64,000 nucleotides of DNA from Blastocatellia bacterium (GTDB lineage: Bacteria > Acidobacteriota > Blastocatellia > UBA7656): positions 1,248,715 to 1,312,714 of the forward strand of contig CAVXWP010000001.1 in NCBI GenBank assembly GCA_963765495.1, written 5' to 3'. The first letter of the stretch is position 1, and every line of letters starts with the position of its first letter. Positions 1-64,000 of the stretch are shown piece after piece. The notes under the pieces are model-generated. The model ran no database searches. It saw only the letters and a list, made by a program, of their open reading frames with translations, and was not told the origin of the DNA. Position numbers and translations under genes: made by a program.

Positions 1-17
1 CGGAGCGCGATGAGAGA

Positions 18-1229
18 GTGAAAATGAAAATCGCCATCATCGCAACACATCCCATTCAATACCATATCCCGTGGTTTCAGAGACTGGCGAAACAGGAACA
101 GATAGAGCTTAAAGTCTTTTACGCTCTCTTACCAAGCCCCGAAGATCAGGGCGTTGGTTTTAATATTCCGTTTGCATGGGATATTCCCATGCTTGAGGGC
201 TATGACTGGGCGATAATTCCTAACCGTAGAAAGTCGCCGTCGCTGAGAGGTTTTTTTGCCAGCAGCACGCCCGCGATCAAATCGCTTCTGGCCGAATTCA
301 AACCCGACGCTGCGATCATAACCGGCTGGCAGTCGCTGCCGATGCTACAGGCTCTGTGGGCGTGCAAGAGACTCAATATCCCGCGTATAGTTCGAGGCGA
401 TTCTAATGCTATGCGTGCAAGGCCCAGACTCGTGCGATTGCTGCACCGTGGTCTTCTGCGTCACTTTGATGCTTTTCTTTCTACTGGAAAGGCCAATAAA
501 GAGTTTTATATTCAATACGGCATAGATTCGAAGCGCATTTTCTCAAGCCCTCATTTTGTAGACAATAAGAGATTTCAGGAACAATATGATCAGGTAATCA
601 CCGAACGCGCCGCGATCCGAAAAGGATGGGGGGTGACCGTTGGCCACACCTGTTTTCTTTACGCGGGAAAACTTGAGCCTAAAAAGCGCATTATGGATTT
701 GCTTGAGGCGCTTGATATAGCGCGCTCGACCGCGCCCGCAATTCACCTGCTCGTTGCGGGTACGGGCGAATTGATGGATGAAGCCCGCCAGCTTGTGGAA
801 AACAAAAAACTGTCTGTTACCTTTGCCGGTTTCTTGAACCAGACCGAAATTACCCGCGCTTATGCGGCTGCCGATTGCCTCGTCCTCCCTTCGGATTTCG
901 GAGAGACCTGGGGGCTTGTCGTAAACGAAGCCATGATTTGCGGGCGACCGGCGATTGTCAGCGACCGCGTGGGCTGCGGGCCTGATCTGGTTGAAGACAG
1001 TGTGACAGGGGCCATCTTCCCCTGCGGCAATATCAATGCTCTCGCAGATAGACTGATAGAGATGGCATCCGACCCGGCACATCTTATCTTTATGGGTGAA
1101 CGCGCCAGAGAGAGAGTACAAAACTATTGTGTCGAAAAGGCAGTGAAAGGTATATTACAAGCAGTCGAATATGTGACAGAAGAGCGCCGAGAAGAGTATC
1201 AGCTTGAGTCTCACTTAAGCCGTAAGTAG
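18..1229 (+). CDS. Glycosyltransferase, GT4 (GT-B fold) family
   Basis: 403-aa ORF. The C-terminal half carries a GT4 E-x7-E type motif (PSDFGETWGLVVNEAMICGRPAIVSD). It is the first gene of a same-strand sugar-biosynthesis run. The start could instead be the ATG at 24. Confidence 0.8.
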   Translation: MKMKIAIIATHPIQYHIPWFQRLAKQEQIELKVFYALLPSPEDQGVGFNIPFAWDIPMLEGYDWAIIPNRRKSPSLRGFFASSTPAIKSLLAEFKPDAAIITGWQSLPMLQALWACKRLNIPRIVRGDSNAMRARPRLVRLLHRGLLRHFDAFLSTGKANKEFYIQYGIDSKRIFSSPHFVDNKRFQEQYDQVITERAAIRKGWGVTVGHTCFLYAGKLEPKKRIMDLLEALDIARSTAPAIHLLVAGTGELMDEARQLVENKKLSVTFAGFLNQTEITRAYAAADCLVLPSDFGETWGLVVNEAMICGRPAIVSDRVGCGPDLVEDSVTGAIFPCGNINALADRLIEMASDPAHLIFMGERARERVQNYCVEKAVKGILQAVEYVTEERREEYQLESHLSRK

Positions 1230-1243
1230 TCTGAAACCCTGAA

Positions 1244-2455
1244 ATGGAAAAGAAAAAAGTCATTCACGCATGGTTGCCCGACACGGCTTTCAAGGGAGGG
1301 ATTCAAGCCTTCTCGCGCGATTTCCTGAAGGCTTTAAACCAGAGCGCCCCTGATGCGCAAAAGATCGTTCTGATCAAGAATGATCTTCCCGGAGGACTAT
1401 GGCAGATCAGGGGCTTTGAGTACAGATGTTTCGGGCGCTGGCCAAAGCCTCTGCGCACGCTCTTTTTTGCATTGGGCCTGTTGAGAACGGCCTTTTTTCA
1501 TCGCCCTCAGTTGATCATCGTAGGTCACGCAAATTTCGCCATCGTGGCCTCGTTTCTCAACTGGCTTTTAGGCATTCCCTACTGGGTGATCATATATGGA
1601 ATCGAAGTGTGGGATGAAAACGGGGCGAGAGTAGCATCCGCCCTGCATTCTGCCGACAGATTACTTGCTATCAGCAGGTTTACGCGGGATAAGGTGATCG
1701 AGCAACAGGGGATTGACCCCGAACAATTCACACTCCTTCCGACCACTTTCGATGAGACACGTTTTCTACCCGGCCCAAGACCCGAGGCCTTGATGGACAG
1801 GCTGAATCTGATGCGGGAGAAGCAGATAATATTGACGGTCTCTCGTCTGGCGGGCGAGGAACGCTATAAGGGATATGATCAAATTCTGAAAGCGATGCCC
1901 GCAATTCTCCGGGCGGTTCCCAATGCTCACTACATACTTGTAGGGAAGGGCGAAGATAAAGACCGCATCCGTCAGTTGATCGCAGAACTGGGTATCGAAG
2001 AGCACGTGACGCTCGCCGGATACGTACCCGTAAGGGAACTGGTCGATTATTATAACCTGTCGCATGTCTTTGCTATGCCAAGCAAGAAAGAAGGATTCGG
2101 AATAGTGTTTTTGGAGGCGCTCGCCTGTGGAAAGCCGGTGGTTGCGGGCAACCAGGATGGATCGGTTGATGCTCTGTGTGACGGCAAACTTGGCGTGCTG
2201 ATCAACCCCGATGACGTGGACGAAATAGCCGGGGCCCTCATAGAGATTTTGCAACGTCGATACCCCTTGCCGATCATTTATTCGCCCGATGCGCTTCGGG
2301 AAAAAGTATTAGAGATTTATGGGTTCAATCGCTTTACTCAAACTCTAAAAGAGAATCTCGATGATTTCTTTGGGTTGCTTGATGATCGTGCTGATTATGC
2401 TTCTGAGCAATCGCGCAGATTAAGCTCGCCCGCGCCGCCGCCCGGAACACGATAA
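1244..2455 (+). CDS. Glycosyltransferase, GT4 family
   Basis: 403-aa ORF with GT4 motif PSKKEGFGIVFLEALACGKPVVAGNQDGSVDAL. Tightly packed with its neighbours. Confidence 0.8.
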   Translation: MEKKKVIHAWLPDTAFKGGIQAFSRDFLKALNQSAPDAQKIVLIKNDLPGGLWQIRGFEYRCFGRWPKPLRTLFFALGLLRTAFFHRPQLIIVGHANFAIVASFLNWLLGIPYWVIIYGIEVWDENGARVASALHSADRLLAISRFTRDKVIEQQGIDPEQFTLLPTTFDETRFLPGPRPEALMDRLNLMREKQIILTVSRLAGEERYKGYDQILKAMPAILRAVPNAHYILVGKGEDKDRIRQLIAELGIEEHVTLAGYVPVRELVDYYNLSHVFAMPSKKEGFGIVFLEALACGKPVVAGNQDGSVDALCDGKLGVLINPDDVDEIAGALIEILQRRYPLPIIYSPDALREKVLEIYGFNRFTQTLKENLDDFFGLLDDRADYASEQSRRLSSPAPPPGTR

Positions 2456-3645
2456 TGAGAGTGCTTCATACAATCCCCTCCCTGTCTCCTCGCGACGGAG
2501 GCCCAAGCTTTGCCTTGCCTGTGATTGCCGGAGGGCTTCACAGGGCGGGGATTCAGGTGGATGTGGCGGTGACAGATGATGATGGACGAGGAGGCCACCT
2601 CGATGTCTCTCTCGACAGGCCCGTCAACCGCGATGGAGTGAATTACTTTTACTTCAGGCGGCAGTCGCGCTTTTATAAAACTTCGTGGTCGATGACCGGC
2701 TGGCTTTCGCGCCATATCCGGCAATACGACCTCGTTCATATACACGCGCTCTTCTCTTATTCGAGTACGGTGGCGGCTTTTCTGGCTATGAAAAACCATA
2801 TCCCTTATGTAGTGAGACCTCTCGGGGTGCTCAACAGGTGGGGGATGCAGAACCGCCGCAGAGGGCTGAAGCAACTCTCTTTTCGCCTGATCGAGCGGCA
2901 TATACTCGACAATGCCGCCGCCGTTCACTACACGAGCCAGCAGGAAAGACTTGAGGCCGAAGAAGCAGGCGCGACCTCGCGACCCTCGGTTATTCCGCTC
3001 GGGATCGACCTCTCTGAATTTGAGCAGATGCCGGGGCCGGGCAGTTTTTACCGGAAATTTCCCGAAGCAGTTGATCGCGATATTATCCTGTTTCTTTCAC
3101 GTCTCGATGCCAAGAAGGGGCTAGACCTTTTGTTGCGCGCCTTTGCCGAAATCCAGGATCAATGCCCACAGGCATTGCTTGTTATCGCGGGCAGCGGCGA
3201 GGAAGCCTTCGTAGCCGGTTTGCGCCAACTGGCCGAGGCGTTAAAGGTTGCAGATAAAATTATCTGGGCGGGTTTTTTGAGCGGAGAGGAAAAACTCTCT
3301 GCGTTTCGGGCGGCCACTCTGTTTGCCCTGCCCTCTTATTCGGAGAATTTCGGGATCGCCGTGGTCGAGGCGCTTGCCGCAGGATTACCTTGCGTGGTTT
3401 CCGATCAGGTGGGCATCGCTTCTGATATTTCGGAGTTTGAGGCGGGGCAGGTTGTGCCGTGTCAGGCGGCCCCGCTCGCTTTAGCGTTGCGCAGCCTTTT
3501 AACAGAGCCGGACCTGCGGCGTGCTCTTGCGTTGAGAGCGTGCCGACTGGCACGTCATCGCTTTTCCGAGGAGTCGATGGTCCGCGCGCTCACTGGTCTG
3601 TACGGTCAGGTTGCGCTGCGTCCGGCTGTGGCGGTTGAAGGATGA
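2455..3645 (+). CDS. Glycosyltransferase, GT4 family
   Basis: 396-aa ORF. Its ATG overlaps the upstream stop (ATAATGA). GT4 motif PSYSENFGIAVVEALAAGLPCVVSDQVGIA. Confidence 0.8.
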   Translation: MRVLHTIPSLSPRDGGPSFALPVIAGGLHRAGIQVDVAVTDDDGRGGHLDVSLDRPVNRDGVNYFYFRRQSRFYKTSWSMTGWLSRHIRQYDLVHIHALFSYSSTVAAFLAMKNHIPYVVRPLGVLNRWGMQNRRRGLKQLSFRLIERHILDNAAAVHYTSQQERLEAEEAGATSRPSVIPLGIDLSEFEQMPGPGSFYRKFPEAVDRDIILFLSRLDAKKGLDLLLRAFAEIQDQCPQALLVIAGSGEEAFVAGLRQLAEALKVADKIIWAGFLSGEEKLSAFRAATLFALPSYSENFGIAVVEALAAGLPCVVSDQVGIASDISEFEAGQVVPCQAAPLALALRSLLTEPDLRRALALRACRLARHRFSEESMVRALTGLYGQVALRPAVAVEG

Positions 3646-4091
3646 AAATAGCCATCGTTTCTTCGTGCGGCGGTCATCTGGCCGAGATCAGAATGCTCAG
3701 ATCCGTTTATGAAAGCCACGAGCATCTGTATGTCTTGAACGACCGGGCGATATTACCGGAGGACATGGAGGGTAAAACCTTCTTTATACGACATTCGGAG
3801 CGCGACTGGCTCTTTTTTGTCAATTTGCTGGAAGCGTGGCAGGTGCTCAGAAAGCATCGCCCCGATATTATTTTGAGCACCGGAGCAGGGCCTGTGGTCC
3901 CGTTTGCGCTTGTGGGCAAACTCTTTCGAATTCCAACCGTCTATATTGAAATCTCGACCACCGTAACCCGGCCATCGCTTACGGGTCGCATCATGTATTA
4001 CCTGGCGGATAGATTCTTTTATCAGTGGAAAGAGCTTGAGACTCATTTCCCCAGAGGCACCTACGGAGGGTTGATACAGTGGTCTTTGTGA
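3642..4091 (+). CDS. Alg14-like membrane-anchoring subunit of a split glycosyltransferase (PssD/Cps14F-like)
   Basis: 149 aa. N-terminal VSSCGGHLAEIRML matches the Alg14 GGH motif. 4-nt overlap with the upstream gene, and followed by an Alg13-like partner. Confidence 0.7.
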   Translation: MKIAIVSSCGGHLAEIRMLRSVYESHEHLYVLNDRAILPEDMEGKTFFIRHSERDWLFFVNLLEAWQVLRKHRPDIILSTGAGPVVPFALVGKLFRIPTVYIEISTTVTRPSLTGRIMYYLADRFFYQWKELETHFPRGTYGGLIQWSL

Positions 4092-4570
4092 CGGTTGGCA
4101 ACGCCACTCAGGGGTTTCGACGTTTGCTCGACGCGGTGGATGATCTTGCTGACCGAGGTATCTTTGAGAACGAACCCGTCACTATTCAATCTGGTCATAA
4201 TGATGACTTTGATTCTCGATGTTGTGAAGTGCGTCAGTTTATTTCAATGGATGAATTTGACAGATTGATGGAGAGCGCAAGCCTGATTATCTGTCATGGC
4301 GGATGCACGCAATTACAGGCGATCCGACTCGGGAAAATTCCTGTAGTGATGCCGCGCAGAGAGAAGTACGACGAACACGTCAACGATCATCAGGTACAAC
4401 TCGTTCAGGCTCTGGCTGCGGAGAATCGAATCGTACCGGCTTACGAACCTGATGATTTGTCGGCTGCGATTGTCGAGGCAAGACGCCTGAACGCGCACGC
4501 GCTGCCCCCTCCGCGTTCGCCTATGGTTTCGCTTGTGGCCCGGGCTATCGAAGAGCTTGTGGCGCGCTAA
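4079..4570 (+). CDS. Alg13-like catalytic subunit (glycosyltransferase family 28 C-terminal domain; PssE/Cps14G-like)
   Basis: 163 aa beginning MVFVTVGNATQGFRRLL, the typical start of the GT28 C-terminal domain. Overlaps the Alg14-like gene by 13 nt. Confidence 0.7.
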   Translation: MVFVTVGNATQGFRRLLDAVDDLADRGIFENEPVTIQSGHNDDFDSRCCEVRQFISMDEFDRLMESASLIICHGGCTQLQAIRLGKIPVVMPRREKYDEHVNDHQVQLVQALAAENRIVPAYEPDDLSAAIVEARRLNAHALPPPRSPMVSLVARAIEELVAR

Positions 4571-4582
4571 ATCTTGTAAGCA

Positions 4583-5578
4583 ATGAATAAGAAGGCTCTG
4601 ATTTTTGGCGTGTCGGGCCAGGACGGCTCATATCTCGCCCGTTTGCTCCTGAACAAAGGTTATGAAGTCTATGGGACTTCCCGCGACGCGCAGGTAGCGT
4701 CGTTTCAAAATCTGCTCCGGCTTGGTATTCGTGAGAAGGTCAACCTCGAATCCGTCTCGCCTATAGATTTTCGAAGCGTCCTGCAAGCCATTATGAAAGC
4801 CGAGCCCGATGAAATCTATAATCTGGCGGGTCAGACATCTGTGGGGCTCTCTTTTCAGCAGCCCGTAGAGACGCTCGAAAGCATAGGACTTGGAACCTTG
4901 AACCTGCTTGAGGCAGTCCGATTCACAGGCCGCCCCATTCGGCTATATAACGCCGGGTCGGGCGAGTCTTTTGGCGATACGATTGATAAACCGGCCGACA
5001 GGGAAACACCCTTTCGCCCGCGAAGTCCTTACGCTGTGGCAAAGGCAACAAGCTTCTGGGAGGTAGCTAACTACCGCGAAGCCTATGGCCTGTATGCCTG
5101 TTCGGGTATTCTCTTTAACCACGAATCTCCCTTGAGGCCCGAGCGATTTGTCACGAAAAAAATAGTCGCTTCCGCCTGTCGCATTGCCGCCGGAAGCGAT
5201 GAGAAACTTCATCTCGGAAATATCTCGATTGAGAGAGACTGGGGCTGGGCGCCCGAATATGTCGAGGCCATGTGGCTTATGTTGCAACAGGGAGAGCCGC
5301 AGGATTATGTGATAGCAACCGGCGAATCGCATCGGCTGGAAGAGTTTGTTGATGCGGCTTTTTCCTACTTCAATCTGAACTGGCGCGAGCACACCAGCAT
5401 AGATCAAAACCTGTTCAGGCCGACCGACATTATGGTGGGAAGGGCAAATCCGTCCAACGCCAGAAAACTGCTTGGGTGGCAGGCCCGCTTTAAGATGAAT
5501 GCCGTTGTGCGAATGATGATAGAAGCGGAACTGGAAGAGACGGGTTTGCGGATTGGAAAGGGTCTTTCGAATCGATAA
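4583..5578 (+). CDS. gmd: GDP-mannose 4,6-dehydratase, short form (Pseudomonas-type)
   Basis: 331 aa. SDR glycine motif GVSGQDGSYLARLLLNKGYEVYG, PRSPYAVAK catalytic Y-x3-K, and [11 protein letters not shown], all Gmd hallmarks. Confidence 0.75.
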   Translation: MNKKALIFGVSGQDGSYLARLLLNKGYEVYGTSRDAQVASFQNLLRLGIREKVNLESVSPIDFRSVLQAIMKAEPDEIYNLAGQTSVGLSFQQPVETLESIGLGTLNLLEAVRFTGRPIRLYNAGSGESFGDTIDKPADRETPFRPRSPYAVAKATSFWEVANYREAYGLYACSGILFNHESPLRPERFVTKKIVASACRIAAGSDEKLHLGNISIERDWGWAPEYVEAMWLMLQQGEPQDYVIATGESHRLEEFVDAAFSYFNLNWREHTSIDQNLFRPTDIMVGRANPSNARKLLGWQARFKMNAVVRMMIEAELEETGLRIGKGLSNR

Positions 5579-5604
5579 GAAGCGCAAGAGTTAAGGAGGA
5601 AGGT

Positions 5605-5682
5605 TTGTACATTTTAGGAATCAATGCTTATCACGGCGATGCTTTGGCGGCGGCAGATATTTGGCTTTTGGGACGGCAATGA
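5605..5682 (+). pseudogene. Orphan 5' stub of a carbamoyltransferase gene (RBS plus about 17 homologous codons, then a stop)
   Basis: AAGGAGGA at 5592-5599 and TTG at 5605. Translation is [15 protein letters not shown], then TGA at 5680. Nucleotides 5620-5651 match 7331-7362 at 31 of 32 positions. Confidence 0.7.
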
Positions 5683-5831
5683 AGGATTTATTTCAGGCAT
5701 ACTGGTATCGCCTCCTTGTAGATATAAAAATTGATGTATTTCGCAGCGAGGAAACAGATACAGATAATCAATACGGCAAAGCCGTAACTGGTAAAAAAGC
5801 CGCAAGATGAACACGCAGCCTCTATAGAAAA

Positions 5832-5867
5832 GCCTGTGGAGCAAACCTTTCATTTACTCCACAGGCG
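5832..5867 (-). terminator. Stem-loop terminator downstream of minus-strand ORF 5913-6611
   Basis: 10-bp perfect stem, gcctgtggag (5832-5841) with ctccacaggc (5858-5867), and a 16-nt loop. On the minus strand it is followed by TTTTCTATA. Confidence 0.55.
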
Positions 5868-5912
5868 GTCACTGGATTAGGGATTTAACTTCCCTCGGGA
5901 CTGGTTCCCCCA

Positions 5913-6611
5913 TTACGGCGCTGTCGGTGGGGTATTCGAAGGCGTTGCAGGTGGCAGTTCGGGTGAAGACCTCCTGCCTTTGTGGCGCTCGACGTGACTC
6001 GCGCTCGTCCACGCCGCAAGCATCGCCGGATTGTTGCGGTATTTGTTACGAACTACCGCATTTAGCTGCTTTACATGTTTCAGCCCTTTGCCGATGACTA
6101 CATCGAGCGAGGCCGTAGCCGTTACCTGGCCTTCCCGGTCGTGGTTGCGCCCGGTAATCGCTTGCTCGAATGCCTGAATAGCCTCCTGAAGTTCGCTCAG
6201 GAAGTCTGTCGCCATTTCGCGGCGTGTAAACTCCGCAGCCAACGGCGTGGCGTCGGACAAAAAGGCTCGCGCCGAGTTCAGCAATGCCTGATCCGAAGGG
6301 TTGCGCGGAAGCCGGAACTTATTTTCAAGCCCCGGGTCTTCCAGCGCTATAGCTCGCGCAGTCAGGCTTATCGCCTCCATTTCATCCATCAACGTCTCGC
6401 GGGCCAGCGATTTCGATTCCGTCTTCTGACGGGCCGCGCCAGCCTTTGATGTTTGGGTCGAGGCCGTCGATTCGATCTCGGATACGGTTGCGCCGACATC
6501 TCCGATGAGCGTGCTGCCAAGCGTAGCCGCAGGAAAATCCGCGGCATGTGCTACGCCAAAATCGCGTACACGGCGCAGCATTTCGTATCGTCTCGATTCA
6601 TTTTGATTCAT
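5913..6611 (-). CDS. Hypothetical protein (232 aa), opposite strand inside the EPS locus
   Basis: Start moved to the ATG at 6611 (MNQNESRRYEMLRR...), preceded by AAAGGAGACACAAT. No recognisable motifs. The C-terminus is P/T-rich. Confidence 0.55.
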   Translation of the reverse strand: MNQNESRRYEMLRRVRDFGVAHAADFPAATLGSTLIGDVGATVSEIESTASTQTSKAGAARQKTESKSLARETLMDEMEAISLTARAIALEDPGLENKFRLPRNPSDQALLNSARAFLSDATPLAAEFTRREMATDFLSELQEAIQAFEQAITGRNHDREGQVTATASLDVVIGKGLKHVKQLNAVVRNKYRNNPAMLAAWTSASHVERHKGRRSSPELPPATPSNTPPTAP

Positions 6612-6738
6612 ATTGTGTCTCCTTTTGAAATACGACGCAGGCCGCCGAGGCCTACGGCTGAATATACTAAATATTGATTTTTCAATGGTTATCACACTCG
6701 ACGAGGGGGCACTCCCCCAGAAAACCGATTTTGACGAT

Positions 6739-6906
6739 TGTTTGAGCCGATTTGACGGCTGGTTTAATCGTTTTGCGCGCTTGCGAAGTTCTCTGAACGA
6801 ATGTTTGAACCGGTTTCCGCGATGTTGAAGTCATCTTTGCCGATGTTTGAGCCCGCTTTCACACTGTTGACGCCCTTTTCGACTCTGTTGAAATGAGATT
6901 TACGGT
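6739..6906. repeat. Array of eight exactly phased 21-bp degenerate repeats (TGTT(T)GA-N-TTT type)
   Basis: Units start at 6739, 6760, 6781, 6802, 6823, 6844, 6865 and 6886. Five begin TGTTTGA or TGTTGA. Confidence 0.75.
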
Positions 6907-7021
6907 TGCGCGAAACGATCTGTCCGAGCGGGTAGCCGGTTTAGGGGAATTACAGACGGTCGCGTCATCCCGTCATAATGGATAGACGGAATTAGTAAGG
7001 GAAATAACGCAAAAATGTTAT

Positions 7022-7183
7022 ATAAATCATCAGCAATTCTCGGTTTAGAAATTCTGTCTTAACAAGAAGTGAACCACGAAATACACGAAGCACACGAAAT
7101 AGAAGAATTATTCGTGTATTTAGTCTGTTTCGTGGTATATCCCGGTGCGATTTCCTCTAAACCGAGAATTGCTGATAAATCAT
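7022..7183. mobile_element. MITE-like element: 144 bp with 19-bp perfect terminal inverted repeats and a 9-bp direct (target-site) duplication
   Basis: IR-L cagcaattctcggtttaga (7031-7049) is the exact reverse complement of IR-R tctaaaccgagaattgctg (7156-7174). ATAAATCAT flanks both ends (7022-7030 and 7175-7183). There is an internal hairpin at 7073-7137 and no ORF inside. Confidence 0.7.
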
Positions 7184-7315
7184 ACAGCTTTATCCTCGTC
7201 GCTTGTCTCGATCAGGGCATCTTACGGCGGGATTCAGCCACGAATAAGCACAAATGGCCACGAACGATTTGTGCAGGCGCGTGGCCTGCTATTAGTTAAA
7301 AGGAAAGATACAGTT

Positions 7316-9106
7316 ATGATTATTCTTGGCATCAATGCTTATCACGGCGATGCTTCGGCGGCCATCATTTCAGACGGAGAGCTTATCGCCGCGATTGAAG
7401 AAGAACGCTTCAATCGCGTTAAGCATTGCGCCGGTTTCCCGGCGGCGTCTATACGCTATTGCCTGGAGGCGGCCGGTGTCAGCATCGAAGATGTCGAGCA
7501 CATAGGAATCTCGCGCGACCCGTCGGCGCACCTCCACAAAAAGATTCTGTTTGCGGCAACGCGCGCGGCTAAAAGCGTCTCGGGCTTTGATCGCGCGAGC
7601 AAAGAGGCGAGCGGTAAAAGCCCTCGCGGTATCTTTACGGCTGTGGCTGAAAGGCTCGCCAACGCCGGGCGGGTGCGCGACCTGAAAGAGGATCTGGCAA
7701 AGGCTCTGGGGGTAACAAAAAACAGCCTGCGGGCGGAATATCATAATGTCGAGCATCACGTAGCGCATCTGGCAAGCTCTTTCTTTGTTTCGCCTTTTAA
7801 CGAGGCGGCGCTCCTTTCAATAGACGGGTTCGGCGATTTCATCTCGACTATGTGGGGCATAGGCGAGGGAAATTCGATAGAAGTTCTCGGGCAGGTTGAA
7901 TATCCGCACTCGACGGGGATTTTGTACACGGCGACGACGCAGTTCCTGGGCTTTCCCTACTACGGAGATGAAGGCAAGGTAATGGGGCTGGCTCCTTACG
8001 GCAAGCCCCGTTTCATGGAGGAATTCCGCGACATAATCAGGACCGAAGAAGACGGGCACTTTCGCCTGAATTTGAACTACTTCCGCCATCACGCCGAGGG
8101 CGTAGACATGTCGTGGGACGAGGGGTCGCCGGTGATCGGGCGGATTTTCTCAGATGAATACGCGAGCCTCTTTGGCCCGCCGAGAGAAAAGAGCCAGCCG
8201 CTAACGGACCGCGAGCGCGATATAGCGGCAAGCCTTCAGCAGCGGCTCGAAGAGGTGGGATTTCATATCCTGAATCATTTGCATCAAAAGACGCGTCTCA
8301 CTGATCTCGGGCTTTCGGGCGGAGTCGCTTACAACTCGGTCCTGAACGGCAAGATACTGCTCAACACGCCGTTTCGCCGCGTCTTCATTCAACCGGCGGC
8401 GGGCGATAGCGGCACCGCGCTTGGCGTCTGCTATCAAATCTATAACGGCCTCTTGAACCGGGCGCGCAGTTTCGTTATGGAGGGCGCTTACACCGGGCCC
8501 GAGTTTTCCGATGAAGAGATACGCCGCGAATTGGAGTTGAGCGAGTTGCAGTTTGAGACGTATTCCGATAGCGAAGTCACAAAGCGCGCGGCCCGTGATA
8601 TTGCCTCGGGCGCTGTGATGGGGTGGTTTCAGGGGCGCGTGGAGTTTGGCCCTCGCGCGCTCGGCAACCGCTCGATCATCGTCGATCCGCGCCGCGCCGA
8701 TATGAAAGAGATACTCAACGAACGCATCAAGAAGCGCGAGCCGTTTCGCCCCTTCGCTCCATCAATTCTTGAAGAGCGGGTCGGAGATTATTTCGAGCAG
8801 ACGCACCCTGCTCCCACGATGCTTATGGTCTATCAGATCAGGCCCGAACGACGCGCAGAGATTCCAGCCGTCACCCACGTTGACGGGTCGGGGCGTTTGC
8901 AGACTGTAACCAGAGAGGTAAACCCGCGCTATTATCAGTTGATCTCGGATTTTTATGAGCTTACCGGCGTGCCCGTTGTGCTCAATACTTCTTTCAATGA
9001 AAACGAGCCGATAGTCTGCACTCCTCGTCACGCGATTGACTGTTTTTTGAAGACTCGAATGGATGTGCTCTATCTTGGCAATCACGCCGTTCGAAGGGCA
9101 AATTAA
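7316..9106 (+). CDS. Carbamoyltransferase, NodU/CmcH family
   Basis: Start set at the ATG at 7316 ([37 protein letters not shown], the family N-terminal signature). The 7145 start in the ORF track reads through the MITE. Confidence 0.85.
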
Positions 9107-9120
9107 AAGGAATCAGGTTT

Positions 9121-11208
<2,088 letters not shown>

Positions 11209-11217
11209 TAATCTCTC

Positions 11218-12489
11218 ATGCGTATTATTATTCTCAATCAATTCTTTTACCCTGATCATTCGGCCACGAGTCAGTTGATGACCGATCTGGCCGAAAACCT
11301 TGTCGAGCGTGGCGTAGATGTGACTGCGCTTGCCGGACGCGGGCGTTACAACGGCGGCGAACGACTCGCGCCGCGCGAGTCGCACAAGGGTATTCGCATC
11401 GAGCGGGCATGGGCTACGAGCTTTGGCAAGCAAAGCATGCTCGGCAGGCTTTCAGACTACCTGTCGTTTTATGTAGGGGCTTCGTGGAAGCTCATTCGCC
11501 TTCCGCGCCACGATATAGTTATGGCGCTTACGACCCCGCCCCTGATAGGACTTGTAGCTCTCATAATCGGTCGCCTTCGACGAATGCGAGTGGTTGCGCT
11601 CGTGCAGGATATCTATCCCGACATAGCCGTTGCGCTTGGGACGGTTCCGGCGCGAAACCCCGCGACAAAGCTTCTTGACGGGCTCAATCGGTTTATCCTG
11701 CGCGGGGCGGATCGAATAATCGTTCTGAGCGAATGCATGCGCGACCGCATAACGAAAAAGATCGAAGGCGCTCTTTCGCGCATAGATGTCATTCATAACT
11801 GGGCAGACGGGTCGAAGATCAGCCCGCTTGGAGAAGAAGAAAACGCCTTTGCCTCCGAGCATAACTCCGAGGGGAAGTTTGTCGTTCTATTCTCGGGGAA
11901 TTTCGGAAAGGTCAACGAGTTTCAGACCGTACTCGATGCCGCTCTCGTGTTGCGGGACCGCTCCGATATAGCTTTTCTCTTTATAGGCGAAGGTGCAAAA
12001 GCGAGCGAGATCAGACAGTTTTCCGACCGTCACAATCTCACAAATATCCGTCTGCTTCCTTATCAGCCCCGCGAGTCTTTGCGTCTCAGCTTAGCTGCGG
12101 GGCACGCCTCCCTTGTTACACTCGCGGATAATCTGGCCGGTCTCAGCGTGCCGAGCAAAACCTACGGCATTCTTGCGGCGGCCCGGCCCATACTCTTTGT
12201 CGGCGATAGCCGCAGCGAGATAGCGCGCCTCATTTTGGAAAACGACTGTGGTGCAGTAGTAGCCGCCCAACAGAGCGTCCGCCTCGCTCAAATCATATCG
12301 GATTGGGAATCTGATCGGACAAGACTCGAACGGATGGGCGCGGCGGCTCGTTCCTTGTTTGACCGCCGTTTCGACCGGCCCCACGCGGTTAGAGCTTATC
12401 TGGAATCCTTCGCAAAATGCATGGATGCCACCCCTCGTCGCCTGACGAGCGCTCTTGTAAAAAGAGCGGAGCATCGAGGAACTCTGTAA
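11218..12489 (+). CDS. Glycosyltransferase, GT4 family (WcaI-like)
   Basis: 423 aa. MRIIILNQFFYPDHSATSQL N-terminus and SVPSKTYGILAAARPILFVGD, typical of WcaI-type GT4 enzymes. Confidence 0.75.
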   Translation: MRIIILNQFFYPDHSATSQLMTDLAENLVERGVDVTALAGRGRYNGGERLAPRESHKGIRIERAWATSFGKQSMLGRLSDYLSFYVGASWKLIRLPRHDIVMALTTPPLIGLVALIIGRLRRMRVVALVQDIYPDIAVALGTVPARNPATKLLDGLNRFILRGADRIIVLSECMRDRITKKIEGALSRIDVIHNWADGSKISPLGEEENAFASEHNSEGKFVVLFSGNFGKVNEFQTVLDAALVLRDRSDIAFLFIGEGAKASEIRQFSDRHNLTNIRLLPYQPRESLRLSLAAGHASLVTLADNLAGLSVPSKTYGILAAARPILFVGDSRSEIARLILENDCGAVVAAQQSVRLAQIISDWESDRTRLERMGAAARSLFDRRFDRPHAVRAYLESFAKCMDATPRRLTSALVKRAEHRGTL

Positions 12490-12522
12490 AAGAGAATAGC
12501 CTTTCAAGAAAGGGTATAGAGT

Positions 12523-14109
12523 ATGTCATTTATATTCCTCACTGCCTTTGTTTGCTCGCTCCTGCTTTCGTTCGTCCTTACGCGCTATGTGCGTAACCTG
12601 GCGGTCGCTCGCGGGTGGGCGGCGACTCCTCCCATGCCGCATCACATTCATGCCAACCCCATACCCAGATTGGGAGGAGTGGGCATCTATCTCTCCGTCG
12701 CTTTGATTACGGGCCTGATGTTAGTTGGAGCGAAGCTGTTCAATTATGATATAGGCCCCATACAACATCGCGCGCTCTACATCCTTCTTGCGGGTACTAT
12801 AGTTTTTGTGCTTGGGTTTTACGATGATATTTATTCGGTTAGTCCTTACATAAAATTTGCGACACAGACTCTTGGCGCATTGGTGCTATATTTATCGGGG
12901 ATTCATGTGGGCGGTTTGCCGCCTCTTTTAGGCGGCTATGATCCGGGCTGGTGGTTGTCCCTGCCTCTAACAATTCTCTGGGTCTTATGGATTACAAATG
13001 CCTTCAATCTGATCGACGGGATTGACGGGCTCGCAGCCGGATCGGCGTTGTTTTCAACCCTGACAGTCTTTGTCATAGCATTGATTAGCGGCAACAACAT
13101 GACCTCGCTACTAGCCATCATTATGGGCGGCGCGATACTCGGTTTCCTTCGATTCAATTTCAACCCGGCGACTATTTTCTTAGGGGACTGCGGAAGCCTG
13201 TTTCTGGGATTTATGTTAAGCGCGCTCGCACTCGTCGGATCGCAGAAAGCCTCTACCGTGTTTGCCGTAGCCGTGCCGGTAGTCTCATTCGGACTGCCTG
13301 TGCTTGAAACGCTGATTTCCATCGCGCGTCGCTTCCTTAGCGGAAAGCCGCTGTTTTCGCCCGACCGCGATCACATACATCACAAGTTGCTTGATAGAGG
13401 TTTGTCTCAACGTCAGGTCGTGATAACCCTTTACGGGGTCTCAGCCATTTGCGGGTTATTGAGCCTTTTTCTTCTGGCTCCCGGCGGCGCTCCCGTGGCA
13501 GTAGTACTTTTCGTGCTGGGTGCGGGCATCTGGATAGGAGTCCAGCACCTCGGCTATCACGAGTTTTACGAACTCCGTAGAGTTGCCAATCGCACCATGA
13601 GCCAGAAGCGGATCATTGTAAACAACCTGTCTATCAGACGTGCAGTGGCAGAACTGCCGAAAGCTGAAAACCTCCTCGATCTTTGCTCAATACTTGAAAC
13701 TGCGTTTGAAAGCAATGATTTTGATAGCTTCCACCTCAGTCTCGCGCCCCGTGCCGCCGGGACACAGTTTATGACTGATGACCCTGAACTTACAGGTAGG
13801 CATAATTATATCTGGCACAAGCCAGCGGGAGGCAGAAGCATAGACACAGAATCCTTGCCCCACTGGACGCTTGTACTTCAATTGATGACAAAGGAAGGAT
13901 CGAACGGCTATTTCCTGCTCTACCGCGCCAGCAACGAACGCCCGCTACTGGTTGACGTAAATCTGCTTACATTAGAATTTCAAGTTGCCTTGTCTAAGGC
14001 GGTCGATCGCATAGTTGCTAAACCTAAGCGACAGCAGGTGATGAAGCAGTCGTCGCTGGTACAGGGGAAAGCCGTGGCCTTTGTGCCTGAAGTAATTAGC
14101 AAGTCATAA
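12523..14109 (+). CDS. Polyprenyl-phosphate sugar-1-phosphate transferase, MraY/WecA family, with a ~180-aa C-terminal extension
   Basis: 528 aa and multi-pass hydrophobic. NAFNLIDGIDGLAAG and FLGDCGSLFLGF motifs of glycosyltransferase family 4 (MraY/WecA). Residues ~345-528 are soluble with no motif I recognise. Confidence 0.8.
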   Translation: MSFIFLTAFVCSLLLSFVLTRYVRNLAVARGWAATPPMPHHIHANPIPRLGGVGIYLSVALITGLMLVGAKLFNYDIGPIQHRALYILLAGTIVFVLGFYDDIYSVSPYIKFATQTLGALVLYLSGIHVGGLPPLLGGYDPGWWLSLPLTILWVLWITNAFNLIDGIDGLAAGSALFSTLTVFVIALISGNNMTSLLAIIMGGAILGFLRFNFNPATIFLGDCGSLFLGFMLSALALVGSQKASTVFAVAVPVVSFGLPVLETLISIARRFLSGKPLFSPDRDHIHHKLLDRGLSQRQVVITLYGVSAICGLLSLFLLAPGGAPVAVVLFVLGAGIWIGVQHLGYHEFYELRRVANRTMSQKRIIVNNLSIRRAVAELPKAENLLDLCSILETAFESNDFDSFHLSLAPRAAGTQFMTDDPELTGRHNYIWHKPAGGRSIDTESLPHWTLVLQLMTKEGSNGYFLLYRASNERPLLVDVNLLTLEFQVALSKAVDRIVAKPKRQQVMKQSSLVQGKAVAFVPEVISKS

Positions 14110-14370
14110 GTTTTATCAAGAGAAAGCCCCCGAAGCGTAAGGTAATTAAAGATTGCCATCCACGCTGCCCGTAGGTGTATATAGCCCGCGCCTGCGAATC
14201 GCCTTCCACTCCTACCTCGACCATCGCCAGTTCTTCTCCTCCTTCATCTTCAAAGCGAAAACGATCCCCGCTTCCAACCCGGGCAGGGACAAGCCCGCGC
14301 CGTGCGAAGCACCGTCTGCGCCAATCGCCCCTACAGGCTACATTGAGTTGAAACCCGCTATAATTGAAGA

Positions 14371-16239
14371 TTACTCCCGCGCCTTGAGTCTCGCTTTGAG
14401 ATCGAAGTCCGGTGTCCTGATTGCGCCAATCAGATTCTGTGCTATGCACAAATCTCGAAACCGGCCATTCTGCTTTGCCATTAGGGAATTGCCGTTACCT
14501 GATTCGACCAAACGCCCTCCTTCAAGCACATAGACCATGTCCGCATTGAGAATAGTTGAAAGCCTGTGGGTTATTATCAGGATGGTTATGCGGCCATGAA
14601 GATTCTCTATCGCGCCTTGAATGCGTCTCTCATTTTCGGAATCAAGTGCGCTGGTCGCTTCATCCAGGATCAATAGCGAAGGCTTGCGTAGGATCGCTCT
14701 TGCTAAAGCCAGTCTTTGCCTTTCCCCGCCTGAAAGCCGCGCGCCGCGATCCCCCAGAATCGTTTCTATTCCCTCTGGCAGTGCCGAAACAAAATCTTCT
14801 GCTGCCGCAAGCCTTAAAGCCTTATTAATCTCTTCGTCGCTTGCCAGGGGGCAGGCCCAGACAAGATTAGCCCGCACAGTGTCGTGAAATAAGAAGGTGT
14901 CTTGCGTGACATAGCCTATCTGGTCCCGCCAGCTTGCAGCGCACCCGGCTCTGAGAGGCGTCCTGTCAATCAAGACGCAGCCTTCGGTAGGAGTCACCAG
15001 TCCAATGATAAGGTCTGCAATCGTACTCTTGCCCGCGCCCGAAGGCCCGACAATAGCGGTCGTCTGGCCTGCGGGGATATCCAAGCTGAGATCGCAGATT
15101 ATATCCTTCCCGTCTTCGTCATATCTGAATGATACATTTTCCAGTTGTAATGAATCAGTCAGAGAGACTCCCTGTGTCTCAGCTACCTTGTTTTCAGAAG
15201 CGGCTTCGCACCTTTCCTGCATCTTTTTTACCGTAGCAAACGAAGGCAGCAGGTTTATAAATTGCTGGTAGTTTTGTTGAATGTTTGAGAGTCTCGGCAT
15301 GATACGGGCAAATACGAACAGCAGCAAAAGCACTTCTGCGGTTGGGAGCGAGAGCACCTTGAAGGCGATGTAAACGATCAGGCTTAAGACAAGAACTGAC
15401 CCTATCTCGAACCATAATCTCAAATCGGCGTAATCGCGTGTTCCCTCAACGCTGACTTTCGTCACCCGTTCGATCAGCGAGGAAAACATTCTTCCAGTTC
15501 GCTCTTCGGCGTTATAGCTCTTTATCGTTTTTAATGCGCCCAGATGCTCTATTGTCGCGGCATACATCTCGTTGCTGATTCTTGAGTACTCCTCGCCGTT
15601 TACACGCGAAGCCCGAACCTTTCCCTTGAGCAGAAACAACAGCGCCGCCCCGCAGGCAAATACGAGTGCCGACATCGCTGTCGAAAGACGAACGGCCAGA
15701 GCGATATAGACCAGGGCTATCGTGGAATTAGATATCAGAAATAAGAGACTGTAGGTTGCCGAGTAAACGCGGTCGAGTTCTGATGTAAGAGCGTGAGTGA
15801 AATCCGAGGCCCGGCTTTTTGAAAGGAATATCCACCCGGCATTCATTATTGCCTCGTATATCTGCCGCCGCAGATGATCCACGAATTCGTAACCGAGCGC
15901 GAGACTCGAAATGGTTTGCCGACGGGACAACAGCGCGTGCGAGCAGGTTATCGCTATGTAGATAAAGAGAACCGTGATCAAAGTTGGGTGCAATCCGGTG
16001 GCCGCAAAAAAAGAAGATGCGATTTCGGCAAGGCGGCCTATGTTGCCTTGCTGCACATCCAGGCCCACGAGTCCCATCAGCGGCAACAGCAAAAGCAACC
16101 CTATGCCTTCGGTCAGGCCAACCAGGATCATCAGCCCCAGCACGATCAGCACCCTCCACCGAAGGGTATCGAGCAGGGTTGCCGTATAGGATCCAAGCAA
16201 ACCGCGCCCGTCCGCAGATTCAGCTTTCTTTTCCACCAT
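14371..16239 (-). CDS. ABC exporter (fused permease plus ATPase), probable lasso-peptide exporter (McjD-like)
   Basis: 622 aa. N-terminal half is transmembrane. Walker A GPSGAGKST, signature LSGGERQR, Walker B LLILDEATSALD. It is the last gene of the lasso cluster. Confidence 0.8.
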   Translation of the reverse strand: MVEKKAESADGRGLLGSYTATLLDTLRWRVLIVLGLMILVGLTEGIGLLLLLPLMGLVGLDVQQGNIGRLAEIASSFFAATGLHPTLITVLFIYIAITCSHALLSRRQTISSLALGYEFVDHLRRQIYEAIMNAGWIFLSKSRASDFTHALTSELDRVYSATYSLLFLISNSTIALVYIALAVRLSTAMSALVFACGAALLFLLKGKVRASRVNGEEYSRISNEMYAATIEHLGALKTIKSYNAEERTGRMFSSLIERVTKVSVEGTRDYADLRLWFEIGSVLVLSLIVYIAFKVLSLPTAEVLLLLFVFARIMPRLSNIQQNYQQFINLLPSFATVKKMQERCEAASENKVAETQGVSLTDSLQLENVSFRYDEDGKDIICDLSLDIPAGQTTAIVGPSGAGKSTIADLIIGLVTPTEGCVLIDRTPLRAGCAASWRDQIGYVTQDTFLFHDTVRANLVWACPLASDEEINKALRLAAAEDFVSALPEGIETILGDRGARLSGGERQRLALARAILRKPSLLILDEATSALDSENERRIQGAIENLHGRITILIITHRLSTILNADMVYVLEGGRLVESGNGNSLMAKQNGRFRDLCIAQNLIGAIRTPDFDLKARLKARE

Positions 16240-16255
16240 CTTTAACTCCGTTAGC

Positions 16256-17449
16256 TCAGTCCTCGCGCCTTATTATTCTCTGCATGTATTTTGTGGCCAG
16301 CCTGAGGGGGCGCAAGAAATAATAGAGTAAAGAGATGGAAGAAGGCAGGCTCAATAGCTCCCATTCGAGAGGAGTTGGGACCGCATTGTCGAGGATCAAT
16401 CTGGCCTTATCGCGCAACCGCTTCATCGTTTTTATATAGAAAAGGTCTTCTTCAAAAAACCATGCCCGGCCATCTACCTCTCGAAAGAGCTTTGCGCCTG
16501 CCTCTGCCGCGAGTGGTTTTACGATTGGGTCGGTTTGAGTTTCCCTCAAGACATCGTCGGGGACATCGGCCTCAAGCATCTCATAGGCGAGCAGGATGCC
16601 GAGAAAGAGCATGCGTTCGCTGCCTGCGGCTCTTGCCTGTTTGATCATCTGCGCCCAGTTCATTTGTTCGTATGTCCGGGTGAGTTCGGCCAGATCGCAT
16701 ATCCAGTTCAAATGCTTCCAGGCGTGTTTTGCCCCGTGCACGCATAAGAGTAGAAACAAATCTTCGGAAGAGAGAGTTGGAACCCTGGCTCCATCCATAG
16801 AGATATGCTCGATCCGCTTCCAGTAATCCTCGGGGTCGGGCGCGAATGTGTACCTCGTAGGCACGATTGACCAGTGAAGATCAACCGTCGTCATCCAGTT
16901 CTCGGTTCCGAAAGCATGCTCGCATCGGAACTCGATGAGGGAAGCCTCCTGCTCGCGGGTAAGATCGAATTGCGGCTCGAACCCGGTTGAGCTTAATAGC
17001 TCGCTGATCTTTGGAACATCTGACTTGCGCACCAGAATGTCAAGATCGAGGAATTGCCTGAGCGCGATGTCTCCGTAAACGCTCCGGGCAAGGATCGGCC
17101 CCTTGAAGGGGATCGCCTCGATGCCGTGAGATTCGACAAGCTTCAGAAGTTTTATCAATTCGTTGGTCAGAAAAAGATTGTATCCTGTATTAAAATGAAA
17201 TTGCTCTCGAAGCCGGAGCAGAACCTGTTCGGGAATCTGCTCAGGGCAAATGGCTTTGAGGTGATAATACAGAAGCGGCATCACTGCGTGCCTGAAAGCC
17301 ATCGCCGACAGGTAATCCCAATCTATTTCTTGCTTGAGTAAAGACCTGATTCGATCAGCTTTTTCAGTCGTCATGCGCGCCCGCGTGCAGCAGATAAGAA
17401 TTTCAACTTCGGGGCGCGCGCCGATTGTAGTGATGCTTATAGATTTCAT
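16256..17449 (-). CDS. Nucleotidyltransferase-family protein (lasso-cluster associated)
   Basis: 397 aa. The LDLDILV motif and overall pattern match the uncharacterised nucleotidyltransferase family that accompanies HPr-kinase-like genes in lasso clusters. Confidence 0.6.
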   Translation of the reverse strand: MKSISITTIGARPEVEILICCTRARMTTEKADRIRSLLKQEIDWDYLSAMAFRHAVMPLLYYHLKAICPEQIPEQVLLRLREQFHFNTGYNLFLTNELIKLLKLVESHGIEAIPFKGPILARSVYGDIALRQFLDLDILVRKSDVPKISELLSSTGFEPQFDLTREQEASLIEFRCEHAFGTENWMTTVDLHWSIVPTRYTFAPDPEDYWKRIEHISMDGARVPTLSSEDLFLLLCVHGAKHAWKHLNWICDLAELTRTYEQMNWAQMIKQARAAGSERMLFLGILLAYEMLEADVPDDVLRETQTDPIVKPLAAEAGAKLFREVDGRAWFFEEDLFYIKTMKRLRDKARLILDNAVPTPLEWELLSLPSSISLLYYFLRPLRLATKYMQRIIRRED

Positions 17450-17549
17450 GCGGCCCTTCTTTTACAATCCCGGCCATCAGTGAAGCCGAACAGCCGAGTT
17501 TGATTCAACGATTCGGCAGAGCATAGGGCCTGTTGATCGAGAGATACTT

Positions 17550-18698
17550 CTATCGGCTGTATTTTAGCGATAAATCGCCGATCCTGCTCAGGGCGTCGTG
17601 CGAAGTCTTGAAGCGAGCGGGAAATCTATCTGAAATCCGGCGCGCGATTTCGTCGAGTGAAGTTTGCCCATCCATCTCGGAGAGGATAAAGCGATCTATC
17701 TCGCCTTCTTCATCGAGCGCGGGCGCATAGTTTGAGGCGCGTTTGCGGAGCCGAGCCGGAGACAAAGGCGCGCCGAAAAAGGTTGATTGTTTGAAATCGG
17801 CTTTTACGGCCCGGGGATCATTCTGATCAAGGATGCGAGTGTTCCAGCGCCAGATGTAATCCTCTTCTACAAGATCGCCTTGCAGGATAAGAGAAACTCT
17901 GTCGTCAGCGGCAATAGCTACCGGTTCATACAAGGGAAATAAGGCATTGCCGTAGATGAGTTCAGGCTCGCCGGGGGCATTGGAAAAGCCCACCCCTTCT
18001 ATTAAAGAGGCGTCAAACCATGCGATTATTGCGTGCGCGGTTCCCGCCCGCTTCGCGGTCCAGACAAGTTCTGCGCTTACATCAGGGTTTTCTATGGTGT
18101 TGTAATCGAGCGTGGCCCAGCATTGCGGTTCAAGTAAGAGTTGTTCTGGCCTGACGCGACTCTTCCTCCAGGTATTGACCACGATTTTATGGGCCGCGCG
18201 CATATCGAGGCCGTAGTCATTGGCTCTCCAAGGGATTTTGTATTGATCGTATAAATCAGGCGCGTCAACAACAGAGGCCCACATCGTATCGCGCAGTGGA
18301 ATCAGCGTGCCGCCGGGCACGAGCAGCCTCTTGCGCGCATCAATTAACGAAGGAATGTGATTCTGAAAAAAAGAGAGTACGCCGCGCATATCAGAGACAA
18401 TAACATCAGCCTGTTCGGGCAAGGTTATTCGAGTTGATAAATCCTGGATAAACTCGATGCGTCCGTCGAGTTCGTTAGCAGCGGCGATCTCTTTAGCTAT
18501 TTGAATGGCATCATCCGGCTCAACCCCGTAGACGCGGCGAGCGCCGAATTGACAGGCGAGCATGGCGAAGATTCCAGTGCCTGTGCCTATGTCGAGCACC
18601 ACCGCGCCGGGTTTGATCGCCTGACGTAACGCCTGAACATAGCCGCTCATGCGCGCACTGTCGGTGATCATTTTTCCATAGGCGGATATAGTATACAT
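17550..18698 (-). CDS. Class-I SAM methyltransferase with PRMT-like architecture and a PqqD/RRE-like C-terminal tail
   Basis: 382 aa. [20 protein letters not shown] plus [28 protein letters not shown] parallels the PRMT1 N-terminus and motif I. The double-E loop position reads [14 protein letters not shown]. The tail [24 protein letters not shown] resembles PqqD. Confidence 0.6.
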   Translation of the reverse strand: [382 protein letters not shown]

Positions 18699-18699
18699 T

Positions 18700-19710
18700 T
18701 TAACCCTGTTCGGCCCCCGCGCAGATCAAAGCAGGTTGTGTCAAAGTCTGAAAATCATCAATCAATACATCGCATAGTTTTGACAGATACGCCGGGTTCG
18801 TATGAGGGATCGCTCGCCGCACCGGCACACCTTCAATAATACGATTCAGCAATTCGAACTCCTGAGCGCGCCTTATCTTATCCAAGAGATAATTTGTATA
18901 GGTGTTTGCGATTAAGCTGATCAGTGTTTCCCTGGAGGCTACAGCTTCGACGAAGGGAGCCCTCGGATCATCAATCCGGTTGGAGAGAATGTAAATCGCG
19001 GCAAGAGGGAGCGGGTGTCGCTGAAAATGGTAGCCTTCTTTTGTCAGATCCAGATACCGTTTATCCCAGGTGGGGGTCAGTCGCGGAAGGGCTTCGGACG
19101 AACCGTACAGGACATTGACCGATTCAGGCCATAGGCGAACGCGCGGATATGCTGGTTGAACCAGGAAGTGATCGCCCATATCGGAAAGCACAGTGACATC
19201 ATCCGATAAAACCGAATAACCCAGTTCTCCAAATGCCGCGGCAGTTGTTGATTTGCCCGCGCCCGCCGCGCCGAGCAAAACAATTGCCTGATCGCCTACA
19301 GCAATCGCGCTGGCGTGCATGCAGGTGACGCCGCGCAGGCGCAGCACGAATCCGAGCACCGGGCCGAGCAGGTAGGTAGCCGTATCTTCAAGCGTCAGAT
19401 CATCCGGCCATCTGGCCCATATCTCTGTTCCTGATTTATCAACGATAAATTCGGTCCCGTCGCCGTAAAGCAGGCGAAAATAACCTCCATCCACTTCCCA
19501 CACTCTTAAAGTCGGGCGGTCTTGCTCATCTCTACTCGTGGTGACATACCAAATCTGCTGAGAGACACAGGTCGGGTCGTCCATCCACGAAGGCATCAGT
19601 CCCAACCATACCCGCACATCCGTATGTGACACCCTCGCCTGAGCAATCGGCCCTGGTATAGGCAGGTTTGCACAGATTCTCAACCCATAGGCAAAATAAT
19701 GTAATGCCAT
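18700..19710 (-). CDS. HPr-kinase-related kinase (lasso-peptide kinase-like)
   Basis: 336 aa. MHASAIAVGDQAIVLLGAAGAGKSTTAAAF is the HprK C-terminal-domain P-loop pattern. Located directly downstream of the precursor gene. Confidence 0.7.
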   Translation of the reverse strand: MALHYFAYGLRICANLPIPGPIAQARVSHTDVRVWLGLMPSWMDDPTCVSQQIWYVTTSRDEQDRPTLRVWEVDGGYFRLLYGDGTEFIVDKSGTEIWARWPDDLTLEDTATYLLGPVLGFVLRLRGVTCMHASAIAVGDQAIVLLGAAGAGKSTTAAAFGELGYSVLSDDVTVLSDMGDHFLVQPAYPRVRLWPESVNVLYGSSEALPRLTPTWDKRYLDLTKEGYHFQRHPLPLAAIYILSNRIDDPRAPFVEAVASRETLISLIANTYTNYLLDKIRRAQEFELLNRIIEGVPVRRAIPHTNPAYLSKLCDVLIDDFQTLTQPALICAGAEQG

Positions 19711-19770
19711 AGTCCTTAAAGAGATGAATTATCTTCCGTACAGTAAAACGGTAATTCTACACGGATACAG

Positions 19771-19805
19771 GCACTAGATGGGGAGCGTCTTTTCCTATCT
19801 AGTGC
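19771..19805 (-). terminator. Stem-loop after the precursor gene (possible attenuator)
   Basis: 9-bp stem, gcactagat (19771-19779) with atctagtgc (19797-19805), and a 17-nt loop. No clear U-tract on the minus strand. Confidence 0.3.
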
Positions 19806-19845
19806 ACAATCAAAAACCGAGGGAGTTAATTTTACTTAATACTCG

Positions 19846-19995
19846 CTACGCTGTTTTAGTTTCCATGCCCAAACCGCCATCACCCGCTACCTTTGCCATG
19901 CCCACGTTCTGTGTTATCTCGCGGATGTTGCCATAGGCAACCATCTCGGGGCTTTTATATGCCTTTCCTGGTTGGTTCTCATCCTGTGACTTCAT
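19846..19995 (-). CDS. Lasso-peptide precursor (49 aa): MKSQDENQPGKAYKSPEMVAYGNIREITQNVGMAKVAGDGGLGMETKTA
   Basis: ATG at 19995 preceded by GAAGGAGAAATACT. The start lies 17 nt inside the 3' end of the cyclase gene. The leader fits Y-x2-P-x-(L/M)-x3-G-x5-T-x. Confidence 0.7.
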   Translation of the reverse strand: MKSQDENQPGKAYKSPEMVAYGNIREITQNVGMAKVAGDGGLGMETKTA

Positions 19996-21856
19996 AGTAT
20001 TTCTCCTTCTGTGCTTCGCATCTGGCCGACTCAATCGATTGTAGCCAGTTATTCAAACTGAGCGGGCGTAAATTAATCCATGCCTTGTAGGGGTCCTCTT
20101 CTCTAAATACATTGCCCATTGCTGCTCTGTCAACGTATTTATTCAATTCCGGCTCAGGAACGAACCAATCAACCCATTGTGCATCGGGTTGGCGTAGAGC
20201 TTCAACATAGGGGAAGCCGGCCAGCGGTGACTTCGGACGCCGCCGCACGGATTCAGGTAATACGTCACGCATTGAGGCGCGGAGTAATTCCTTTTTCACA
20301 CACCAGGGAACAGGCGGAAGCGATAGGAAATAATCTATCAACCGAAGATCAAGCAATGGATGCCGGTGCTCGATTGGAAAACTTGTTATGCCCGCATCGT
20401 GGCTCTCTAAAAGGCTCGACCAGAGGGCCGTTGATGTTAAGACTCTATAGGCATAAGGGCGGACAGGATGGTTCGACGGCGGATAGGAACTCAGTTGTTG
20501 CCATCGAGTAGCCAGATCTAATTGTTTCGCAAGAGCCTGATTTATCCAGACTGGATATGTCGGCTCTAGCTGCGGGGTTTGCCTCCCCATCAAACGACCG
20601 AGCTTGTCTCGAAAGCCGAGCGGTATAATTCTGCGCTGGGAAATGGCGTACCTGGCTGTGTTTATCACAAGTCGTCCGAATTGCCTGTCTTTGAGTAAAG
20701 ATCGAAGGTAGGGCTTTGGTGACTCGTTCAGAACCGTATCCCCGTCCCACCCCGTCAGCCCGACACGGCTATGAGCCGCCTGTAGTTTTGATTGATCGAC
20801 AGATATCGCGGGTTGCGGATCATTGACAGGTTCAGGGCGGCGAAATTCGGGGTTGTCCCAGTTTTCATATAGCTTGTAGTCGTCTCCTGCGATGTAATCT
20901 ATAAGGATGCCCAGTCTTTCTGCCGCCAGTCCTGAGTAGTATCGCTCTTCGTCGGGAATCACTCTGTCATAGACTACTGCATAGGCTCGCAGGTCATAGC
21001 AGGCGGACTGCTCCGAAAGCAGTTTAACGGCTGTTGCTGCTATAGCCGTTGAGTCCAGCCCGCCACTCATTGAAACGCTGACCCGGTCAGTCCGCAGCCG
21101 ATCATTTACCGCTGTTTGCAATAGCTCTCTAAAATGCTCGACATAATCATTTGCGCGGCGGTATCGAATGCGGCTGTCTGCGGGCAAAGCCCAATATCGC
21201 TTCAATCGTTGGGTTCCATCCGCCCACGTTAAACAGTGTGCGGGTGGCAGTCGCTGAATGTCGGCAAAGGTCGTCGTGGATGGCTCCTGGTTAGAGTCAA
21301 ACAGCAGAAAATCTGCGATGGCTAAATCATTCAATTCATCCGAAACCGCCGGGTGCATTCGCACGCAGTTCAACGTGTTGCTGAATATCAGATGACCGCG
21401 CACCTGAGCGTGATAAAAGGGCTTTACCCCGAAATGATCGCGTGCGCAAAACAGGCTCCGCTTTCGGCTGTCCCAGATGGCAAAGGCGAAATCGCCTATA
21501 AGATGCTCGACACACTCTTCGCCCCAGACCTCGTAGGCCCGCAAAATAAGCTCTACGTCGGTTACTCCCTCAAGCTTTATTGATCCTTTGGATTCCAGTT
21601 TCCCGATCAATTCCGAGCGGCCATCTACTCGCGCATCCGCCGTTATCCAGACTCCCCCGTCCAGACTGAATGGCTGATGCTCGCGCTCGGATTCAAACGT
21701 AGTCCGCAGCATCGTGTGGCCGAAGCCTATATTGCCGTCAATCCAGATTTCCTGAGCGTCGGGGCCGCGATAGGCCATAAACCCCGTCATCCGCCGCAAC
21801 AGTTGTCTGTCAACAGGTGCGCCGTCCAGGTTGATGATGCCAAGAATGCCGCTCAT
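19979..21856 (-). CDS. Lasso-peptide macrolactam synthetase (asparagine-synthetase-like, C protein)
   Basis: 625 aa. N-terminus is MSGILGI (Ser replaces the AsnB catalytic Cys2). PP-loop SMSGGLDS. ATGA overlap with the B2 gene. Confidence 0.85.
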   Translation of the reverse strand: MSGILGIINLDGAPVDRQLLRRMTGFMAYRGPDAQEIWIDGNIGFGHTMLRTTFESEREHQPFSLDGGVWITADARVDGRSELIGKLESKGSIKLEGVTDVELILRAYEVWGEECVEHLIGDFAFAIWDSRKRSLFCARDHFGVKPFYHAQVRGHLIFSNTLNCVRMHPAVSDELNDLAIADFLLFDSNQEPSTTTFADIQRLPPAHCLTWADGTQRLKRYWALPADSRIRYRRANDYVEHFRELLQTAVNDRLRTDRVSVSMSGGLDSTAIAATAVKLLSEQSACYDLRAYAVVYDRVIPDEERYYSGLAAERLGILIDYIAGDDYKLYENWDNPEFRRPEPVNDPQPAISVDQSKLQAAHSRVGLTGWDGDTVLNESPKPYLRSLLKDRQFGRLVINTARYAISQRRIIPLGFRDKLGRLMGRQTPQLEPTYPVWINQALAKQLDLATRWQQLSSYPPSNHPVRPYAYRVLTSTALWSSLLESHDAGITSFPIEHRHPLLDLRLIDYFLSLPPVPWCVKKELLRASMRDVLPESVRRRPKSPLAGFPYVEALRQPDAQWVDWFVPEPELNKYVDRAAMGNVFREEDPYKAWINLRPLSLNNWLQSIESARCEAQKEKYYEVTG

Positions 21857-22323
21857 TTGTCTCTTGCCTCTGCCGATGCTATGTCGCGGTCGAATGGAGA
21901 AAAACGCATTTCAACATCCTGGCTGTCGTTTAGAGCAAGGTCCATAAACTCAACCCAGGCATGAGCCTCCATCCGCCCCGCCTCTTTGCGTGCGCCGAAG
22001 CGCAGGCGGCTTTCAATCCGCCGCCGTCGCAGTAGCCACCATAAAATCAGGGATTCTTGCAAACAATTAGCGCGATACGGCCCCCACCGGGAAGCGATTC
22101 TCACTATCCTTGCCACCATCCGGGCTTTCTCGATCAATTTCTCGTTTTGTTCCTGCGGGATTTTTTTATCAACGGGCGATAAACGCAATAGAGCAGATTG
22201 CCAGCGATTGAATCCCACCACTCGCAACGCAGCGCCTGTGAGTGGAAACATAGGGAGAGCCTGCGCAAGCAATCGCCACTCTGGCAATGAAAGCTGCCGA
22301 GCCTTTTGCCACTTACCCGGCAT
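21853..22323 (-). CDS. Lasso-peptide leader protease B2 (transglutaminase-like Cys protease)
   Basis: 156 aa. RANCLQESL (Cys) and EAHAWVEF (His) match the B2 family pattern. Overlaps the B1 gene by 11 nt. Confidence 0.8.
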   Translation of the reverse strand: MPGKWQKARQLSLPEWRLLAQALPMFPLTGAALRVVGFNRWQSALLRLSPVDKKIPQEQNEKLIEKARMVARIVRIASRWGPYRANCLQESLILWWLLRRRRIESRLRFGARKEAGRMEAHAWVEFMDLALNDSQDVEMRFSPFDRDIASAEARDK

Positions 22324-22594
22324 TTATCTCCACTAATCCCTGTTCCGTCAATCTGCCGATCAGGTCCATTAAATCCTGTCGCAGCAGTTGCTCATCCACA
22401 TCATATTCATCAAGTAAAATCTCGTAAGCCGCCTGAATGGAATCGCTTGTTGTGAGAAGCGCCCACATGCGAGTCCCTATCTCGTCAAGGCCAAAGTAGC
22501 GCTCGCTTATCAAATTGAGAATGACCGATTCGCCGCCAACCGTGGAGACCAATACATCTGATGGCACTAATACACGTTTCTGAAATGCTTTCAT
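22313..22594 (-). CDS. PqqD-family RiPP recognition element (lasso B1)
   Basis: Start moved to the ATG at 22594 (MKAFQKRVLVPSD...), preceded by AGAGGAATC. ESVILNLISERYFGLDEIGTRMWALL...AYEILLDEYDVD...LMDLIGRLTEQGLV is the PqqD pattern. Confidence 0.8.
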   Translation of the reverse strand: MKAFQKRVLVPSDVLVSTVGGESVILNLISERYFGLDEIGTRMWALLTTSDSIQAAYEILLDEYDVDEQLLRQDLMDLIGRLTEQGLVEINAG

Positions 22595-22868
22595 GATTCC
22601 TCTTGCGAACACTCAACTTCCCTGTATTTTGGATTTGCCTGAATTGTGGGCTATCCCCTGCACCCTTTGAATGATGATATCTTGCCATCGTTCCTAATGA
22701 AAAGGCAAATCAAGTTTGAGGCTATTGCTCACAAGAACCTTTTTCGTTGCTTTACTTACATAGAATTTCGGCCAAGATTTGGTGCTCGCCTGTACGCTAC
22801 GTAAAGGAATCTAAAGAGCCGGATACAAACCGGCTAAGGCGCGGCACGGCTTTAGTAAAAACAAGAGT

Positions 22869-22898
22869 GGGGAGAGAACCTCAAGACCGTTCTCTCCC
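22869..22898. terminator. Bidirectional stem-loop terminator
   Basis: Stem ggggagagaac (22869-22879) with gttctctccc (22889-22898). TTCGGATTTTTT follows on the plus strand and TTGTTTTTAC on the minus strand. It sits 50 nt past the stop of the minus-strand ORF at 22947. Confidence 0.6.
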
Positions 22899-22946
22899 TT
22901 CGGATTTTTTGGAAAAGCGCCGATGCTCGGTCGGCGCGCCTCCGGC

Positions 22947-23171
22947 TTACTTTGAAGTCTGGCGCAAAGCCAGACACAGGCCCAGCCCTATCTCCACACC
23001 ACAGGAAATTCGAGTCAGAGTCGGGTGCTCTGCGATTGTCTCTATCATGTTCTGAAATGGTTTTGGCCCGAACTTCCATAAAAGCGTATAACGCTTTGGC
23101 TCGATAAGACCTACTACGCCCTCGCCGATCATCGTGACTGCCAGCAATTCTTTTAGCCTTTTGCCAAGCAT
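22947..23171 (-). CDS. Small hypothetical membrane protein (74 aa)
   Basis: ATG at 23171 preceded by TAGGAGGGCTT. Two hydrophobic stretches (LLAVTMIGEGVVGLI and ISCGVEIGLGLCLAL). Terminator downstream. Confidence 0.5.
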   Translation of the reverse strand: MLGKRLKELLAVTMIGEGVVGLIEPKRYTLLWKFGPKPFQNMIETIAEHPTLTRISCGVEIGLGLCLALRQTSK

Positions 23172-23519
23172 AAGCCCTCCTATGTTTTGTAGTAATCGAG
23201 TTCGAAAAGAGTATAAGGAACTTGAAGCGTCCCGAAGATATTGTATCAAAAGGCGCTGATCGGTTCATGCCGCTCTGCTTTTCTTCCCGTTTTGATATGG
23301 ATTTGCTAGAATTCCCCAGGCAGGAATCTGATTCTATATTTTACAGCCTCTCTTTGGAGAGAAAGCCCCCGCCCGCAAGCCACGCTTCACTACTTTTTGA
23401 CTGGCTGAATTGTAAAGACGCTTTGAGAAATTGACTCATATTTCCGCCTCTCAGTCAGCCACCTCTCAGTAGCTTGCGGCCCGGCCCCGCGCAGAGAATT
23501 TAAGAAGGAGGCACACGCA

Positions 23520-24050
23520 ATGGCTGCAAATGTTATCGAGTTGCGCCCCGATTATCAGGAACGCTACAGGTTCGAACAGCAACGCATTCAATCAATAATA
23601 GAGAGCCGGAAAGCCGAGCGCGAAAGCGTGATAAAGGATTTGAAAGATGCCGCCTGGAATGATCAGGTCGAACTGGTTCGCGTATTGATTGCTCAAAAAA
23701 GCGCCCTCGATATCGTTATCGCCGCGCAGGAAAAACGATACCAGTCACTCGACAGACAGTTACAGCTTGCCGAGGCCGAACTCAATCGGGCAAAACAGGC
23801 GCTTGATCTTCTCTCCAATCAGGAAAAAGATATACTTGCCAAAATCGAGAAGCATAGACAACAGGCGCAAGCCCTTGAGCAGGAAAGACAGGAACACCTC
23901 TCGGTTGTAAGCTTGATCGAGCAGAAGATCAAGGCTCTTCGCGACCTCAATGGCGTGATAGAAAAGATCGAGTTGGCACCTCTAAGAGAGAATATAAAAG
24001 AGTGCCGCGAAGAACTGAAAAGATTTCTTGGCCGAACCTCGAATCGCTAA
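23520..24050 (+). CDS. Hypothetical coiled-coil protein (176 aa)
   Basis: AAGAAGGAGG lies upstream of the ATG. The sequence is Q/E/K/L/R-rich with heptad-like character throughout. Confidence 0.55.
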   Translation: MAANVIELRPDYQERYRFEQQRIQSIIESRKAERESVIKDLKDAAWNDQVELVRVLIAQKSALDIVIAAQEKRYQSLDRQLQLAEAELNRAKQALDLLSNQEKDILAKIEKHRQQAQALEQERQEHLSVVSLIEQKIKALRDLNGVIEKIELAPLRENIKECREELKRFLGRTSNR

Positions 24051-24102
24051 ATTGCCGCGCTTCTACAGACTGCCCGGGTGTTTGTACCCGTTGCGCCGAG
24101 AT

Positions 24103-25248
24103 TTATTGATTATCGGTACGGGCGGGTTCGCCCGGTTGCCCGTCCGCATAGATTCCTCGCCTTACGCGCACCTTTAAATCGGTCCTTGTGCTGTAAACCT
24201 TTATCAAGTGAAATTTCGTATCCTCCGGGCTGCGCTCGGATGAATAGGCGATGACGTACTCGGAGCCAATCTCTTCAATAATCTGATCCCTGATCTCTTC
24301 ACAATCAATCGTATGAATGACCTGACCCGGCTCCGCCATTGCCCCGCCGTAGTGATTCTGAGAGTCCGCGCAATCGATGCGCTGCTCGAAATCCCAGACC
24401 TTTCCCCCGGTCTCCTCCGCAAGCGTTTGAAGAGGCTCTTGACCGGCTTCAAGCTCGCCAACGTATCGCTGAAGTAGTTCATGCATTTTACGAGCGACGG
24501 GATCGAGCCGCTTTATAACAGGCAATGGCTTCTCAACCTTTGGCTTCAATTCATGAAGCAGCATCGCCGCCTGACTGACAACATAGACAGTGGCCCGAGC
24601 GCGATGCATGGCCTTGAGCGCTTCCTCAAAGGAGGATTGCGAAGATGTATCGACACCGTCGGTCATTAATACCACGCTGCGCCGCCCTGTAATCTTCAGC
24701 AGAAGATCATCGGCTGCGCGGGTCAATGAATCGTACAGGCGCGGGTTCGGTCGCGGCCTGAAATTCCAATCAAGAGCCTTTCTGAGCGCGGCTCGATCAT
24801 CGGTCCACGACGACAGCAATTCCACTTTGTCAGCGTAGGAAATCAGAGCGACCCTGTCTTCTTTACCAAATGACTCGATGAGTTTCCACGCAAGTTCCCG
24901 ATGGATGTTGATGTTTTTGAGCGTGGTCAGGTCGCCGCTGCTGTCAAGAATGAGAAGAATATTGGCGGGAGTACGCAGGATGGAAGTGATCTGCTGGCGC
25001 TTATCGTCTTCGGTGACGATGACATCAGCGTGATCCAGCCGTGTGGGCAGTTTGCCGAGCGCGCCTTGAATGCTGACCGGAAGAAGAACCTCTTCGGTGC
25101 GGAGACGAACGGGTGTGTTATCATCCCCCGCTTGTGGCGCAGGCTTTTTTTTCTGCATACGTCCGCTTTGAGCCCTCGCGGATAACCCTGCGACAGCAAT
25201 AATACAAATTACGAGTAGAACCTGGATTTTTAGAGCTTGCCTTACCAT
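24103..25248 (-). CDS. Secreted von Willebrand factor A (VWA) domain protein
   Basis: 381 aa. N-terminal signal peptide (LLVICIIAVAGLSARAQS) and a MIDAS-like LILDSSGDL. Confidence 0.7.
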   Translation of the reverse strand: MVRQALKIQVLLVICIIAVAGLSARAQSGRMQKKKPAPQAGDDNTPVRLRTEEVLLPVSIQGALGKLPTRLDHADVIVTEDDKRQQITSILRTPANILLILDSSGDLTTLKNINIHRELAWKLIESFGKEDRVALISYADKVELLSSWTDDRAALRKALDWNFRPRPNPRLYDSLTRAADDLLLKITGRRSVVLMTDGVDTSSQSSFEEALKAMHRARATVYVVSQAAMLLHELKPKVEKPLPVIKRLDPVARKMHELLQRYVGELEAGQEPLQTLAEETGGKVWDFEQRIDCADSQNHYGGAMAEPGQVIHTIDCEEIRDQIIEEIGSEYVIAYSSERSPEDTKFHLIKVYSTRTDLKVRVRRGIYADGQPGEPARTDNQ

Positions 25249-25581
25249 CTCTTCAACTGCCTTTCACCTATAATCGCCCTAACAGACCCATATTACAGAT
25301 AACTCTGCGGCACCTTTTAAAGAACGATGTTCCGATCAAATATTTCACTCTGATCATAAAAATCAAGCCACTGGATTTCCATTTTGAACCTTACTCTTCA
25401 CGTGGTTACAATAGTCAGGTGGGCCGAAGGATATCAATGCCAAACGTCTGTTTCTTTTCAATATTTTCAGTGCGCACCTTATTGAACCGATGCGATCCAA
25501 AGCTATTGCCCGAGATTGGAGCGGGGCTAGCCGTGAGATTCAACTTTAATGAATACCACTTAGGATTGCATCGGTGAAAGA

Positions 25582-26952
25582 ATGAAATCTGACCCTGACC
25601 GGCACGAAATCAACGACTCGGATCGTAAACCTGAACCGAAATCTACCGGGCTTGCCTTTCTGTTGCGTGCCCTCGGACACCGTAACTACCGGCTGTTTTT
25701 CAGCGGGCAAAGCATATCCCTTATCGGGACCTGGATGACTCGCGTGGCAACAAGCTGGCTGGTCTATCGCCTGACCGGCTCGGCATTGCTTCTCGGGATA
25801 GTCGGATTTGCGGGACAGATTCCATCCTTTCTTCTTGCGCCTTTTGCCGGAGTCCTTGTCGACAGGTGGAACCGTCATCGCCTGCTTATCGCCACACAGG
25901 TGCTTGCGCTCCTTCAATCGCTCGGTCTTGCAATTCTTGCTCTGACACACCTGATAAACATCTGGCACGTTATCGCGCTCAGCCTCTTTCAAGGGCTCAT
26001 AAATGCTTTCGATATGCCTGCGCGGCAGGCCATAGTAGTGGAACTGGTTGAGAAGAAAGAGGACCTTGCCAATGCCATCGCGCTCAACTCTTCAATGGTA
26101 AACGCCGCCCGGTTGCTTGGTCCGTCCCTTGGCGGAATCATCATCGCAGCCGTCGGTGAAGGGTGGTGTTTTCTGCTCGACAGCATAAGCTATCTGGCAG
26201 TCATCGCTTCGCTTCTGGCCATGAAGATGACTCCGCGCGCGAGTCGTCGGGCGAGACAGACGAGAATCCTGCAACAGTTTCGCGAGGGCTGGACCTATGT
26301 TGCCCGGTCCTCTCCCATAAGCGGGCTGTTGCTGCTGCTCGCGCTTGTCAGCCTCGTAGGGATGCCCTACACGGTCTTGATGCCGGTCTTTGCAAACGAG
26401 ATTCTGCACGGCGGCCCAAATACGCTTGGCCTGTTGATGGCGGCATCAGGCGTGGGAGCGCTTACGGGTGCGTTGTTTCTCGCCTCGCGCAAAACGGTTC
26501 TCGGTCTGGGCAAACTTGTCCCTCTGGCGGCAGCCATGTTTGGCGCGGGTCTTATCGCGTTTTCGTTTTCGCGGGTGCTCTGGCTCTCTTTGCCTTTGAT
26601 GATAGTCAGCGGCCTCGGATTCATGATGCAGATGGCCTCAAGCAATACCCTGCTGCAAACCATCGTGGAAGAAGACAAACGAGGGCGCGTGATGAGTTTT
26701 TACACGATGGCCTTCATGGGGACCGCGCCCTTTGGCAGCCTGCTGGCAGGAAGCCTTGCCGAGCGCATAGGCGCTCCGCACACCTTGATGTTTGGCGGGC
26801 TGGGCTGCATCCTTGGGGCTTTGTGGTTTGCAAGATCGCTTCCGAGACTGCGGCAGCAAGTTCGCCCGATCTACATCGAAATGGGCATCCTTCCAGAGAT
26901 CGCATCAGGAATTCGGAGCACCTCTGAATTGGTCGTTCCGCCTGAAACCTGA
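25582..26952 (+). CDS. MFS transporter (MFS_3/EntS-like)
   Basis: 456 aa. About 12 hydrophobic segments by eye. N-terminal RNYRLFFSGQSISLIGTWM is typical of this MFS sub-family. Confidence 0.75.
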   Translation: MKSDPDRHEINDSDRKPEPKSTGLAFLLRALGHRNYRLFFSGQSISLIGTWMTRVATSWLVYRLTGSALLLGIVGFAGQIPSFLLAPFAGVLVDRWNRHRLLIATQVLALLQSLGLAILALTHLINIWHVIALSLFQGLINAFDMPARQAIVVELVEKKEDLANAIALNSSMVNAARLLGPSLGGIIIAAVGEGWCFLLDSISYLAVIASLLAMKMTPRASRRARQTRILQQFREGWTYVARSSPISGLLLLLALVSLVGMPYTVLMPVFANEILHGGPNTLGLLMAASGVGALTGALFLASRKTVLGLGKLVPLAAAMFGAGLIAFSFSRVLWLSLPLMIVSGLGFMMQMASSNTLLQTIVEEDKRGRVMSFYTMAFMGTAPFGSLLAGSLAERIGAPHTLMFGGLGCILGALWFARSLPRLRQQVRPIYIEMGILPEIASGIRSTSELVVPPET

Positions 26953-27117
26953 AACCGCGCTATGGAAAAAGAAGCATTGCCGCTTGTGTTTTTCCGGCTG
27001 AGCCGATATTTTGACCAGTAGCAATATAAGACGACGCGCAAACAGAGAGACGTTTACCCGATGAACGTATGAACCAGACGCGCTTCTTCATACGATTCGG
27101 CAAAAGGATAACAGGAT

Positions 27118-28083
27118 ATGAATAAGATGAATCGTCGCGAGTTTATTACAACAACGCTCGGAGCTACCGGGGTAATAGGCACAGGGATATTGCTGAAAGA
27201 TGAATTCGTCACCGGCTCTGCCTCGAGCGCCCCAAACTCGAACTCCCCAAACCTGATCGTTGATCCTTTGATTAAAAGCCCGGTCGATAAAGTCGCCCTC
27301 GGAAAAAGCGGCGTTAAAGTCTCGGTCGTAGGCATCGGAACCGGCACCGTCGGATGGAATCATCAGTCGAATCAGACTCGTCTGGGTCAGGAGGCTTTCA
27401 CTCGCCTCATCCGTCATGCCCTCGACAGCGGTATTAACTTCTTCGACCTTGCCGATCAGTATGGATCGAATCCCTATTTCAGTCGCGCCGTAGAAGGCGT
27501 GGCCCGCGACCGCTATGTGATACAGACGAAGACAAACAGCCGCGACCCCGATCAGGCTCGACAGGATATCGACCGTTTCCTTAAAGAGCTGAAGACCGAT
27601 TACATTGATTCGTTGATCGTTCATTGTGTGACCGAACCCGACTGGACTACTCGTTTTCGCGGAGTTATGGATGTGCTTGAAGAGGCAAAACAGAAAGGCA
27701 AGATACGCGCGCACGGAGTAACCTGTCACAGCTTCGTCGCGCTGGAAGCCGCCCACGCAAGCGACTGGGTGCAGATAAATCAGGTGCGCTGGAACCCCCG
27801 GCAGGCGCATATGGATGCGGAAGTCGAAACGGCGCGAAACCTCTTTGGCAGGATGCGGAGCAAAGGGCAGGGAATGATTGGCATGAAGGTGGTCGGACAG
27901 GGTGATATCGTAAACGGAAGTAAAGCTATGGCGGCTAAGGACTGTTTTCGCTTTCAGATCGAATCGGGTGTCGTTGACGCTTTCGTCGTAGGCGTAGAAA
28001 GCGTACCGCAAATTGAGGAACTGATTCAGGGGACTCAACTGGCCCTGAATGACATCGGGTACCGCAGAGTCCAGATCGCCTGA
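27118..28083 (+). CDS. Tat-exported aldo/keto reductase
   Basis: 321 aa. Twin-arginine signal MNKMNRREFITTTLGATG. GINFFDLADQYG and IDSLIVHC are AKR-like motifs. Confidence 0.7.
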   Translation: MNKMNRREFITTTLGATGVIGTGILLKDEFVTGSASSAPNSNSPNLIVDPLIKSPVDKVALGKSGVKVSVVGIGTGTVGWNHQSNQTRLGQEAFTRLIRHALDSGINFFDLADQYGSNPYFSRAVEGVARDRYVIQTKTNSRDPDQARQDIDRFLKELKTDYIDSLIVHCVTEPDWTTRFRGVMDVLEEAKQKGKIRAHGVTCHSFVALEAAHASDWVQINQVRWNPRQAHMDAEVETARNLFGRMRSKGQGMIGMKVVGQGDIVNGSKAMAAKDCFRFQIESGVVDAFVVGVESVPQIEELIQGTQLALNDIGYRRVQIA

Positions 28084-28117
28084 TTGTACCCCACAGCGGG
28101 AAACTACTCTCTTCACT

Positions 28118-28163
28118 CGGTCTCATCTGAGATTTCAAATCTCTCAAATCTCGGATGAGACCG
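28118..28163. terminator. Palindrome between convergent genes (bidirectional terminator candidate)
   Basis: Stem cggtctcatc (28118-28127) with gatgagaccg (28154-28163). The loop contains tcaaatctc tcaaatctc. The right arm overlaps the last codons of the minus-strand epimerase gene. Confidence 0.55.
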
Positions 28164-29121
28164 TTGCGTTACGTCTGTTCTCGCGCCACCTTTTGCAAAG
28201 ATCACGAGCGGCCTCGCTCCAGTCTGGAAACTCGAAATCAAATCCCGACTCCAGAAGCTTACCCGGTACGACCCGCCTGCTTTTTAATATAAGCTCGGTT
28301 TCGGTCCTCAGAAAAATCGCGCCAATCTCAAGCATCCATCTGGTTGCGGGAAGACCTGCGCGCACACCTGCGGCCTCGCGCAAAATCCGCATGAACTCAG
28401 CCTGCGGCAGCGGGTTTGGCGATGAGAGATTTACCGGACCTTCAAATTCCGGGTGCTCGATCAGATAGTAGACCGCTCGCACGAAATCCTGATCGTGAAT
28501 CCAGGAAATGTATTGTCGCCCGCTCGCTGCGCGACCGCCGAGACCGCGCCGCACGAGTCCGAGCAGCACATCGAAAATTCCACTACGGTCGGGACTCAAT
28601 GTTAGAGCCGAACGCATCAGCACCATTCGCGTATCAGGCGCGGCGAATTCCTCGGCAGCGCGCTCCCACGAGGTAGCTACGTCAATACTGAAGCGCCACG
28701 TGTCGGGCGCATTTGGCTCTGCCCCGCCCAGGATTCCTGTCGCTTCATCGTTTGGTGCGTCCAGACGATGGGCATAGATCGTAGCCGTGCTGGCCTGTAA
28801 CCACACTTTCGGCGGACGCCTGGCGCGAGTTATTGCCTCGCCTATGACACGGGTTGATTTCACCCGAGATTCCTTGAGTATCCGGCGGTTTTCATCCGTG
28901 TACCGACAGTTCACACTCTGCCCGGCCAGATTGATGATTACATCCGCCTCTTCAAATTCCGCCGCCCAGTCTCCGAGGCTCTCCCCGTCCCACCCCGCAA
29001 CACGCCACCGGGCGGTCCGTGGCCTTCGACTGAGGACCACAACCTCGTGTTTGTCTCTGAAAAATGCGCGAGCAAGAACCTCGCCTACCTGTCCTGTGCC
29101 GCCGGGGATTACGATTTTCAT
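28144..29121 (-). CDS. NAD-dependent epimerase/dehydratase family protein (YfcH/TIGR01777-like, C-terminal DUF1731-type region)
   Basis: Start moved to the ATG at 29121 (MKIVIPGGTGQVGEVLARAF, Rossmann glycine motif). The longer ORF-track start adds 79 aa of low-quality sequence. Confidence 0.7.
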   Translation of the reverse strand: MKIVIPGGTGQVGEVLARAFFRDKHEVVVLSRRPRTARWRVAGWDGESLGDWAAEFEEADVIINLAGQSVNCRYTDENRRILKESRVKSTRVIGEAITRARRPPKVWLQASTATIYAHRLDAPNDEATGILGGAEPNAPDTWRFSIDVATSWERAAEEFAAPDTRMVLMRSALTLSPDRSGIFDVLLGLVRRGLGGRAASGRQYISWIHDQDFVRAVYYLIEHPEFEGPVNLSSPNPLPQAEFMRILREAAGVRAGLPATRWMLEIGAIFLRTETELILKSRRVVPGKLLESGFDFEFPDWSEAARDLCKRWRENRRNATVSSEI

Positions 29122-29242
29122 AAGTCGTACCTTGAAAGAATTGGCGCGCTGTGGGCATGATACACGAGCAGGCACGGATATACATCTTTTGCAGGTCGAT
29201 TTGAAACCGTTTATTTCCAGATGAGGAGAGAGGAGAAGTCGT

Positions 29243-30127
29243 ATGCTGATAACGCGTCGCAAATTCCTGATGACGAGTTGCGCGGGGCTCGCATCCACTG
29301 CGCTTATGAAAGGCCGCGCTCTTCGAGGTATCGCTCGCGCAAGGGGAGTTAAATTCAAGGTGGGTGTGACGGATTGGAATCTGCGCCGGGAAGGCGTCGT
29401 CGGTTCTATCGCTCTGGCAAAAAAACTTGGCTTTGACGGTGTTCAGGTGAGCCTCGGGGTAGGCGCAGACAGCCTGCCTCTCAGTGATGCGGAGCTTCAA
29501 AAATCATTTCTCGCTGAATCCAAAAAGGTGGGACTGCCGCTGGCTTCGGTTTGTTTGAATATCCTCCACCGCAATATCTTGAAATCCGATCCTCTTGGCC
29601 AGCGATGGGTAGCCGATTCGATTCCTATCGCGCGAAATCTTGGTGTGAAGGTCATCCTGTTGCCGTTTTTCGGACGCGGCGCGTTAACGACTCAGGCCGA
29701 GATGGATTACGTAGGCGATGCGCTTCGGGAAATTGCGCCCGAGGCTGAAAAGGCAAAGGTGATTCTGGGACTTGAAGACACCATATCGGCTGCCGATAAC
29801 GTCCGCATAATGGACCGCGCGAAATCCCCGTCCGTCCTGACCTATTACGATGTAGGCAATTCTACTCAAAACGGCTTCGACGTAATAAAAGAGATTCGCT
29901 GGCTTGGGCGGGAACGTATCTGTGAAGTTCACCTAAAGGACAATCCGCATTATCTGGGCCAGGGAGCCATCGATTTCACGGCGGTCGTTGACGCTCTTGC
30001 CGATATAGGCTTTGACAGGTGGGCGCAGCTTGAAACCGATTGCCCTACAGGATCGGTTGAGGCCGATATGAACACAAATCTGAAATTCATTCGAGGGATA
30101 ATCGCAAAGCGAAATAGCTCTCGATGA
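29243..30127 (+). CDS. Tat-exported sugar-phosphate isomerase/epimerase (xylose-isomerase-like TIM barrel)
   Basis: 294 aa. Signal MLITRRKFLMTSCAGLASTAL. General resemblance to the AP-endonuclease-2/xylose-isomerase TIM-barrel family (EVHLKDN, GQGAIDF). Confidence 0.55.
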   Translation: MLITRRKFLMTSCAGLASTALMKGRALRGIARARGVKFKVGVTDWNLRREGVVGSIALAKKLGFDGVQVSLGVGADSLPLSDAELQKSFLAESKKVGLPLASVCLNILHRNILKSDPLGQRWVADSIPIARNLGVKVILLPFFGRGALTTQAEMDYVGDALREIAPEAEKAKVILGLEDTISAADNVRIMDRAKSPSVLTYYDVGNSTQNGFDVIKEIRWLGRERICEVHLKDNPHYLGQGAIDFTAVVDALADIGFDRWAQLETDCPTGSVEADMNTNLKFIRGIIAKRNSSR

Positions 30128-30166
30128 TCTGCCGAAGGATTGGAATGGCGGAAGGAAGGGATAAGC

Positions 30167-31051
30167 ATGAACGATGATGACATATCTGCCGCGACTCCGC
30201 AGACCGATACCGCGTTGATTGCGGGTGCGGGCGGTCTCCTGGGGCGATTCATGACCGACCGGCTTTCGCTCTCAGGCTGGCGGGTTGTGCCGCTCGCTCG
30301 CGCTGAACTCGATATTACAAATGAGGATGACGTGCAAAAGGCGATAGAGAGTGCGCGTCCCGGTGTAGTCATAAACTGCGCTGCGACCGCAGACGTTGAC
30401 AGGTGTGAGAGCGATCCCGAGTGGACCTTTGCCGTAAACGAAACGGGGCCGCGACTGCTTGCGCGGGCCGCGCGCGATGTGGGCGCAGAGATGGTTCACG
30501 TCAGCACCGATTATGTGTTCGACGGCACAAAAGAAGGTTTTTACACTCAGGAAGACGAACCCGATCCGCTCAGCGTATACGGGAAATCGAAGCTTGCGGG
30601 CGAGCGGGCGGTCGTTGAAGAAGCCGAGCGTTTCTATATCATAAGGACATCGTGGCTGTTCGGGCCGGGCGGGAAGAATTTTGGAAGTCGCGTGATCGAG
30701 TATGCCCGAAAGGGCGCGAGCCTCAAGGGGGTCACCGACCAGACCTCTATTCCCACCTATGCGCCTGACCTTGCGCGGCGAATCGAGGAAATAATAAACC
30801 TGAAAGCCCACGGCCTCTACCACGTGACGAACACGGGCGCGGGCAACTGGTATGAGTTTGCGCGGCTTGCGCTCGATCTTGCCGGGATGAGTGATGTTGA
30901 GATAACGCCTGTCGTCCGCGCCGATCTCAACCAGCCAGCGCCCCGCCCGACAAATTCCGCCATGCGATGTCTGGTCTCCGAGCAGTTGGGTCTTGCGCCG
31001 CTACGTCACTGGCGCGATGCGCTTGCCGAATTCATCCGCGAATACTCTTAG
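30167..31051 (+). CDS. rmlD: dTDP-4-dehydrorhamnose reductase
   Basis: GAGGLLG glycine motif, NCAATADVDRCESDPE, STDYVFDG and YGKSKLAGE, all RmlD hallmarks. The ATG at 30167 is preferred over the TTG at 30140. Confidence 0.8.
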   Translation: MNDDDISAATPQTDTALIAGAGGLLGRFMTDRLSLSGWRVVPLARAELDITNEDDVQKAIESARPGVVINCAATADVDRCESDPEWTFAVNETGPRLLARAARDVGAEMVHVSTDYVFDGTKEGFYTQEDEPDPLSVYGKSKLAGERAVVEEAERFYIIRTSWLFGPGGKNFGSRVIEYARKGASLKGVTDQTSIPTYAPDLARRIEEIINLKAHGLYHVTNTGAGNWYEFARLALDLAGMSDVEITPVVRADLNQPAPRPTNSAMRCLVSEQLGLAPLRHWRDALAEFIREYS

Positions 31052-31064
31052 AAAAAAAAGGGTT

Positions 31065-31128
31065 TTAGACAGGAATAACAGGATTTTAATTTTGTTCAAT
31101 CCAATCAAATCCTGTTATTCCTGTCTAA
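31065..31128. repeat. 21-bp perfect inverted repeat between convergent rmlD and the 761-aa AAA+ gene (bidirectional terminator candidate)
   Basis: ttagacaggaataacaggatt (31065-31085) with aatcctgttattcctgtctaa (31108-31128). The right arm encodes the last residues LDRNNRI of the minus-strand gene. Confidence 0.75.
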
Positions 31129-33390
31129 GATTATTTGCCCGCCTTCATCAATATCTGCCTGAATCTCTACATTGGTCATATCAGCGTGCTCGATCAGAAA
31201 TCTGGCAAGCGGCGCGACTATCATTTGCTCGATGGTCCGTTGCAAAGGGCGCGCTCCGTATCGCGCATCGAATCCTTCCCTTGCCAATCGTTTGACCAGC
31301 CTTTCGGTCCACGTCAGACGAATGCCTGCCTGACTCAACCCTTCCCGCTTGGAAATCTCCGAGAGTTCCTTGCCTGTTATCGCCAGAATCTTCTCTTCGT
31401 CCAGAGCATCGAATCTGACTATACGGTCAATGCGATTGAAGAATTCCGGGCGGAAAAATGACTGCGCCTCCGCGCTGTAAGATCGCGCCGCGCTGTTGTC
31501 AAAGCCTACCTGTTGCAGCTTATCTGCTCCGATGTTGGAAGTCATTATGATGATTGCGCTGCGAAAAGTCGTAGCGCGTCCAAAGCGGTCGGTCAATCGC
31601 CCTTCATCGAAAACGCTCAACAGCACATCGAATACTTCCGGGTCGGCCTTTTCTATTTCGTCCAGCAGCACGACCGCGAACGGCTGGCGGCGCATTCGTT
31701 TTATCAATTCGCCAGGCAACCCGTCGCTATTGCTTATCAATCTTTCAGCCGCGCCCGCGCCGCTGTACTCGCTCATGTCGAGGCGGACAAGGCGATCCTT
31801 TTCTTCGCCGTGGCCAAAAATAAATTCGGAAATGCTGCGGGCAAGTTCGGTCTTTCCCACCCCCGTGGGGCCGCAAAAAAGCATGACCCCGATGGGGCGG
31901 CCGGGGTCGTTCAATCCAGCTTTGAATGTTGTGACCAGATTGGCACCCGCCCGACACGCATCCTCCTGTCCGATGATCCGGCGGCTGAAATACTCGACGA
32001 CCTCCGACCGGTTCATCGGCAAATCATCGCGGAGGAAAAGCTCGGGCAACCCCGTCTGCTTTGTGAACTGATCGGTGACAGCGTCCGCGCTCACACTCTT
32101 TGAGTGATCGAGCGAGTGCGCGAGTCGGGCGCGTTCGAACAGGTCGGACAGAAACAGAATCGTCTTTCCCGGAAATGCTTGATACGGGACGAAGCGATGA
32201 AAGAGCCTGTAGACCAGTCCCGCAAGATCGGTTTCAGCCTCGATGTTATTGCTCAATTCCAGAGACCTGATCGAACGATTGAGAATCGAGAGACTCTTTG
32301 CGCGGTCGAACGGTTCGAGATTTAAGACCTGAAACAAATCTACAAGCCCGGGCAGCAATCTGCGACAGGCGTCGAGTTCTGCGGGTGTGGCCTCGGCTAT
32401 GAGTTGAAGCTCTCCGCGCTCAAGGTAAGGCATAAGAAACGCGGCGATTGACGCCTGCGGCTCGCGGCTTGCGGTCACAATCAAATCGAGAAGGTTTCCG
32501 ACCGCGAGCGCGCCGCTTATATCTGACAGTTCCTCGATCACGCGCTCGCACCGCGCCTCCCACTGACCGAGGTACTGCATCCCGGCGATCAGTCGGCCCC
32601 CGCCGGTCAGCCAGTAGCGTTGCCGATGCGGTGTTTCGCCCTCTTCAATCTTTTCGGCCTGCCGTTCGATGCTGCGCACCGCATTGACCAGCAGCGTAGT
32701 CTTACCTGATCCCGTTTCGCCAACGATGATGACGTTTGCTTTCTCTTTGCTGATTCGCTCGGCGAGGTCCGCGACTTCGCGTTCGCGTTCCCAGGCTTGA
32801 GAATATTGCCGTCTCATGCTCGGCTCACCCAGCGGTTCGGCCACGCTTGTGAGCGTCGAAAGATCGGGCTTGTACGCGTATGAGCGCTCTTTTCTGGGTA
32901 TATGCAATACAATCTCGTCAAGCATTACGGATTTCGGCGGCAGGTAGCCGGACAACTGGAGCGGAGTCATCCCCTTCAGACTTTCCTGAACATAGGTAGT
33001 TACAAGCTCTTTCAGACTCCTGGCTTCGTAGTAATAAAACCTTATTCCGAGTATCGGCAGCGCGCAGACGAGCAGCCCGCCTTCCTGTCGTCCGTGAACG
33101 CAGGCGATGCGCAAAAGTATCGGCTCATCGCCCGGGAAGATGCGATTTTCAACGCGATACTCCGGGCGCACGGCTACCTTGAAATGCACAAGACGAGCGT
33201 CAAGGAAATCGGGCTCCGCCTGCCAGGGATACTCTTCATACATCCAGACGATATATGCTTTCAGCTGAGCCGCCGCATCAGAGAGCGTCCTGCCGACGGC
33301 CGCGACAGGCGGGTCGTATTCGACGAGGCTGGCCGTGTGGCTGCCTTCGAAGTCTTCCCAGCTAAGATATGGAAATCGGTATGTCGGCAT
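31105..33390 (-). CDS. Clp/Hsp100-like double-AAA+ ATPase, paralogue C (761 aa, no C-terminal extension)
   Basis: D1: Walker A GETGSGKT, ClpA/B-type [18 protein letters not shown], and the Walker B position reads [10 protein letters not shown]. D2: [30 protein letters not shown]. The N-terminal ~190 aa is not AAA+. Confidence 0.8.
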   Translation of the reverse strand: [761 protein letters not shown]

Positions 33391-33400
33391 CTGAATATTG

Positions 33401-36400
33401 TTAATCCTGTCTAAACTCTAAAGGCAAATCGAGCCTCGCAAGCGCGAAGGCGCGAAGCTCGTGAGCGGTTGGCAGCTTCAAGGTTATAAGCCCCGACCGC
33501 AAATCGAGCGTATGACCCTGCTCTTCATAAATGCGAATCACCGGCAGCAACCGCGTGTCACTAAATCCCCTGAGAGATGTCTTCGCCCCTTCGCCTTCGA
33601 TGACGGGCAAGACCCTCACCTGAGCAGGAAAGATGTTCTCCTGCTCGGTATAAAACAGGTGCGTGCCCTCCTCGGTCTTCGCAAGCTTTTGCGCCTGCGC
33701 CCCTGTGATGAGCAACGCGCTCGCATTGTTTTCCAAAATCTCGCCGTCATTTTCCACCCCGGTTACATCCAATCCCAACTGGTTCCCAAACAGCTTTGTG
33801 TAAAGTTTGATGAGCCTTGCGCGGATGTCGCTTCCAGATTCGCTCAACGAACGGATGTGAATGAGGGCGCGGTTGTGTTTCGGATCAACGGGATCGGCTA
33901 TCGTTTCGAGCAGGCTCGTTTCTCGAAGCGCCACCGCCAGTTGATCTTCGATCTTGTCTCCGTAAGGCGGAGAGTTCGCCGCAAGTTCGCGCAGATAGCC
34001 CTGAACGGAAGGGGCCGCGATTATCTGTTTCCACAAATCCTGCTCGTCTGTCTGTCTCAATGTCATCTGTCCGGCGGCGAGGCTCCGCCCCCTGGAGCGA
34101 GCCTCGTGTCTTTCCTCCGGTCTGTCAATTCGTTCGGCGAGGCGGCGGCTGATGTTTCGGATGCGGCGAGCCTGTTCCTGAATCAGAAAGTAGCGATACT
34201 GATCCGGCTCAATCGCCTCGGGCGTGATCGGGCCTTCGGGGCGCAGGTGCGTTACCTCCGCTTCGATTCGGTCAACCGCCAAATCGATCCGGGCAAGGAC
34301 CGCCCTCGAATCCAAAGCCTCAATTATCACTCTCAAATAATCATCGGTCCTGGCACCGATAAGCGCATCCACGCTTACGGCGAGTCCCGTCTTGTCTGGG
34401 TAGAGGCTCACGATAGTGGGCGCGTCGGGTCTGAGAAGCGCGAGTCTTGCTGCGATTGGTTGAGTCAGTTGCTGTTCGAGCGCCCGCTTCAAGGCTCGCG
34501 CGCCCAGTTGCGGGTGGTAGCCCTCGTCTATGATTCGCTCCATCGCGCGCTCGTCCACACGAAGCACGCATTTTCTTCTGACGAGCCCCTCGCGGGCAAA
34601 GACTTCTTGAATAAGCGTTTGCGCGATCTTTCCTACATCTTCGCGGCGCAGCCTTTCGAAAGGGATCACGCGATCAAGCCGATTGAAGAATTCAGGCTTG
34701 AAGAATTTCTCGGCAGCCTGAATGTATGCCGATGCCTCGCGCGCGTGGTCCTGCCGAAAACCGAGATTGCTGCTCGCCTCTCTCACGCCGAGATTTGAAG
34801 TCATAATCAGGATCGCGTTTGTGAAATCTGCGGTGCGCCCGAGTGCGTCGGTCAATCGCCCGTCGCCCATCACCTGTAGCAGCAGATTGAACACATCGGG
34901 GTGGGCCTTTTCTATCTCGTCGAGCAGAACCACGGCGAAGGGGCGGCGGCGTATTGCGCTCGTCAGCAGACCCTCCGGCTGATCGAACGTGCCTACGAGG
35001 CGAGCCACCGAATAGGCCGAAGAGTATTCGTTCATGTCGAAACGCAGCATCTTATCGGCGTCGCCGAACAGATAACGCGCCACAGACTTTGCGCATTGCG
35101 TCTTGCCTACGCCGGTGGGGCCGAGGAAAAGGAAGGAGGCAATCGGGCGGTTGGGGTCGTTGAGTCTGGCTCTGGCTACGCACACGGCATCGGTAACGGC
35201 CTCGATGGCCTCGGTCTGCCCGATCACTTCATTGCCAATCGCCTCTATCACATCCCAGCGTTCGAGGCTTGCGCGGTTGCTCAAAAAAGTCATCCGAAGC
35301 CCGCTTTTTGCGTGGAATTCTTCGAGCACGGCTTCTCGAAGTATGCCTATGTTGCGGTACTTCACCGCGAGTTGATTTAGGAAAGCGGCGGCCTTGCCCG
35401 GAAACGCCGCGTCGCGCACATAGCGGCGCTCAAGATCGAGCACGGCGGGCAATACCTCTATGGCGAAATGGCAGTTGTGTTGTTGTTCGAGTCTTCTGAT
35501 CAGGCTGATGAGTATGCGAATCACATCACCTTCACCCGGCTCTCTTACCTGAATTACATGGAACAGATCGGCAAAGCCGCGATCTTTTTCCTGGAGAACG
35601 CGATAGGCTTCCGGGGTTATTTCGGCAAGCAGGCGAAATTGCCGCTTCTCGACAAATGGTTTCAATACGTCGGCCACGCTGAGAGTCGAACTGCTCGTCA
35701 CACCCGCATGAAAGAGTCCCAACAGGTCATCGAAGTAAAGTGTATGCTCGCGCTTTTCGGCTTCTTTCAGGATTGCGAGCAATCTGTTTTCCCACTGGCC
35801 TACATAAGACATGCCGGAGATGAGCCTCTGCGGAGAAAGCAGCCAGAGGTTTCTCTTTGACGAGTACCGCGATTTTTTTCGCGCCACTTTCTGATAGACA
35901 TACTCGTGAATGATGGCGGTCTTCCCAACCATTCGCGGACCCGCGAGCAGAACCGGGCGTTTGTCGACTCCCGAAAGCAGTCTGGTGATTTCTTCCACCT
36001 CGCGGTCGCGGCAGATCACCCGGCTCAACTCGTCAGGGAAGAGATGGTCAAGGCATCTGCCTACGGTGTCAAGCTCGGTCTCTCCGTCAAGCTCGGCGCT
36101 TGTGGTGAGAGCAGCGAATATCAATTCCTGTGGCGGCGTGGCTAACTGAGGCGGATGAATATCAAGATCGAGCGTAGTGACCCATGCCTTTCCTTCGACC
36201 GACATCTCTTCGGGTTTTGGCGCGCTCTTGGGGTCTCTCTTCTCCTTTTCACGGAAGTAGAGGACCAGATTTTCCGTAGCCCTGTCGGCGAGCGTCTCTC
36301 CCCGGCCCACTTCAAACCATAGATCGGGCACGCTCGGCGAAAAGGCCACCTTTCGGTCAAGCGCTTCGAAGGTAGCGATCAGGAAACGGCAGGCGACTTT

Positions 36401-36667
36401 ACGGCTCCCCAGATCGAGCACGAGCTTGAGCAGGTGATCTTCCACGACGGGTGAGAAAGAAAAGGCGGCTAATTCTTCGTGGCGCATCGACTTGCCCAGC
36501 CGCTTGATCTCCTCTCTGAGGTCCTTGACGAGTCTGTTCACAGTGCGGTTCAGGTCTTCGCCTCTCGCCACGGGGTCGGAAAAAAAGAGCGGGCGAACAG
36601 TGTAGAGGGGGGCGGGCGTCCCTTCGGGAGACAGCTTCTCGATGTAAAGAGGAATCGTGATGTTCAT
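33401..36667 (-). CDS. Clp/Hsp100-like double-AAA+ ATPase, paralogue B (1088 aa) with a release-factor-like C-terminal module
   Basis: D1: [34 protein letters not shown]. D2: [37 protein letters not shown]. About 300 aa of extra C-terminal sequence. Confidence 0.8.
   Translation of the reverse strand: [1088 protein letters not shown]
33404..34315 (-). other. Class-I release-factor-like module (domains 1, 2 and 4; GGQ domain absent) at the C-terminus of paralogue B
   Basis: Residues ~785-1088. [45 protein letters not shown] parallels RF1 [70 protein letters not shown] parallels [43 protein letters not shown] parallels [19 protein letters not shown]. No GGQ motif. Confidence 0.5.
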
Positions 36668-36722
36668 TTCTGAGTTTAATCTCTACGAGTCTAATTCTGG
36701 CTCTTTGTCACCCTTCGGTTGA

Positions 36723-39700
36723 TTATGTCGCAAAGAGCGAATTTGCGTCTTTGATGATGCGCTGTTCGATGGCCCCGCTTATTGCCTCGCTGATCTCCTG
36801 CCAGGAAAGCTTCTTCCTTAGCGCCGTGTCTTCGATGACAAACTCTTTCTGATTGAACAGGCGGCGTTTCTCTTGCGCTCCAACCGAGCCGCGTCGCTCA
36901 AGCCCCGCCGGAGGCTGATAACCGGCTATGGCTGCCTCGCTCGTGTGAACAAGGCAGGGCGTAGATTGTTTCTCTTCGACAAACAGATGCAGACCGCGCT
37001 CGGGCTCGTATCTGGGATAGGCGAGCGGCGCGCTTATCCCAAGCGCGATACCGACTACTTCCTTCCGGGCCGAGGCAAAAAATTCCTTTACATTCTCAAC
37101 CTTCTGTTTGATTGTCGGGCGTCCGAGCAGTTCGAACATCTCGATCTGTTGTTCGCTCTTGTCGCCCCTCTTTTGATCCGAATCGGTTGCCTGGCTTGCG
37201 AACTTGAAGACCTGAAGACTGGCCCCGATGTTATTGGCTGCGCGGCAGTATGCTTCCGCCAGTTCGAACAGCCATTTTGGATTTTCGCCGTAGACGGCAA
37301 GCGTGGCATAATCCGGCTTCTTGAATTGCAACGCGTATATGCAAAGCAGCACCTCGTCCCACTCTCCAGACAGCGCCAATAACAGGGCCGCAAGCTTTTC
37401 TTTCTCGCCACTCACCCGGCCGTAGACTGCAAGTAATGCTTTGTCTTCGAGGGCCGATATCTTTTCCATAAACGACTTCAACCGATCCATTCCGAGCTTG
37501 AGTCTGGGAAGTTGAGCCAGTCTCTCCATATCTTCGGCTCGTTTCCAGCCTTGCCCGGAGACTCTCTTTTTGAGTCGTTCAAGATTGAATATTTCGTTTT
37601 GCGCCTCAAGTACCGCCGGGCTGTGCTCAAGCCTCTGAGAGTTGCGGCGAATCTCGGCCACCTCTCTTGCGATCTCGCCCAATCCCCGGTCGGCTCTGGC
37701 GGCGAGCCGTTTGCTTTCGTCTTCCTTTCTCAGTTGCGCGGCAATTGAGAGCCGGTCGCCCTCTACGCCGACATCGGCTGAGAGCGATTCATTCGAAGAT
37801 TGCGTGTTCAAGACTTCGGCAAGCGGGACAAGAAGCTCGCGCTCGATTACTCGCTTCAAGGGGCGCGCACCATAACGCGAATCGTACCCTTTGCGCGCAA
37901 GATAGCCCGCCACATCATCTGCAATATTCAGCCCGACCGCGCGATAAAGTATGCCGTCGCGGTTCTTGAGCAACTCAAGCTCGCGTTTGGCAATGCTCAG
38001 AATAGTCTGCTCGTCGAGCGGAGCAAAGGGCACTATCCGATCTATGCGGTTGAAGAATTCGGGCCGGACAAAGGCGCGAACTTCGCTCAGAAAATGTTCG
38101 CGCGCCCTTGCCGCTTCATCCGACTCTTGCCCGAATCCTATGGAAGAACGCCGGAAAGATTCGGCCCCGAGATTGCTCGTCATGATGACAACCGAATTCG
38201 AGAAATCGGCCACACGTCCCTGCGCGTCGGTCAGCCGGCCTTCGCCAAGAACCTGAAGCAGCAGATCGAAAAACGACGGGTGAGCCTTTTCGAATTCATC
38301 CAGCAGGACCACGGCAAAGGGCTGCTCGCGCACTTTCGAAGTGAGCAATCCTTCCGCCCCCCAGACGCCGCCTATCAGGCGAGTGACCGCAAGCGGGCTG
38401 GCGTATTCGCTCATGTCGAATCTGATCATCCTCTCTTTGCTGCGGAAGAGAAACTCGGCAAGCGAGCGTGCCATCTCCGTCTTACCCACGCCGGTTGGCC
38501 CAATAAACATCAGCGATGCGATAGGCTTGCGCGGGCGAGCGAGCCGCGCCCTCACAATGGCGAGCAAATCCACGATGAGCGATACGGCATCCATTTGCCC
38601 GATCACCCTTTCGGCGAACCATTTCGCAGTCTCGCCCAGATCGAGCCTTTCAGTCGGATTCAACAGAAACAGCGGCAGCCCTGTCTCATTCGAAAAGGCA
38701 TTAATCACATCTTCAACCGAAAGCGGCTTCCCCGGCTCGCGGTCCTCAAAGAGGTTCCTGAGAAAACGTAACGGGCGACCGGGATAAGCCGAGTAGGTAG
38801 CGTACCTGCGATGCAGGCGATCGGTTGTTTCTAAGCCGTCAATATCTATGGCTACATCTTTAGGGCCGCTCGATTGGAGGGCATAACCGAGGAGGATGGC
38901 TTTGCCCTTTTCAATTGAAGGCTCTTCAATCTTGATTTGCGAAAACGCTTCGAGCAGTTGAGGGTCGTCGCGCTCGATTACGGGCAATTGCTCGGACGTG
39001 CATTCAGAGACGGCGAGCAAATCCCCCCGGCTGATGTAGGGGCGAAGGAAGGCGGCTATACCCTGGCTGCCGGATGCGCTTTTCCCAACCTCCATGAGTT
39101 CAAGGAGATTTCCAAGATGAAGTATCGCCTTCTGTTTCGATGCTTCGCGCCACAGCCGCCCGCAGCGCTCCTGCCACATGCCAAATCCCGACATGCCTGC
39201 TACCAGACGCGAGCCGCTCGTGGCCCAGAATGGAGTGCGACCCAGATTGAAATCGTGCCGTCGTCTGACCAACTCGTGCAAGGCTGCGGTCTTGCCTACG
39301 CCCGACGGCCCAACCAGCAATACGCTGCGCGGATTGCTCCCGGCCAGGGCTTCGGCTATGCGCGTCACGGTGTCGTCGAGTTCAAATCTCTGAGCCAGGC
39401 GCTCGCGTGTCAGATCGGTAGCGACCACATCGAGGACAGATTTATTCTCCTCTTTTCTCCCTTCGGACCCGTCCGCGATCTGTTTCGGAGCACGGATTGT
39501 AGCCGTGACGCTTGTCTGATCAAGCATCGTCATGCGATTTCTCTGAAGCCAGATGAGGTCTCCGAGCGAACCCGCCTTCTTGATTCTGAGCAGGTGCGCG
39601 TGGATGTTTGATGAAACCACCTGCTCGAACGTGTCGGGATCGCGCTCGACTACAAGTATGCCAAGCGCCGGAACATAAGCGAGATAACCATCATCGGCAT

Positions 39701-40016
39701 GTTGCCAGCGAATCAGATCAAAGCTCAATCGCGCAGGCTCGCGCCAGGCAACGGACCGCGAAGGGGGATCGAGGTGGATGGTTACTTCGTCGATTTCAGG
39801 GCTGATCCCAGAAGGGTCCGCGCCGCGCCTCATGTGCAGCGCGAGCGGCGGCGAGGTCTCAAGTATTCGAATCGCGTTTGCCTTGAGCGCATCAAGCAAC
39901 TTCTTTGCGTCGGCGCCGTATCGGGACACTTCCGGGAAGAAGAGCGTCTCGCTGATAAAGGTATCATTTTCCAGGCGTTGAATTATTGCTGTAAGACGAA
40001 AATCATGTTTTGGCAT
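36723..40016 (-). CDS. Clp/Hsp100-like double-AAA+ ATPase, paralogue A (1097 aa) with a release-factor-like C-terminal module
   Basis: D1: [26 protein letters not shown], and the Walker B position reads [11 protein letters not shown]. D2: [37 protein letters not shown]. About 320 aa of extra C-terminal sequence. Confidence 0.8.
   Translation of the reverse strand: [1097 protein letters not shown]
36726..37694 (-). other. Class-I release-factor-like module (GGQ domain absent) at the C-terminus of paralogue A
   Basis: Residues ~775-1097. [39 protein letters not shown] parallels RF [63 protein letters not shown] parallels the ISG..Y..L..E.GGHRV pattern. [15 protein letters not shown] parallels [34 protein letters not shown] parallels [19 protein letters not shown]. 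No GGQ. Confidence 0.5.
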
Positions 40017-40155
40017 AACAGGTTTCGGCTCGTAAAAGATACCTCACTCGTTTCGTAATTGAAAACTGAATGGCCCTGTGGCCCGACAAAGTAATTCTTC
40101 TCATTTTCAAGCTGGCCTTGAATCTGCGACGGTCGCTTATTATACTCGCACCGCT

Positions 40156-40941
40156 ATGGCAGAATCGAATGTGACAATCAGAGAATGCGTATCGATTGAT
40201 GATTTCAAGCAGTGCGTCGAATTCGAGCGCGCCATCTATAACGATCAGGACGTGAACATCATGCCTATCCGTCTTTACATGCTCTCGAAGGCTTGTAAAG
40301 CTCCAACCATCGGCGCATTTGATGAGACGGGGCAGATGGTAGGATTTGTCCACACGGCGCTCGCTCTGATGCACGGGCGCGTAATTTATCATTCGCACCT
40401 GGCCGCCGTGGCCGAAAAGTTACGCCACAGGGATATAGGATTTCGAATGAAGCTCGCGCAACGCGAGCGGGCGCTCGATGCGGGCATCTCGCTGATCGTC
40501 TGGACCTTCGATCCCATCCATTCACGTAGCGCGCATTTCAACATAAACAAACTGGGCGCGATAATGAGGCGCTACGAGCCAAATTATTACGGCGAAGGTC
40601 TTTCGACTGTTTTCGATCCGGGTGTCCCGTCCGATCGCCTTTACGCTCACTGGTGGATAAAATCGCCTCACGTACTTTCGGTGCTTGCGGGCAATCGCCC
40701 CCATCTTGATGAGGTGTCGGTTTCGGTCACTATTCCCGAAGATGTTCAGGCCGTGCGGGCCAGTTCGCCCGAAGAGCATGTTAAATGGCGTTTCCGGGCA
40801 CGCGAAGATTTGCAGCGAGAGCTTTCCTACGACCATATCATTCGCGGGTTTGAGCGCGATCAGGAAAAAGGCGTGGGCCGCTACCTGTTCGGACCCGATG
40901 AGGACCAGTTCCATTTCAGCGCCTACGATGGTCAATCGTGA
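40156..40941 (+). CDS. GNAT-like acyltransferase, partner of the OSBS/NSAR enolase
   Basis: Start set at the ATG at 40156 (MAESNVTIREC...). About 260 aa. HLAAVAEKLRHRDIGFRMKLAQRERALDAGISLIVWTFDP resembles an acetyltransferase-fold core. Located immediately upstream of the enolase-superfamily gene. Confidence 0.5.
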   Translation: MAESNVTIRECVSIDDFKQCVEFERAIYNDQDVNIMPIRLYMLSKACKAPTIGAFDETGQMVGFVHTALALMHGRVIYHSHLAAVAEKLRHRDIGFRMKLAQRERALDAGISLIVWTFDPIHSRSAHFNINKLGAIMRRYEPNYYGEGLSTVFDPGVPSDRLYAHWWIKSPHVLSVLAGNRPHLDEVSVSVTIPEDVQAVRASSPEEHVKWRFRAREDLQRELSYDHIIRGFERDQEKGVGRYLFGPDEDQFHFSAYDGQS

Positions 40942-41046
40942 GTTGTGAAGCGTGATGCGTGATGCGTGATTTTCAGGCATATGGCTGTTAACAGATGCTT
41001 GCCAATCTCCGGGTCACGAATCACGAATCACGCTTCACGCGTCACG
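40937..41046. repeat. Heptamer-built palindrome (GTGATGC/GTGATTC type) between the GNAT and OSBS/NSAR genes
   Basis: Left arm cgtgagttgtgaagcgtgatgcgtgatgcgtgatt and right arm gtcacgaatcacgaatcacgcttcacgcgtcacg, with a ~40-nt loop. Confidence 0.8.
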
Positions 41047-41081
41047 GATCGCGATTCATTGAGCGCCTCCCGAAAATAATC

Positions 41082-42203
41082 ATGAGATTGCAACTTGAAA
41101 GAATCGAACTCCGCGAGATCGAGCTTCCGCTCAGGTGGCCGTTTGAGACCAGTTTTGGTCGCACTACAGAACGGCGCATTCTGATCGTTAAGGTCTTTGA
41201 TCGCTCGGGCGCGTACGGCTACGGCGAATGCACGGCTGCCGAAGGTCCCTTCTATAACCACGAAACGGTTGATACCGCCCGGCTCATCATCGCAGATTAC
41301 GTCTGTCCGCTTTTGGCCTCGGCACAGATAGAGGAGGCGAGCGAAGTCTCTTCGGCATTGTCGCGTATCCGAGGAAACCTGATGGCGCGAGGTGCGGTCG
41401 AAGCCGCCGTCTGGGATCTCGAAGCAAGGATTGCCCGACAACCGCTCTGGAAATATATCGGCGGCACGCGCACAGAGATTGATTGCGGCGTTTCCATAGG
41501 CTTGCAGGAGACTACCGAGGCGCTGCTCGAAAAGGTTGCCCGCGAACTTGAAAGCGGTTATCAGCGAATAAAAATAAAGATAAAACCGGGCCGCGACCTA
41601 GAGCTTGTCGAAGCCATTCGCTCGCGGTTCCCCGGTATACGTTTGATGGTTGATGCCAATTCCGCCTACACGCTTGCCGACATAGATTTATTGAAGAGGC
41701 TCGACGGGTATGACCTGATGATGATCGAGCAGCCGCTTACGCCCGGCGACCTTATCGATCACGCCAAATTGCAGCGCGAGATCTCTACGCCCGTCTGCCT
41801 TGATGAATCCATACTGAGCCTGATTGATGCGCGCCACGCAAGCGAACTGGGCTCGTGTCGTGTAATAAACATAAAACTCGGACGAGTAGGCGGGCACAGG
41901 GAAGCGAAATTGATACAGGAGTTTTGCGCAAATCGCCGCATACCCGTCTGGTGCGGCGGGATGCTTGAAGCCGGAATCGGTCGGGCGCACAACATAGCCA
42001 TGTCAACGCTCGCCGGGTTTACGTTGCCGGGCGATGTATCGGCTTCCGAACGCTACTGGGAGGAAGACATCATCGAGCCTCCAGTCACAATCACATCGCG
42101 AGGCACTATCGAAGCGCCTGCGGGGGCGGGAATCGGCTATGAAGTAAACGAGCGCCGCATCGAAACGCTTACGGTGAGGCGCGATAATATCGAATTGCAT
42201 TAG
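41082..42203 (+). CDS. o-Succinylbenzoate synthase / N-succinylamino-acid racemase family enolase
   Basis: Start set at the ATG at 41082 ([28 protein letters not shown]...). [25 protein letters not shown] and the CLDES metal-ligand/catalytic pattern of the MLE/OSBS subgroup. Confidence 0.8.
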
Positions 42204-42235
42204 CATTCCGGTGATTTTCAAGACGAGGAGAGAGA

Positions 42236-42982
42236 ATGTCAGAATTTGAAGGCAGGGTAGCGATAGTCACGGGTGGGACGCGGGGCATCGGCCACGCAAT
42301 TGCGCTTGAACTGGCTAGGCGAGGTGCGAGCGTCGCCTTCAGCTTCACTCGAAACAAGGAGATGGCCGATACGGTCGCCAATCAGATTGAAGTCCTTGGC
42401 GGGCGGGCGCTCTCTTTTCAGGCCGACGTTACCGACGCAGAGCTTGCCGAAAAGATGGTAAAGGGAGTCAAGGAACAGTTCGGATCGGTCGATTATCTGG
42501 TCAACAATGCCGGTATAACGCGCGACAAACTTATAATGATGATGAGCCGGGATGACTGGGACGCGGTCATCGGCACAAATTTGAGCGGCGTCTTTAACGT
42601 GACCAAACCGGCGGTTTCCATAATGGTCCGCCAGCGGCGCGGAAGCATTCTCAACATCGCCTCGATCAGCGGGGTGGTTGGTATGGCGGGTCAGACAAAC
42701 TATTCAGCCTCAAAGGCGGGGGTTATAGGTTTCACAAAGGCCCTGGCAAAAGAGGTGGGTCGCAGAAACATAAACGTAAACGCTCTGGCGCTCGGCCTGA
42801 TCGAGACCGATATGACAGGCGCGCTCACGGATGAGTATCGCCAGAAGATGATCGAGCAGATACCGCTTGGCCGATACGGCACGGTAGAGGAAGTGGCGCG
42901 CATATCGGCTTTTTTGCTTTCCGATGATGCGCGATACATCACCGGGCAGGTAATTCAGGCCGACGGCGGACTCGCTATGTAG
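42236..42982 (+). CDS. fabG: 3-oxoacyl-[ACP] reductase
   Basis: 248 aa. TGGTRGIGHAIA, NNAGITRD, YSASKAGVIGFTKALAKE and GQVIQADGGLAM are classical FabG/SDR motifs. Confidence 0.85.
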   Translation: MSEFEGRVAIVTGGTRGIGHAIALELARRGASVAFSFTRNKEMADTVANQIEVLGGRALSFQADVTDAELAEKMVKGVKEQFGSVDYLVNNAGITRDKLIMMMSRDDWDAVIGTNLSGVFNVTKPAVSIMVRQRRGSILNIASISGVVGMAGQTNYSASKAGVIGFTKALAKEVGRRNINVNALALGLIETDMTGALTDEYRQKMIEQIPLGRYGTVEEVARISAFLLSDDARYITGQVIQADGGLAM

Positions 42983-43155
42983 TAGGCAGTAGGCAGTTAT
43001 TATGAAGCCATGATCAGATCCGCGTAAATCCGCCCGACCCGCGTCCGTCCTGGCCTATTTCTATTCGCCCGATTATGCAGTTGCAATTAGACTGACAATT
43101 GGCTTCACTCAACTGCCCACTGCCCACTGCCTACTGCTTACTGCCTACTGCCTGC
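42979..43155. repeat. Heptamer-built palindrome (GCAGTAG type) between convergent fabG and htrA
   Basis: Left arm gtagtaggcagtaggcagtt (42979-42998, starting in the fabG stop codon). Right arm aactgcccactgcccactgcctactgcttactgcctactgcctgc (43111-43155). Loop ~110 nt. Confidence 0.8.
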
Positions 43156-44690
43156 TAATCAAATGTTACCGTGATGAAAGTCATCTGCCCGCCGCGTTCG
43201 ATTTGAAGCGCTACCTGATTGGTCTTGATCGAATTTATAGCTTCGACCAGGTTTTCGACGGATGTTACTTCCACGGTGTCTATGCGGTGAATGACATCGC
43301 CGTGACGGATACCCGCCTCGGAAGCGGGGCTGCCGGGCGCTACGGATTGGACCATCGCGCCGTGCGGCACACTCAGCTTCATTTGCTCGGCCATTTCGGG
43401 TGTTACGGTCTCGGCGGTTATACCAAGCCGCGTGGATTGAGGGTGCGCCTCATCGCCCTGGCTTTCAGAGTCGTTGCGAGCCGTATTGACATCTGCCGGA
43501 CGTTCGGTGACTTCTACTTTGGCCGAAAGCGGCTGCCCGTTTCGCACATAATCGACCTGCGCAGATTCGCCCACGGAAGTTTCGGCTACGACCTCCATCA
43601 ACTCTCGTGGCGTTCTCACTTTCTTACCGTTAAAGGCAAGTATCACATCCCCGCTCTGCAATCCTGCGTGGCCGGCGGGGCTTTGAGGATCGCTCAGGCG
43701 ATCAATCAACACGCCGGAATTCGGTTCCAGATTGAGCGCGTGGGCCGTGGCTTCGTCGAGCGGCCTGATAATCACCCCGAGGTATCCGCGAGTGACCTTG
43801 CCGTTTTTGACCAGTTTGTTAAAGACATTACGCACCACGTTTGATGCAATGGCAAAACCGATACCCACGCTGCTGCCCGTCTGGGAAAATATCAAGGTGT
43901 TTATGCCGATCACTTCTCCCTGCATGCTGACGAGCGGACCGCCGGAATTTCCCGGATTGATCGAGGCATCGGTCTGGATAAAGCGGCTGTATTGAGAGCC
44001 GCGAGTGTTAAGCTCGCGCCCGGTAGCTGAGACAATGCCTGCGGTCAGGGTTTGCGCCAGCCCGAAAGGGCTTCCGAGAGCCAGCACCCAGTCGCCCTGT
44101 TCGACTTCATCCGAATCTCCGAGCGTGGTCGTGGGGAGTCCATCGCCTTCGATCTTGATGACGGCGATGTCGGTCTCGGGGTCCGTGCCTACGAGTTTCG
44201 CTCGTATGGTGCGTCCGTCGGCAGTCGTCACTTCGATCCTGTCGGCGTGGCCCACTACGTGATCGTTCGTCAATATATACCCGTCGGGTGTGACGATAAA
44301 CCCCGAGCCTGTTCCGGGCCTTCGCCTGGGGGTGTTCTGATCGGGGCTGCCGAAGTTGAACAGATCGGGCAAGCCGGACTCACGCGAAACTGTTTCGACT
44401 ACGTTGATGTTGACGACGGCGGGCTTTATAGCCTTTGCAATCTCGCGGAACGAAACTGATAGCTCGACCGGCGAAGGAGCCGCAACCGAATTGGCCGTTC
44501 CTGGTGGAGGAAGCACCGGAACGTTTGAAGCGATTTTGTGAGTCGATGAACGCGCGATGGCGAATATAATAAAACCTGAAATCAGGGCGAGCGTGACCCA
44601 TATCCATGCCTGATCTCTCCATCGCCTGCCTCTAGGTTTCGGGGTTTGATCTTCGGGGTAAGGTTCTGTTCCGGTGTTTATGTCTTGCAT
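43155..44690 (-). CDS. HtrA/DegP/DegQ-family periplasmic serine protease with two PDZ domains
   Basis: 511 aa. N-terminal TM/signal segment. Catalytic TNDHVV, D and GNSGGPL. Two PDZ-like regions (GVLIDRL...GLQSGDVI and GAMVQSV...GIRHGDVI). Confidence 0.85.
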   Translation of the reverse strand: MQDINTGTEPYPEDQTPKPRGRRWRDQAWIWVTLALISGFIIFAIARSSTHKIASNVPVLPPPGTANSVAAPSPVELSVSFREIAKAIKPAVVNINVVETVSRESGLPDLFNFGSPDQNTPRRRPGTGSGFIVTPDGYILTNDHVVGHADRIEVTTADGRTIRAKLVGTDPETDIAVIKIEGDGLPTTTLGDSDEVEQGDWVLALGSPFGLAQTLTAGIVSATGRELNTRGSQYSRFIQTDASINPGNSGGPLVSMQGEVIGINTLIFSQTGSSVGIGFAIASNVVRNVFNKLVKNGKVTRGYLGVIIRPLDEATAHALNLEPNSGVLIDRLSDPQSPAGHAGLQSGDVILAFNGKKVRTPRELMEVVAETSVGESAQVDYVRNGQPLSAKVEVTERPADVNTARNDSESQGDEAHPQSTRLGITAETVTPEMAEQMKLSVPHGAMVQSVAPGSPASEAGIRHGDVIHRIDTVEVTSVENLVEAINSIKTNQVALQIERGGQMTFITVTFD

Positions 44691-44818
44691 TAACTTCAGC
44701 CCTTTCTAAACGACGGTAACTTATCTTCAAGATTAGCTGTTAAGAAGAATCAACGCAACCATCTGATAGAGTTGGGTGGAGGCAGGGCCATTAAATTCTC
44801 AGGAAAAACTTTGCCTAC

Positions 44819-44876
44819 TTTGCGTCTTTGCGACTTGCGAAGCCACAGGTACTTTCAAAGACGCAAAGACGCAAAG
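44819..44876 (-). terminator. Heptamer-built hairpin (CTTTGCG type), terminator candidate for the HK-RR operon
   Basis: ctttgcgtctttgcg (44819-44833) pairs with cgcaaagacgcaaag (44862-44876). On the minus strand it is followed by GTTTTTCC. Confidence 0.6.
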
Positions 44877-44953
44877 AGATTTCATTTAGCAAGTCGTAGT
44901 TTTCTGCTGCTCAGCAGGCTTGGCCAGGAATTAAATTGTCCTGGAGTGGAAAT

Positions 44954-45060
44954 GATGCGTGATACGTGATACGTGATTTTCAGACTGGCCGCAGATTCAA
45001 GACAACTTGCAAGCCTGCTAAATCACGCATCACGCATCACGTATCACTATCGCATCACGA
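44954..45060. repeat. Heptamer-built palindrome (GTGATAC/GTGATGC type) just downstream of the response-regulator gene
   Basis: Left arm gatgcgtgatacgtgatacgtgattt. Right arm aaatcacgcatcacgcatcacgtatcac...cgcatcacga. The loop contains cttgcaagcctgct. Confidence 0.8.
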
Positions 45061-45062
45061 AT

Positions 45063-46454
45063 TCATACCAGCTGGTCGGTCACCCTTCGCGAGCGGGTGA
45101 GGCCGTAGGTCTTCAGTTGCCGGTAGAGCGTGCTTGGCGAGATGCCAAGTATTTCGGATGCTTTCCCCTGATGCCATCCCGTCTGCTCAAGTACCGTGAG
45201 TATCTGTTTCTTCTTCAACTCGTCGAGATTGCCCGGTTGGATGTCTTCATCCACAAATCCCGTCTGACGGCTTGAACTGTGAGTGCGAATCTCGATGGGC
45301 AAATCTTCCGGGAGAATCAGGTTGTCGCTTGCCAGTATGATCGCGCGCTCTATGACGTTCCGCATCTCGCGCACATTGCCGGGCCAGGAATAATTTATCA
45401 TTACCTCCATAGCCTCTTCGCTGATCTGAAAACTGCTGCCCCCGCTCACTCGCCCCAGGAAATGTTCCGCGAGCGAAGGGATGTCTTCGGGCCGTTCCCT
45501 GAGCGGTGGCAGGAGGATTGTAAAATTGTTTATGCGGAACAGGAGATCGGATCGGAATTTGCCTTCCGCCACATACTGATTCAGATCGCGATTGGTCGCG
45601 GCCACAAACCGCACGTCCACCTCGACTTTTCTGGTGCCGCCCACGCGGAAAAAGGTCTGAGTTTCAAGCACGCGCAACAGCTTGGACTGAAGCGTCAGGT
45701 TCATCTCGCCTATCTCATCCAGAAAGAGCGTGCCGCCGTGCGCAAGCTCCAACAGCCCGAGCTTTCGCTTTCGCGCTCCGGTGAATGCGCCTGCTTCATA
45801 GCCGAACAGTTCGCTTTCGAGCAACGTCTCTTGAATCGCCGCGCAGCTTATATCGATAAACGGCCCTTCGCGCCGGTTTGAAAAGCAATGAATAGTGTTG
45901 GCCACAAGTTCTTTGCCGGTCCCGGATTCTCCTGTCACAAGTACCGTGGCATTCGAGACGGCTACCTTCCTGACAAGCGACATCACATCGAGCATCTTCT
46001 TGCTGCGAACGACGATGTCGGGCGCTTTCTCTTTGTAAGTCAGCCGGGATTGAAGTATCAGGTTTTCACGTCGAAGCTGGCGTTTCTCGTATGCCTTGCA
46101 GAGTATGGCTTCAAGCTCGCGGATATGGCACGGCTTTGTGAGGTAGTCGTATGCTCCAAGCTTCATGGCCTGAAGCGCGGTCTCTACCGTGGCATGCCCG
46201 GTCATCAGAAGAACTTCTGGAGGCTGTTCCATCTGTCTGAGTTCGCGAAGAACGTCTATGCCGCCACGCACGGGCATCATTATATCGAGCAAGGCGACGT
46301 CGAATTCGCTCTCTCGCGCTACCTTGAGGGCCGCCTCTCCGTCGTGGACGAGCGTGACCTGATGGCCAAGTCGTAACAACTCTTTCTGAAGGACCAGCCC
46401 CAGATTCTTTTCGTCCTCCGCGATCAGAAGTTTTATACTTGCATTTGAACTCAC
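45063..46454 (-). CDS. Sigma-54-dependent response regulator (NtrC family)
   Basis: 463 aa. REC domain (VALLDIMMP), AAA+ GESGTGKE, GAFTGA motif and a C-terminal HTH (ASEILGISPSTLYRQLK). Confidence 0.9.
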   Translation of the reverse strand: MSSNASIKLLIAEDEKNLGLVLQKELLRLGHQVTLVHDGEAALKVARESEFDVALLDIMMPVRGGIDVLRELRQMEQPPEVLLMTGHATVETALQAMKLGAYDYLTKPCHIRELEAILCKAYEKRQLRRENLILQSRLTYKEKAPDIVVRSKKMLDVMSLVRKVAVSNATVLVTGESGTGKELVANTIHCFSNRREGPFIDISCAAIQETLLESELFGYEAGAFTGARKRKLGLLELAHGGTLFLDEIGEMNLTLQSKLLRVLETQTFFRVGGTRKVEVDVRFVAATNRDLNQYVAEGKFRSDLLFRINNFTILLPPLRERPEDIPSLAEHFLGRVSGGSSFQISEEAMEVMINYSWPGNVREMRNVIERAIILASDNLILPEDLPIEIRTHSSSRQTGFVDEDIQPGNLDELKKKQILTVLEQTGWHQGKASEILGISPSTLYRQLKTYGLTRSRRVTDQLV

Positions 46455-49117
46455 TGTACACCCTCCATTCTAATTACTTCTCCTTCGAATAATTCGTGCG
46501 AACTCACCGGCTCTTCCTCAAAAGACAGGGGCAGTAAGACTTTGAACGTGCTGCCTACGCCTTCGGTCGAATCGACTTCCATCTTCCCTCCGTGTTCTGA
46601 AACGATGCCGTAGCAGACCGAAAGACCAAGACCCGTACCTCTGCCGAGGGGCTTGGTTGTAAAGAAAGGATCGAAAATCTTTTGCAGATGAGGAGCCGAT
46701 ATCCCACAACCCGTGTCCGTAAATTCGACCGATACGTTACGCTCGGGGCTCGCTTCGCTCCAGCCCGTTTTTATCGTCAGCGTGCCGTTGCCCTCCATCG
46801 CGTCGAAGGCGTTTGAGATCAAAGCGATGAATACCTGTTTCATCTGCCCTTCGTTGACCTGGACGGGCGTAAGCGTTTCATCGAGCAGTTTGACGACATT
46901 CATCTTGCCGAGCTTCGGATGATGTTTGATCAGTTGCAGCGTCTGCTCGATGATCTGATTGATATCGCTCGAAAGTTTTTCGGCCTGGCGCTGATGCGAG
47001 AAGTCGAGCAGGCTGTTTGTGATCGTCTTGCATCTGAAGGCTTCGTCCCGAACGATTTGCAGATATTCACTGAAATCCTGATTCAATTCCTGATCCTGCA
47101 ATTCGTCTACGCGGGCGGTCAGCGCCTCGGCGCAGGCCGCTATGGTCGCAAGCGGGTTGTTAAGCTCGTGGACAACGCCCGCGGCAAGCCTCCCGATCGA
47201 GGCAAGCTTTTCGGCGTGAATGACCGCCTCGTTCATCTTCTTTTGCTCGGTCACGTCTTCGCCTACGGTGATGACGTGAGTGACCTCGGCGTTATCTACG
47301 CGCATGGGTATTTTACTGATCTTCCAGACCTTCTTATGGCCTTCGACGAAAGACTCCTGCTCCATGCGGACCATTTCGCCGCTACGGAACACATCTACGA
47401 ATTCGCCTTCGAGTTTGCGGCGCGGCTGGCGCGTCAGGACGTGAAAGACGTTTCGCCCGAGGACTTCATCGCGACTGATGCCCCGGCCTCCGACCTCGCG
47501 ATTCCGGTTCCAGGCCACGATGCGCATATCGCGATCCACCACGTAAAGCGAGACGGGAAGCGAGTCAATTATCTTTTCGGTAAACCGTTTCTGTTCTTCG
47601 ATCTCTCGCGTGCGGCGGCTCACCTCGACCGCAAGGTTTATGGAAGTGTCTTTTGTGCTTTGATAGACCTCTGTATTTCTGATGGCGAGGCTGAGTTGCT
47701 GGGCGACGGCTCCGAGCAGTTTTTGATCGTCTGCGCTGAAAGGGCGTGGAGCGTGGCTTGCGCAAATGAGCGCGCCAAGCAGCGATTCATCGAAGATGAG
47801 CGGCACTATGGTTTCGATTGAAATATTCGGATCGCGCAGGAGGCGCTCTCTGACGCGGGTTTCAATGGTGGACTGGCCACCGAAATCCGAGCCCAGATAA
47901 CTCATCGCGCGCTCTTCGTTATACCAGTTGTTTGCCCCGTATTTCTCTTCGAGCGAGCGCGCGTAAATAGCCGAAGCGAGGCTTTCGGGTTCGTTTGCGG
48001 CCCGGACTACGACGGCGCAGATGTCGCATTCGAGGCTCTTGCCTACGCTGAAGACCGCATAGCCGAGCAACTCGTCCATTTCGAGCGAGGTCATGAGGTT
48101 GTTGCCGAGGTTATAGACAAAAGAAAGTTGAGCGGCGCTCTTTCTGGTTTCGACATATAGCCGGACATTTTCGAGCACGACGCTCAACTGATTGCAGATG
48201 GTTGTAAGCAACTCCGATTGCTGTTCGGGAAAACCCTTATGAGTGCGAGAGAACAGGCAAATCGCCCCGATGGCTTTGTCTTTTACACCTAAGGGGGCGC
48301 ATACGACGCTTTGAATCTTGCTCAACAGTTCCCCGGAAAACCCTTTGCGGGCGGAATCGGGGCGAAGTTCCAGCACTAAAGACCTGCCGTTCATCATCGG
48401 CGCGGTCTTCGAATAAAGGTCGAGCAGAGAGTGTCGGCTTTCATCATCGCCCGGGAAGCCTTCTGAGGCTACCACGTTCATGGACTGATTATCGTGATTT
48501 CTGAGGTAAACGACACCGGCATCGGCATTAAGATTCTTGACCAGGACCGCGAGCGTGCCTTTTATCAGGACATCGGGTTCGAGCGAGCTTGCAAGCACGC
48601 TTGAAACCGCGTGGAGAACATTCAATTGCTCGAATTTCTCTCTTAACTCGCGTTCGTTGCGATGGCTGCGAAGCTGCGCCTTTATACGCGAAAGCAACTC
48701 GGTCCTTTGATAAGGCCGGGTGATGTAATCGCTCGCGCCCGCGTTCAGGCAGGCCACTTTATCCTGCGGACGATGGCTCTTCGATATTATCGCTACGGGA
48801 AGCTCGGCGGTCGCCCGCGTCTGACGTATCTGTTTACAGAAGTCGAGCGCTTCCTGCGCCCAATTCAACCGCCGCAGGCTTTCGCCCGAATCGTCTTCGG
48901 CAGGCTCTATAGCTTTGGCCGCGATGCGAGATGCGTATATATCAATGATTACGAGCGAGACCTCGTTGGTATTGAGGAATTCTCGCGCCTCCTCGAAAGA
49001 GACGAACGTGTTTGATGTATAGCCTGTCGCCTGAAGCAAACGTTCTATTGCGCGGGCAGATTTGGCCTCATCTCCCAAAATCAGGAGGCGATCTGCTGAT
49101 TCGCCCTGGCTGGACAT
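46451..49117 (-). CDS. Cytoplasmic hybrid sensor histidine kinase (REC, GAF x2, PAS, HisKA, HATPase)
   Basis: 888 aa with no TM segment seen. N-terminal receiver-like domain (LVIIDIY...ISK), H-box HELNNPLATI and G2 box GTGLGLSV. 4-nt overlap with the RR gene. Confidence 0.8.
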   Translation of the reverse strand: MSSQGESADRLLILGDEAKSARAIERLLQATGYTSNTFVSFEEAREFLNTNEVSLVIIDIYASRIAAKAIEPAEDDSGESLRRLNWAQEALDFCKQIRQTRATAELPVAIISKSHRPQDKVACLNAGASDYITRPYQRTELLSRIKAQLRSHRNERELREKFEQLNVLHAVSSVLASSLEPDVLIKGTLAVLVKNLNADAGVVYLRNHDNQSMNVVASEGFPGDDESRHSLLDLYSKTAPMMNGRSLVLELRPDSARKGFSGELLSKIQSVVCAPLGVKDKAIGAICLFSRTHKGFPEQQSELLTTICNQLSVVLENVRLYVETRKSAAQLSFVYNLGNNLMTSLEMDELLGYAVFSVGKSLECDICAVVVRAANEPESLASAIYARSLEEKYGANNWYNEERAMSYLGSDFGGQSTIETRVRERLLRDPNISIETIVPLIFDESLLGALICASHAPRPFSADDQKLLGAVAQQLSLAIRNTEVYQSTKDTSINLAVEVSRRTREIEEQKRFTEKIIDSLPVSLYVVDRDMRIVAWNRNREVGGRGISRDEVLGRNVFHVLTRQPRRKLEGEFVDVFRSGEMVRMEQESFVEGHKKVWKISKIPMRVDNAEVTHVITVGEDVTEQKKMNEAVIHAEKLASIGRLAAGVVHELNNPLATIAACAEALTARVDELQDQELNQDFSEYLQIVRDEAFRCKTITNSLLDFSHQRQAEKLSSDINQIIEQTLQLIKHHPKLGKMNVVKLLDETLTPVQVNEGQMKQVFIALISNAFDAMEGNGTLTIKTGWSEASPERNVSVEFTDTGCGISAPHLQKIFDPFFTTKPLGRGTGLGLSVCYGIVSEHGGKMEVDSTEGVGSTFKVLLPLSFEEEPVSSHELFEGEVIRMEGVQ

Positions 49118-49290
49118 ACGGATGCCTGCTTTAGATGCGGGGCTGCGGGGTGGTTTTAGGGGCTTGCCAAATTGATTGAAGCGGGGCCAATTTAAGTCAT
49201 TTTGACGGATGTGTCAACACAATAATGAAAAGGTGAGGGCAGGTTTTAAAAGGTGAAGACCTGTTTTAAGGCGAGTATCAAACGTGGATC

Positions 49291-49411
49291 GATGCGTGGA
49301 GCGTGATGCGTGAAGGGTGATGCGTGATTTAGCAGGCCTGCAACATGCTTTTGACATGCAGGCTCCTTAAAATCACGTATCACGCATCACTCTTCACTTT
49401 CCACGCATCAC
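49291..49411. repeat. Heptamer-built palindrome (GTGATGC type), inverted orientation relative to the 45.0-kb copy; abuts the recA stop
   Basis: Left arm gatgcgtggagcgtgatgcgtgaagggtgatgcgtgattt. Right arm aaaatcacgtatcacgcatcactcttcactttccacgcatcac. The loop agcaggcctgcaac is the reverse complement of the gttgcaggcctgct-like loop at 45.0 kb. Confidence 0.8.
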
Positions 49412-50469
49412 TCTTTTGGCGCGGCTTTGCGAGAAGAAGTCTTCGCTTCGGTCTCCGGCTCTTGAACCTGTTCCGGGAGTCCGAGCGCCTGACGCACTTC
49501 GGTCTCGATCCGGGCAGCCATTTCAGGCTCAGACTTGAGAAGGTTTTTGACGTTTTCGCGTCCCTGCCCGAGCCGCTCGCCTTGAAAGCTGAACCAGGCT
49601 CCGCTTTTATCCACTATTTTGTGAGTGACGGCAAGGTCCAGAAGATCGCCTTCGTGCGATATTCCCTGACCATACATAATGTCGAATTCGGCCTCCTTAA
49701 ACGGAGGGGCCACCTTATTCTTGACTACCTTGACCCTCGTGCGGTTGCCGACTACCTGATCGCCGTCTTTTATGGAGCTGGTTCGACGAATATCGAGTCT
49801 GACCGAGGAGTAGAATTTCAGGGCGCGACCGCCTGTAGTGGTTTCAGGCGAGCCGAACATTACGCCTATCTTTTCGCGAATCTGGTTGATAAAAATAAGC
49901 GTGGTATTCGAGCGCGCCACGACGGCCGTCAGTTTCCTGAGCGCCTGAGACATCAACCGCGCCTGCAAACCCGGCAGCGAATCTCCCATGTCGCCGTCGA
50001 GTTCGGCGCGCGGCACAAGGGCTGCGACCGAATCTATTACCAGCACATCAACGCCGTTTGACCGGACGAGCGCTTCGGTGATCTCAAGCGCCTGCTCGCC
50101 GGAATCAGGTTGCGAGATAAAGAGGTCGTCTACTTTGACCCCGAGTCTTCCGGCATACTCGGCATCCATCGCGTGTTCGGCGTCAATATAGGCGGCAACG
50201 CCTCCCTGTCGTTGCGCCTGCGCGACAATATGGAGGGCGAGCGTAGTCTTGCCGCCTGATTCGGGGCCGTATATCTCGACTATGCGCCCGCGCGGCACGC
50301 CGCCTACCCCGATTGCTGCGTCCAGGCTCAGACACGATGTAGAGATGGTCGGAACATCGACTACCTTTTTCTCTCCGAGTCGCATGATCGAGCCTTTGCC
50401 AAATTGTTTTTCAATATGCGCAATCGCTGCGTCAATTGCGCGGTTTCTCTCCGCACGTTCATCTGCCAT
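49408..50469 (-). CDS. recA: Recombinase A
   Basis: 353 aa. [14 protein letters not shown], Walker [18 protein letters not shown] and [14 protein letters not shown]. Confidence 0.97.
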
Positions 50470-50588
50470 ATTTTGATGAATGGTTCCTTTCTATAAGAGT
50501 GAATTTTAAGGGTAAATTATAGCACATCGCGCCTTGCGCTCCTAAGTCAAATCTCGACGCGCAGGAGCGGTTTGCGGAAAGGAAAAAA

Positions 50589-50609
50589 GGCGCCGGTTTA
50601 ACCGACGCC
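50589..50609 (-). terminator. Orphan Rho-independent-type terminator 120 nt upstream of recA
   Basis: Stem ggcgccgg with ccgacgcc (one mismatch) and a 5-nt loop. A6 on the plus strand gives a T6 run after the hairpin on the minus strand. No convincing minus-strand gene lies upstream of it. Confidence 0.4.
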
Positions 50610-51368
50610 CTTGGCCCCTCAGGTTATAATTGGCAAGCATCGTTGGGTGGGTAATGCTTATCTGCTTATAGACTTCTGCAACCCCCGTACCAGAAAGCCT
50701 GATCGGGCGCAAACCCGTGGAATCTCCCATTTCATGTCGTTTTACTATCACCGGAAACGGCCCCGCTTCCTTTATTCTCTAGCATTTATGTGTCTGTTTT
50801 GTAAGATTCTGGGACAACTATTCCCCACCTCGATCTCAGAGTTATAATGATCGAATAAAGGCTGTTTTAGGGTAAATTGGTCTGCTAATCGAACACTTTG
50901 AATCTTAATAAGACGAACACTGCGTATTGAAAACGCTGATGTGGATGAGAATGAGCCTTGAGCCTCTTGGCGGAGGTCTCTGATTTTGGGTTTAAGGAAT
51001 AAAAAACTTGATTCATGGATTTTCAAGGAGACGGTTTGAACGACAGGGGTAGCCATCTGCGCGTTGGAGGCTTTCGAAGGGCGCAGAATGCTTAAAAGCC
51101 TGCGGCAAGGGGTGCGTGAGGGGGGCAGGCAACCCGATGGCATATAAGTTGCACAAAAGCGGTGTGGGAAGAACAAAACGGCGCTGGTCGCCTGAGCGGA
51201 GCAAAGAAAAGTGCAAGAATACGGGGATAAAAAGTTCTTGAAACAAAAGAGAGCAAAGGGCGTTAGAAGGGGTTGAATGTGGCCCCATCGCAACAGTGGG
51301 GATGAAGGCAACATTCTGGAATTTAAGGTAGAGCAAAAAGTATTTCGAAAAGAAAAAGGGTGGAAGAA

Positions 51369-51755
51369 ATGGCAAAGAATATTAGTTCAAAGAGCAGAGT
51401 GGCTAGAACAGAAACCAGAACGGCAAGAATCGATTTTGGATCGCTCGATCCGAATGAGCTGAAGACCATTGTTCGCGACGGGCTGGTCACTATGAATATG
51501 GCCGAACGCGAGGAATTTATACAGATGCTTGAAGCGAAAATGAGACAGGCGAGCCTCAACATGAGGGCCTATCTCGTACCGCTCGGCATACCGGGCAGAA
51601 GCCCCGAGGACCTTACACCTACGGAGGTGGGGCACCTGATCAGATTCCTCAAATTCAATGTCCCGCGAGCGATGCCGGCAGTCATAAGTGCCCTGTCAGG
51701 ATACGGCGTCTTTGCGGAGAAGACCGCCGACTACGCGGGTCCGATGGCCGCTTGA
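51369..51755 (+). CDS. Hypothetical protein (128 aa)
   Basis: ATG at 51369 preceded by AAAGGGTGGAAGAA. Composition is protein-like. No motif recognised. A hairpin follows. Confidence 0.45.
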   Translation: MAKNISSKSRVARTETRTARIDFGSLDPNELKTIVRDGLVTMNMAEREEFIQMLEAKMRQASLNMRAYLVPLGIPGRSPEDLTPTEVGHLIRFLKFNVPRAMPAVISALSGYGVFAEKTADYAGPMAA

Positions 51756-51779
51756 TCGGCTCAATTCGATTGCTACACT

Positions 51780-51817
51780 GATGCCCGCCCGGTTTCCCCA
51801 AGGATCGGGCGGGCATC
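51780..51817 (+). terminator. 12-bp GC-rich stem-loop after the 128-aa ORF
   Basis: gatgcccgcccg (51780-51791) with cgggcgggcatc (51806-51817). There is no U-tract, so function is uncertain. Confidence 0.4.
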
Positions 51818-52293
51818 GTTGCGTGCAGAATGGATAGAGACCTTCCCAACCATCTCCATAAATCAATCCCGCCTCTTTGATCGGCATTTTTCAGAGAGCG
51901 CAGGGAAGCCTAAACGCCACTCCACTGAGGCATTTATGTCTCGGCAAAGCCCCCTGCTTTGCAGTCATAGTCAGTCAACGTGTATACTAAGGATCACGAG
52001 TGTTTTGGCATTGAGGTTGCAGTTGACCGATTGCCCGGTTGAGGCAAACTGCGTAGTATCAAGCCAAACAACCTGAGAAATTTATAATCACCGGCAGCGC
52101 CAGGTCTCGCTCGCCTCACACTGCTCGACGGAGCGGCTGACAAATAACAGTGTCTCGGGGGGGGCCCCAATTGCCGGAAAATCACTGCTTCCGATTGCTC
52201 TGGCCGCGTTTACAGACGCCGGGCTTAAGGGCCGGACGCAGATAATCGTTGATCCGTTCAAACAATCAAGAATGTGGGTGGAGAACCATTTTT

Positions 52294-53898
52294 ATGACTA
52301 ATACTGATTCTAATATCTCGAAAGCCAATCATGCGCGTCTTGATGCCGTCGCTCAAAAATTGTTGCCGAGGCGCAATCTGATACTCGCTTCAAATCGCGG
52401 TCCCATCGAATACCAGTGGAATGAATGGACCTCGGCGTGGGAGGGCAAGCGTGGGGCGGGTGGGGTGGTTACGGCTATGAGCGCAGTCAGCCGGTTTATC
52501 AACCCCGTCTGGATTGCCTGTGCAATGACCGAGGGTGACCGCAATCTGGCCGATGAGGTTGGCAATGAGTACATAAAGTGGTCGCAGGGCGAGTATCAAT
52601 ACCGCCTGCGCTTCGTTGCCCCGAGCGAAGAGGCTTACAACGATTACTACGGGCGCATAAGCAATCCTCTGCTCTGGTTTTTGCAGCATTACATGTGGGA
52701 CGCCTCGCGCACGCCTAACATTACTCGCGCAACCCGGCAGGCGTGGGAGCATTACAAGAGCGTCAACTCGCAGATAGCCGATTGTATTCGGCAAGAGATC
52801 GCCCGAGCAGAAAAACCGCCCGTCGTTATGCTCCACGATTATCACCTCTACCTGTGCGCGGGTTTGCTCCGTCCCGAGCTTAACCCTGAAACCGTACTGA
52901 CGCACTTTATTCACATACCCTGGCCGGAGCCGGGATACTGGGGGCTGTTGCCGGGCGATTTTCGCGAGAGCATATTTCGCAGCCTTGCGGCCTGTGACCT
53001 GGTTGGTTTCCAGACATCGACCTTCGCGCGCAACTTCCTCCACACCTGCGCCGAATTCATTCCCGAAGCCGAGGTGAATCTGAGTGAAAGAACGGTGACT
53101 ATTGACGGGCATAAGACCTATGTTCGATCTTATCCGATCTCGATTGATGTAGAGGGAGTGATGGCGCTCGGCGAGTCGGTCGAGGTCCGCGAGTACAGAC
53201 AGAGGCTCAGAGCCAGATGCGGCGACCAGACCATAGTTCGCATAGATCGAATAGAACCGAGTAAGAACATCGTTCGCGGTTTTCAGGCCCTTGAGCAGTT
53301 GCTGGAAGATTACCCCGAGTATCACGGGCGATTAAAGCTTTTGACCTTTCTGGTTCCGTCGCGGCTATCGGTCGAAGAGTATAAGAAATATCTTGAAGAG
53401 ATCATGGTGAGCGCCGGGTGGATCAACACCAGATTCTCTGATGGAAACTGGCAGCCTATAGATTTGATCGTGGGCGAAAACTATGAGCGAGCGATAGCCG
53501 CCATGCAGCTTTACGATGTGCTGCTCGTAAATCCTGTGATCGACGGCATGAATCTGGTGGCCAAGGAAGGCGCAATACTGAATCAGAACAATGGAGTGAT
53601 ATTGCTTTCCGAAGGAGCCGGGGCCTCAGAGCAGTTGGGTAAAGGCACGATGGTCGTCTCGCCCGCCGACGTTATCGGCACAAGCGAAGCCCTGCGCAAG
53701 GCGCTCGAGATGCCTTTCGAAGAGCGAGCGCAAAAGGCCGAATGGCTCAGTCGCGCCGTCATGGAAGAAGACATTACCATGTGGCTCTGTCATCAATTTC
53801 AGGACATACTCGAATTATTTGTGGAGCCTGAAACCTCATCCGAAGAATTGACCGATTCAAAGACGATGGCGGCAACCGACAAACGGGCAGCGAAGTAA
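52294..53898 (+). CDS. otsA: Alpha,alpha-trehalose-phosphate synthase (GT20)
   Basis: Start set at the ATG at 52294 (GGTGGAG RBS). LILASNRGPIEY, HDYHLYL and DGMNLVAKE are GT20/OtsA hallmarks. No otsB is adjacent. Confidence 0.85.
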   Translation: MTNTDSNISKANHARLDAVAQKLLPRRNLILASNRGPIEYQWNEWTSAWEGKRGAGGVVTAMSAVSRFINPVWIACAMTEGDRNLADEVGNEYIKWSQGEYQYRLRFVAPSEEAYNDYYGRISNPLLWFLQHYMWDASRTPNITRATRQAWEHYKSVNSQIADCIRQEIARAEKPPVVMLHDYHLYLCAGLLRPELNPETVLTHFIHIPWPEPGYWGLLPGDFRESIFRSLAACDLVGFQTSTFARNFLHTCAEFIPEAEVNLSERTVTIDGHKTYVRSYPISIDVEGVMALGESVEVREYRQRLRARCGDQTIVRIDRIEPSKNIVRGFQALEQLLEDYPEYHGRLKLLTFLVPSRLSVEEYKKYLEEIMVSAGWINTRFSDGNWQPIDLIVGENYERAIAAMQLYDVLLVNPVIDGMNLVAKEGAILNQNNGVILLSEGAGASEQLGKGTMVVSPADVIGTSEALRKALEMPFEERAQKAEWLSRAVMEEDITMWLCHQFQDILELFVEPETSSEELTDSKTMAATDKRAAK

Positions 53899-53930
53899 AA
53901 AAACTCCGACATATCGGTTAGATAAGAAGG

Positions 53931-54003
53931 AACCAGCCACAGAGGCACCGCAGCCACAGAGAAAAGCCAATAAAATTCTCTGTGGCTCTGTGGCTCTGTG
54001 GTT
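53931..54003 (+). terminator. Heptamer-built hairpin (CCACAGAG type), otsA terminator
   Basis: Left arm aaccagccacagaggcaccgcagccacagagaa, right arm ttctctgtggctctgtggctctgtggtt, loop ~12 nt. Followed by ATTTTGAATTCTTTCTTTT. Confidence 0.7.
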
Positions 54004-54148
54004 ATTTTGAATTCTTTCTTTTGCGCCCCGGGTTGATCCCTTCATTGGGCCTCTCTCACTCGAGACTTTCTAATCCCGACCGGATTACTGTAAAATCTCG
54101 GCTACGAACCGAATAGATGGTGAAGGGATTCGTCGCACAGGCTGCCGG

Positions 54149-57100
54149 ATGAGAAAAGCTGTTTCATCAATCACGATACTGTTAATTGTGGTGCTGTTTG
54201 CGCCTCTCGGCTTCTCGCCGCTTGTTCGGGCGCAGTCGGGCGAAGAGAAACAACAGCCCTCAAGCCCCACGCTTGAAAAGGCGCGGCAGATAGCCGCCCT
54301 CGTTGAATCGAGAGATTCACAGGCCCTGAGCAAAATCAGAGAGGCGCTTTCAAGCGATGACTGGTATGTCAGAGGGACGGCTGCGGAAGCTCTCGGGCAT
54401 CTGGGCGACAAATCGGCCGCCCGGGATTTGCTCCCTTTGATTGAGGACCGGAACTGGTTTGTCAGGAACGCTGCGCTGTGGTCTTTGATAGCTCTCAAAG
54501 AGGCGTCGGTCGCCGCAGATGTTCAAAAGCTTGTGGAATCGTCCGACCCGTATGAGCGGGCGCAGGCCCTGACCGCGCTTGGACAGTTCAATTACACACC
54601 CGCCACCGACTCGTTGATTCAGGCGCTCGCAGATGAAAACGAGCAGGTCAGGCGCGCTGCCGCCTCTGCCCTCGGCGAAATGAAGGCTTCCCGATCCGTC
54701 GATGCGCTTCTGCCTCTGCTGAAAGATGATGACCCGGCTGTAAGAACATCCGCCGTCATAGCGCTCGGCAAGCTGGGAAACAGCCGCGCCGAGCCGATGA
54801 TCGCCGCTTTGCTGGCAGACGCAGGCGAAGACTCCTGGCAATACGCCGCATCGCTTTATCGCCTGGGGAATCGCGATCATCTGGAGGGCGTCACATCAGC
54901 GCTCAAGAGTCCTTACCCGGATGTGAGACTTCAGGCCCTAAATACCGTTGCCGAATTTGGCGATGCGCGGGCATTGCCGGATGTCTTAGAGATGGCAAAA
55001 ACGGCTTCGGCGAAGGCTTCCGATGCGACCGGCGACAGGGAAGCCCTGGAGATGCGTCTGGGGGTTGCGCGATCTTTATACAGGTTTGAAGGCGAGCAAT
55101 CGCGCGAGGCTCTCATAACGATGCTCGAAGACCCCACGCCGCAGGTTCGAGCCGTCGCCGTCGAATCGCTTGGCAAGGTCGGGGCGGGCACAGGGGGCAG
55201 CGATCAATCCGGGCGTTTGCTTTCGGCGCTCATCAGTCTTTTAAGCAAAGAAAAATCCCCTGTGGTAGTCTCGGCGCTGGGCGAATCGCTCGCCTCGTTT
55301 GATCGCAATCGGGTGATCGATCTTTTGCTCGAATCGCGCAAGGCAGACGGCAAGCTCAGCCCGAATGTGGCATCGGCGCTTCAAGCGGTGGATGTAACTA
55401 CGGATACCTTGATAGCGAGGTTGAATTCGACCGATGCCGACGAGAGAATGCGCGCAGCCGAACGTCTTGGCCTGCTGGGCGACCAGCAGGCGGTCGAGCC
55501 GTTGATGGCGGTGCTTGCCGCTTCAAAAGAGGTCGAACTGCGCGCACGGACGGCCTCGGCGCTTGGCGAACTCGGCGACAGGCGAGCGGTCGATGCCTTG
55601 ATCGAAGCATCAGGCGCGCCTGAAAAAGAGGTGAAAAGGGCTGCTGTGACTTCGCTTGGATTGATAGGCGATCCGGCGGCGACCGACACCCTTTTCCGCG
55701 CCGCCAGAGACAGCGACCCCGCCGTGCACGCCTCGGCCGTACGGTCTCTGGCCCTGCTTGGAATTTCAGTCGAACGGCTCGCAACGGATTTGTCGAACCC
55801 CAACTGGCAGGTCAGGGCCGCTGCCGTTTCTACACTTGCCCGCCTTGGCGACCGCTCGGCCGTACCCACGGTCATCGACGCGCTCAAAGACCGCGACCCC
55901 AGAGTGCGCGCCGAGGCGGCAACCACGCTCAGCGCGCTTGAAGACCCTAGCGCAATCAGTCCGTTGATAGGTGCGCTTGGTGATACGAGCGCGGATGTCA
56001 GGATTCAGGCTACCACGGCGCTTGGCAGATTCAAGGACAACCGCGCCCTTGCTCCTCTGACCGGGTTGCTCAATGACAGGGACTCTCGCGTGAGTCTGGC
56101 CGCGGCAGAATCGCTTGCGCGTATGCAGGACCCACGGGCCACTCGGGTGCTGATCGAATCGCTCTCAAAAGAGGATTATCGCGTGCGCGCCCGCGCGGCT
56201 CAGGTGCTTGCCAGGGTCTCTGCCGAAGGCAATACGGATCAGGCGCTCCCGGCTCTGGCTTCGGCTATCCGCGACAGGGACCCGGTGGTTCGTTATTACG
56301 CGTCGGAGGCATTGGAGGGGGCCGGAGCCAAATCGGTGCCGCTGCTAATACAGCTTTTGCGATCCGAGCGCGAAGCCGACCGGGGCAGGGCAGGGCGAGT
56401 TTTGTGGCGACTGGGAAAGCCCTCGGTCGAGCCGCTGATCGCCCTCCTGGAAGATCGCTCTTCAACGCCTGAGACGCGGGCAGTCGCCGCAAGCACGCTC
56501 GGTATGATAGGCGATGCCCGCGCCATCAAACCGCTGACCGCGCTCTTGAAAGATGAGCGTTACTTTGTCCGCCAGCAGGCCGCGCGCGCGCTCGGACAGA
56601 TGGGCGAGCCTGCAATCGAGCAGGTGCTCGGTATGACCACCTCATCTGTCCCTGCCACAAGAGAGGCGGCGATAGAGGCGCTTGGCGGCATCAATTCCGC
56701 GACCTCGATTGACAGAATAATCGAAGCGCTTTCCGACTCGAACCCTGCCGTTCGGGCAGCGGCGGTGCGGGCGCTCGGAGAGAGTGCAAACGAGCGGGCC
56801 GTCGCGCCTCTGATGACCCTGATGCGAGACGAATCGAGCCCGCTCCGTCCGCAGGCCGCCGCCTCGCTTGCCAAACTCGGCCCCGTGGCCTTGCCCGGAC
56901 TCATCTCAGCGCTCAGAGCCGACCATCCTTCCACCCGCGCTCTTGCATCCGAATCGCTGGGCTACATCGCTTCGCCCGAAGCCGTTCAACCGCTCATTAG
57001 TCTGGTCAGGACCGATTCGTCGGGCGCTCGCTCGGAAGCCATCGAGGCGCTCGGCAAAATAGGCGATCCGGCTGCCATAGATGCTATAATTCAAGCGATT

Positions 57101-57403
57101 CGCAACGGCTCTGTGACTGTCCGCAAGCGAGCCGCTTCGGCTCTTTCGCGGTTCCGAGACGACAGGGCAATCGAAGCACTCAGCTCGCTTTTGACCGATC
57201 GCAACGATGAAATCCGACAGCAGGCCGTCGAGGGGCTGGGCGAGATAGGTAATCAGCGCGTGGTAGTTCAGCTTGAGCAGATGGCCGACAACGACAACAG
57301 TTCGGATGTGCGCTCTGCCGCTGCCCGTGCCATCGAGCATATACGCGCTCAAGGTCAGGGAGGAAATCAGAAACCGGACCGGCAAAAGGCATCGCGTCCT
57401 TGA
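54149..57403 (+). CDS. Secreted HEAT-repeat (PBS-lyase-type) protein, about 33 repeats
   Basis: 1084 aa. Signal peptide (ILLIVVLFAPLGFSPLVRA-QS). A ~31-aa unit of the form D..VR..AA.ALG.LGD.RAV.PL...L.D recurs throughout. Confidence 0.85.
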   Translation: MRKAVSSITILLIVVLFAPLGFSPLVRAQSGEEKQQPSSPTLEKARQIAALVESRDSQALSKIREALSSDDWYVRGTAAEALGHLGDKSAARDLLPLIEDRNWFVRNAALWSLIALKEASVAADVQKLVESSDPYERAQALTALGQFNYTPATDSLIQALADENEQVRRAAASALGEMKASRSVDALLPLLKDDDPAVRTSAVIALGKLGNSRAEPMIAALLADAGEDSWQYAASLYRLGNRDHLEGVTSALKSPYPDVRLQALNTVAEFGDARALPDVLEMAKTASAKASDATGDREALEMRLGVARSLYRFEGEQSREALITMLEDPTPQVRAVAVESLGKVGAGTGGSDQSGRLLSALISLLSKEKSPVVVSALGESLASFDRNRVIDLLLESRKADGKLSPNVASALQAVDVTTDTLIARLNSTDADERMRAAERLGLLGDQQAVEPLMAVLAASKEVELRARTASALGELGDRRAVDALIEASGAPEKEVKRAAVTSLGLIGDPAATDTLFRAARDSDPAVHASAVRSLALLGISVERLATDLSNPNWQVRAAAVSTLARLGDRSAVPTVIDALKDRDPRVRAEAATTLSALEDPSAISPLIGALGDTSADVRIQATTALGRFKDNRALAPLTGLLNDRDSRVSLAAAESLARMQDPRATRVLIESLSKEDYRVRARAAQVLARVSAEGNTDQALPALASAIRDRDPVVRYYASEALEGAGAKSVPLLIQLLRSEREADRGRAGRVLWRLGKPSVEPLIALLEDRSSTPETRAVAASTLGMIGDARAIKPLTALLKDERYFVRQQAARALGQMGEPAIEQVLGMTTSSVPATREAAIEALGGINSATSIDRIIEALSDSNPAVRAAAVRALGESANERAVAPLMTLMRDESSPLRPQAAASLAKLGPVALPGLISALRADHPSTRALASESLGYIASPEAVQPLISLVRTDSSGARSEAIEALGKIGDPAAIDAIIQAIRNGSVTVRKRAASALSRFRDDRAIEALSSLLTDRNDEIRQQAVEGLGEIGNQRVVVQLEQMADNDNSSDVRSAAARAIEHIRAQGQGGNQKPDRQKASRP

Positions 57404-57453
57404 TTTGAAGTTGTTTCGAGAACCGGGTACGATCTTAAAAAGAAGTTGAATCT

Positions 57454-58062
57454 ATGACGAGAAAACTGCAACACATTCTAATAATTTCACTGGTTCTGAT
57501 CGTGATGGCGTTCGCCGGTTGTGTCAGTGACCCGACGCCGACCACCTCAAGCTCCGGCGGCACACAGCCGTCTGCCACCCCCACCCCCGATCAGCCCGCG
57601 ACTGCTTCAACAAATAGCTCTACAAGTGGCGCTACGCCACCCGAATCCGCGACGGGCGGGGCAGCGACCGGAGGCGATAATGGACAGGCGAAAGGAAGAC
57701 TGGCTGGAACTTACACCCTGGCCGAAGTCGAACACGACGGCACTGTGGATATGATAAGCTCCGACAACGCTACCGAGATCAGATTCAGACCCGATGTTCA
57801 AAGTCCGCTCAGTACCGGCACGTTCAATCGAACATCGAGAATGAATAAGAAGGTGGATCACATAGATACCGGGCAGTATTTGATAGAGCCGCCCGATAAA
57901 TTCAGTTTGAATATCCTCACATCCAAAAGACAGATGGTAAATCCGCCGGTTCGGAAGGATTACAAATACGCGCTTTCCCCGGATGGCGATGAACTGAGGC
58001 TGACGGCCCCGGATGGGAAAATGGCCCTGTTTCGCAGAACGAAACCGCTGCCGGAGAAGTGA
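57454..58062 (+). CDS. Lipoprotein, hypothetical
   Basis: 202 aa. Lipobox MAFAGC, followed by a low-complexity S/T/P/A linker. Confidence 0.65.
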   Translation: MTRKLQHILIISLVLIVMAFAGCVSDPTPTTSSSGGTQPSATPTPDQPATASTNSSTSGATPPESATGGAATGGDNGQAKGRLAGTYTLAEVEHDGTVDMISSDNATEIRFRPDVQSPLSTGTFNRTSRMNKKVDHIDTGQYLIEPPDKFSLNILTSKRQMVNPPVRKDYKYALSPDGDELRLTAPDGKMALFRRTKPLPEK

Positions 58063-58073
58063 AGTGGCTCTGA

Positions 58074-58544
58074 ATGGGCATAACCCGATCCGCGATGCTG
58101 ATATTTCTCAGCCTGCTCGCTGTGGCGTCCCTGTCGTGTCACGAGGGTGGCGAGACTTCTACTCCGAGCCAGGGGCAGCAATATGCCGCCTCGCCTGAGA
58201 TAGCCGAGAATTCAGGCCGTCATCTGTCGGGTGAATTTGCGGTTCGCTCAGTCGAAGATGTTTATACGGCTAAGGATTTTACAAACCCGGTTGATGTGAT
58301 TTTCAAGTTCACCGAAGACGGGACATTCCGCCGAGAGCGGTTGTCGAAGGGAGTAGTTACAAGCTGGGATGAAGGGTCTTATATCATAGATACACACGAC
58401 AATCTGGCGCTCTATATTGAGAGCGCCGGGGGAGTCGCGTTTGCCTCGGCCCGCCTTGAGGTTTACACCATAAAAGAGCAGGGCGTCGAGGGATTAAAAT
58501 TGAGTCGAGGCGAGGCGCTGACTCTTCTCCTGCAAAAAAGATAG
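58074..58544 (+). CDS. Lipoprotein, hypothetical
   Basis: 156 aa. Signal plus lipobox-like VASLSC. 11 nt downstream of the previous lipoprotein gene. Confidence 0.6.
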   Translation: MGITRSAMLIFLSLLAVASLSCHEGGETSTPSQGQQYAASPEIAENSGRHLSGEFAVRSVEDVYTAKDFTNPVDVIFKFTEDGTFRRERLSKGVVTSWDEGSYIIDTHDNLALYIESAGGVAFASARLEVYTIKEQGVEGLKLSRGEALTLLLQKR

Positions 58545-58726
58545 TTTGAAAGGTTCAATAAGAGACCGTGTGAAAAAGAACTTTTTTGCGAAATTCGATT
58601 TAGACTTTCCGGCTCTTGTTTGTTGCGCTATGATAGCAATAGTTGAACACTCGCGTGGGCAAAAGGGTGGAAATCTGGTAGCAACGATCCGTCCTTGACA
58701 GGATCAAAGATAGGGAGAAGCAGAAA

Positions 58727-59200
58727 ATGCGCGCCTATGATGGTATAAAGGCGGAGCGAGGGCGCCCGGTCAACCTTGAGACGCCCGATTTTCTAGAACA
58801 GGCTCGTCAATTACTTTCCAGGAGCATCCCCGTAGAGATGCGCATGAGCGGCAGCAGCATGCGACCCTCTATTGAGGACGGGGATATCATTACCATCTTA
58901 CCCATAACGGATACCCCTTTGAAACCGGGCGACGTTGTTTTGTACCAGAGCCGCTACGATACGGCAGTCATCCACAGAGTCGTTCGCGTCGAACGGGCAA
59001 CCTCCTCCGAGCGCACGATTGTGACTCGCGGCGATGCATCGTTGCAAAATGATATGCCGGTGCCGCAGCACAGGGTGCTGGGACTTGTGAAGCGCGTCGA
59101 GCGCGCAGGCGAGCGCATAAAGATGGTCAGACCTCGAAACAAGACCGTTAAATGGACGATTGCCTTTCTGCGCAAACTCAAGTTCTGGGCCAACTCCTGA
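58727..59200 (+). CDS. S24/S26-family serine peptidase (Sec11/SipW-type signal-peptidase-like), no obvious membrane anchor
   Basis: 157 aa. SGSSMRPSIEDGDII (nucleophile Ser), VIHRVVRV (His) and TRGDASLQND resemble archaeal/ER-type signal peptidase I motifs. Confidence 0.55.
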   Translation: MRAYDGIKAERGRPVNLETPDFLEQARQLLSRSIPVEMRMSGSSMRPSIEDGDIITILPITDTPLKPGDVVLYQSRYDTAVIHRVVRVERATSSERTIVTRGDASLQNDMPVPQHRVLGLVKRVERAGERIKMVRPRNKTVKWTIAFLRKLKFWANS

Positions 59201-59283
59201 ATCAGAGCGCAATATTTCCAAATACGCCGGAAATCAAACCCTCCAATCTGAGGTCTCGAATCTCAAAACACAAATCAGGCTCG

Positions 59284-60144
59284 TCACCCGGCGACGATCC
59301 TGCCTGCCGCCAGCAGGCCAAATAAAATAAGTCCAAGCACGATCCTGTATCCTACGAAGAGAAAAGTGGTGTGTCGCTGAAGATATCTTATGAGAAAGGC
59401 GATAGATATATACCCCGATATGGCCGCCACTATGGTCGCTATGATGAGCGTGGTCCAGTTTGAATCGAGCGATTTAAAGGCTTTGGGCAATTCAAGCAGG
59501 CCGCTGCCGGCGATGGCAGGCATAGAAAGCAGGAATGAAAAGCGAGCCGCGGTCTCGCGGGTGAGCCCGCTAAAGAGGCCCCCCGTAATAGTAGTGCCTG
59601 AGCGGGAAGAGCCTGGGATGAGCGCGAAGATTTGAGCGAAGCCTACGATTATGGCGTCGCGCAGTTTCAGATCCTTCATATCGCGGCTGTGACGAGCGGT
59701 AAGCTCTGCGATGGTCAACAGGATGGCAAGCCCTATCAAACTTGCGGCTATGACCCTGATATCTTTGGTGAGCTTGCCTTCGATGACGTGTCTGAAAAGC
59801 AGTCCGACGACGGCGACCGGGATAGAGCCTGCGATGACGAGCCAGCCAAGCCAGGCATTGTATTTAGCGGTTTCGCTTACGGGTTTGCGCCTGATCAAAG
59901 CCAGGTTGGCAGAGACAAAGCCGATGATGATATTAATTATGTCGGACCAGAAGTATATGATAACGGCAACGAGCGTGCCCAGTTGAATGACGGCGATGAG
60001 AGCGGTCCACTGATCGGGGTGATCGGGATTGATGAGGCCAAAGAGATTGCCTGCGATAGTGAGATGAGCAGTGCTGCTGATGGGGATAAATTCCGTGAGA
60101 CCCTGAATCAACCCTAAAATGATGGCTTGCCAGATTGACATCAA
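59284..60144 (-). CDS. uppP: Undecaprenyl-diphosphate phosphatase
   Basis: 286 aa. LGLIQGLTEFIPISSTAHL and PGSSRSGTTITGG are BacA/UppP motifs. Confidence 0.9.
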   Translation of the reverse strand: MMSIWQAIILGLIQGLTEFIPISSTAHLTIAGNLFGLINPDHPDQWTALIAVIQLGTLVAVIIYFWSDIINIIIGFVSANLALIRRKPVSETAKYNAWLGWLVIAGSIPVAVVGLLFRHVIEGKLTKDIRVIAASLIGLAILLTIAELTARHSRDMKDLKLRDAIIVGFAQIFALIPGSSRSGTTITGGLFSGLTRETAARFSFLLSMPAIAGSGLLELPKAFKSLDSNWTTLIIATIVAAISGYISIAFLIRYLQRHTTFLFVGYRIVLGLILFGLLAAGRIVAG

Positions 60145-60272
60145 AAATATCCTTCCCCTTGAATGTTCAACGGGCGAGTGATACTACAAACAGGAGAGCT
60201 TAACTGTCAACGTCAGTCCGCAGGAAGTTGAGCGAGGGCTATAAAAATCATTCGAGAGGCGTAAGAAATAGC

Positions 60273-60467
60273 ATGAGCGAAGAGAGTAAACGGGGATTAC
60301 GAATCTTTCTGCAATACTGGGCGCTGTTGGGAGTGCTCGCGGGATTTAATCTATACCTCTATTTCAAGCGAGGCTCCGCGCTTTCGCTGATACTGGCCGT
60401 CGTCTGTAGTTGCATATTCATAGGCTGGGTCTTTTTCTATATATTTTACGTACGTCGAGAGAAGTAG
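60273..60467 (+). CDS. Small hypothetical membrane protein (64 aa)
   Basis: Two hydrophobic helices (YWALLGVLAGFNLYLYF and LILAVVCSCIFIGWVFFYIFY). Start is uncertain (60228 or 60273). Confidence 0.4.
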   Translation: MSEESKRGLRIFLQYWALLGVLAGFNLYLYFKRGSALSLILAVVCSCIFIGWVFFYIFYVRREK

Positions 60468-60480
60468 GCATAAGTGAAAG

Positions 60481-60510
60481 TTGACAGGCAAGCGAGTAGT
60501 TGTTTAAGAT
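60481..60510 (+). promoter_or_regulatory. Sigma-70-like promoter candidate for tRNA-Phe
   Basis: TTGACA (60481-60486), an 18-nt spacer, then TAAGAT (60505-60510), about 40 nt upstream of the tRNA. Confidence 0.35.
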
Positions 60511-60549
60511 CACTATCTTGAATTGAGGGGCTAAAAGAGACCCGTAAGT

Positions 60550-60625
<76 letters not shown>

Positions 60626-60670
60626 ATAGAATCAATAACTTACAGGCGGTCGAAAGATTGCTTTTTCCTT

Positions 60671-60694
60671 CAGGGCCACATTCAGGGCCACATT
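60671..60694. repeat. Perfect tandem 12-mer (CAGGGCCACATT x2) between the tRNA and the integrase relic
   Basis: 60671-60682 equals 60683-60694. Confidence 0.8.
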
Positions 60695-60740
60695 GAAATT
60701 GCATGTCTGATTAATATGGATCTTAAATCCTCCAATTGAT

Positions 60741-60970
60741 ATTGCCGCAAAATGTTGGAGGGACGCTACCGCAAAGGACGACGCTTCAACACAACCCACT
60801 TGGGCAACGCAAAGCGGCTGTTCGCAGACGAAAACCCAAAGGTGGTCAGCGGGCGACAGGGGCACTCCTCGATTGTGCTGACTCTAAACACCTACTTGCA
60901 AGTCCCCCCCCCCTAAATGCAGAAAGCGGCGACCAACAAACTAGCTAGGATGCTGTTCGAAAGGGAGGGC
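60741..60970 (+). pseudogene. C-terminal relic of a tyrosine recombinase/integrase
   Basis: Translation: ..RFNTTHLGNAKRLFADENPKVVSGRQGHSSIVLTLNTYLQVPPP*MQKAATNKLARMLFE. This parallels the integrase C-terminus HDLRHT...NPKVVSERLGHSSI.LTLDTYSHV.P.MQ..AA..L. The catalytic box is degenerate, there is an in-frame TAA, and the N-terminal two-thirds is missing. Confidence 0.65.
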
Positions 60971-61004
60971 ATTGAAGTTAACCAGCAAAAACTTGCAACA
61001 CGCT

Positions 61005-64000
61005 TTAACCGGACAGAAGACGTTGTTTCTCGGCCTCTACGTCTCTGTAAGTTGCCTCTCTATCCCCAGGACGCCGCAATGCGTTCAAGCATATCTCGGG
61101 TTCTGGGCCATGGTATACCCACGGTACGAGCCATCTCCGCCACTGTTCAGCAATAGTGCGCTCTTTATCCCCACCTTCGTATAACCCATGCGAGACAACT
61201 CCTCTTGAGTTGTATTGCTCAATAGCGATCCCCTTCTCGATGTCATCCGATTGCAGTTCCTCAATCAAGTTTCTGAGTTCAATATGTGGCCAAGCGAGAT
61301 CGGAAGGATCAGGAGGATAGTAATAGAGTACGTTGCCAATATGTTGATCAGCGACAGTCTGGCGGTCCCTCTCCGATGCTAGCATGCGGGTTGTAGCTAT
61401 CCATTCCCTCAATTCCTCTGCCTTAACTTGCAGCGCTTCATCAACACCGGGCGGTTGGTGCCATAATCTTAATAGCTCCCAGGCGAAGTGCGCGCGACGT
61501 TTCTGTTCGTCGGTAACTGGTTCCTCTCCTTTTTCAGCAGAATGGGCCTTATAAAGATCGCAGATCACATCAATAAAAAATCTCGGGTCTGTAGATAGAA
61601 TTTTGTGCAAAGCGAGATCCTTTTTTCAAAGCTCCGTGTAAGTAGTGGTAGGTACGCATATTCGCGGCGAGCGAGTTCGGCTAAGTCGAGATCGCTGCGG
61701 GATGGAGCAAATCAAACAATTCCTCTATCCAGTGGGAGCCACTCGACATGCGCGAAGTCTTACCTTCATTTAATTCCTTTAGGGCTTGGTCCAATACTCC
61801 CAAGAGATTTTCGGAATCCAAAAGGGTAAGGCTTTTTGGCGTCAGCGCAATAACATCAAGGGCGCGGCCCACAGCCATAAGTTTCTCAACAGCCATTAAG
61901 ATTGTTTCTCTATCTTCAGTCGGGTGAATCCAATGCTTATTTTGCCAATACTCTCGTTCTACATCGGGGCCTAAAGTACTGACCAGTTCAAATGTCTCTC
62001 GTGTCTCTGGATAGTCAATAAAGGCGATGGCCTTCACATCGGCGGGCCACCCCCTCTCATCAGCTAGGGAAATAACCACACTGGTCCATTGGTACCCCAA
62101 TCGGTAATAAGCAATGCGAGACAGAATGGCGGCAAAGTTACGTTGCCTATGTGAACCTTGAGCCGCTCTGCCGTAAACGTCCAGGAGCGCCTCATCACTT
62201 TGCAGCAGGTTAAATACGGGCGCGCTCAATAGGGCTGGGTACGACACTCTGTCTAAGACTCATCAATACCTCAACGCCACCCGCCTCCCAAATCTCTTCA
62301 ACAGCCTCGGCTCTTAATCTTTTACGTTCCACATCCAACGCTTGAAAGTCATTACTTGAAAGCGGAATGTCCGGATGAGACTCATTGAAAAGCCACGCCA
62401 CTCGTTCCGCTGGATCAATCGGGGCAAACAAATTTTCTATCTCCTCCAGTCGCTCAAGCTGATTGGCGGGTAGTGCCATGCCGCTCTGCAAACTGACGAT
62501 GAGAATTTATGAAATCTCTTAATGCATTCCAAAGGCTATTGCGGTCATTCTCTGTTAGATCTGTTGCAGCCAACGATCTGAAACGATTCTCTATTGCAGT
62601 TTGGTGAGATTCCGAAACCTGAGTGTAAAACTGAATCAGTTGTTTGCATCGACTCTGCTCAATCCCGGCATACTTAATCGTACGATCTATATACTCAAAA
62701 TAAGCTTGCCGAACCCCTCCGTGCGTCAACTTTTCTCGCTTCGAACGTGAAAGGTCCTTCCAAATTGGATCATTCGTGGGCGACGCAAAATCATTTGGCT
62801 TTGGCATCAATACGAGCAATAATGACCAGCCAACCTCAGGTTCGCGCTCCAATATTGGATCCAGCGCTTGTAGGCGTTGCTCAAGACTAGCGCTTGTGCC
62901 TGGATTCCACGCTAAGAAGATCCCTCGGAGGCTGTTAATAGGCCTATTGACTAAGCGACCGCCCGGATCAAGCTTCGCCATTTGTGCCAATATAAGGGCT
63001 ACACGTCCGAGATACATTGGATCCCAAGCCAGAGTTTCCAGAGCCCACCAGAGGGCGGGGTGCAATGGGTGTCCAAAAGTGCTATCGCCTTCTTCAAAGA
63101 TGGGGAGTAGCTTTTCAATCGGACCCTGGAGGAGATGTTCCAGGGACTCCAGAAAAGGGTTTGGAGCGGCCTCCACCAAGACCGGATACTGTTCTCTCAG
63201 GCTTGCCGTAAGCCGCCAGTCCTCATTTAATCCTGGCAACCGGCGGATGAGTTGATCGGCAAAGGCTTGGCATCTCTGATTTGCCGGTATAGCTCCAGTC
63301 GCTTCAAGATCGGTACCTATAACAACAATTCTGAGCAGGGTCTCCGCAAGTCCGTCCCGAAGCCATTTGGAGTGGCGCATTCCACCCGTGTGCAGCGTCG
63401 CATAGGCCCTCTCGTCGGGAGGAAAGTCAATGGCCGGGTCCTTTTCTTCAAATACTCTCAGGACAATGTCACTTAGTCTTTCCAAATGACTGCGGGTAAT
63501 GTAACGAACCACCAAGGCGAAAGCCGTGGCAGGCGCAGTCACAACCCAGGCGTCGCCGACCTTTGTTAGTAAGGGATGGTCGACTGATAAGAATGGATGG
63601 AGTTGATCACAGAAGGTAACAAAGTTTTCCCCTGTAATTGCCTGAATGACCTCTTTGTCGCCATCAAAGTGTTCGCTCCAGCCACCGAGCAAAATGGCAA
63701 GAACTACCTTATCTGAATGCTCCGCTTTCGCCCATCAGGGATTTCCGAGCATAGGTCTGCTTGTTGTAATAGATTCCACACGCGCCAGACCGAAGGGCTG
63801 CAACCACACGCACGCGCTTCGATCTCGGATTGATCTTGAGTTAGCCCCATTTCAATTAGGGCTTTTGTGAATTGATCCGTCAGAGAATTTTGAAGCTGAT
63901 AGCCCTCCTTGCGCGTTATTGCAGAGTTGCCAAGGGCAGTAATAACAGTGTGTTGGAAGCGGGCAAGCAACTGCGCCTTTTCTGTTGCAGGGGGGCGTAA
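61005..64000 (-). pseudogene. Large ORF of unknown function broken into at least 5 pieces (runs off the window end)
   Basis: Minus-strand ORFs 63704-64000, 62454-63692, 62210-62491, 61681-62247 and 61005-61610 abut or overlap in different frames. The text reads continuously across junctions. No motif recognised. Confidence 0.5.

Follow-up and report, generated by a model that had tools for sequence, protein, structure and literature searches.

Release factor-like tails without a GGQ domain on Clp-type ATPases suggest an ATP-driven ribosome-docking machine

In the archaeal and eukaryotic Dom34/Pelota-ABCE1 system a release factor-like A-site module, catalytically dead in Dom34, is coupled to a ribosome-splitting ATPase. 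In Vms1-Cdc48, which follows a like logic, such a module is joined to an ATPase that extracts, and Vms1 is described as a peptidyl hydrolase (PMC6514570). In bacteria, proteins derived from release factors have likewise been reused for non-canonical ribosome states, as in the specialised paralogs PrfH and ArfB that serve ribosome rescue. These two have shed other parts of the release factor but not its catalytic GGQ domain (PMC6514570). Here we describe a locus with the reverse arrangement, in which the ribosome-binding domains of a bacterial release factor are kept, the catalytic domain is lost, and the remaining module is fused to a Clp/Hsp100 ATPase. To our knowledge, no bacterial class-I release factor homolog with the ribosome-binding domains but without the catalytic one has been described as such, nor has any Clp/Hsp100 unfoldase that contains a mimic of a translation factor; full-text literature searches and the main survey of release factor evolution yielded no published description of either architecture, and we regard the combination as novel. 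Dom34 and Vms1 themselves are of the unrelated aeRF1 fold and are polypeptides separate from their ATPase partners, whereas here a bacterial release factor fold is part of the Clp/Hsp100 ring protein. The likeness therefore concerns a possible working mode and not family membership.

The locus lies in a 64,000-nucleotide window, the whole stretch of DNA that was analysed, and comprises three paralogous genes, A, B and C, with the following features:

36723..40016, minus strand: gene A, 1097-aa paralog directly upstream of B
36726..37790, minus strand: A tail, residues 743-1097, a second release factor-like module without domain 3
33401..36667, minus strand: gene B (ORF call), the protein under study, a 1088-aa atypical two-ring Clp/Hsp100 ATPase with a release factor-like tail
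36038..36667, minus strand: N-terminal domain of B, about residues 1-210
35273..36025, minus strand: D1 AAA+ module of B, from family statistics and an alignment to ClpA and ClpB of E. coli
34433..35254, minus strand: D2 AAA+ module and small domain of B, from Pfam, alignment and family statistics
33896..34309, minus strand: B tail, helical bundle like release factor domain 1, residues 787-924
33605..33883, minus strand: B tail, part like release factor domain 2, residues 929-1021
33659..33673, minus strand: E-x-G-x-H motif of B, residues 999-1003, inside the domain-2-like part
33542..33604, minus strand: 21-residue linker of B, residues 1022-1042, at the site of the ~90-residue GGQ domain 3 in release factors
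33404..33541, minus strand: B tail, part like release factor domain 4, residues 1043-1088, with VIRIY, DLRSG and a helix in that order
31105..33390, minus strand: gene C, 761-aa third paralog downstream of B, ending after the D2 small domain

The motor of B resembles ClpA, ClpC, ClpE and ClpB in having two AAA+ modules and a ClpB_D2-small domain. Pfam assigns AAA_2 (1e-48) and ClpB_D2-small (3e-12), with AAA_lid_9 in D1, and the closest solved relatives among PDB sequences are ClpB, ClpC, ClpE and ClpA at E<=1e-85. The D2 module shares 39-45% identity with that of ClpB, and ClpA matches end to end without an M-domain. The proteins of this locus differ from the Clp proteins in several respects. 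NCBIfam scores for ClpB and ClpA are sub-equivalog, at about 390 bits in B and far under the cut-offs (393 bits against 1232 for TIGR03346); Pfam finds no Clp_N domain; a release factor-like tail of some 340 residues follows the motor of B; and three paralogs are encoded in one operon. The N-terminal domain of B is homologous to that of A (hhalign E=1e-4) and has no Pfam match, nor a PDB match with a 17-sequence profile. PF20030, reported in two homologs, was considered as a clue to this domain and rejected, being a weak MoxR-type AAA match located in D2.

In D1 of B the Walker A motif (G243-T250) is intact and the pore-loop tyrosine is present (Y288), and Walker B reads D313-D314 instead of DE. 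The DE pair is replaced in all three paralogs, by DD in B, by GN in A and in C of the window, and by EN or DN in other copies of C, and the RR fingers of ClpA are exchanged for non-basic residues in D1 of A, B and C. Given that Walker A is intact while the Walker B glutamate and the arginine fingers are gone, D1 of all three proteins probably binds ATP without hydrolysing it. D2 of B carries both Walker A (G516-T523) and Walker B (D583-E584) and D2 is the sole competent motor in A, B and C. In all three this otherwise canonical D2 has a shortened pore loop, which in B is 5 residues shorter than that of ClpB and lacks the GYVG stretch. The first-pass annotation had described the motor as an unfoldase or disaggregase; this has to be corrected for the D1 residues and the D2 pore loop described above, and "disaggregase" is unsupported because the ClpB M-domain is missing, there being no insertion in the alignment at the site of this ~120-residue domain. 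Where ClpA has its ClpP-docking IGL loop, after sensor-1, B has L635-G636-F637, and the aligned hGF tripeptides read LGF in B, IGF in A and VGF in C. A strict pattern recovers hGF from 67 of 117 sequences of the A family and from 32 of 43 of the B family; the motif is not family-wide.

We find, by family profile and fold search, that the last 344 residues of B (745-1088) are homologous to class-I release factors. Such a kinship had been proposed for 33404..34315 on the minus strand; this interval does correspond to residues 785-1088 of the reading frame, every peptide quoted in its favour is present in the translation, and the E. coli RF1 strings set against them match the genuine prfA product. 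Taken as a single sequence, B gives no PCRF or RF-1 match in Pfam or NCBIfam; its tail yields nothing at E<=10 against PCRF (PF03462), falling below the Pfam gathering score, and phmmer returns no match among PDB sequences. PF00472 (RF-1/GGQ domain) matches neither the B tail nor any of the A and B tails tested, and PCRF matches none of 46 B tails and 3 of 28 A tails, weakly (best E=0.0034). This blindness of Pfam and NCBIfam to single tails explains the generic names of these proteins in the databases: the 1139 relatives of A at E<=1e-50 are called only "AAA family ATPase", ClpA or ClpC. Homolog searches vary in their reach, a word-indexed search with the B tail finding 2 proteins, a search with the A-tail profile 4, and an exhaustive profile search 419 clusters of tail homologs at 50% identity.

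A profile of 46 B tails, compared with 177,635 PDB sequences, gives 13 matches, the best 12 of which are all RF2 or RF1, led by RF2 at E=7.7e-8 (RF1, E=9e-5). The AF2 model of the B tail has a pLDDT of 92.3 and a pTM of 0.90; an earlier run from a 3-sequence alignment (pLDDT 49) was discarded. With this model, the best 50 Foldseek matches in the PDB are all class-I release factors (RF1, RF2, mtRF1 and, as 9mor_A, PrfH), with a best E of 1e-6 and a probability of 1.00; TM-scores are low (0.22-0.36), as expected from the missing 90-residue domain and different domain orientations. The order of secondary structure in the model is that of release factor domains 1, 2 and 4. Helices H43-60, H77-104, H134-154 and H162-180 form the domain-1-like bundle, which aligns to RF2 from residue 22 and to RF1 from residue 4; the domain-2-like part has a beta-alpha-beta-beta-alpha-beta-beta topology; and the domain-4-like part pairs with IRSYV..KDLRTG of RF2 and RTYNF..TDHR of RF1. 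In accordance, hhalign aligns the B tail with RF1 over 248 columns (RF1 residues 4-346) with one large gap at domain 3, reproducing block by block the pairing of landmarks listed in the first-pass annotation. Profile, fold search and hhalign agree with its assignment of the tail to domain 1 and the 2/4 superdomain, arranged as they are in RF1 and RF2. It had also named two results that would together speak against the kinship, the lack of a Pfam PCRF or RF-1 match and a fold unlike that of release factors. The former was obtained, but the predicted fold does match release factors and the family profile is significant against RF2, so that the objection holds only in its first half. The most conserved positions of both tails are the E-x-G-x-H, R-x-Y and D-x-R motifs common to tails and release factors; in B, in tail numbering, E255, G257 and H259 are 93-99% and R301, D311 and R313 90-100% conserved. 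These belong to the structural core of all release factors and therefore support the fold and not ribosome contact. The B tail is truly related to the class-I release factors of bacteria, and most closely to RF2.

RF1 and RF2 are free proteins equipped with domain 3 and its GGQ and with the PxT/SPF loop, whereas the module of B is the C-terminus of a 1088-aa ATPase and both tails are devoid of these elements. About 85 residues of domain 3, the GGQ among them, are absent from the B tail: the spacing from E.G.H to R-x-Y is 44 in B against 128-129 in E. coli RF1 and RF2 (family median 63, range 34-87), and the hhalign gap covers about RF1 residues 212-300. The excision is clean, with the adjoining strand and the motifs of domain 4 left intact, and the linker at this site varies within the B family. 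GGQ tripeptides in a few tails were considered as catalytic relics and rejected, since they sit in the switch-loop-like segment or in helices and not in domain 3. Column statistics reveal no PxT or SPF tripeptide in A or B tails, which bears out a second absence reported at first pass. B has a shorter, variable loop following E-G-H, and its alpha5-tip G-x-x-E columns are unconserved; A retains the glutamate alone, in 105 of 117 sequences. Given that domain 3, the PxT/SPF loop and the G-x-x-E tip are all absent, the B tail is incapable of peptide release and probably does not read stop codons either. In the account of Burroughs and Aravind, release factors acquired their catalytic domain by insertion into the codon-recognition domain (PMC6514570), and so the tails could descend from a pre-insertion form instead of having lost domain 3 by deletion.

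The tail of A, which the first-pass annotation had missed, is a second, independent version of this GGQ-less module and has diverged very far. A profile of 28 A tails retrieves RF2 as its top 7 PDB matches (best E=1.7e-5) and also GCN4 coiled coils at E about 0.01; a 3-sequence profile retrieves nothing, so that the 28 sequences were required. By hhalign the A tail aligns with RF1/RF2 over 247 columns. BLASTP between the A and B tails yields a 13-residue match only and hhalign E=7.5e-4 over 93 columns. The ATPase cores of A and B are 38% identical. The A tail retains E1006-G1008-H1010 and the CLVHTSE strand. It also has a segment, RRGxxGxQEKRRxYN, equivalent to the switch loop, which in release factors faces the decoding centre. 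This segment is among its best-conserved stretches (R311 and R312 98-99%, Y314 87%, Q308 74%).

Gene C has no release factor-like tail and begins after a gap of 10 nt behind B. The three closely packed genes are a conserved operon, present at 6 loci in two phyla (Acidobacteriota and Verrucomicrobiota); at one of these, L012, the B and C genes overlap instead of being separated by the 10 nt seen in the window. When an acidobacterial genome is compared with a verrucomicrobial one, A, B and C each share 43-46% identity with their orthologs; the paralogs stand at equal distances from one another. The flanks differ at every locus. In locus L003 a toxin-antitoxin pair (UPF0175 and DUF3368) separates B from C, and in L011 it lies upstream. 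The gene neighbourhoods of the loci examined contain neither translation-related genes nor clpP; Rfam and promoter/terminator scans reveal nothing linked to the operon; tblastn against 72,556 plasmids and 50,697 phages finds no matches; and a metagenome locus scan gave no confirmed relative. Partial PADLOC matches to PDC-M37B and DolB were set aside, since they cover the generic AAA_2 core only. The operon occurs in Acidobacteriota, soil bacteria that are abundant and grow slowly, and in some Verrucomicrobiota. That the tails of B and A derive from release factors and lack domain 3, that C has no tail, that the genes form an operon, and that D1 probably binds ATP without hydrolysing it and D2 is the only competent motor, we hold jointly with great confidence.

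A question follows, do the tails bind ribosomes? Release factor-derived tails serving a docking machine are to us the best explanation overall, with an even chance of being right; ribosome docking itself, already suggested at first pass for a ribosome-targeting unfoldase and the best functional reading of these sequences, we place slightly short of even. A, B and C would co-assemble as one hetero-hexameric ring, an idea that, as an obligate arrangement, is weakened by A-type genes standing without B or C partners in three genomes. The tails would be arms docking at or close to the A site or decoding centre of stalled, hibernating or damaged ribosomes, or of ribosomes whose A site is empty, the A tail, which carries the conserved switch-loop-like segment, being the likelier reader. 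Docking would deliver the D2 motor for extraction or unfolding of a ribosome-bound protein or for subunit splitting, and the hGF loops might pass substrate to ClpP. To this chain of hetero-hexamer, docking arms and D2-driven extraction or splitting we give, taken jointly, not quite one chance in two. Such a machine would be a functional analogue of Dom34/Pelota-ABCE1 and Vms1-Cdc48; that it is their fused bacterial counterpart, with GGQ-less arms sensing an aberrant A site and a motor that splits the ribosome or pulls out a bound protein or a nascent chain, is an analogy we advance more tentatively.

A ribosome-related role is favoured by the retention of the whole ribosome-binding body of a release factor, whose domain 1 Burroughs and Aravind term the GTPase-interacting domain (PMC6514570), by the clean excision of domain 3, and by the highly conserved switch-loop segment of A together with its alpha5-tip glutamate. 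Against docking count the lost codon-reading elements of B and the neighbourhoods without translation or clpP genes, and the incomplete occurrence of hGF counts against the proposal too. The geometry of extraction is a further difficulty: Clp substrates normally enter at D1, and the tails are at the C-terminal, D2 end.

The main alternative, which we consider doubtful but take seriously, is that the fold was exapted and the tails, descended from release factors, have no ribosome role and serve the ATPase ring as a domain for assembly, for regulation or for adaptor/substrate binding. That fold-core residues alone are conserved between tails and release factors, that the stop-codon-reading motifs are gone, that the A and B tails diverge from each other as much as from release factors, and that no translation genes lie near the loci examined would all fit; yet three ribosome-binding domains have been retained in order over ~300 residues in hundreds of lineages, the excision takes the catalytic insert only, and the A loop at the switch-loop position is strongly conserved. 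Very unlikely, in our judgement, is a conflict or defence system, an anti-phage or stress effector whose release factor mimicry blocks or dismantles its own or an invader's ribosomes. The variable flanks, the toxin-antitoxin pairs and the partial PADLOC matches could be so read, and release factor-fold proteins of the other, aeRF1, superfamily have been tied to conflict systems (PMC6514570); however, the PADLOC matches are limited to the generic ATPase core, plasmids and phages gave none, no nuclease or other effector is attached, and the inter-phylum ortholog identity with equidistant paralogs fits an old chromosomal system. Scarcely credible, finally, is a helical or coiled-coil extension that looks like a release factor by chance or composition, as the unmatched single B sequence, the low TM-scores and the GCN4 coiled coils might suggest, since two independent tail families each rank RF2 first, the best 50 Foldseek matches are exclusively release factors, and the alignment takes in not helices alone but domains 2 and 4 too, which are rich in beta strands and bear the signature motifs.

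The ribosome-docking hypothesis is directly testable with purified proteins. Even without docking, the locus uncovers a large family, the 419 clusters noted above, with a release factor body hidden from standard annotation, and a predicted Hsp100 ring built of three paralogs, whose D1 tier is dead. If the tails do dock on ribosomes, quality control, recycling or turnover of ribosomes would follow a new route in these bacteria, one that parallels by convergence the Pelota and Vms1 systems of archaea and eukaryotes.

We find that two of three paralogs encoded in one operon join an atypical Clp ring to a module derived from class-I release factors (RFs). The three, A, B and C, are tandem ORFs on the minus strand and are all Clp/Hsp100-type double-ring ATPases by Pfam (AAA_2 at 1e-40 to 1e-48, plus ClpB_D2-small). 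All score far below the NCBIfam equivalog cut-offs, B reaching 393 bits against ClpB where the cut-off is 1232. The parts discussed here are the following:

36723..40016, minus: A, ORF of 1097 aa
33401..36667, minus: B, ORF of 1088 aa, the protein of the finding
31105..33390, minus: C, ORF of 761 aa
39387-40016, minus: N-terminal domain of A, ~200 residues, replacing the usual Clp_N
36038-36667, minus: the same of B
32791-33390, minus: the same of C
33404..34315, minus: residues 785-1088 of B
36726-37790, minus: tail of A, a second RF-like module without domain 3 (28-tail profile, hhalign)

Long plus-strand ORFs of up to 445 aa (e.g. 33461-34798) run antisense to these genes over 31-40 kb, where G+C is ~56%; they are presumably non-coding shadows cast by the genes opposite. 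Judged by eye from the translations, the surroundings (43155-50469 and 60550-60622) resemble ordinary chromosome, with recA, an HtrA/DegP-like protease, and a sensor kinase beside an NtrC-type response regulator; Rfam adds one tRNA. None is linked to the operon.

The first-pass annotation had likened the C-terminus of B to RF1/RF2, peptide by peptide. Every B peptide it quoted is found in the translation, and the E. coli RF1 strings that it gave are those of the real prfA product (NC_000913). The Pfam search that it proposed as a check, with PF03462 and PF00472, drew a blank: taken as a single sequence the B tail matches neither PCRF nor RF-1 in Pfam or NCBIfam at a threshold as lax as E<=10, and phmmer matches zero PDB chains. 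The resemblance is thus undetectable from one sequence. The tail family is nonetheless large, with 419 clusters at 50% identity in an exhaustive profile search; full-length members are 1070-1150 aa long and their tails start at about residue 745. When family members are scanned one at a time with Pfam, PCRF matches none of 46 B tails and 3 of 28 A tails, the latter weakly. Relatives go by the names "AAA family ATPase", ClpA or ClpC alone, and their precomputed matches include neither PCRF nor RF-1. All this explains why the tail has gone unannotated.

At the level of the family the relationship emerges clearly. A profile of 46 B tails searched against 177,635 PDB sequences gives 13 matches. 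RF2 and RF1 make up the whole of the top 12, with Thermus RF2 at E=7.7e-8 and RF1 at 9e-5. RF2 residues 22-187 are covered by the main alignment, and VvRiY..DLRsG is matched to IRSYV..KDHRTG in a second, weaker stretch. An AlphaFold2 model built from the 46-tail alignment reaches pLDDT 92.3 and pTM 0.90, against a pLDDT of only 49 from a three-sequence alignment. In Foldseek all of its top 50 PDB hits are class-I release factors, namely RF1, RF2, mitochondrial mtRF1 and PrfH (best E=1e-6, probability 1.00). TM-scores stay low (0.22-0.36), which is to be expected of a protein that lacks an entire domain and orients the others differently. The secondary structure follows the order of RF domains 1, 2 and 4: a helical bundle, then beta-alpha-beta-beta-alpha-beta-beta, a short linker, and beta-beta-beta-alpha. 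Alignment of 88 tails with E. coli RF1/RF2 by hhalign covers 248 columns, from RF1 residue 4 to 346, and recovers the proposed B-to-RF1 pairings block by block. Profile, model and hhalign together bear out the resemblance to RF domain 1 and the 2/4 superdomain. The observation is confirmed, its structural interpretation is supported and extended, and the B tail is almost certainly homologous to class-I RFs.

What lies between domains 2 and 4 can be gauged from the distance between the E-x-G-x-H and R-x-Y motifs. In E. coli RF1/RF2 this is 128-129 residues, with GGQ in between, as compared with 44 in the window's B, a median of 63 (range 34-87) in the B family and a median of 45 in the A family. 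The one large hhalign gap falls at about RF1 residues 212-300, so catalytic domain 3 is absent from B, as had been noted. GGQ tripeptides are present in 4 of the 88 B tails and 9 of the 117 A tails, always in helices or the switch-loop-equivalent segment and never in a domain 3. Six A homologs (P0228, P0232, P0247, P0248, P0259 and P0269) have GAIGGQ in place of the consensus GAIGHQ in a switch-loop-like segment, a position not homologous to the catalytic loop. The PxT/SPF stop-codon tripeptide, likewise reported as not evident, has as its equivalent a shorter loop that varies across B tails, and the alpha5-tip columns are unconserved. In B, E255, G257, H259, R301, D311 and R313 (tail numbering) are 90-100% conserved; they belong to motifs that every RF shares, probably the core of the fold. 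With domain 3 missing and the reading head degenerate, the B module is an RF homolog and not a release factor: it is unable to catalyse release and is without a recognisable stop-codon reader.

The seven best PDB matches to a profile of 28 A tails are all Thermus RF2 (best E=1.7e-5), with GVHRLVR and RSYVLDKNYVKDH as additional matching pieces; against RF1/RF2, hhalign aligns 247 columns and leaves the domain 3 gap seen in B. The A and B tails are very divergent: they align with each other at E=7.5e-4 over 93 columns (hhalign), and are as distant from one another as from RFs. Judged on its motifs, A is more RF-like than B. It keeps a CLV-x-TSE strand (R-x-HTS in RFs), 105 of 117 A sequences retain the alpha5-tip Glu, and the strongly conserved segment RRGaIGxQEkRRxYN (RRGxIGxQEKRRxYN) aligns with the RF1 switch loop and RTYNF. 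C is tailless, its last domain being the D2 small domain.

We read the motor from alignment with E. coli ClpA and ClpB and from family statistics. The first AAA+ module, D1, has Walker A in all members. In place of the Walker B DE, A has GN (103 of 111 matched sequences), B has DD (27 of 29 matched), and C has GN in the window copy but EN or DN at other loci; non-basic residues stand for the ClpA arginine fingers in all three. Given these replacements beside an intact Walker A, D1 most likely binds nucleotide but does not hydrolyse it. Its pore loop keeps an aromatic: G[FY]G (A), [YF]VG (B) and YLG (C). The second module, D2, has canonical Walker A and B and a pore loop five residues shorter than the ClpB GAPPGYVGYEEGG stretch in A, B and C. 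The alignment with ClpA and ClpB reveals no M-domain, and only ClpA aligns end to end. IGF (A), LGF (B, residues 635-637) and VGF (C) align with the ClpP-docking IGL of ClpA; this motif is not universal in the family, and no clpP gene is seen at any locus examined. The N-domains of A and B are mutually homologous (hhalign E=1e-4, A vs B). None of the three matches Pfam, and the B profile has no PDB match.

The nearest functional analogies are Dom34/Pelota-ABCE1 and Vms1-Cdc48. In the former an RF-like A-site protein works with an ATPase, and Dom34 is catalytically dead. The latter also pairs an RF-like A-site protein with an ATPase, Vms1 being described as a peptidyl hydrolase (PMC6514570). 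Dom34/Pelota and Vms1, however, have an unrelated aeRF1 fold and are polypeptides separate from their ATPases. RF1/RF2 share the homologous module, yet the tails lack three things that define these factors: a GGQ domain, a codon tripeptide and a Pfam-threshold score. ArfB and PrfH show the opposite architecture, having lost other parts and retained GGQ (PMC6514570). Since the bacterial RF catalytic domain is described as an insertion into the codon-recognition domain (PMC6514570), the tails could derive from deletion of domain 3 or from a pre-insertion form.

A, B and C might assemble into one hetero-hexamer in which D1 would be the scaffold and D2 the motor. Its tails would dock at the A site or decoding centre of ribosomes without a normal A-site ligand and so bring the motor in for splitting, extraction or degradation linked to ClpP. 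The first-pass annotation proposed a ribosome-targeting role, and it is plausible. In favour of docking, the retained part is exactly the ribosome-binding body of an RF, domain 1 included, the catalytic insert is cleanly removed, and A conserves the loop that in RFs faces the decoding centre. Against it, residues elsewhere are conserved only in the fold core, the tails leave the ring at its D2 end and not at the substrate-entry face, and gene context is silent. We put this docking mechanism at somewhat short of even chances; its main rival, exaptation of the RF fold for a non-ribosomal role, is less probable.

The A-B-C operon, its genes close together or overlapping, recurs in an Acidobacteria MAG (L001), a Verrucomicrobiia MAG (L002) and contigs L003, L011 and L012. 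At the loci examined its flanks show no conservation and no translation or clpP neighbours, and plasmid and phage collections give no matches. In L003 a toxin-antitoxin-like UPF0175 and DUF3368 pair is inserted between B and C (17081-17822), and in L011 it is found upstream, a few kb from the operon (6716-7451). Three further loci, from three genomes (L004 10001-13390, L013 10001-13399 and L014 10001-13270) have A-type genes with RF-like tails and no adjacent B or C; here either A can act alone or its partners are encoded elsewhere. Of the minor rival readings, a role in defence or conflict is unlikely, and chance resemblance is very improbable beside the agreement of profile, model and hhalign.

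The paralogs are roughly equidistant (37-39% identity) and orthologs across the two phyla share 43-46%, so the triplication is old. Full-text literature searching found no published description of a Clp-RF fusion, which is not proof of absence. Both components, RF body and Clp ATPase, are known; what is new is their fusion, a bacterial RF body devoid of GGQ, and a putative three-paralog ring in which the D1 tier is most likely dead.

Follow-up and report, generated by a model that had tools for sequence, protein, structure and literature searches.

On profile and predicted-structure evidence, the last ~320 residues (~779–1097) of a ClpA/ClpC-like ATPase from a Blastocatellia bacterium are genuinely, if distantly, homologous to bacterial class-I release factors (RFs), from which they have diverged; they extend a 745-residue AAA+ body at its C-terminus. 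The corresponding gene, A, lies beside two paralogous genes, B and C, in the 64,000-nt stretch of DNA analyzed here (the window; Table 1). A preliminary description had placed a GGQ-less RF-like tail at 36726–37694 of the window (residues 775–1097 of protein A), with a counterpart in the 1,088-aa paralogue and none in the 761-aa paralogue. Profile–sequence, profile–profile and predicted-structure comparisons bear out this distribution: the tails of A and B align with each other by hhalign, and profile and structure searches return RFs. At the level of the family, the agreement with RFs far exceeds chance. Public records call these proteins nothing more specific than ‘AAA family ATPase’ or ‘ClpA/ClpC’, which leaves the arm without annotation at present.

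Table 1 Features of genes A, B and C in window coordinates
Feature	Residues	Window position	Strand	Description
Gene A		36723..40016	minus	1,097 aa; ClpA/ClpC-like double-AAA+ ATPase with RF-like C-terminal arm (from the ORF list)
A, N-terminal domain	1–205	39402..40016	minus	Family-specific, common to A, B and C, not Clp_N
A, first AAA+ module	206–470	38607..39401	minus	Walker A intact (GPSGVGKT), Walker B degenerate (ILHLGN)
A, second AAA+ module and D2-small	471–744	37785..38606	minus	Walker A and B canonical (LLDEFEKAHP)
A, [LIV]-G-F tripeptide	I626-G627-F628	38133..38141	minus	At the position of the ClpA IGL/ClpC VGF ClpP-docking loop
A, β-hairpin and linker	745–778	37683..37784	minus	Behind D2-small; AlphaFold2 strands 2–8 and 11–17, helix 20–31 (tail numbering)
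A, helical bundle	779–895	37332..37682	minus	Counterpart of RF domain 1; five predicted helices, pLDDT >90
A, RF domain 2 equivalent	896–1026	36939..37331	minus	First half of the codon-recognition superdomain; holds Y923 and E1006-x-G1008-x-H1010
A, loop	1027–1049	36870..36938	minus	Short conserved loop Y-x-P-P-x-G-I-x-R-R/K-G-x-I, at the position of the ~110-residue GGQ domain 3 of RFs
A, RF domain 4 equivalent	1050–1097	36726..36869	minus	R1051-R1052-x-F1054, D1063, C-terminal helix
Gene B		33401..36667	minus	1,088-aa paralogue with homologous RF-like arm
B, tail	748–1088	33404..34426	minus	RF-like arm
Gene C		31105..33390	minus	761-aa paralogue without the arm

As a single sequence, tail A had no match in Pfam, NCBIfam or, by phmmer, the PDB, and none of 26 tail members reached the gathering scores of Pfam PCRF or RF-1 (best, PCRF at E = 0.23 for one member). 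A profile of 26 A-type tails, searched against PDB sequences, returned RF2 and RF1 at ranks 1–11 (E = 8.6e-4 to 0.043), with colinear matches that omit RF residues ~190–300 (domain 3). Profile positions 45–201 match Thermus thermophilus RF2 residues 2–161 (domain E = 0.0032). The HMM alignments span domain 2 (RF2 residues 100–191, RF1 residues 58–180) and the core of the 2/4 superdomain (RF2 171–191 and 312–326; RF1 139–180 and 270–333), and positions 287–343 align with T. maritima RF1 270–333, pairing ‘ekRRtYnlerkvieD’ with ‘EKIRTYNFPQNRVTDHR’. These colinear pieces reproduce the four RF pairings proposed in the preliminary description, for which all quoted peptides are present in protein A: PDYATLAVYGENPKW...FKF (901–939), VVGIALGISAPLAYPRYEPERGLHLF (987–1012), STPCLVHTSEAAIAGYQP (1018–1035) and KRRLFNQ...EQRI (1050–1087). 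The preceding ~120 residues, taken there for a coiled coil, proved to be the counterpart of RF domain 1, with profile positions 45–150 pairing with RF2 residues 2–~100. Overall, sequence similarity to RFs is marginal by profile–sequence comparison (E ~1e-3) and undetectable for single sequences and for the B profile. An exhaustive HMMER protein search with the tail gathered 407 clusters at 50% identity, and protein A has 65 full-length orthologue clusters; a word-indexed protein search with the tail alone or with the 26-tail alignment returned a single 203-aa fragment and nothing else. RF genes were sought in the window and in 80 loci, and none were found.

The AlphaFold2 model of tail A, built without templates, had a pLDDT of 87.7 and a pTM of 0.82, with pLDDT <50 only at tail residues 200–211; residues ~942–968 of protein A form a low-confidence, poorly conserved insert within the domain 2 equivalent. 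Searched with Foldseek, this model retrieved exclusively class-I RFs (RF2, RF1, mtRF1 and mtRF1a) at ranks 1–37 (best E = 1.2e-8, probability 1.00) and PrfH (9mor_A) at rank 39 (E = 0.022), and the alignments cover the whole RF (353–418 columns). TM-scores against RFs are only ~0.45 overall, which is partly expected because the RF target has an extra domain and the domains shift relative to each other. The viral structure library contained no Foldseek match for the arm at E ≤ 1e-3.

Conservation computed across 66 A orthologues identified E-x-G-x-H, R-x-Y, D and the Tyr of helix α5 as the best-kept tail residues, all of which pair with conserved RF motifs: Y923 and E1006 reach 100%, G1008, H1010 and R1052 98%, Y/F1054 87% and D1063 88%. 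Tail A combines the fold and core motifs of the domain 2/4 superdomain (E-S-G-V-H-R, R-T-Y-N, D-H-R) with a helical domain 1. GGQ is absent from both tails of the window and occurs, always at non-aligned positions, in 4 of 66 A tails and 4 of 147 B tails. The distance from E-x-G-x-H to R-R-x-Y is ~45 residues in A tails; the same distance, to R-x-Y, is ~130 in Escherichia coli RF1. In place of domain 3 stands a conserved loop of ~23 residues, rich in arginine (Y1033 80%, P1035 74%, P1036 86%, R1041 73%). Conservation is lower at other RF elements. The HTS triplet, presented in the preliminary description as retained, is not a family feature (H1024 20%, with E at 35% and D at 24%; T1025 41%; S1026 45%), and of the R-x-(Y/F)-N motif singled out there, R and Y/F are conserved as given above whereas N stands at 27%. 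In the loop equivalent to the PxT/SPF ‘anticodon’ (residues 1013–1020), every column has ≤25% identity, and the glycine-rich α5 cap, five residues (‘pgagg’) in RFs, is deleted in the tail alignment. In two A orthologues, P0095 and P0116, the very point of domain-3 insertion is occupied by a segment resembling the L7/L12 C-terminal domain (Pfam Ribosomal_L12, E = 9e-4 and 5e-4, under the gathering score), a circumstantial link of the arm to translation.

Between the A and B tails, hhalign gave E = 1.8e-7 (probability 93.7%; second comparison, E = 3e-5) and BLASTP only E = 0.36. The AlphaFold2 model of tail B (pLDDT 91.5, pTM 0.90) retrieved nothing but RFs among its top 48 Foldseek matches (best E = 1.8e-6), with PrfH (9mor_A) at E = 0.0097, and B tails keep E-x-G-T-H, V-x-R-x-Y and D. 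Against PDB sequences, the B-tail profile yielded coiled-coil noise and no RF match; the RF nature of B, therefore, rests on the hhalign comparison to A and on the predicted model. Tail A, previously called the more divergent of the two, is no further from RFs than tail B: its profile reaches PDB RFs, that of B does not, and the best Foldseek E values rank A ahead of B. Protein C stops just past the AAA+ body, after a hairpin equivalent to that of A. Across 23 loci that share the A-B-C arrangement, its orthologues measure 742–841 aa when counted from the first in-frame start, a few overlapping the end of B. In hhalign comparisons of the N-terminal domains, probabilities were 95% for A–B, 97% for A–C and 83% for B–C. 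Given the homology between the tails of A and B, and the paralogy of all three proteins from the N-terminal domain on, one ancestral tail is the simpler reading of these sequences: the tails of A and B would be one inherited module, lost or never gained in C, and the ‘independent’ origin suggested previously is unlikely.

The gene order A-B-C is found again in ~30 loci of several phyla, among them Acidobacteriota, Planctomycetota and Verrucomicrobiota. Its distribution is patchy and includes a few metagenome-assembled genomes (MAGs) of Clostridia, Heliobacteriaceae and Selenomonadaceae. A search across loci for a fourth conserved gene beside the operon found none, and no adjoining ClpP gene was linked to it. 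The neighbors of the operon in the window and in a second locus, L082, are ordinary metabolic genes.

Protein A comprises two AAA+ modules and D2-small. Pfam detected AAA_2 (1.3e-44) at residues 497–660 and ClpB_D2-small at 667–738; a second P-loop lies at 236–243. NCBIfam TIGR02639 (ClpA) aligns to residues 178–734, and scores stay below the equivalog cutoffs for ClpA, ClpB, ClpV, ClpG and ClpK (best, ClpB with 342 bits versus 1,232; ClpA, 311 versus 993). The D-E of the second-module Walker B (D573/E574 in A) is 100% conserved in A, B and C. A catalytic Walker B (hhhhDE) does not occur in both modules, the first being degenerate: the two positions read G-N in A (G 97%, N 76% of 66 orthologues), D-D in B and [E/D/G]-[N/S] in C. 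Judged from these residues, the first ATPase site of all three proteins is probably nucleotide-binding but hydrolysis-dead. Aromatic pore loops are present in A (F/Y in 100% of the 66 orthologues in the first module), B and C, with C having the first pore loop only. The [LIV]-G-F motif is conserved in the A family (G 98%, F 88%, L 11%) as well as in B and C. In the best PDB match for the motor, a ClpB chimera with a ClpA segment (5ofo), ‘rrssigfgqe’ pairs with ‘RKSIGLIHQ’, and this one tripeptide suggests a putative ClpP-docking-type loop. No Pfam match to Clp_N was found in residues 1–200 of A, B or C at E ≤ 5, and the profile of the N-terminal domain gave a weak PDB match to HicB-like TTHA1756 (E = 0.27). 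PADLOC matches to PDC-M37B/DolB were rejected as indicating a defense system; they fall in the second AAA+ module of A and in the AAA+/D2-small body of B and C, never in the tail.

As the best explanation of the whole, which we hold to be an evenly balanced call, we propose that the RF-derived, GGQ-less part is a codon-independent A-site docking arm of a ClpP-coupled unfoldase. With the GGQ domain and the stop-codon-reading loops lost, the unfolding machine may be made for ribosome docking. We infer that A, B and C would assemble as a mixed hexamer and that the RF-like arms would place domain 2/4 in the ribosomal A site without stop-codon reading, where they might sense an abnormal A site by analogy to PrfH or to RF2 with ArfA. 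Tethering of the arm through domain 1 would keep the ATPase ring outside, on the factor-binding side. The motor could then unfold a ribosome-bound protein, or take apart a stalled or idle ribosome, and the polypeptide would probably be handed on to ClpP. A more far-reaching version, which we advance only tentatively, envisages a hard-wired bacterial counterpart of Pelota–ABCE1 or Vms1–Cdc48: a dead RF mimic on a hetero-hexameric, ClpP-coupled unfoldase that would sense abnormal or vacant A sites without a stop codon and spend ATP on pulling out and degrading a ribosome-bound protein or on taking the ribosome apart.

Some points speak against an A-site role. The conserved tail residues may be merely the structural core of the 2/4 superdomain, the stop-codon-contacting elements are lost or variable (the H of HTS, the PxT/SPF-equivalent loop, the α5 cap) and the nascent-chain exit lies far from the A site. 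The marginal sequence similarity to RFs and the low overall TM-scores also count against the proposal, as does, for ClpP coupling, the lack of a ClpP gene linked to the operon. Both the variable codon-reading elements and the core position of the conserved residues would suit an RF-descended arm that has lost contact with ribosomes and now binds substrates or adaptors, forms a regulatory lid or, as an assembly element, sets the order of A, B and C in a mixed hexamer. This alternative, which we consider conceivable though doubtful, also draws on the family-specific loop Y-x-P-P-x-G-I-x-R-R-G, which lacks an RF counterpart, and on the fact that accessory domains for adaptor binding are common among Clp ATPases. 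However, all three non-catalytic RF domains have been kept in RF order, in both paralogues and in several phyla, which exceeds what an assembly element needs, and the L7/L12-like insert at the domain-3 site in two orthologues likewise argues for the docking arm.

We regard it as improbable that the operon serves in conflict or stress, for instance in abortive infection or in ribosome turnover during starvation, with arms that would dock to stop translation or degrade ribosomal proteins and not to rescue ribosomes. The PADLOC matches to PDC-M37B and DolB that could recommend this reading sit in the AAA+ parts and not in the tail. The patchy distribution, including the few Clostridia, Heliobacteriaceae and Selenomonadaceae MAGs, and the self-contained three-gene module with variable flanks are consistent with such a system, but the surroundings in the window and in L082 are metabolic, with no defense islands, and the viral Foldseek library yielded no structural relatives. 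That the RF resemblance itself is convergent, or an artifact of coiled-coil composition combined with AlphaFold bias, seems very unlikely. Three separate colinear segments fit RF1 and RF2, including β-strand motifs outside the helical region, and the A and B models, built independently on alignments that differ, each return RFs with hardly any other match at E ≤ 1e-3, the cutoff at which the viral library was empty; modeling, moreover, used no templates. An artifact would accord with PDB-sequence E values of only ~1e-3, with a best alignment lying partly in the helical region, with the lack of any single member matching Pfam PCRF or RF-1 (1 of 26 came closest) and with the modest TM-scores.

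Provided that the arm has kept its ability to dock in the A site, as in our preferred reading, A-site sensing would be physically and directly coupled to an ATP-driven unfoldase or protease in bacteria. Were that so, ribosome rescue, ribosome turnover or the shutting off of translation could be approached along a testable route in the Acidobacteriota, Planctomycetota and Verrucomicrobiota. The arm family also constitutes a natural experiment on the RF codon-recognition superdomain without GGQ and bears on how the GGQ domain entered that superdomain; the arm could preserve the form that the module had before this insertion.

With RF1 and RF2 (Pfam PCRF PF03462 and RF-1 PF00472), the arm shares the domain 1 bundle and the 2/4 β-sheet superdomain in the same order, together with the E-x-G-x-H, R-x-Y and D motifs and the Tyr of helix α5. 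It differs from them in lacking domain 3 with GGQ, a conserved PxT/SPF loop and the glycine-rich α5 cap, in being fused to the C-terminus of an AAA+ body instead of free-standing and in scoring under every Pfam threshold. PrfH has a GGQ domain and no domain 1; the arm shows the reverse, with domain 1 kept and GGQ lost, and PrfH has no ATPase fusion. We liken the arm to PrfH, an RF homologue sensing damaged ribosomes, in that the codon-recognition superdomain is there repurposed for an abnormal A site and not a stop codon (PMC9304027, PMC12829566). ArfB, ICT1, C12orf65 and MRPS35 arose from the bacterial RF architecture by truncation (PMC6514570); they retain the GGQ-type domain 3 alone (inactive in MRPS35), without domains 1, 2 and 4. 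The arm is the complementary truncation and the opposite of these known relatives, with domains 1, 2 and 4 kept, the catalytic domain gone and a Clp-type motor joined on.

On the motor side, protein A resembles ClpA and ClpC in its two AAA+ modules, D2-small, a Walker A spacing of 270 residues, the absence of a ClpB-length M-domain and the position of [LIV]-G-F. Unlike ClpA and ClpC, the three proteins have a novel N-terminal domain and a degenerate first Walker B and are tandem-encoded paralogous subunits; A scores far under the ClpA/ClpB equivalog cutoffs, and A and B carry a 340–350-residue RF-like C-terminal arm. A literature search on AAA+/Clp proteins bearing an RF-like domain did not find this architecture described, and a survey of RF evolution that follows the catalytic domain brings in AAA+ only for Cdc48 (PMC6514570). 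Dom34, which lacks the catalytic glutamine, and Vms1, a Cdc48 partner (PMC6514570), offer a functional analogy only, in that Pelota/Dom34 with ABCE1 and Vms1 with Cdc48 each combine an RF paralogue and an ATPase at stalled ribosomes. Pelota/Dom34 and Vms1 have the unrelated aeRF1 fold and are polypeptides separate from their ATPases, whereas here a bacterial-type RF part is fused to the AAA+ motor itself.

The A, B and C genes encode three paralogous ClpA/ClpC-like AAA+ ATPases, two of which end in long C-terminal tails (residues ~779–1097 of A and 748–1088 of B). As single sequences, these tails gave no Pfam or NCBIfam match and no phmmer match in the PDB, and BLASTP of one against the other recovered only ERGLHLF/EEGTHLF (E=0.36). 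In an exhaustive HMMER search with the A tail, 407 clusters (50% identity) scored E<=1e-3, 276 of them E<=1e-10; all 65 full-length matches were A orthologues of ~1043–1162 aa. We then searched all PDB sequences with a profile built from 26 A-type tails (alignment A1). Ranks 1–11 were the class-I release factors (RFs) RF2 and RF1, from 2ihr (E=8.6e-4) to 4v67 (0.043), followed only by coiled-coil proteins at E>0.1. The RF matches were colinear. Profile positions 45–201 aligned with RF2 2–161 (domain 1 and the beginning of domain 2), 240–260 with RF2 171–191 ('isgplafprfeeEaGlHvfke' versus 'VKGENAYGLLSPEAGVHRLVR') and 298–312 with RF2 312–326; for RF1 (1rq0), positions 132–198, 236–276 and 287–343 aligned with 58–130, 139–180 and 270–333. 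The GGQ domain 3 (RF residues ~190–270/300) was skipped. A preliminary description had paired four A-tail peptides with RF segments and noted the lack of GGQ. All four occur in A (residues 901–939, 987–1012, 1018–1035 and 1050–1087), the profile alignments to RF2 and RF1 reproduce each pairing and no GGQ is present in A.

Structure prediction placed RFs on top as well. The AlphaFold2 model computed on A1 (mean pLDDT 87.7, pTM 0.82, with pLDDT <50 only at tail residues 200–211) consists of a beta-hairpin extending the D2-small domain, a five-helix bundle, a strand-helix-strand unit and beta-sheet, then a loop of ~20 residues that leads to three short strands and the C-terminal helix. In Foldseek searches of the PDB, ranks 1–37 were class-I RFs (RF2, RF1, mtRF1 and mtRF1a), led by 5mdw_7 (E=1.2e-8, probability 1.00, TM ~0.45), and PrfH (9mor_A) appeared at rank 39. 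So moderate a TM-score is to be expected from the additional domain of ~110 residues in the RF targets and from movement of the domains relative to one another. A viral structure library gave nothing at E<=1e-3.

The B tails, gathered from 29 operon-bearing loci, represent the same module, as judged from profile–profile, model and motif evidence. Comparison of A and B tails by hhalign (66 and 30 sequences) gave a probability of 93.7% (E=1.8e-7, 126 columns), and smaller alignments gave 73.5% (E=3e-5), both spanning the part corresponding to the codon-recognition superdomain (domain 2/4). The B-tail profile alone did not reach RFs among PDB sequences; its AlphaFold2 model (pLDDT 91.5, pTM 0.90) retrieved RFs as all of the top 48 PDB matches (best 1rq0_A, E=1.8e-6), and the core motifs E-x-G-T-H, V-x-R-x-Y and D also occur in B. 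C orthologues (742–841 aa, with the first in-frame start taken as the N terminus) have no tail, in line with the earlier proposal that two paralogues keep the module and the 761-aa one lacks it. The A tail had also been described as an independent and more divergent copy; the two tails are instead homologous, as are the N-terminal domains of all three proteins, and A is nearer to RFs than B by profile and Foldseek measures. One ancestral tail, lost from or never gained by C, is the economical reading.

Conservation over 66 A tails delineates what was kept. Y923 and E1006 (each 100%), G1008, H1010 and R1052 (each 98%) are (near-)invariant, and L919 (94%), V1023 (91%), D1063 (88%), Y/F1054 (87%) and R1051 (86%) are strongly conserved; the top-conserved residues correspond to the RF motifs L-x-R-M-Y, E-S-G-V-H-R, R-T-Y-N and D-H-R. 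The HTS triplet, previously highlighted as retained, is not conserved (H 20%, with E 35% and D 24%; T 41%; S 45%), and the R-x-(Y/F)-N motif stands for its arginine and aromatic residue but not for its asparagine (N 27%, D 38%). In the counterpart of the RF PxT/SPF loop (aa 1013–1020), no column exceeds 25% identity, and the five-residue glycine-rich cap preceding helix alpha-5 is missing from the A-tail/RF alignment. At the site of domain 3, A has a conserved loop, Y1033-x-P-P-x-G-I-x-R-R/K-G-x-I (Y1033 80%, P1035 74%, P1036 86%, R1041 73%); GGQ occurs in tails only sporadically, at positions that do not align. The arm is an RF scaffold that has lost its stop-codon reader and hydrolase. Two A orthologues, P0095 (aa ~1025–1075) and P0116 (aa ~1015–1090), carry a 40–65-residue insert exactly at the RF GGQ-domain site, with Ribosomal_L12 (L7/L12 C-terminal domain) as top Pfam match (E=9e-4 and 5e-4, under the gathering score). 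Such inserts were absent from the other fetched A orthologues; the two that occur are a circumstantial link to translation.

Each of A, B and C is a two-module Clp/Hsp100-type AAA+ protein (Pfam AAA_2 and ClpB_D2-small) resembling ClpA/ClpB, with scores far under all NCBIfam equivalog cut-offs; public records name them only 'AAA family ATPase' or 'ClpA/ClpC'. Their cores are 37–39% identical, A being marginally closer to C. In the first module, Walker A is intact across the three families, the pore loop retains its aromatic residue and a degenerate Walker B reads G-N in A, D-D in B and [E/D/G]-[N/S] in C, suggesting a first ring that probably binds ATP without hydrolysing it; the second module is canonical in all three proteins. 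The Walker A to Walker A distance of 270 residues is ClpA-like, leaving no room for a ClpB-length middle domain. A conserved [LIV]-G-F tripeptide lies where the ClpP-docking loop of ClpA (IGL) and ClpC (VGF) sits. The top PDB match of the A second module, 5ofo, an engineered ClpB chimera with a ClpA segment, outranked wild-type ClpB and aligned 'rrssigfgqe' with 'RKSIGLIHQ'. Over their first ~200 residues, A, B and C are mutually homologous (hhalign probability 95% for A–B, 97% for A–C and 83% for B–C) and match no Pfam family. In the PDB, the A-family profile gave only a weak match, to HicB-like TTHA1756 (2yzt, E=0.27; A residues 94–142). The sequence of the domain suggests two tandem HicB-like beta-beta-beta-alpha units.

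Features of the A-B-C locus and its surroundings in the window
Feature	Position	Strand	Remarks
Gene A	40016..36723	minus	ORF, 1097 aa; RF-like region at its 3' end
Gene B	36667..33401	minus	ORF, 1088 aa; 55-nt gap after A
Gene C	33390..31105	minus	ORF, 761 aa; 10-nt gap after B
Shared N-terminal domain	39402-40016 (A), 36038-36667 (B), 32791-33390 (C)	minus	hhalign 83-97% between families
Degenerate Walker B, first module	39096-39128 (A aa 297-307); B aa 308-318; C aa 293-303	minus	degenerate in all three families
[LIV]-G-F	38133-38141 (A I626-G627-F628); B L635-G636-F637; C V628-G629-F630	minus	ClpP-docking loop position
287-aa ORF	40078-40941	+	divergent from gene A; no Pfam match
HtrA-like protease, two PDZ domains	43155-44690	minus	further upstream of A
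Sigma-54 response regulator and GAF/PAS histidine kinase	45063-49117	minus	further upstream of A

The A-B-C order repeats in ~30 fetched loci. Their hosts are Blastocatellia and Pyrinomonadaceae (Acidobacteriota), Holophagae, Planctomycetota and Verrucomicrobiota, as well as a few MAGs labelled Heliobacteriaceae, Clostridia and Selenomonadaceae; the closest relative of the window is a Blastocatellia MAG (64% identity). The MAGs with the last three labels (L004, L005 and L047) carry the operon at 40–54% identity, L005 with gene A alone; these Firmicutes-labelled occurrences point to horizontal transfer or binning error. The order is not universal, as on a planctomycete contig an AAA_15/AAA_21 ABC-type ATPase and a 297-aa protein without Pfam match (L083:7809-9817) precede the B orthologue in place of A. 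In an acidobacterial locus (L082, GCA_040754075.1), a 199-aa ORF without Pfam match (L082:13404-14003), missing from the window and most loci, lies between B and C. No further conserved neighbour was found among the fetched loci, and none has a ClpP gene beside the operon. Flanks in the window and L082 contain ordinary metabolic and regulatory genes; in the window, an MR/MLE enolase-superfamily gene and a short-chain dehydrogenase follow the 287-aa ORF, and none of its upstream genes, from this ORF to the histidine kinase, is conserved beside the operon elsewhere.

Homology of the arm to RFs is, in our assessment, very probable; a convergent or artefactual resemblance is highly improbable and conflicts with three colinear stretches of sequence as well as two independent models. 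Our data show the relationship and predicted fold of the arm, the absence of GGQ and the reading elements, and a conserved operon with conserved motor motifs; the mechanism outlined next is inferred. In established structures of ribosome-bound RFs, such as those retrieved by Foldseek, domain 2/4 occupies the A site of the 30S subunit, and domain 1 is exposed to solvent on the factor-binding side. The arm would be tethered to the ATPase via the N terminus of domain 1, so that domain 2/4 could enter the A site with the ring staying outside. Without PxT/SPF and GGQ, it would sense A-site occupancy or state rather than a stop codon and would be unable to release peptide. The motor would probably be a hexamer of mixed A, B and C subunits, capable of docking ClpP, and would go on to unfold a protein bound to the ribosome or to take the particle apart. 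We give this ribosome-docking mechanism as a whole about even chances. Less likely, though a serious contender, is exaptation of the RF-derived arm to bind adaptors or substrates or to set the order of the subunits. A conflict or starvation system, in which RF mimicry by the trio shuts down or degrades ribosomes, seems improbable.

The literature searched yielded no account of a Clp/AAA+ protein with an RF-like domain. We class A and B as Clp/Hsp100 unfoldases with a new accessory domain, and the arm as a new branch, devoid of GGQ, within the bacterial RF superfamily. It falls outside RF1, RF2 and PrfH, since it has neither the GGQ nor the anticodon loop and stays under the Pfam thresholds. 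A survey of RF evolution tracks the catalytic domain, and GGQ-less versions would have escaped it (PMC6514570). The closest precedent for the arm is PrfH, which acts on damaged ribosomes (PMC9304027, PMC12829566). The RF truncations ArfB, ICT1 and MRPS35 retain a GGQ-type domain, whereas the A/B arm is the complementary truncation, and for arm and motor combined, the closest analogies are Dom34–ABCE1 and Vms1–Cdc48 (PMC6514570).
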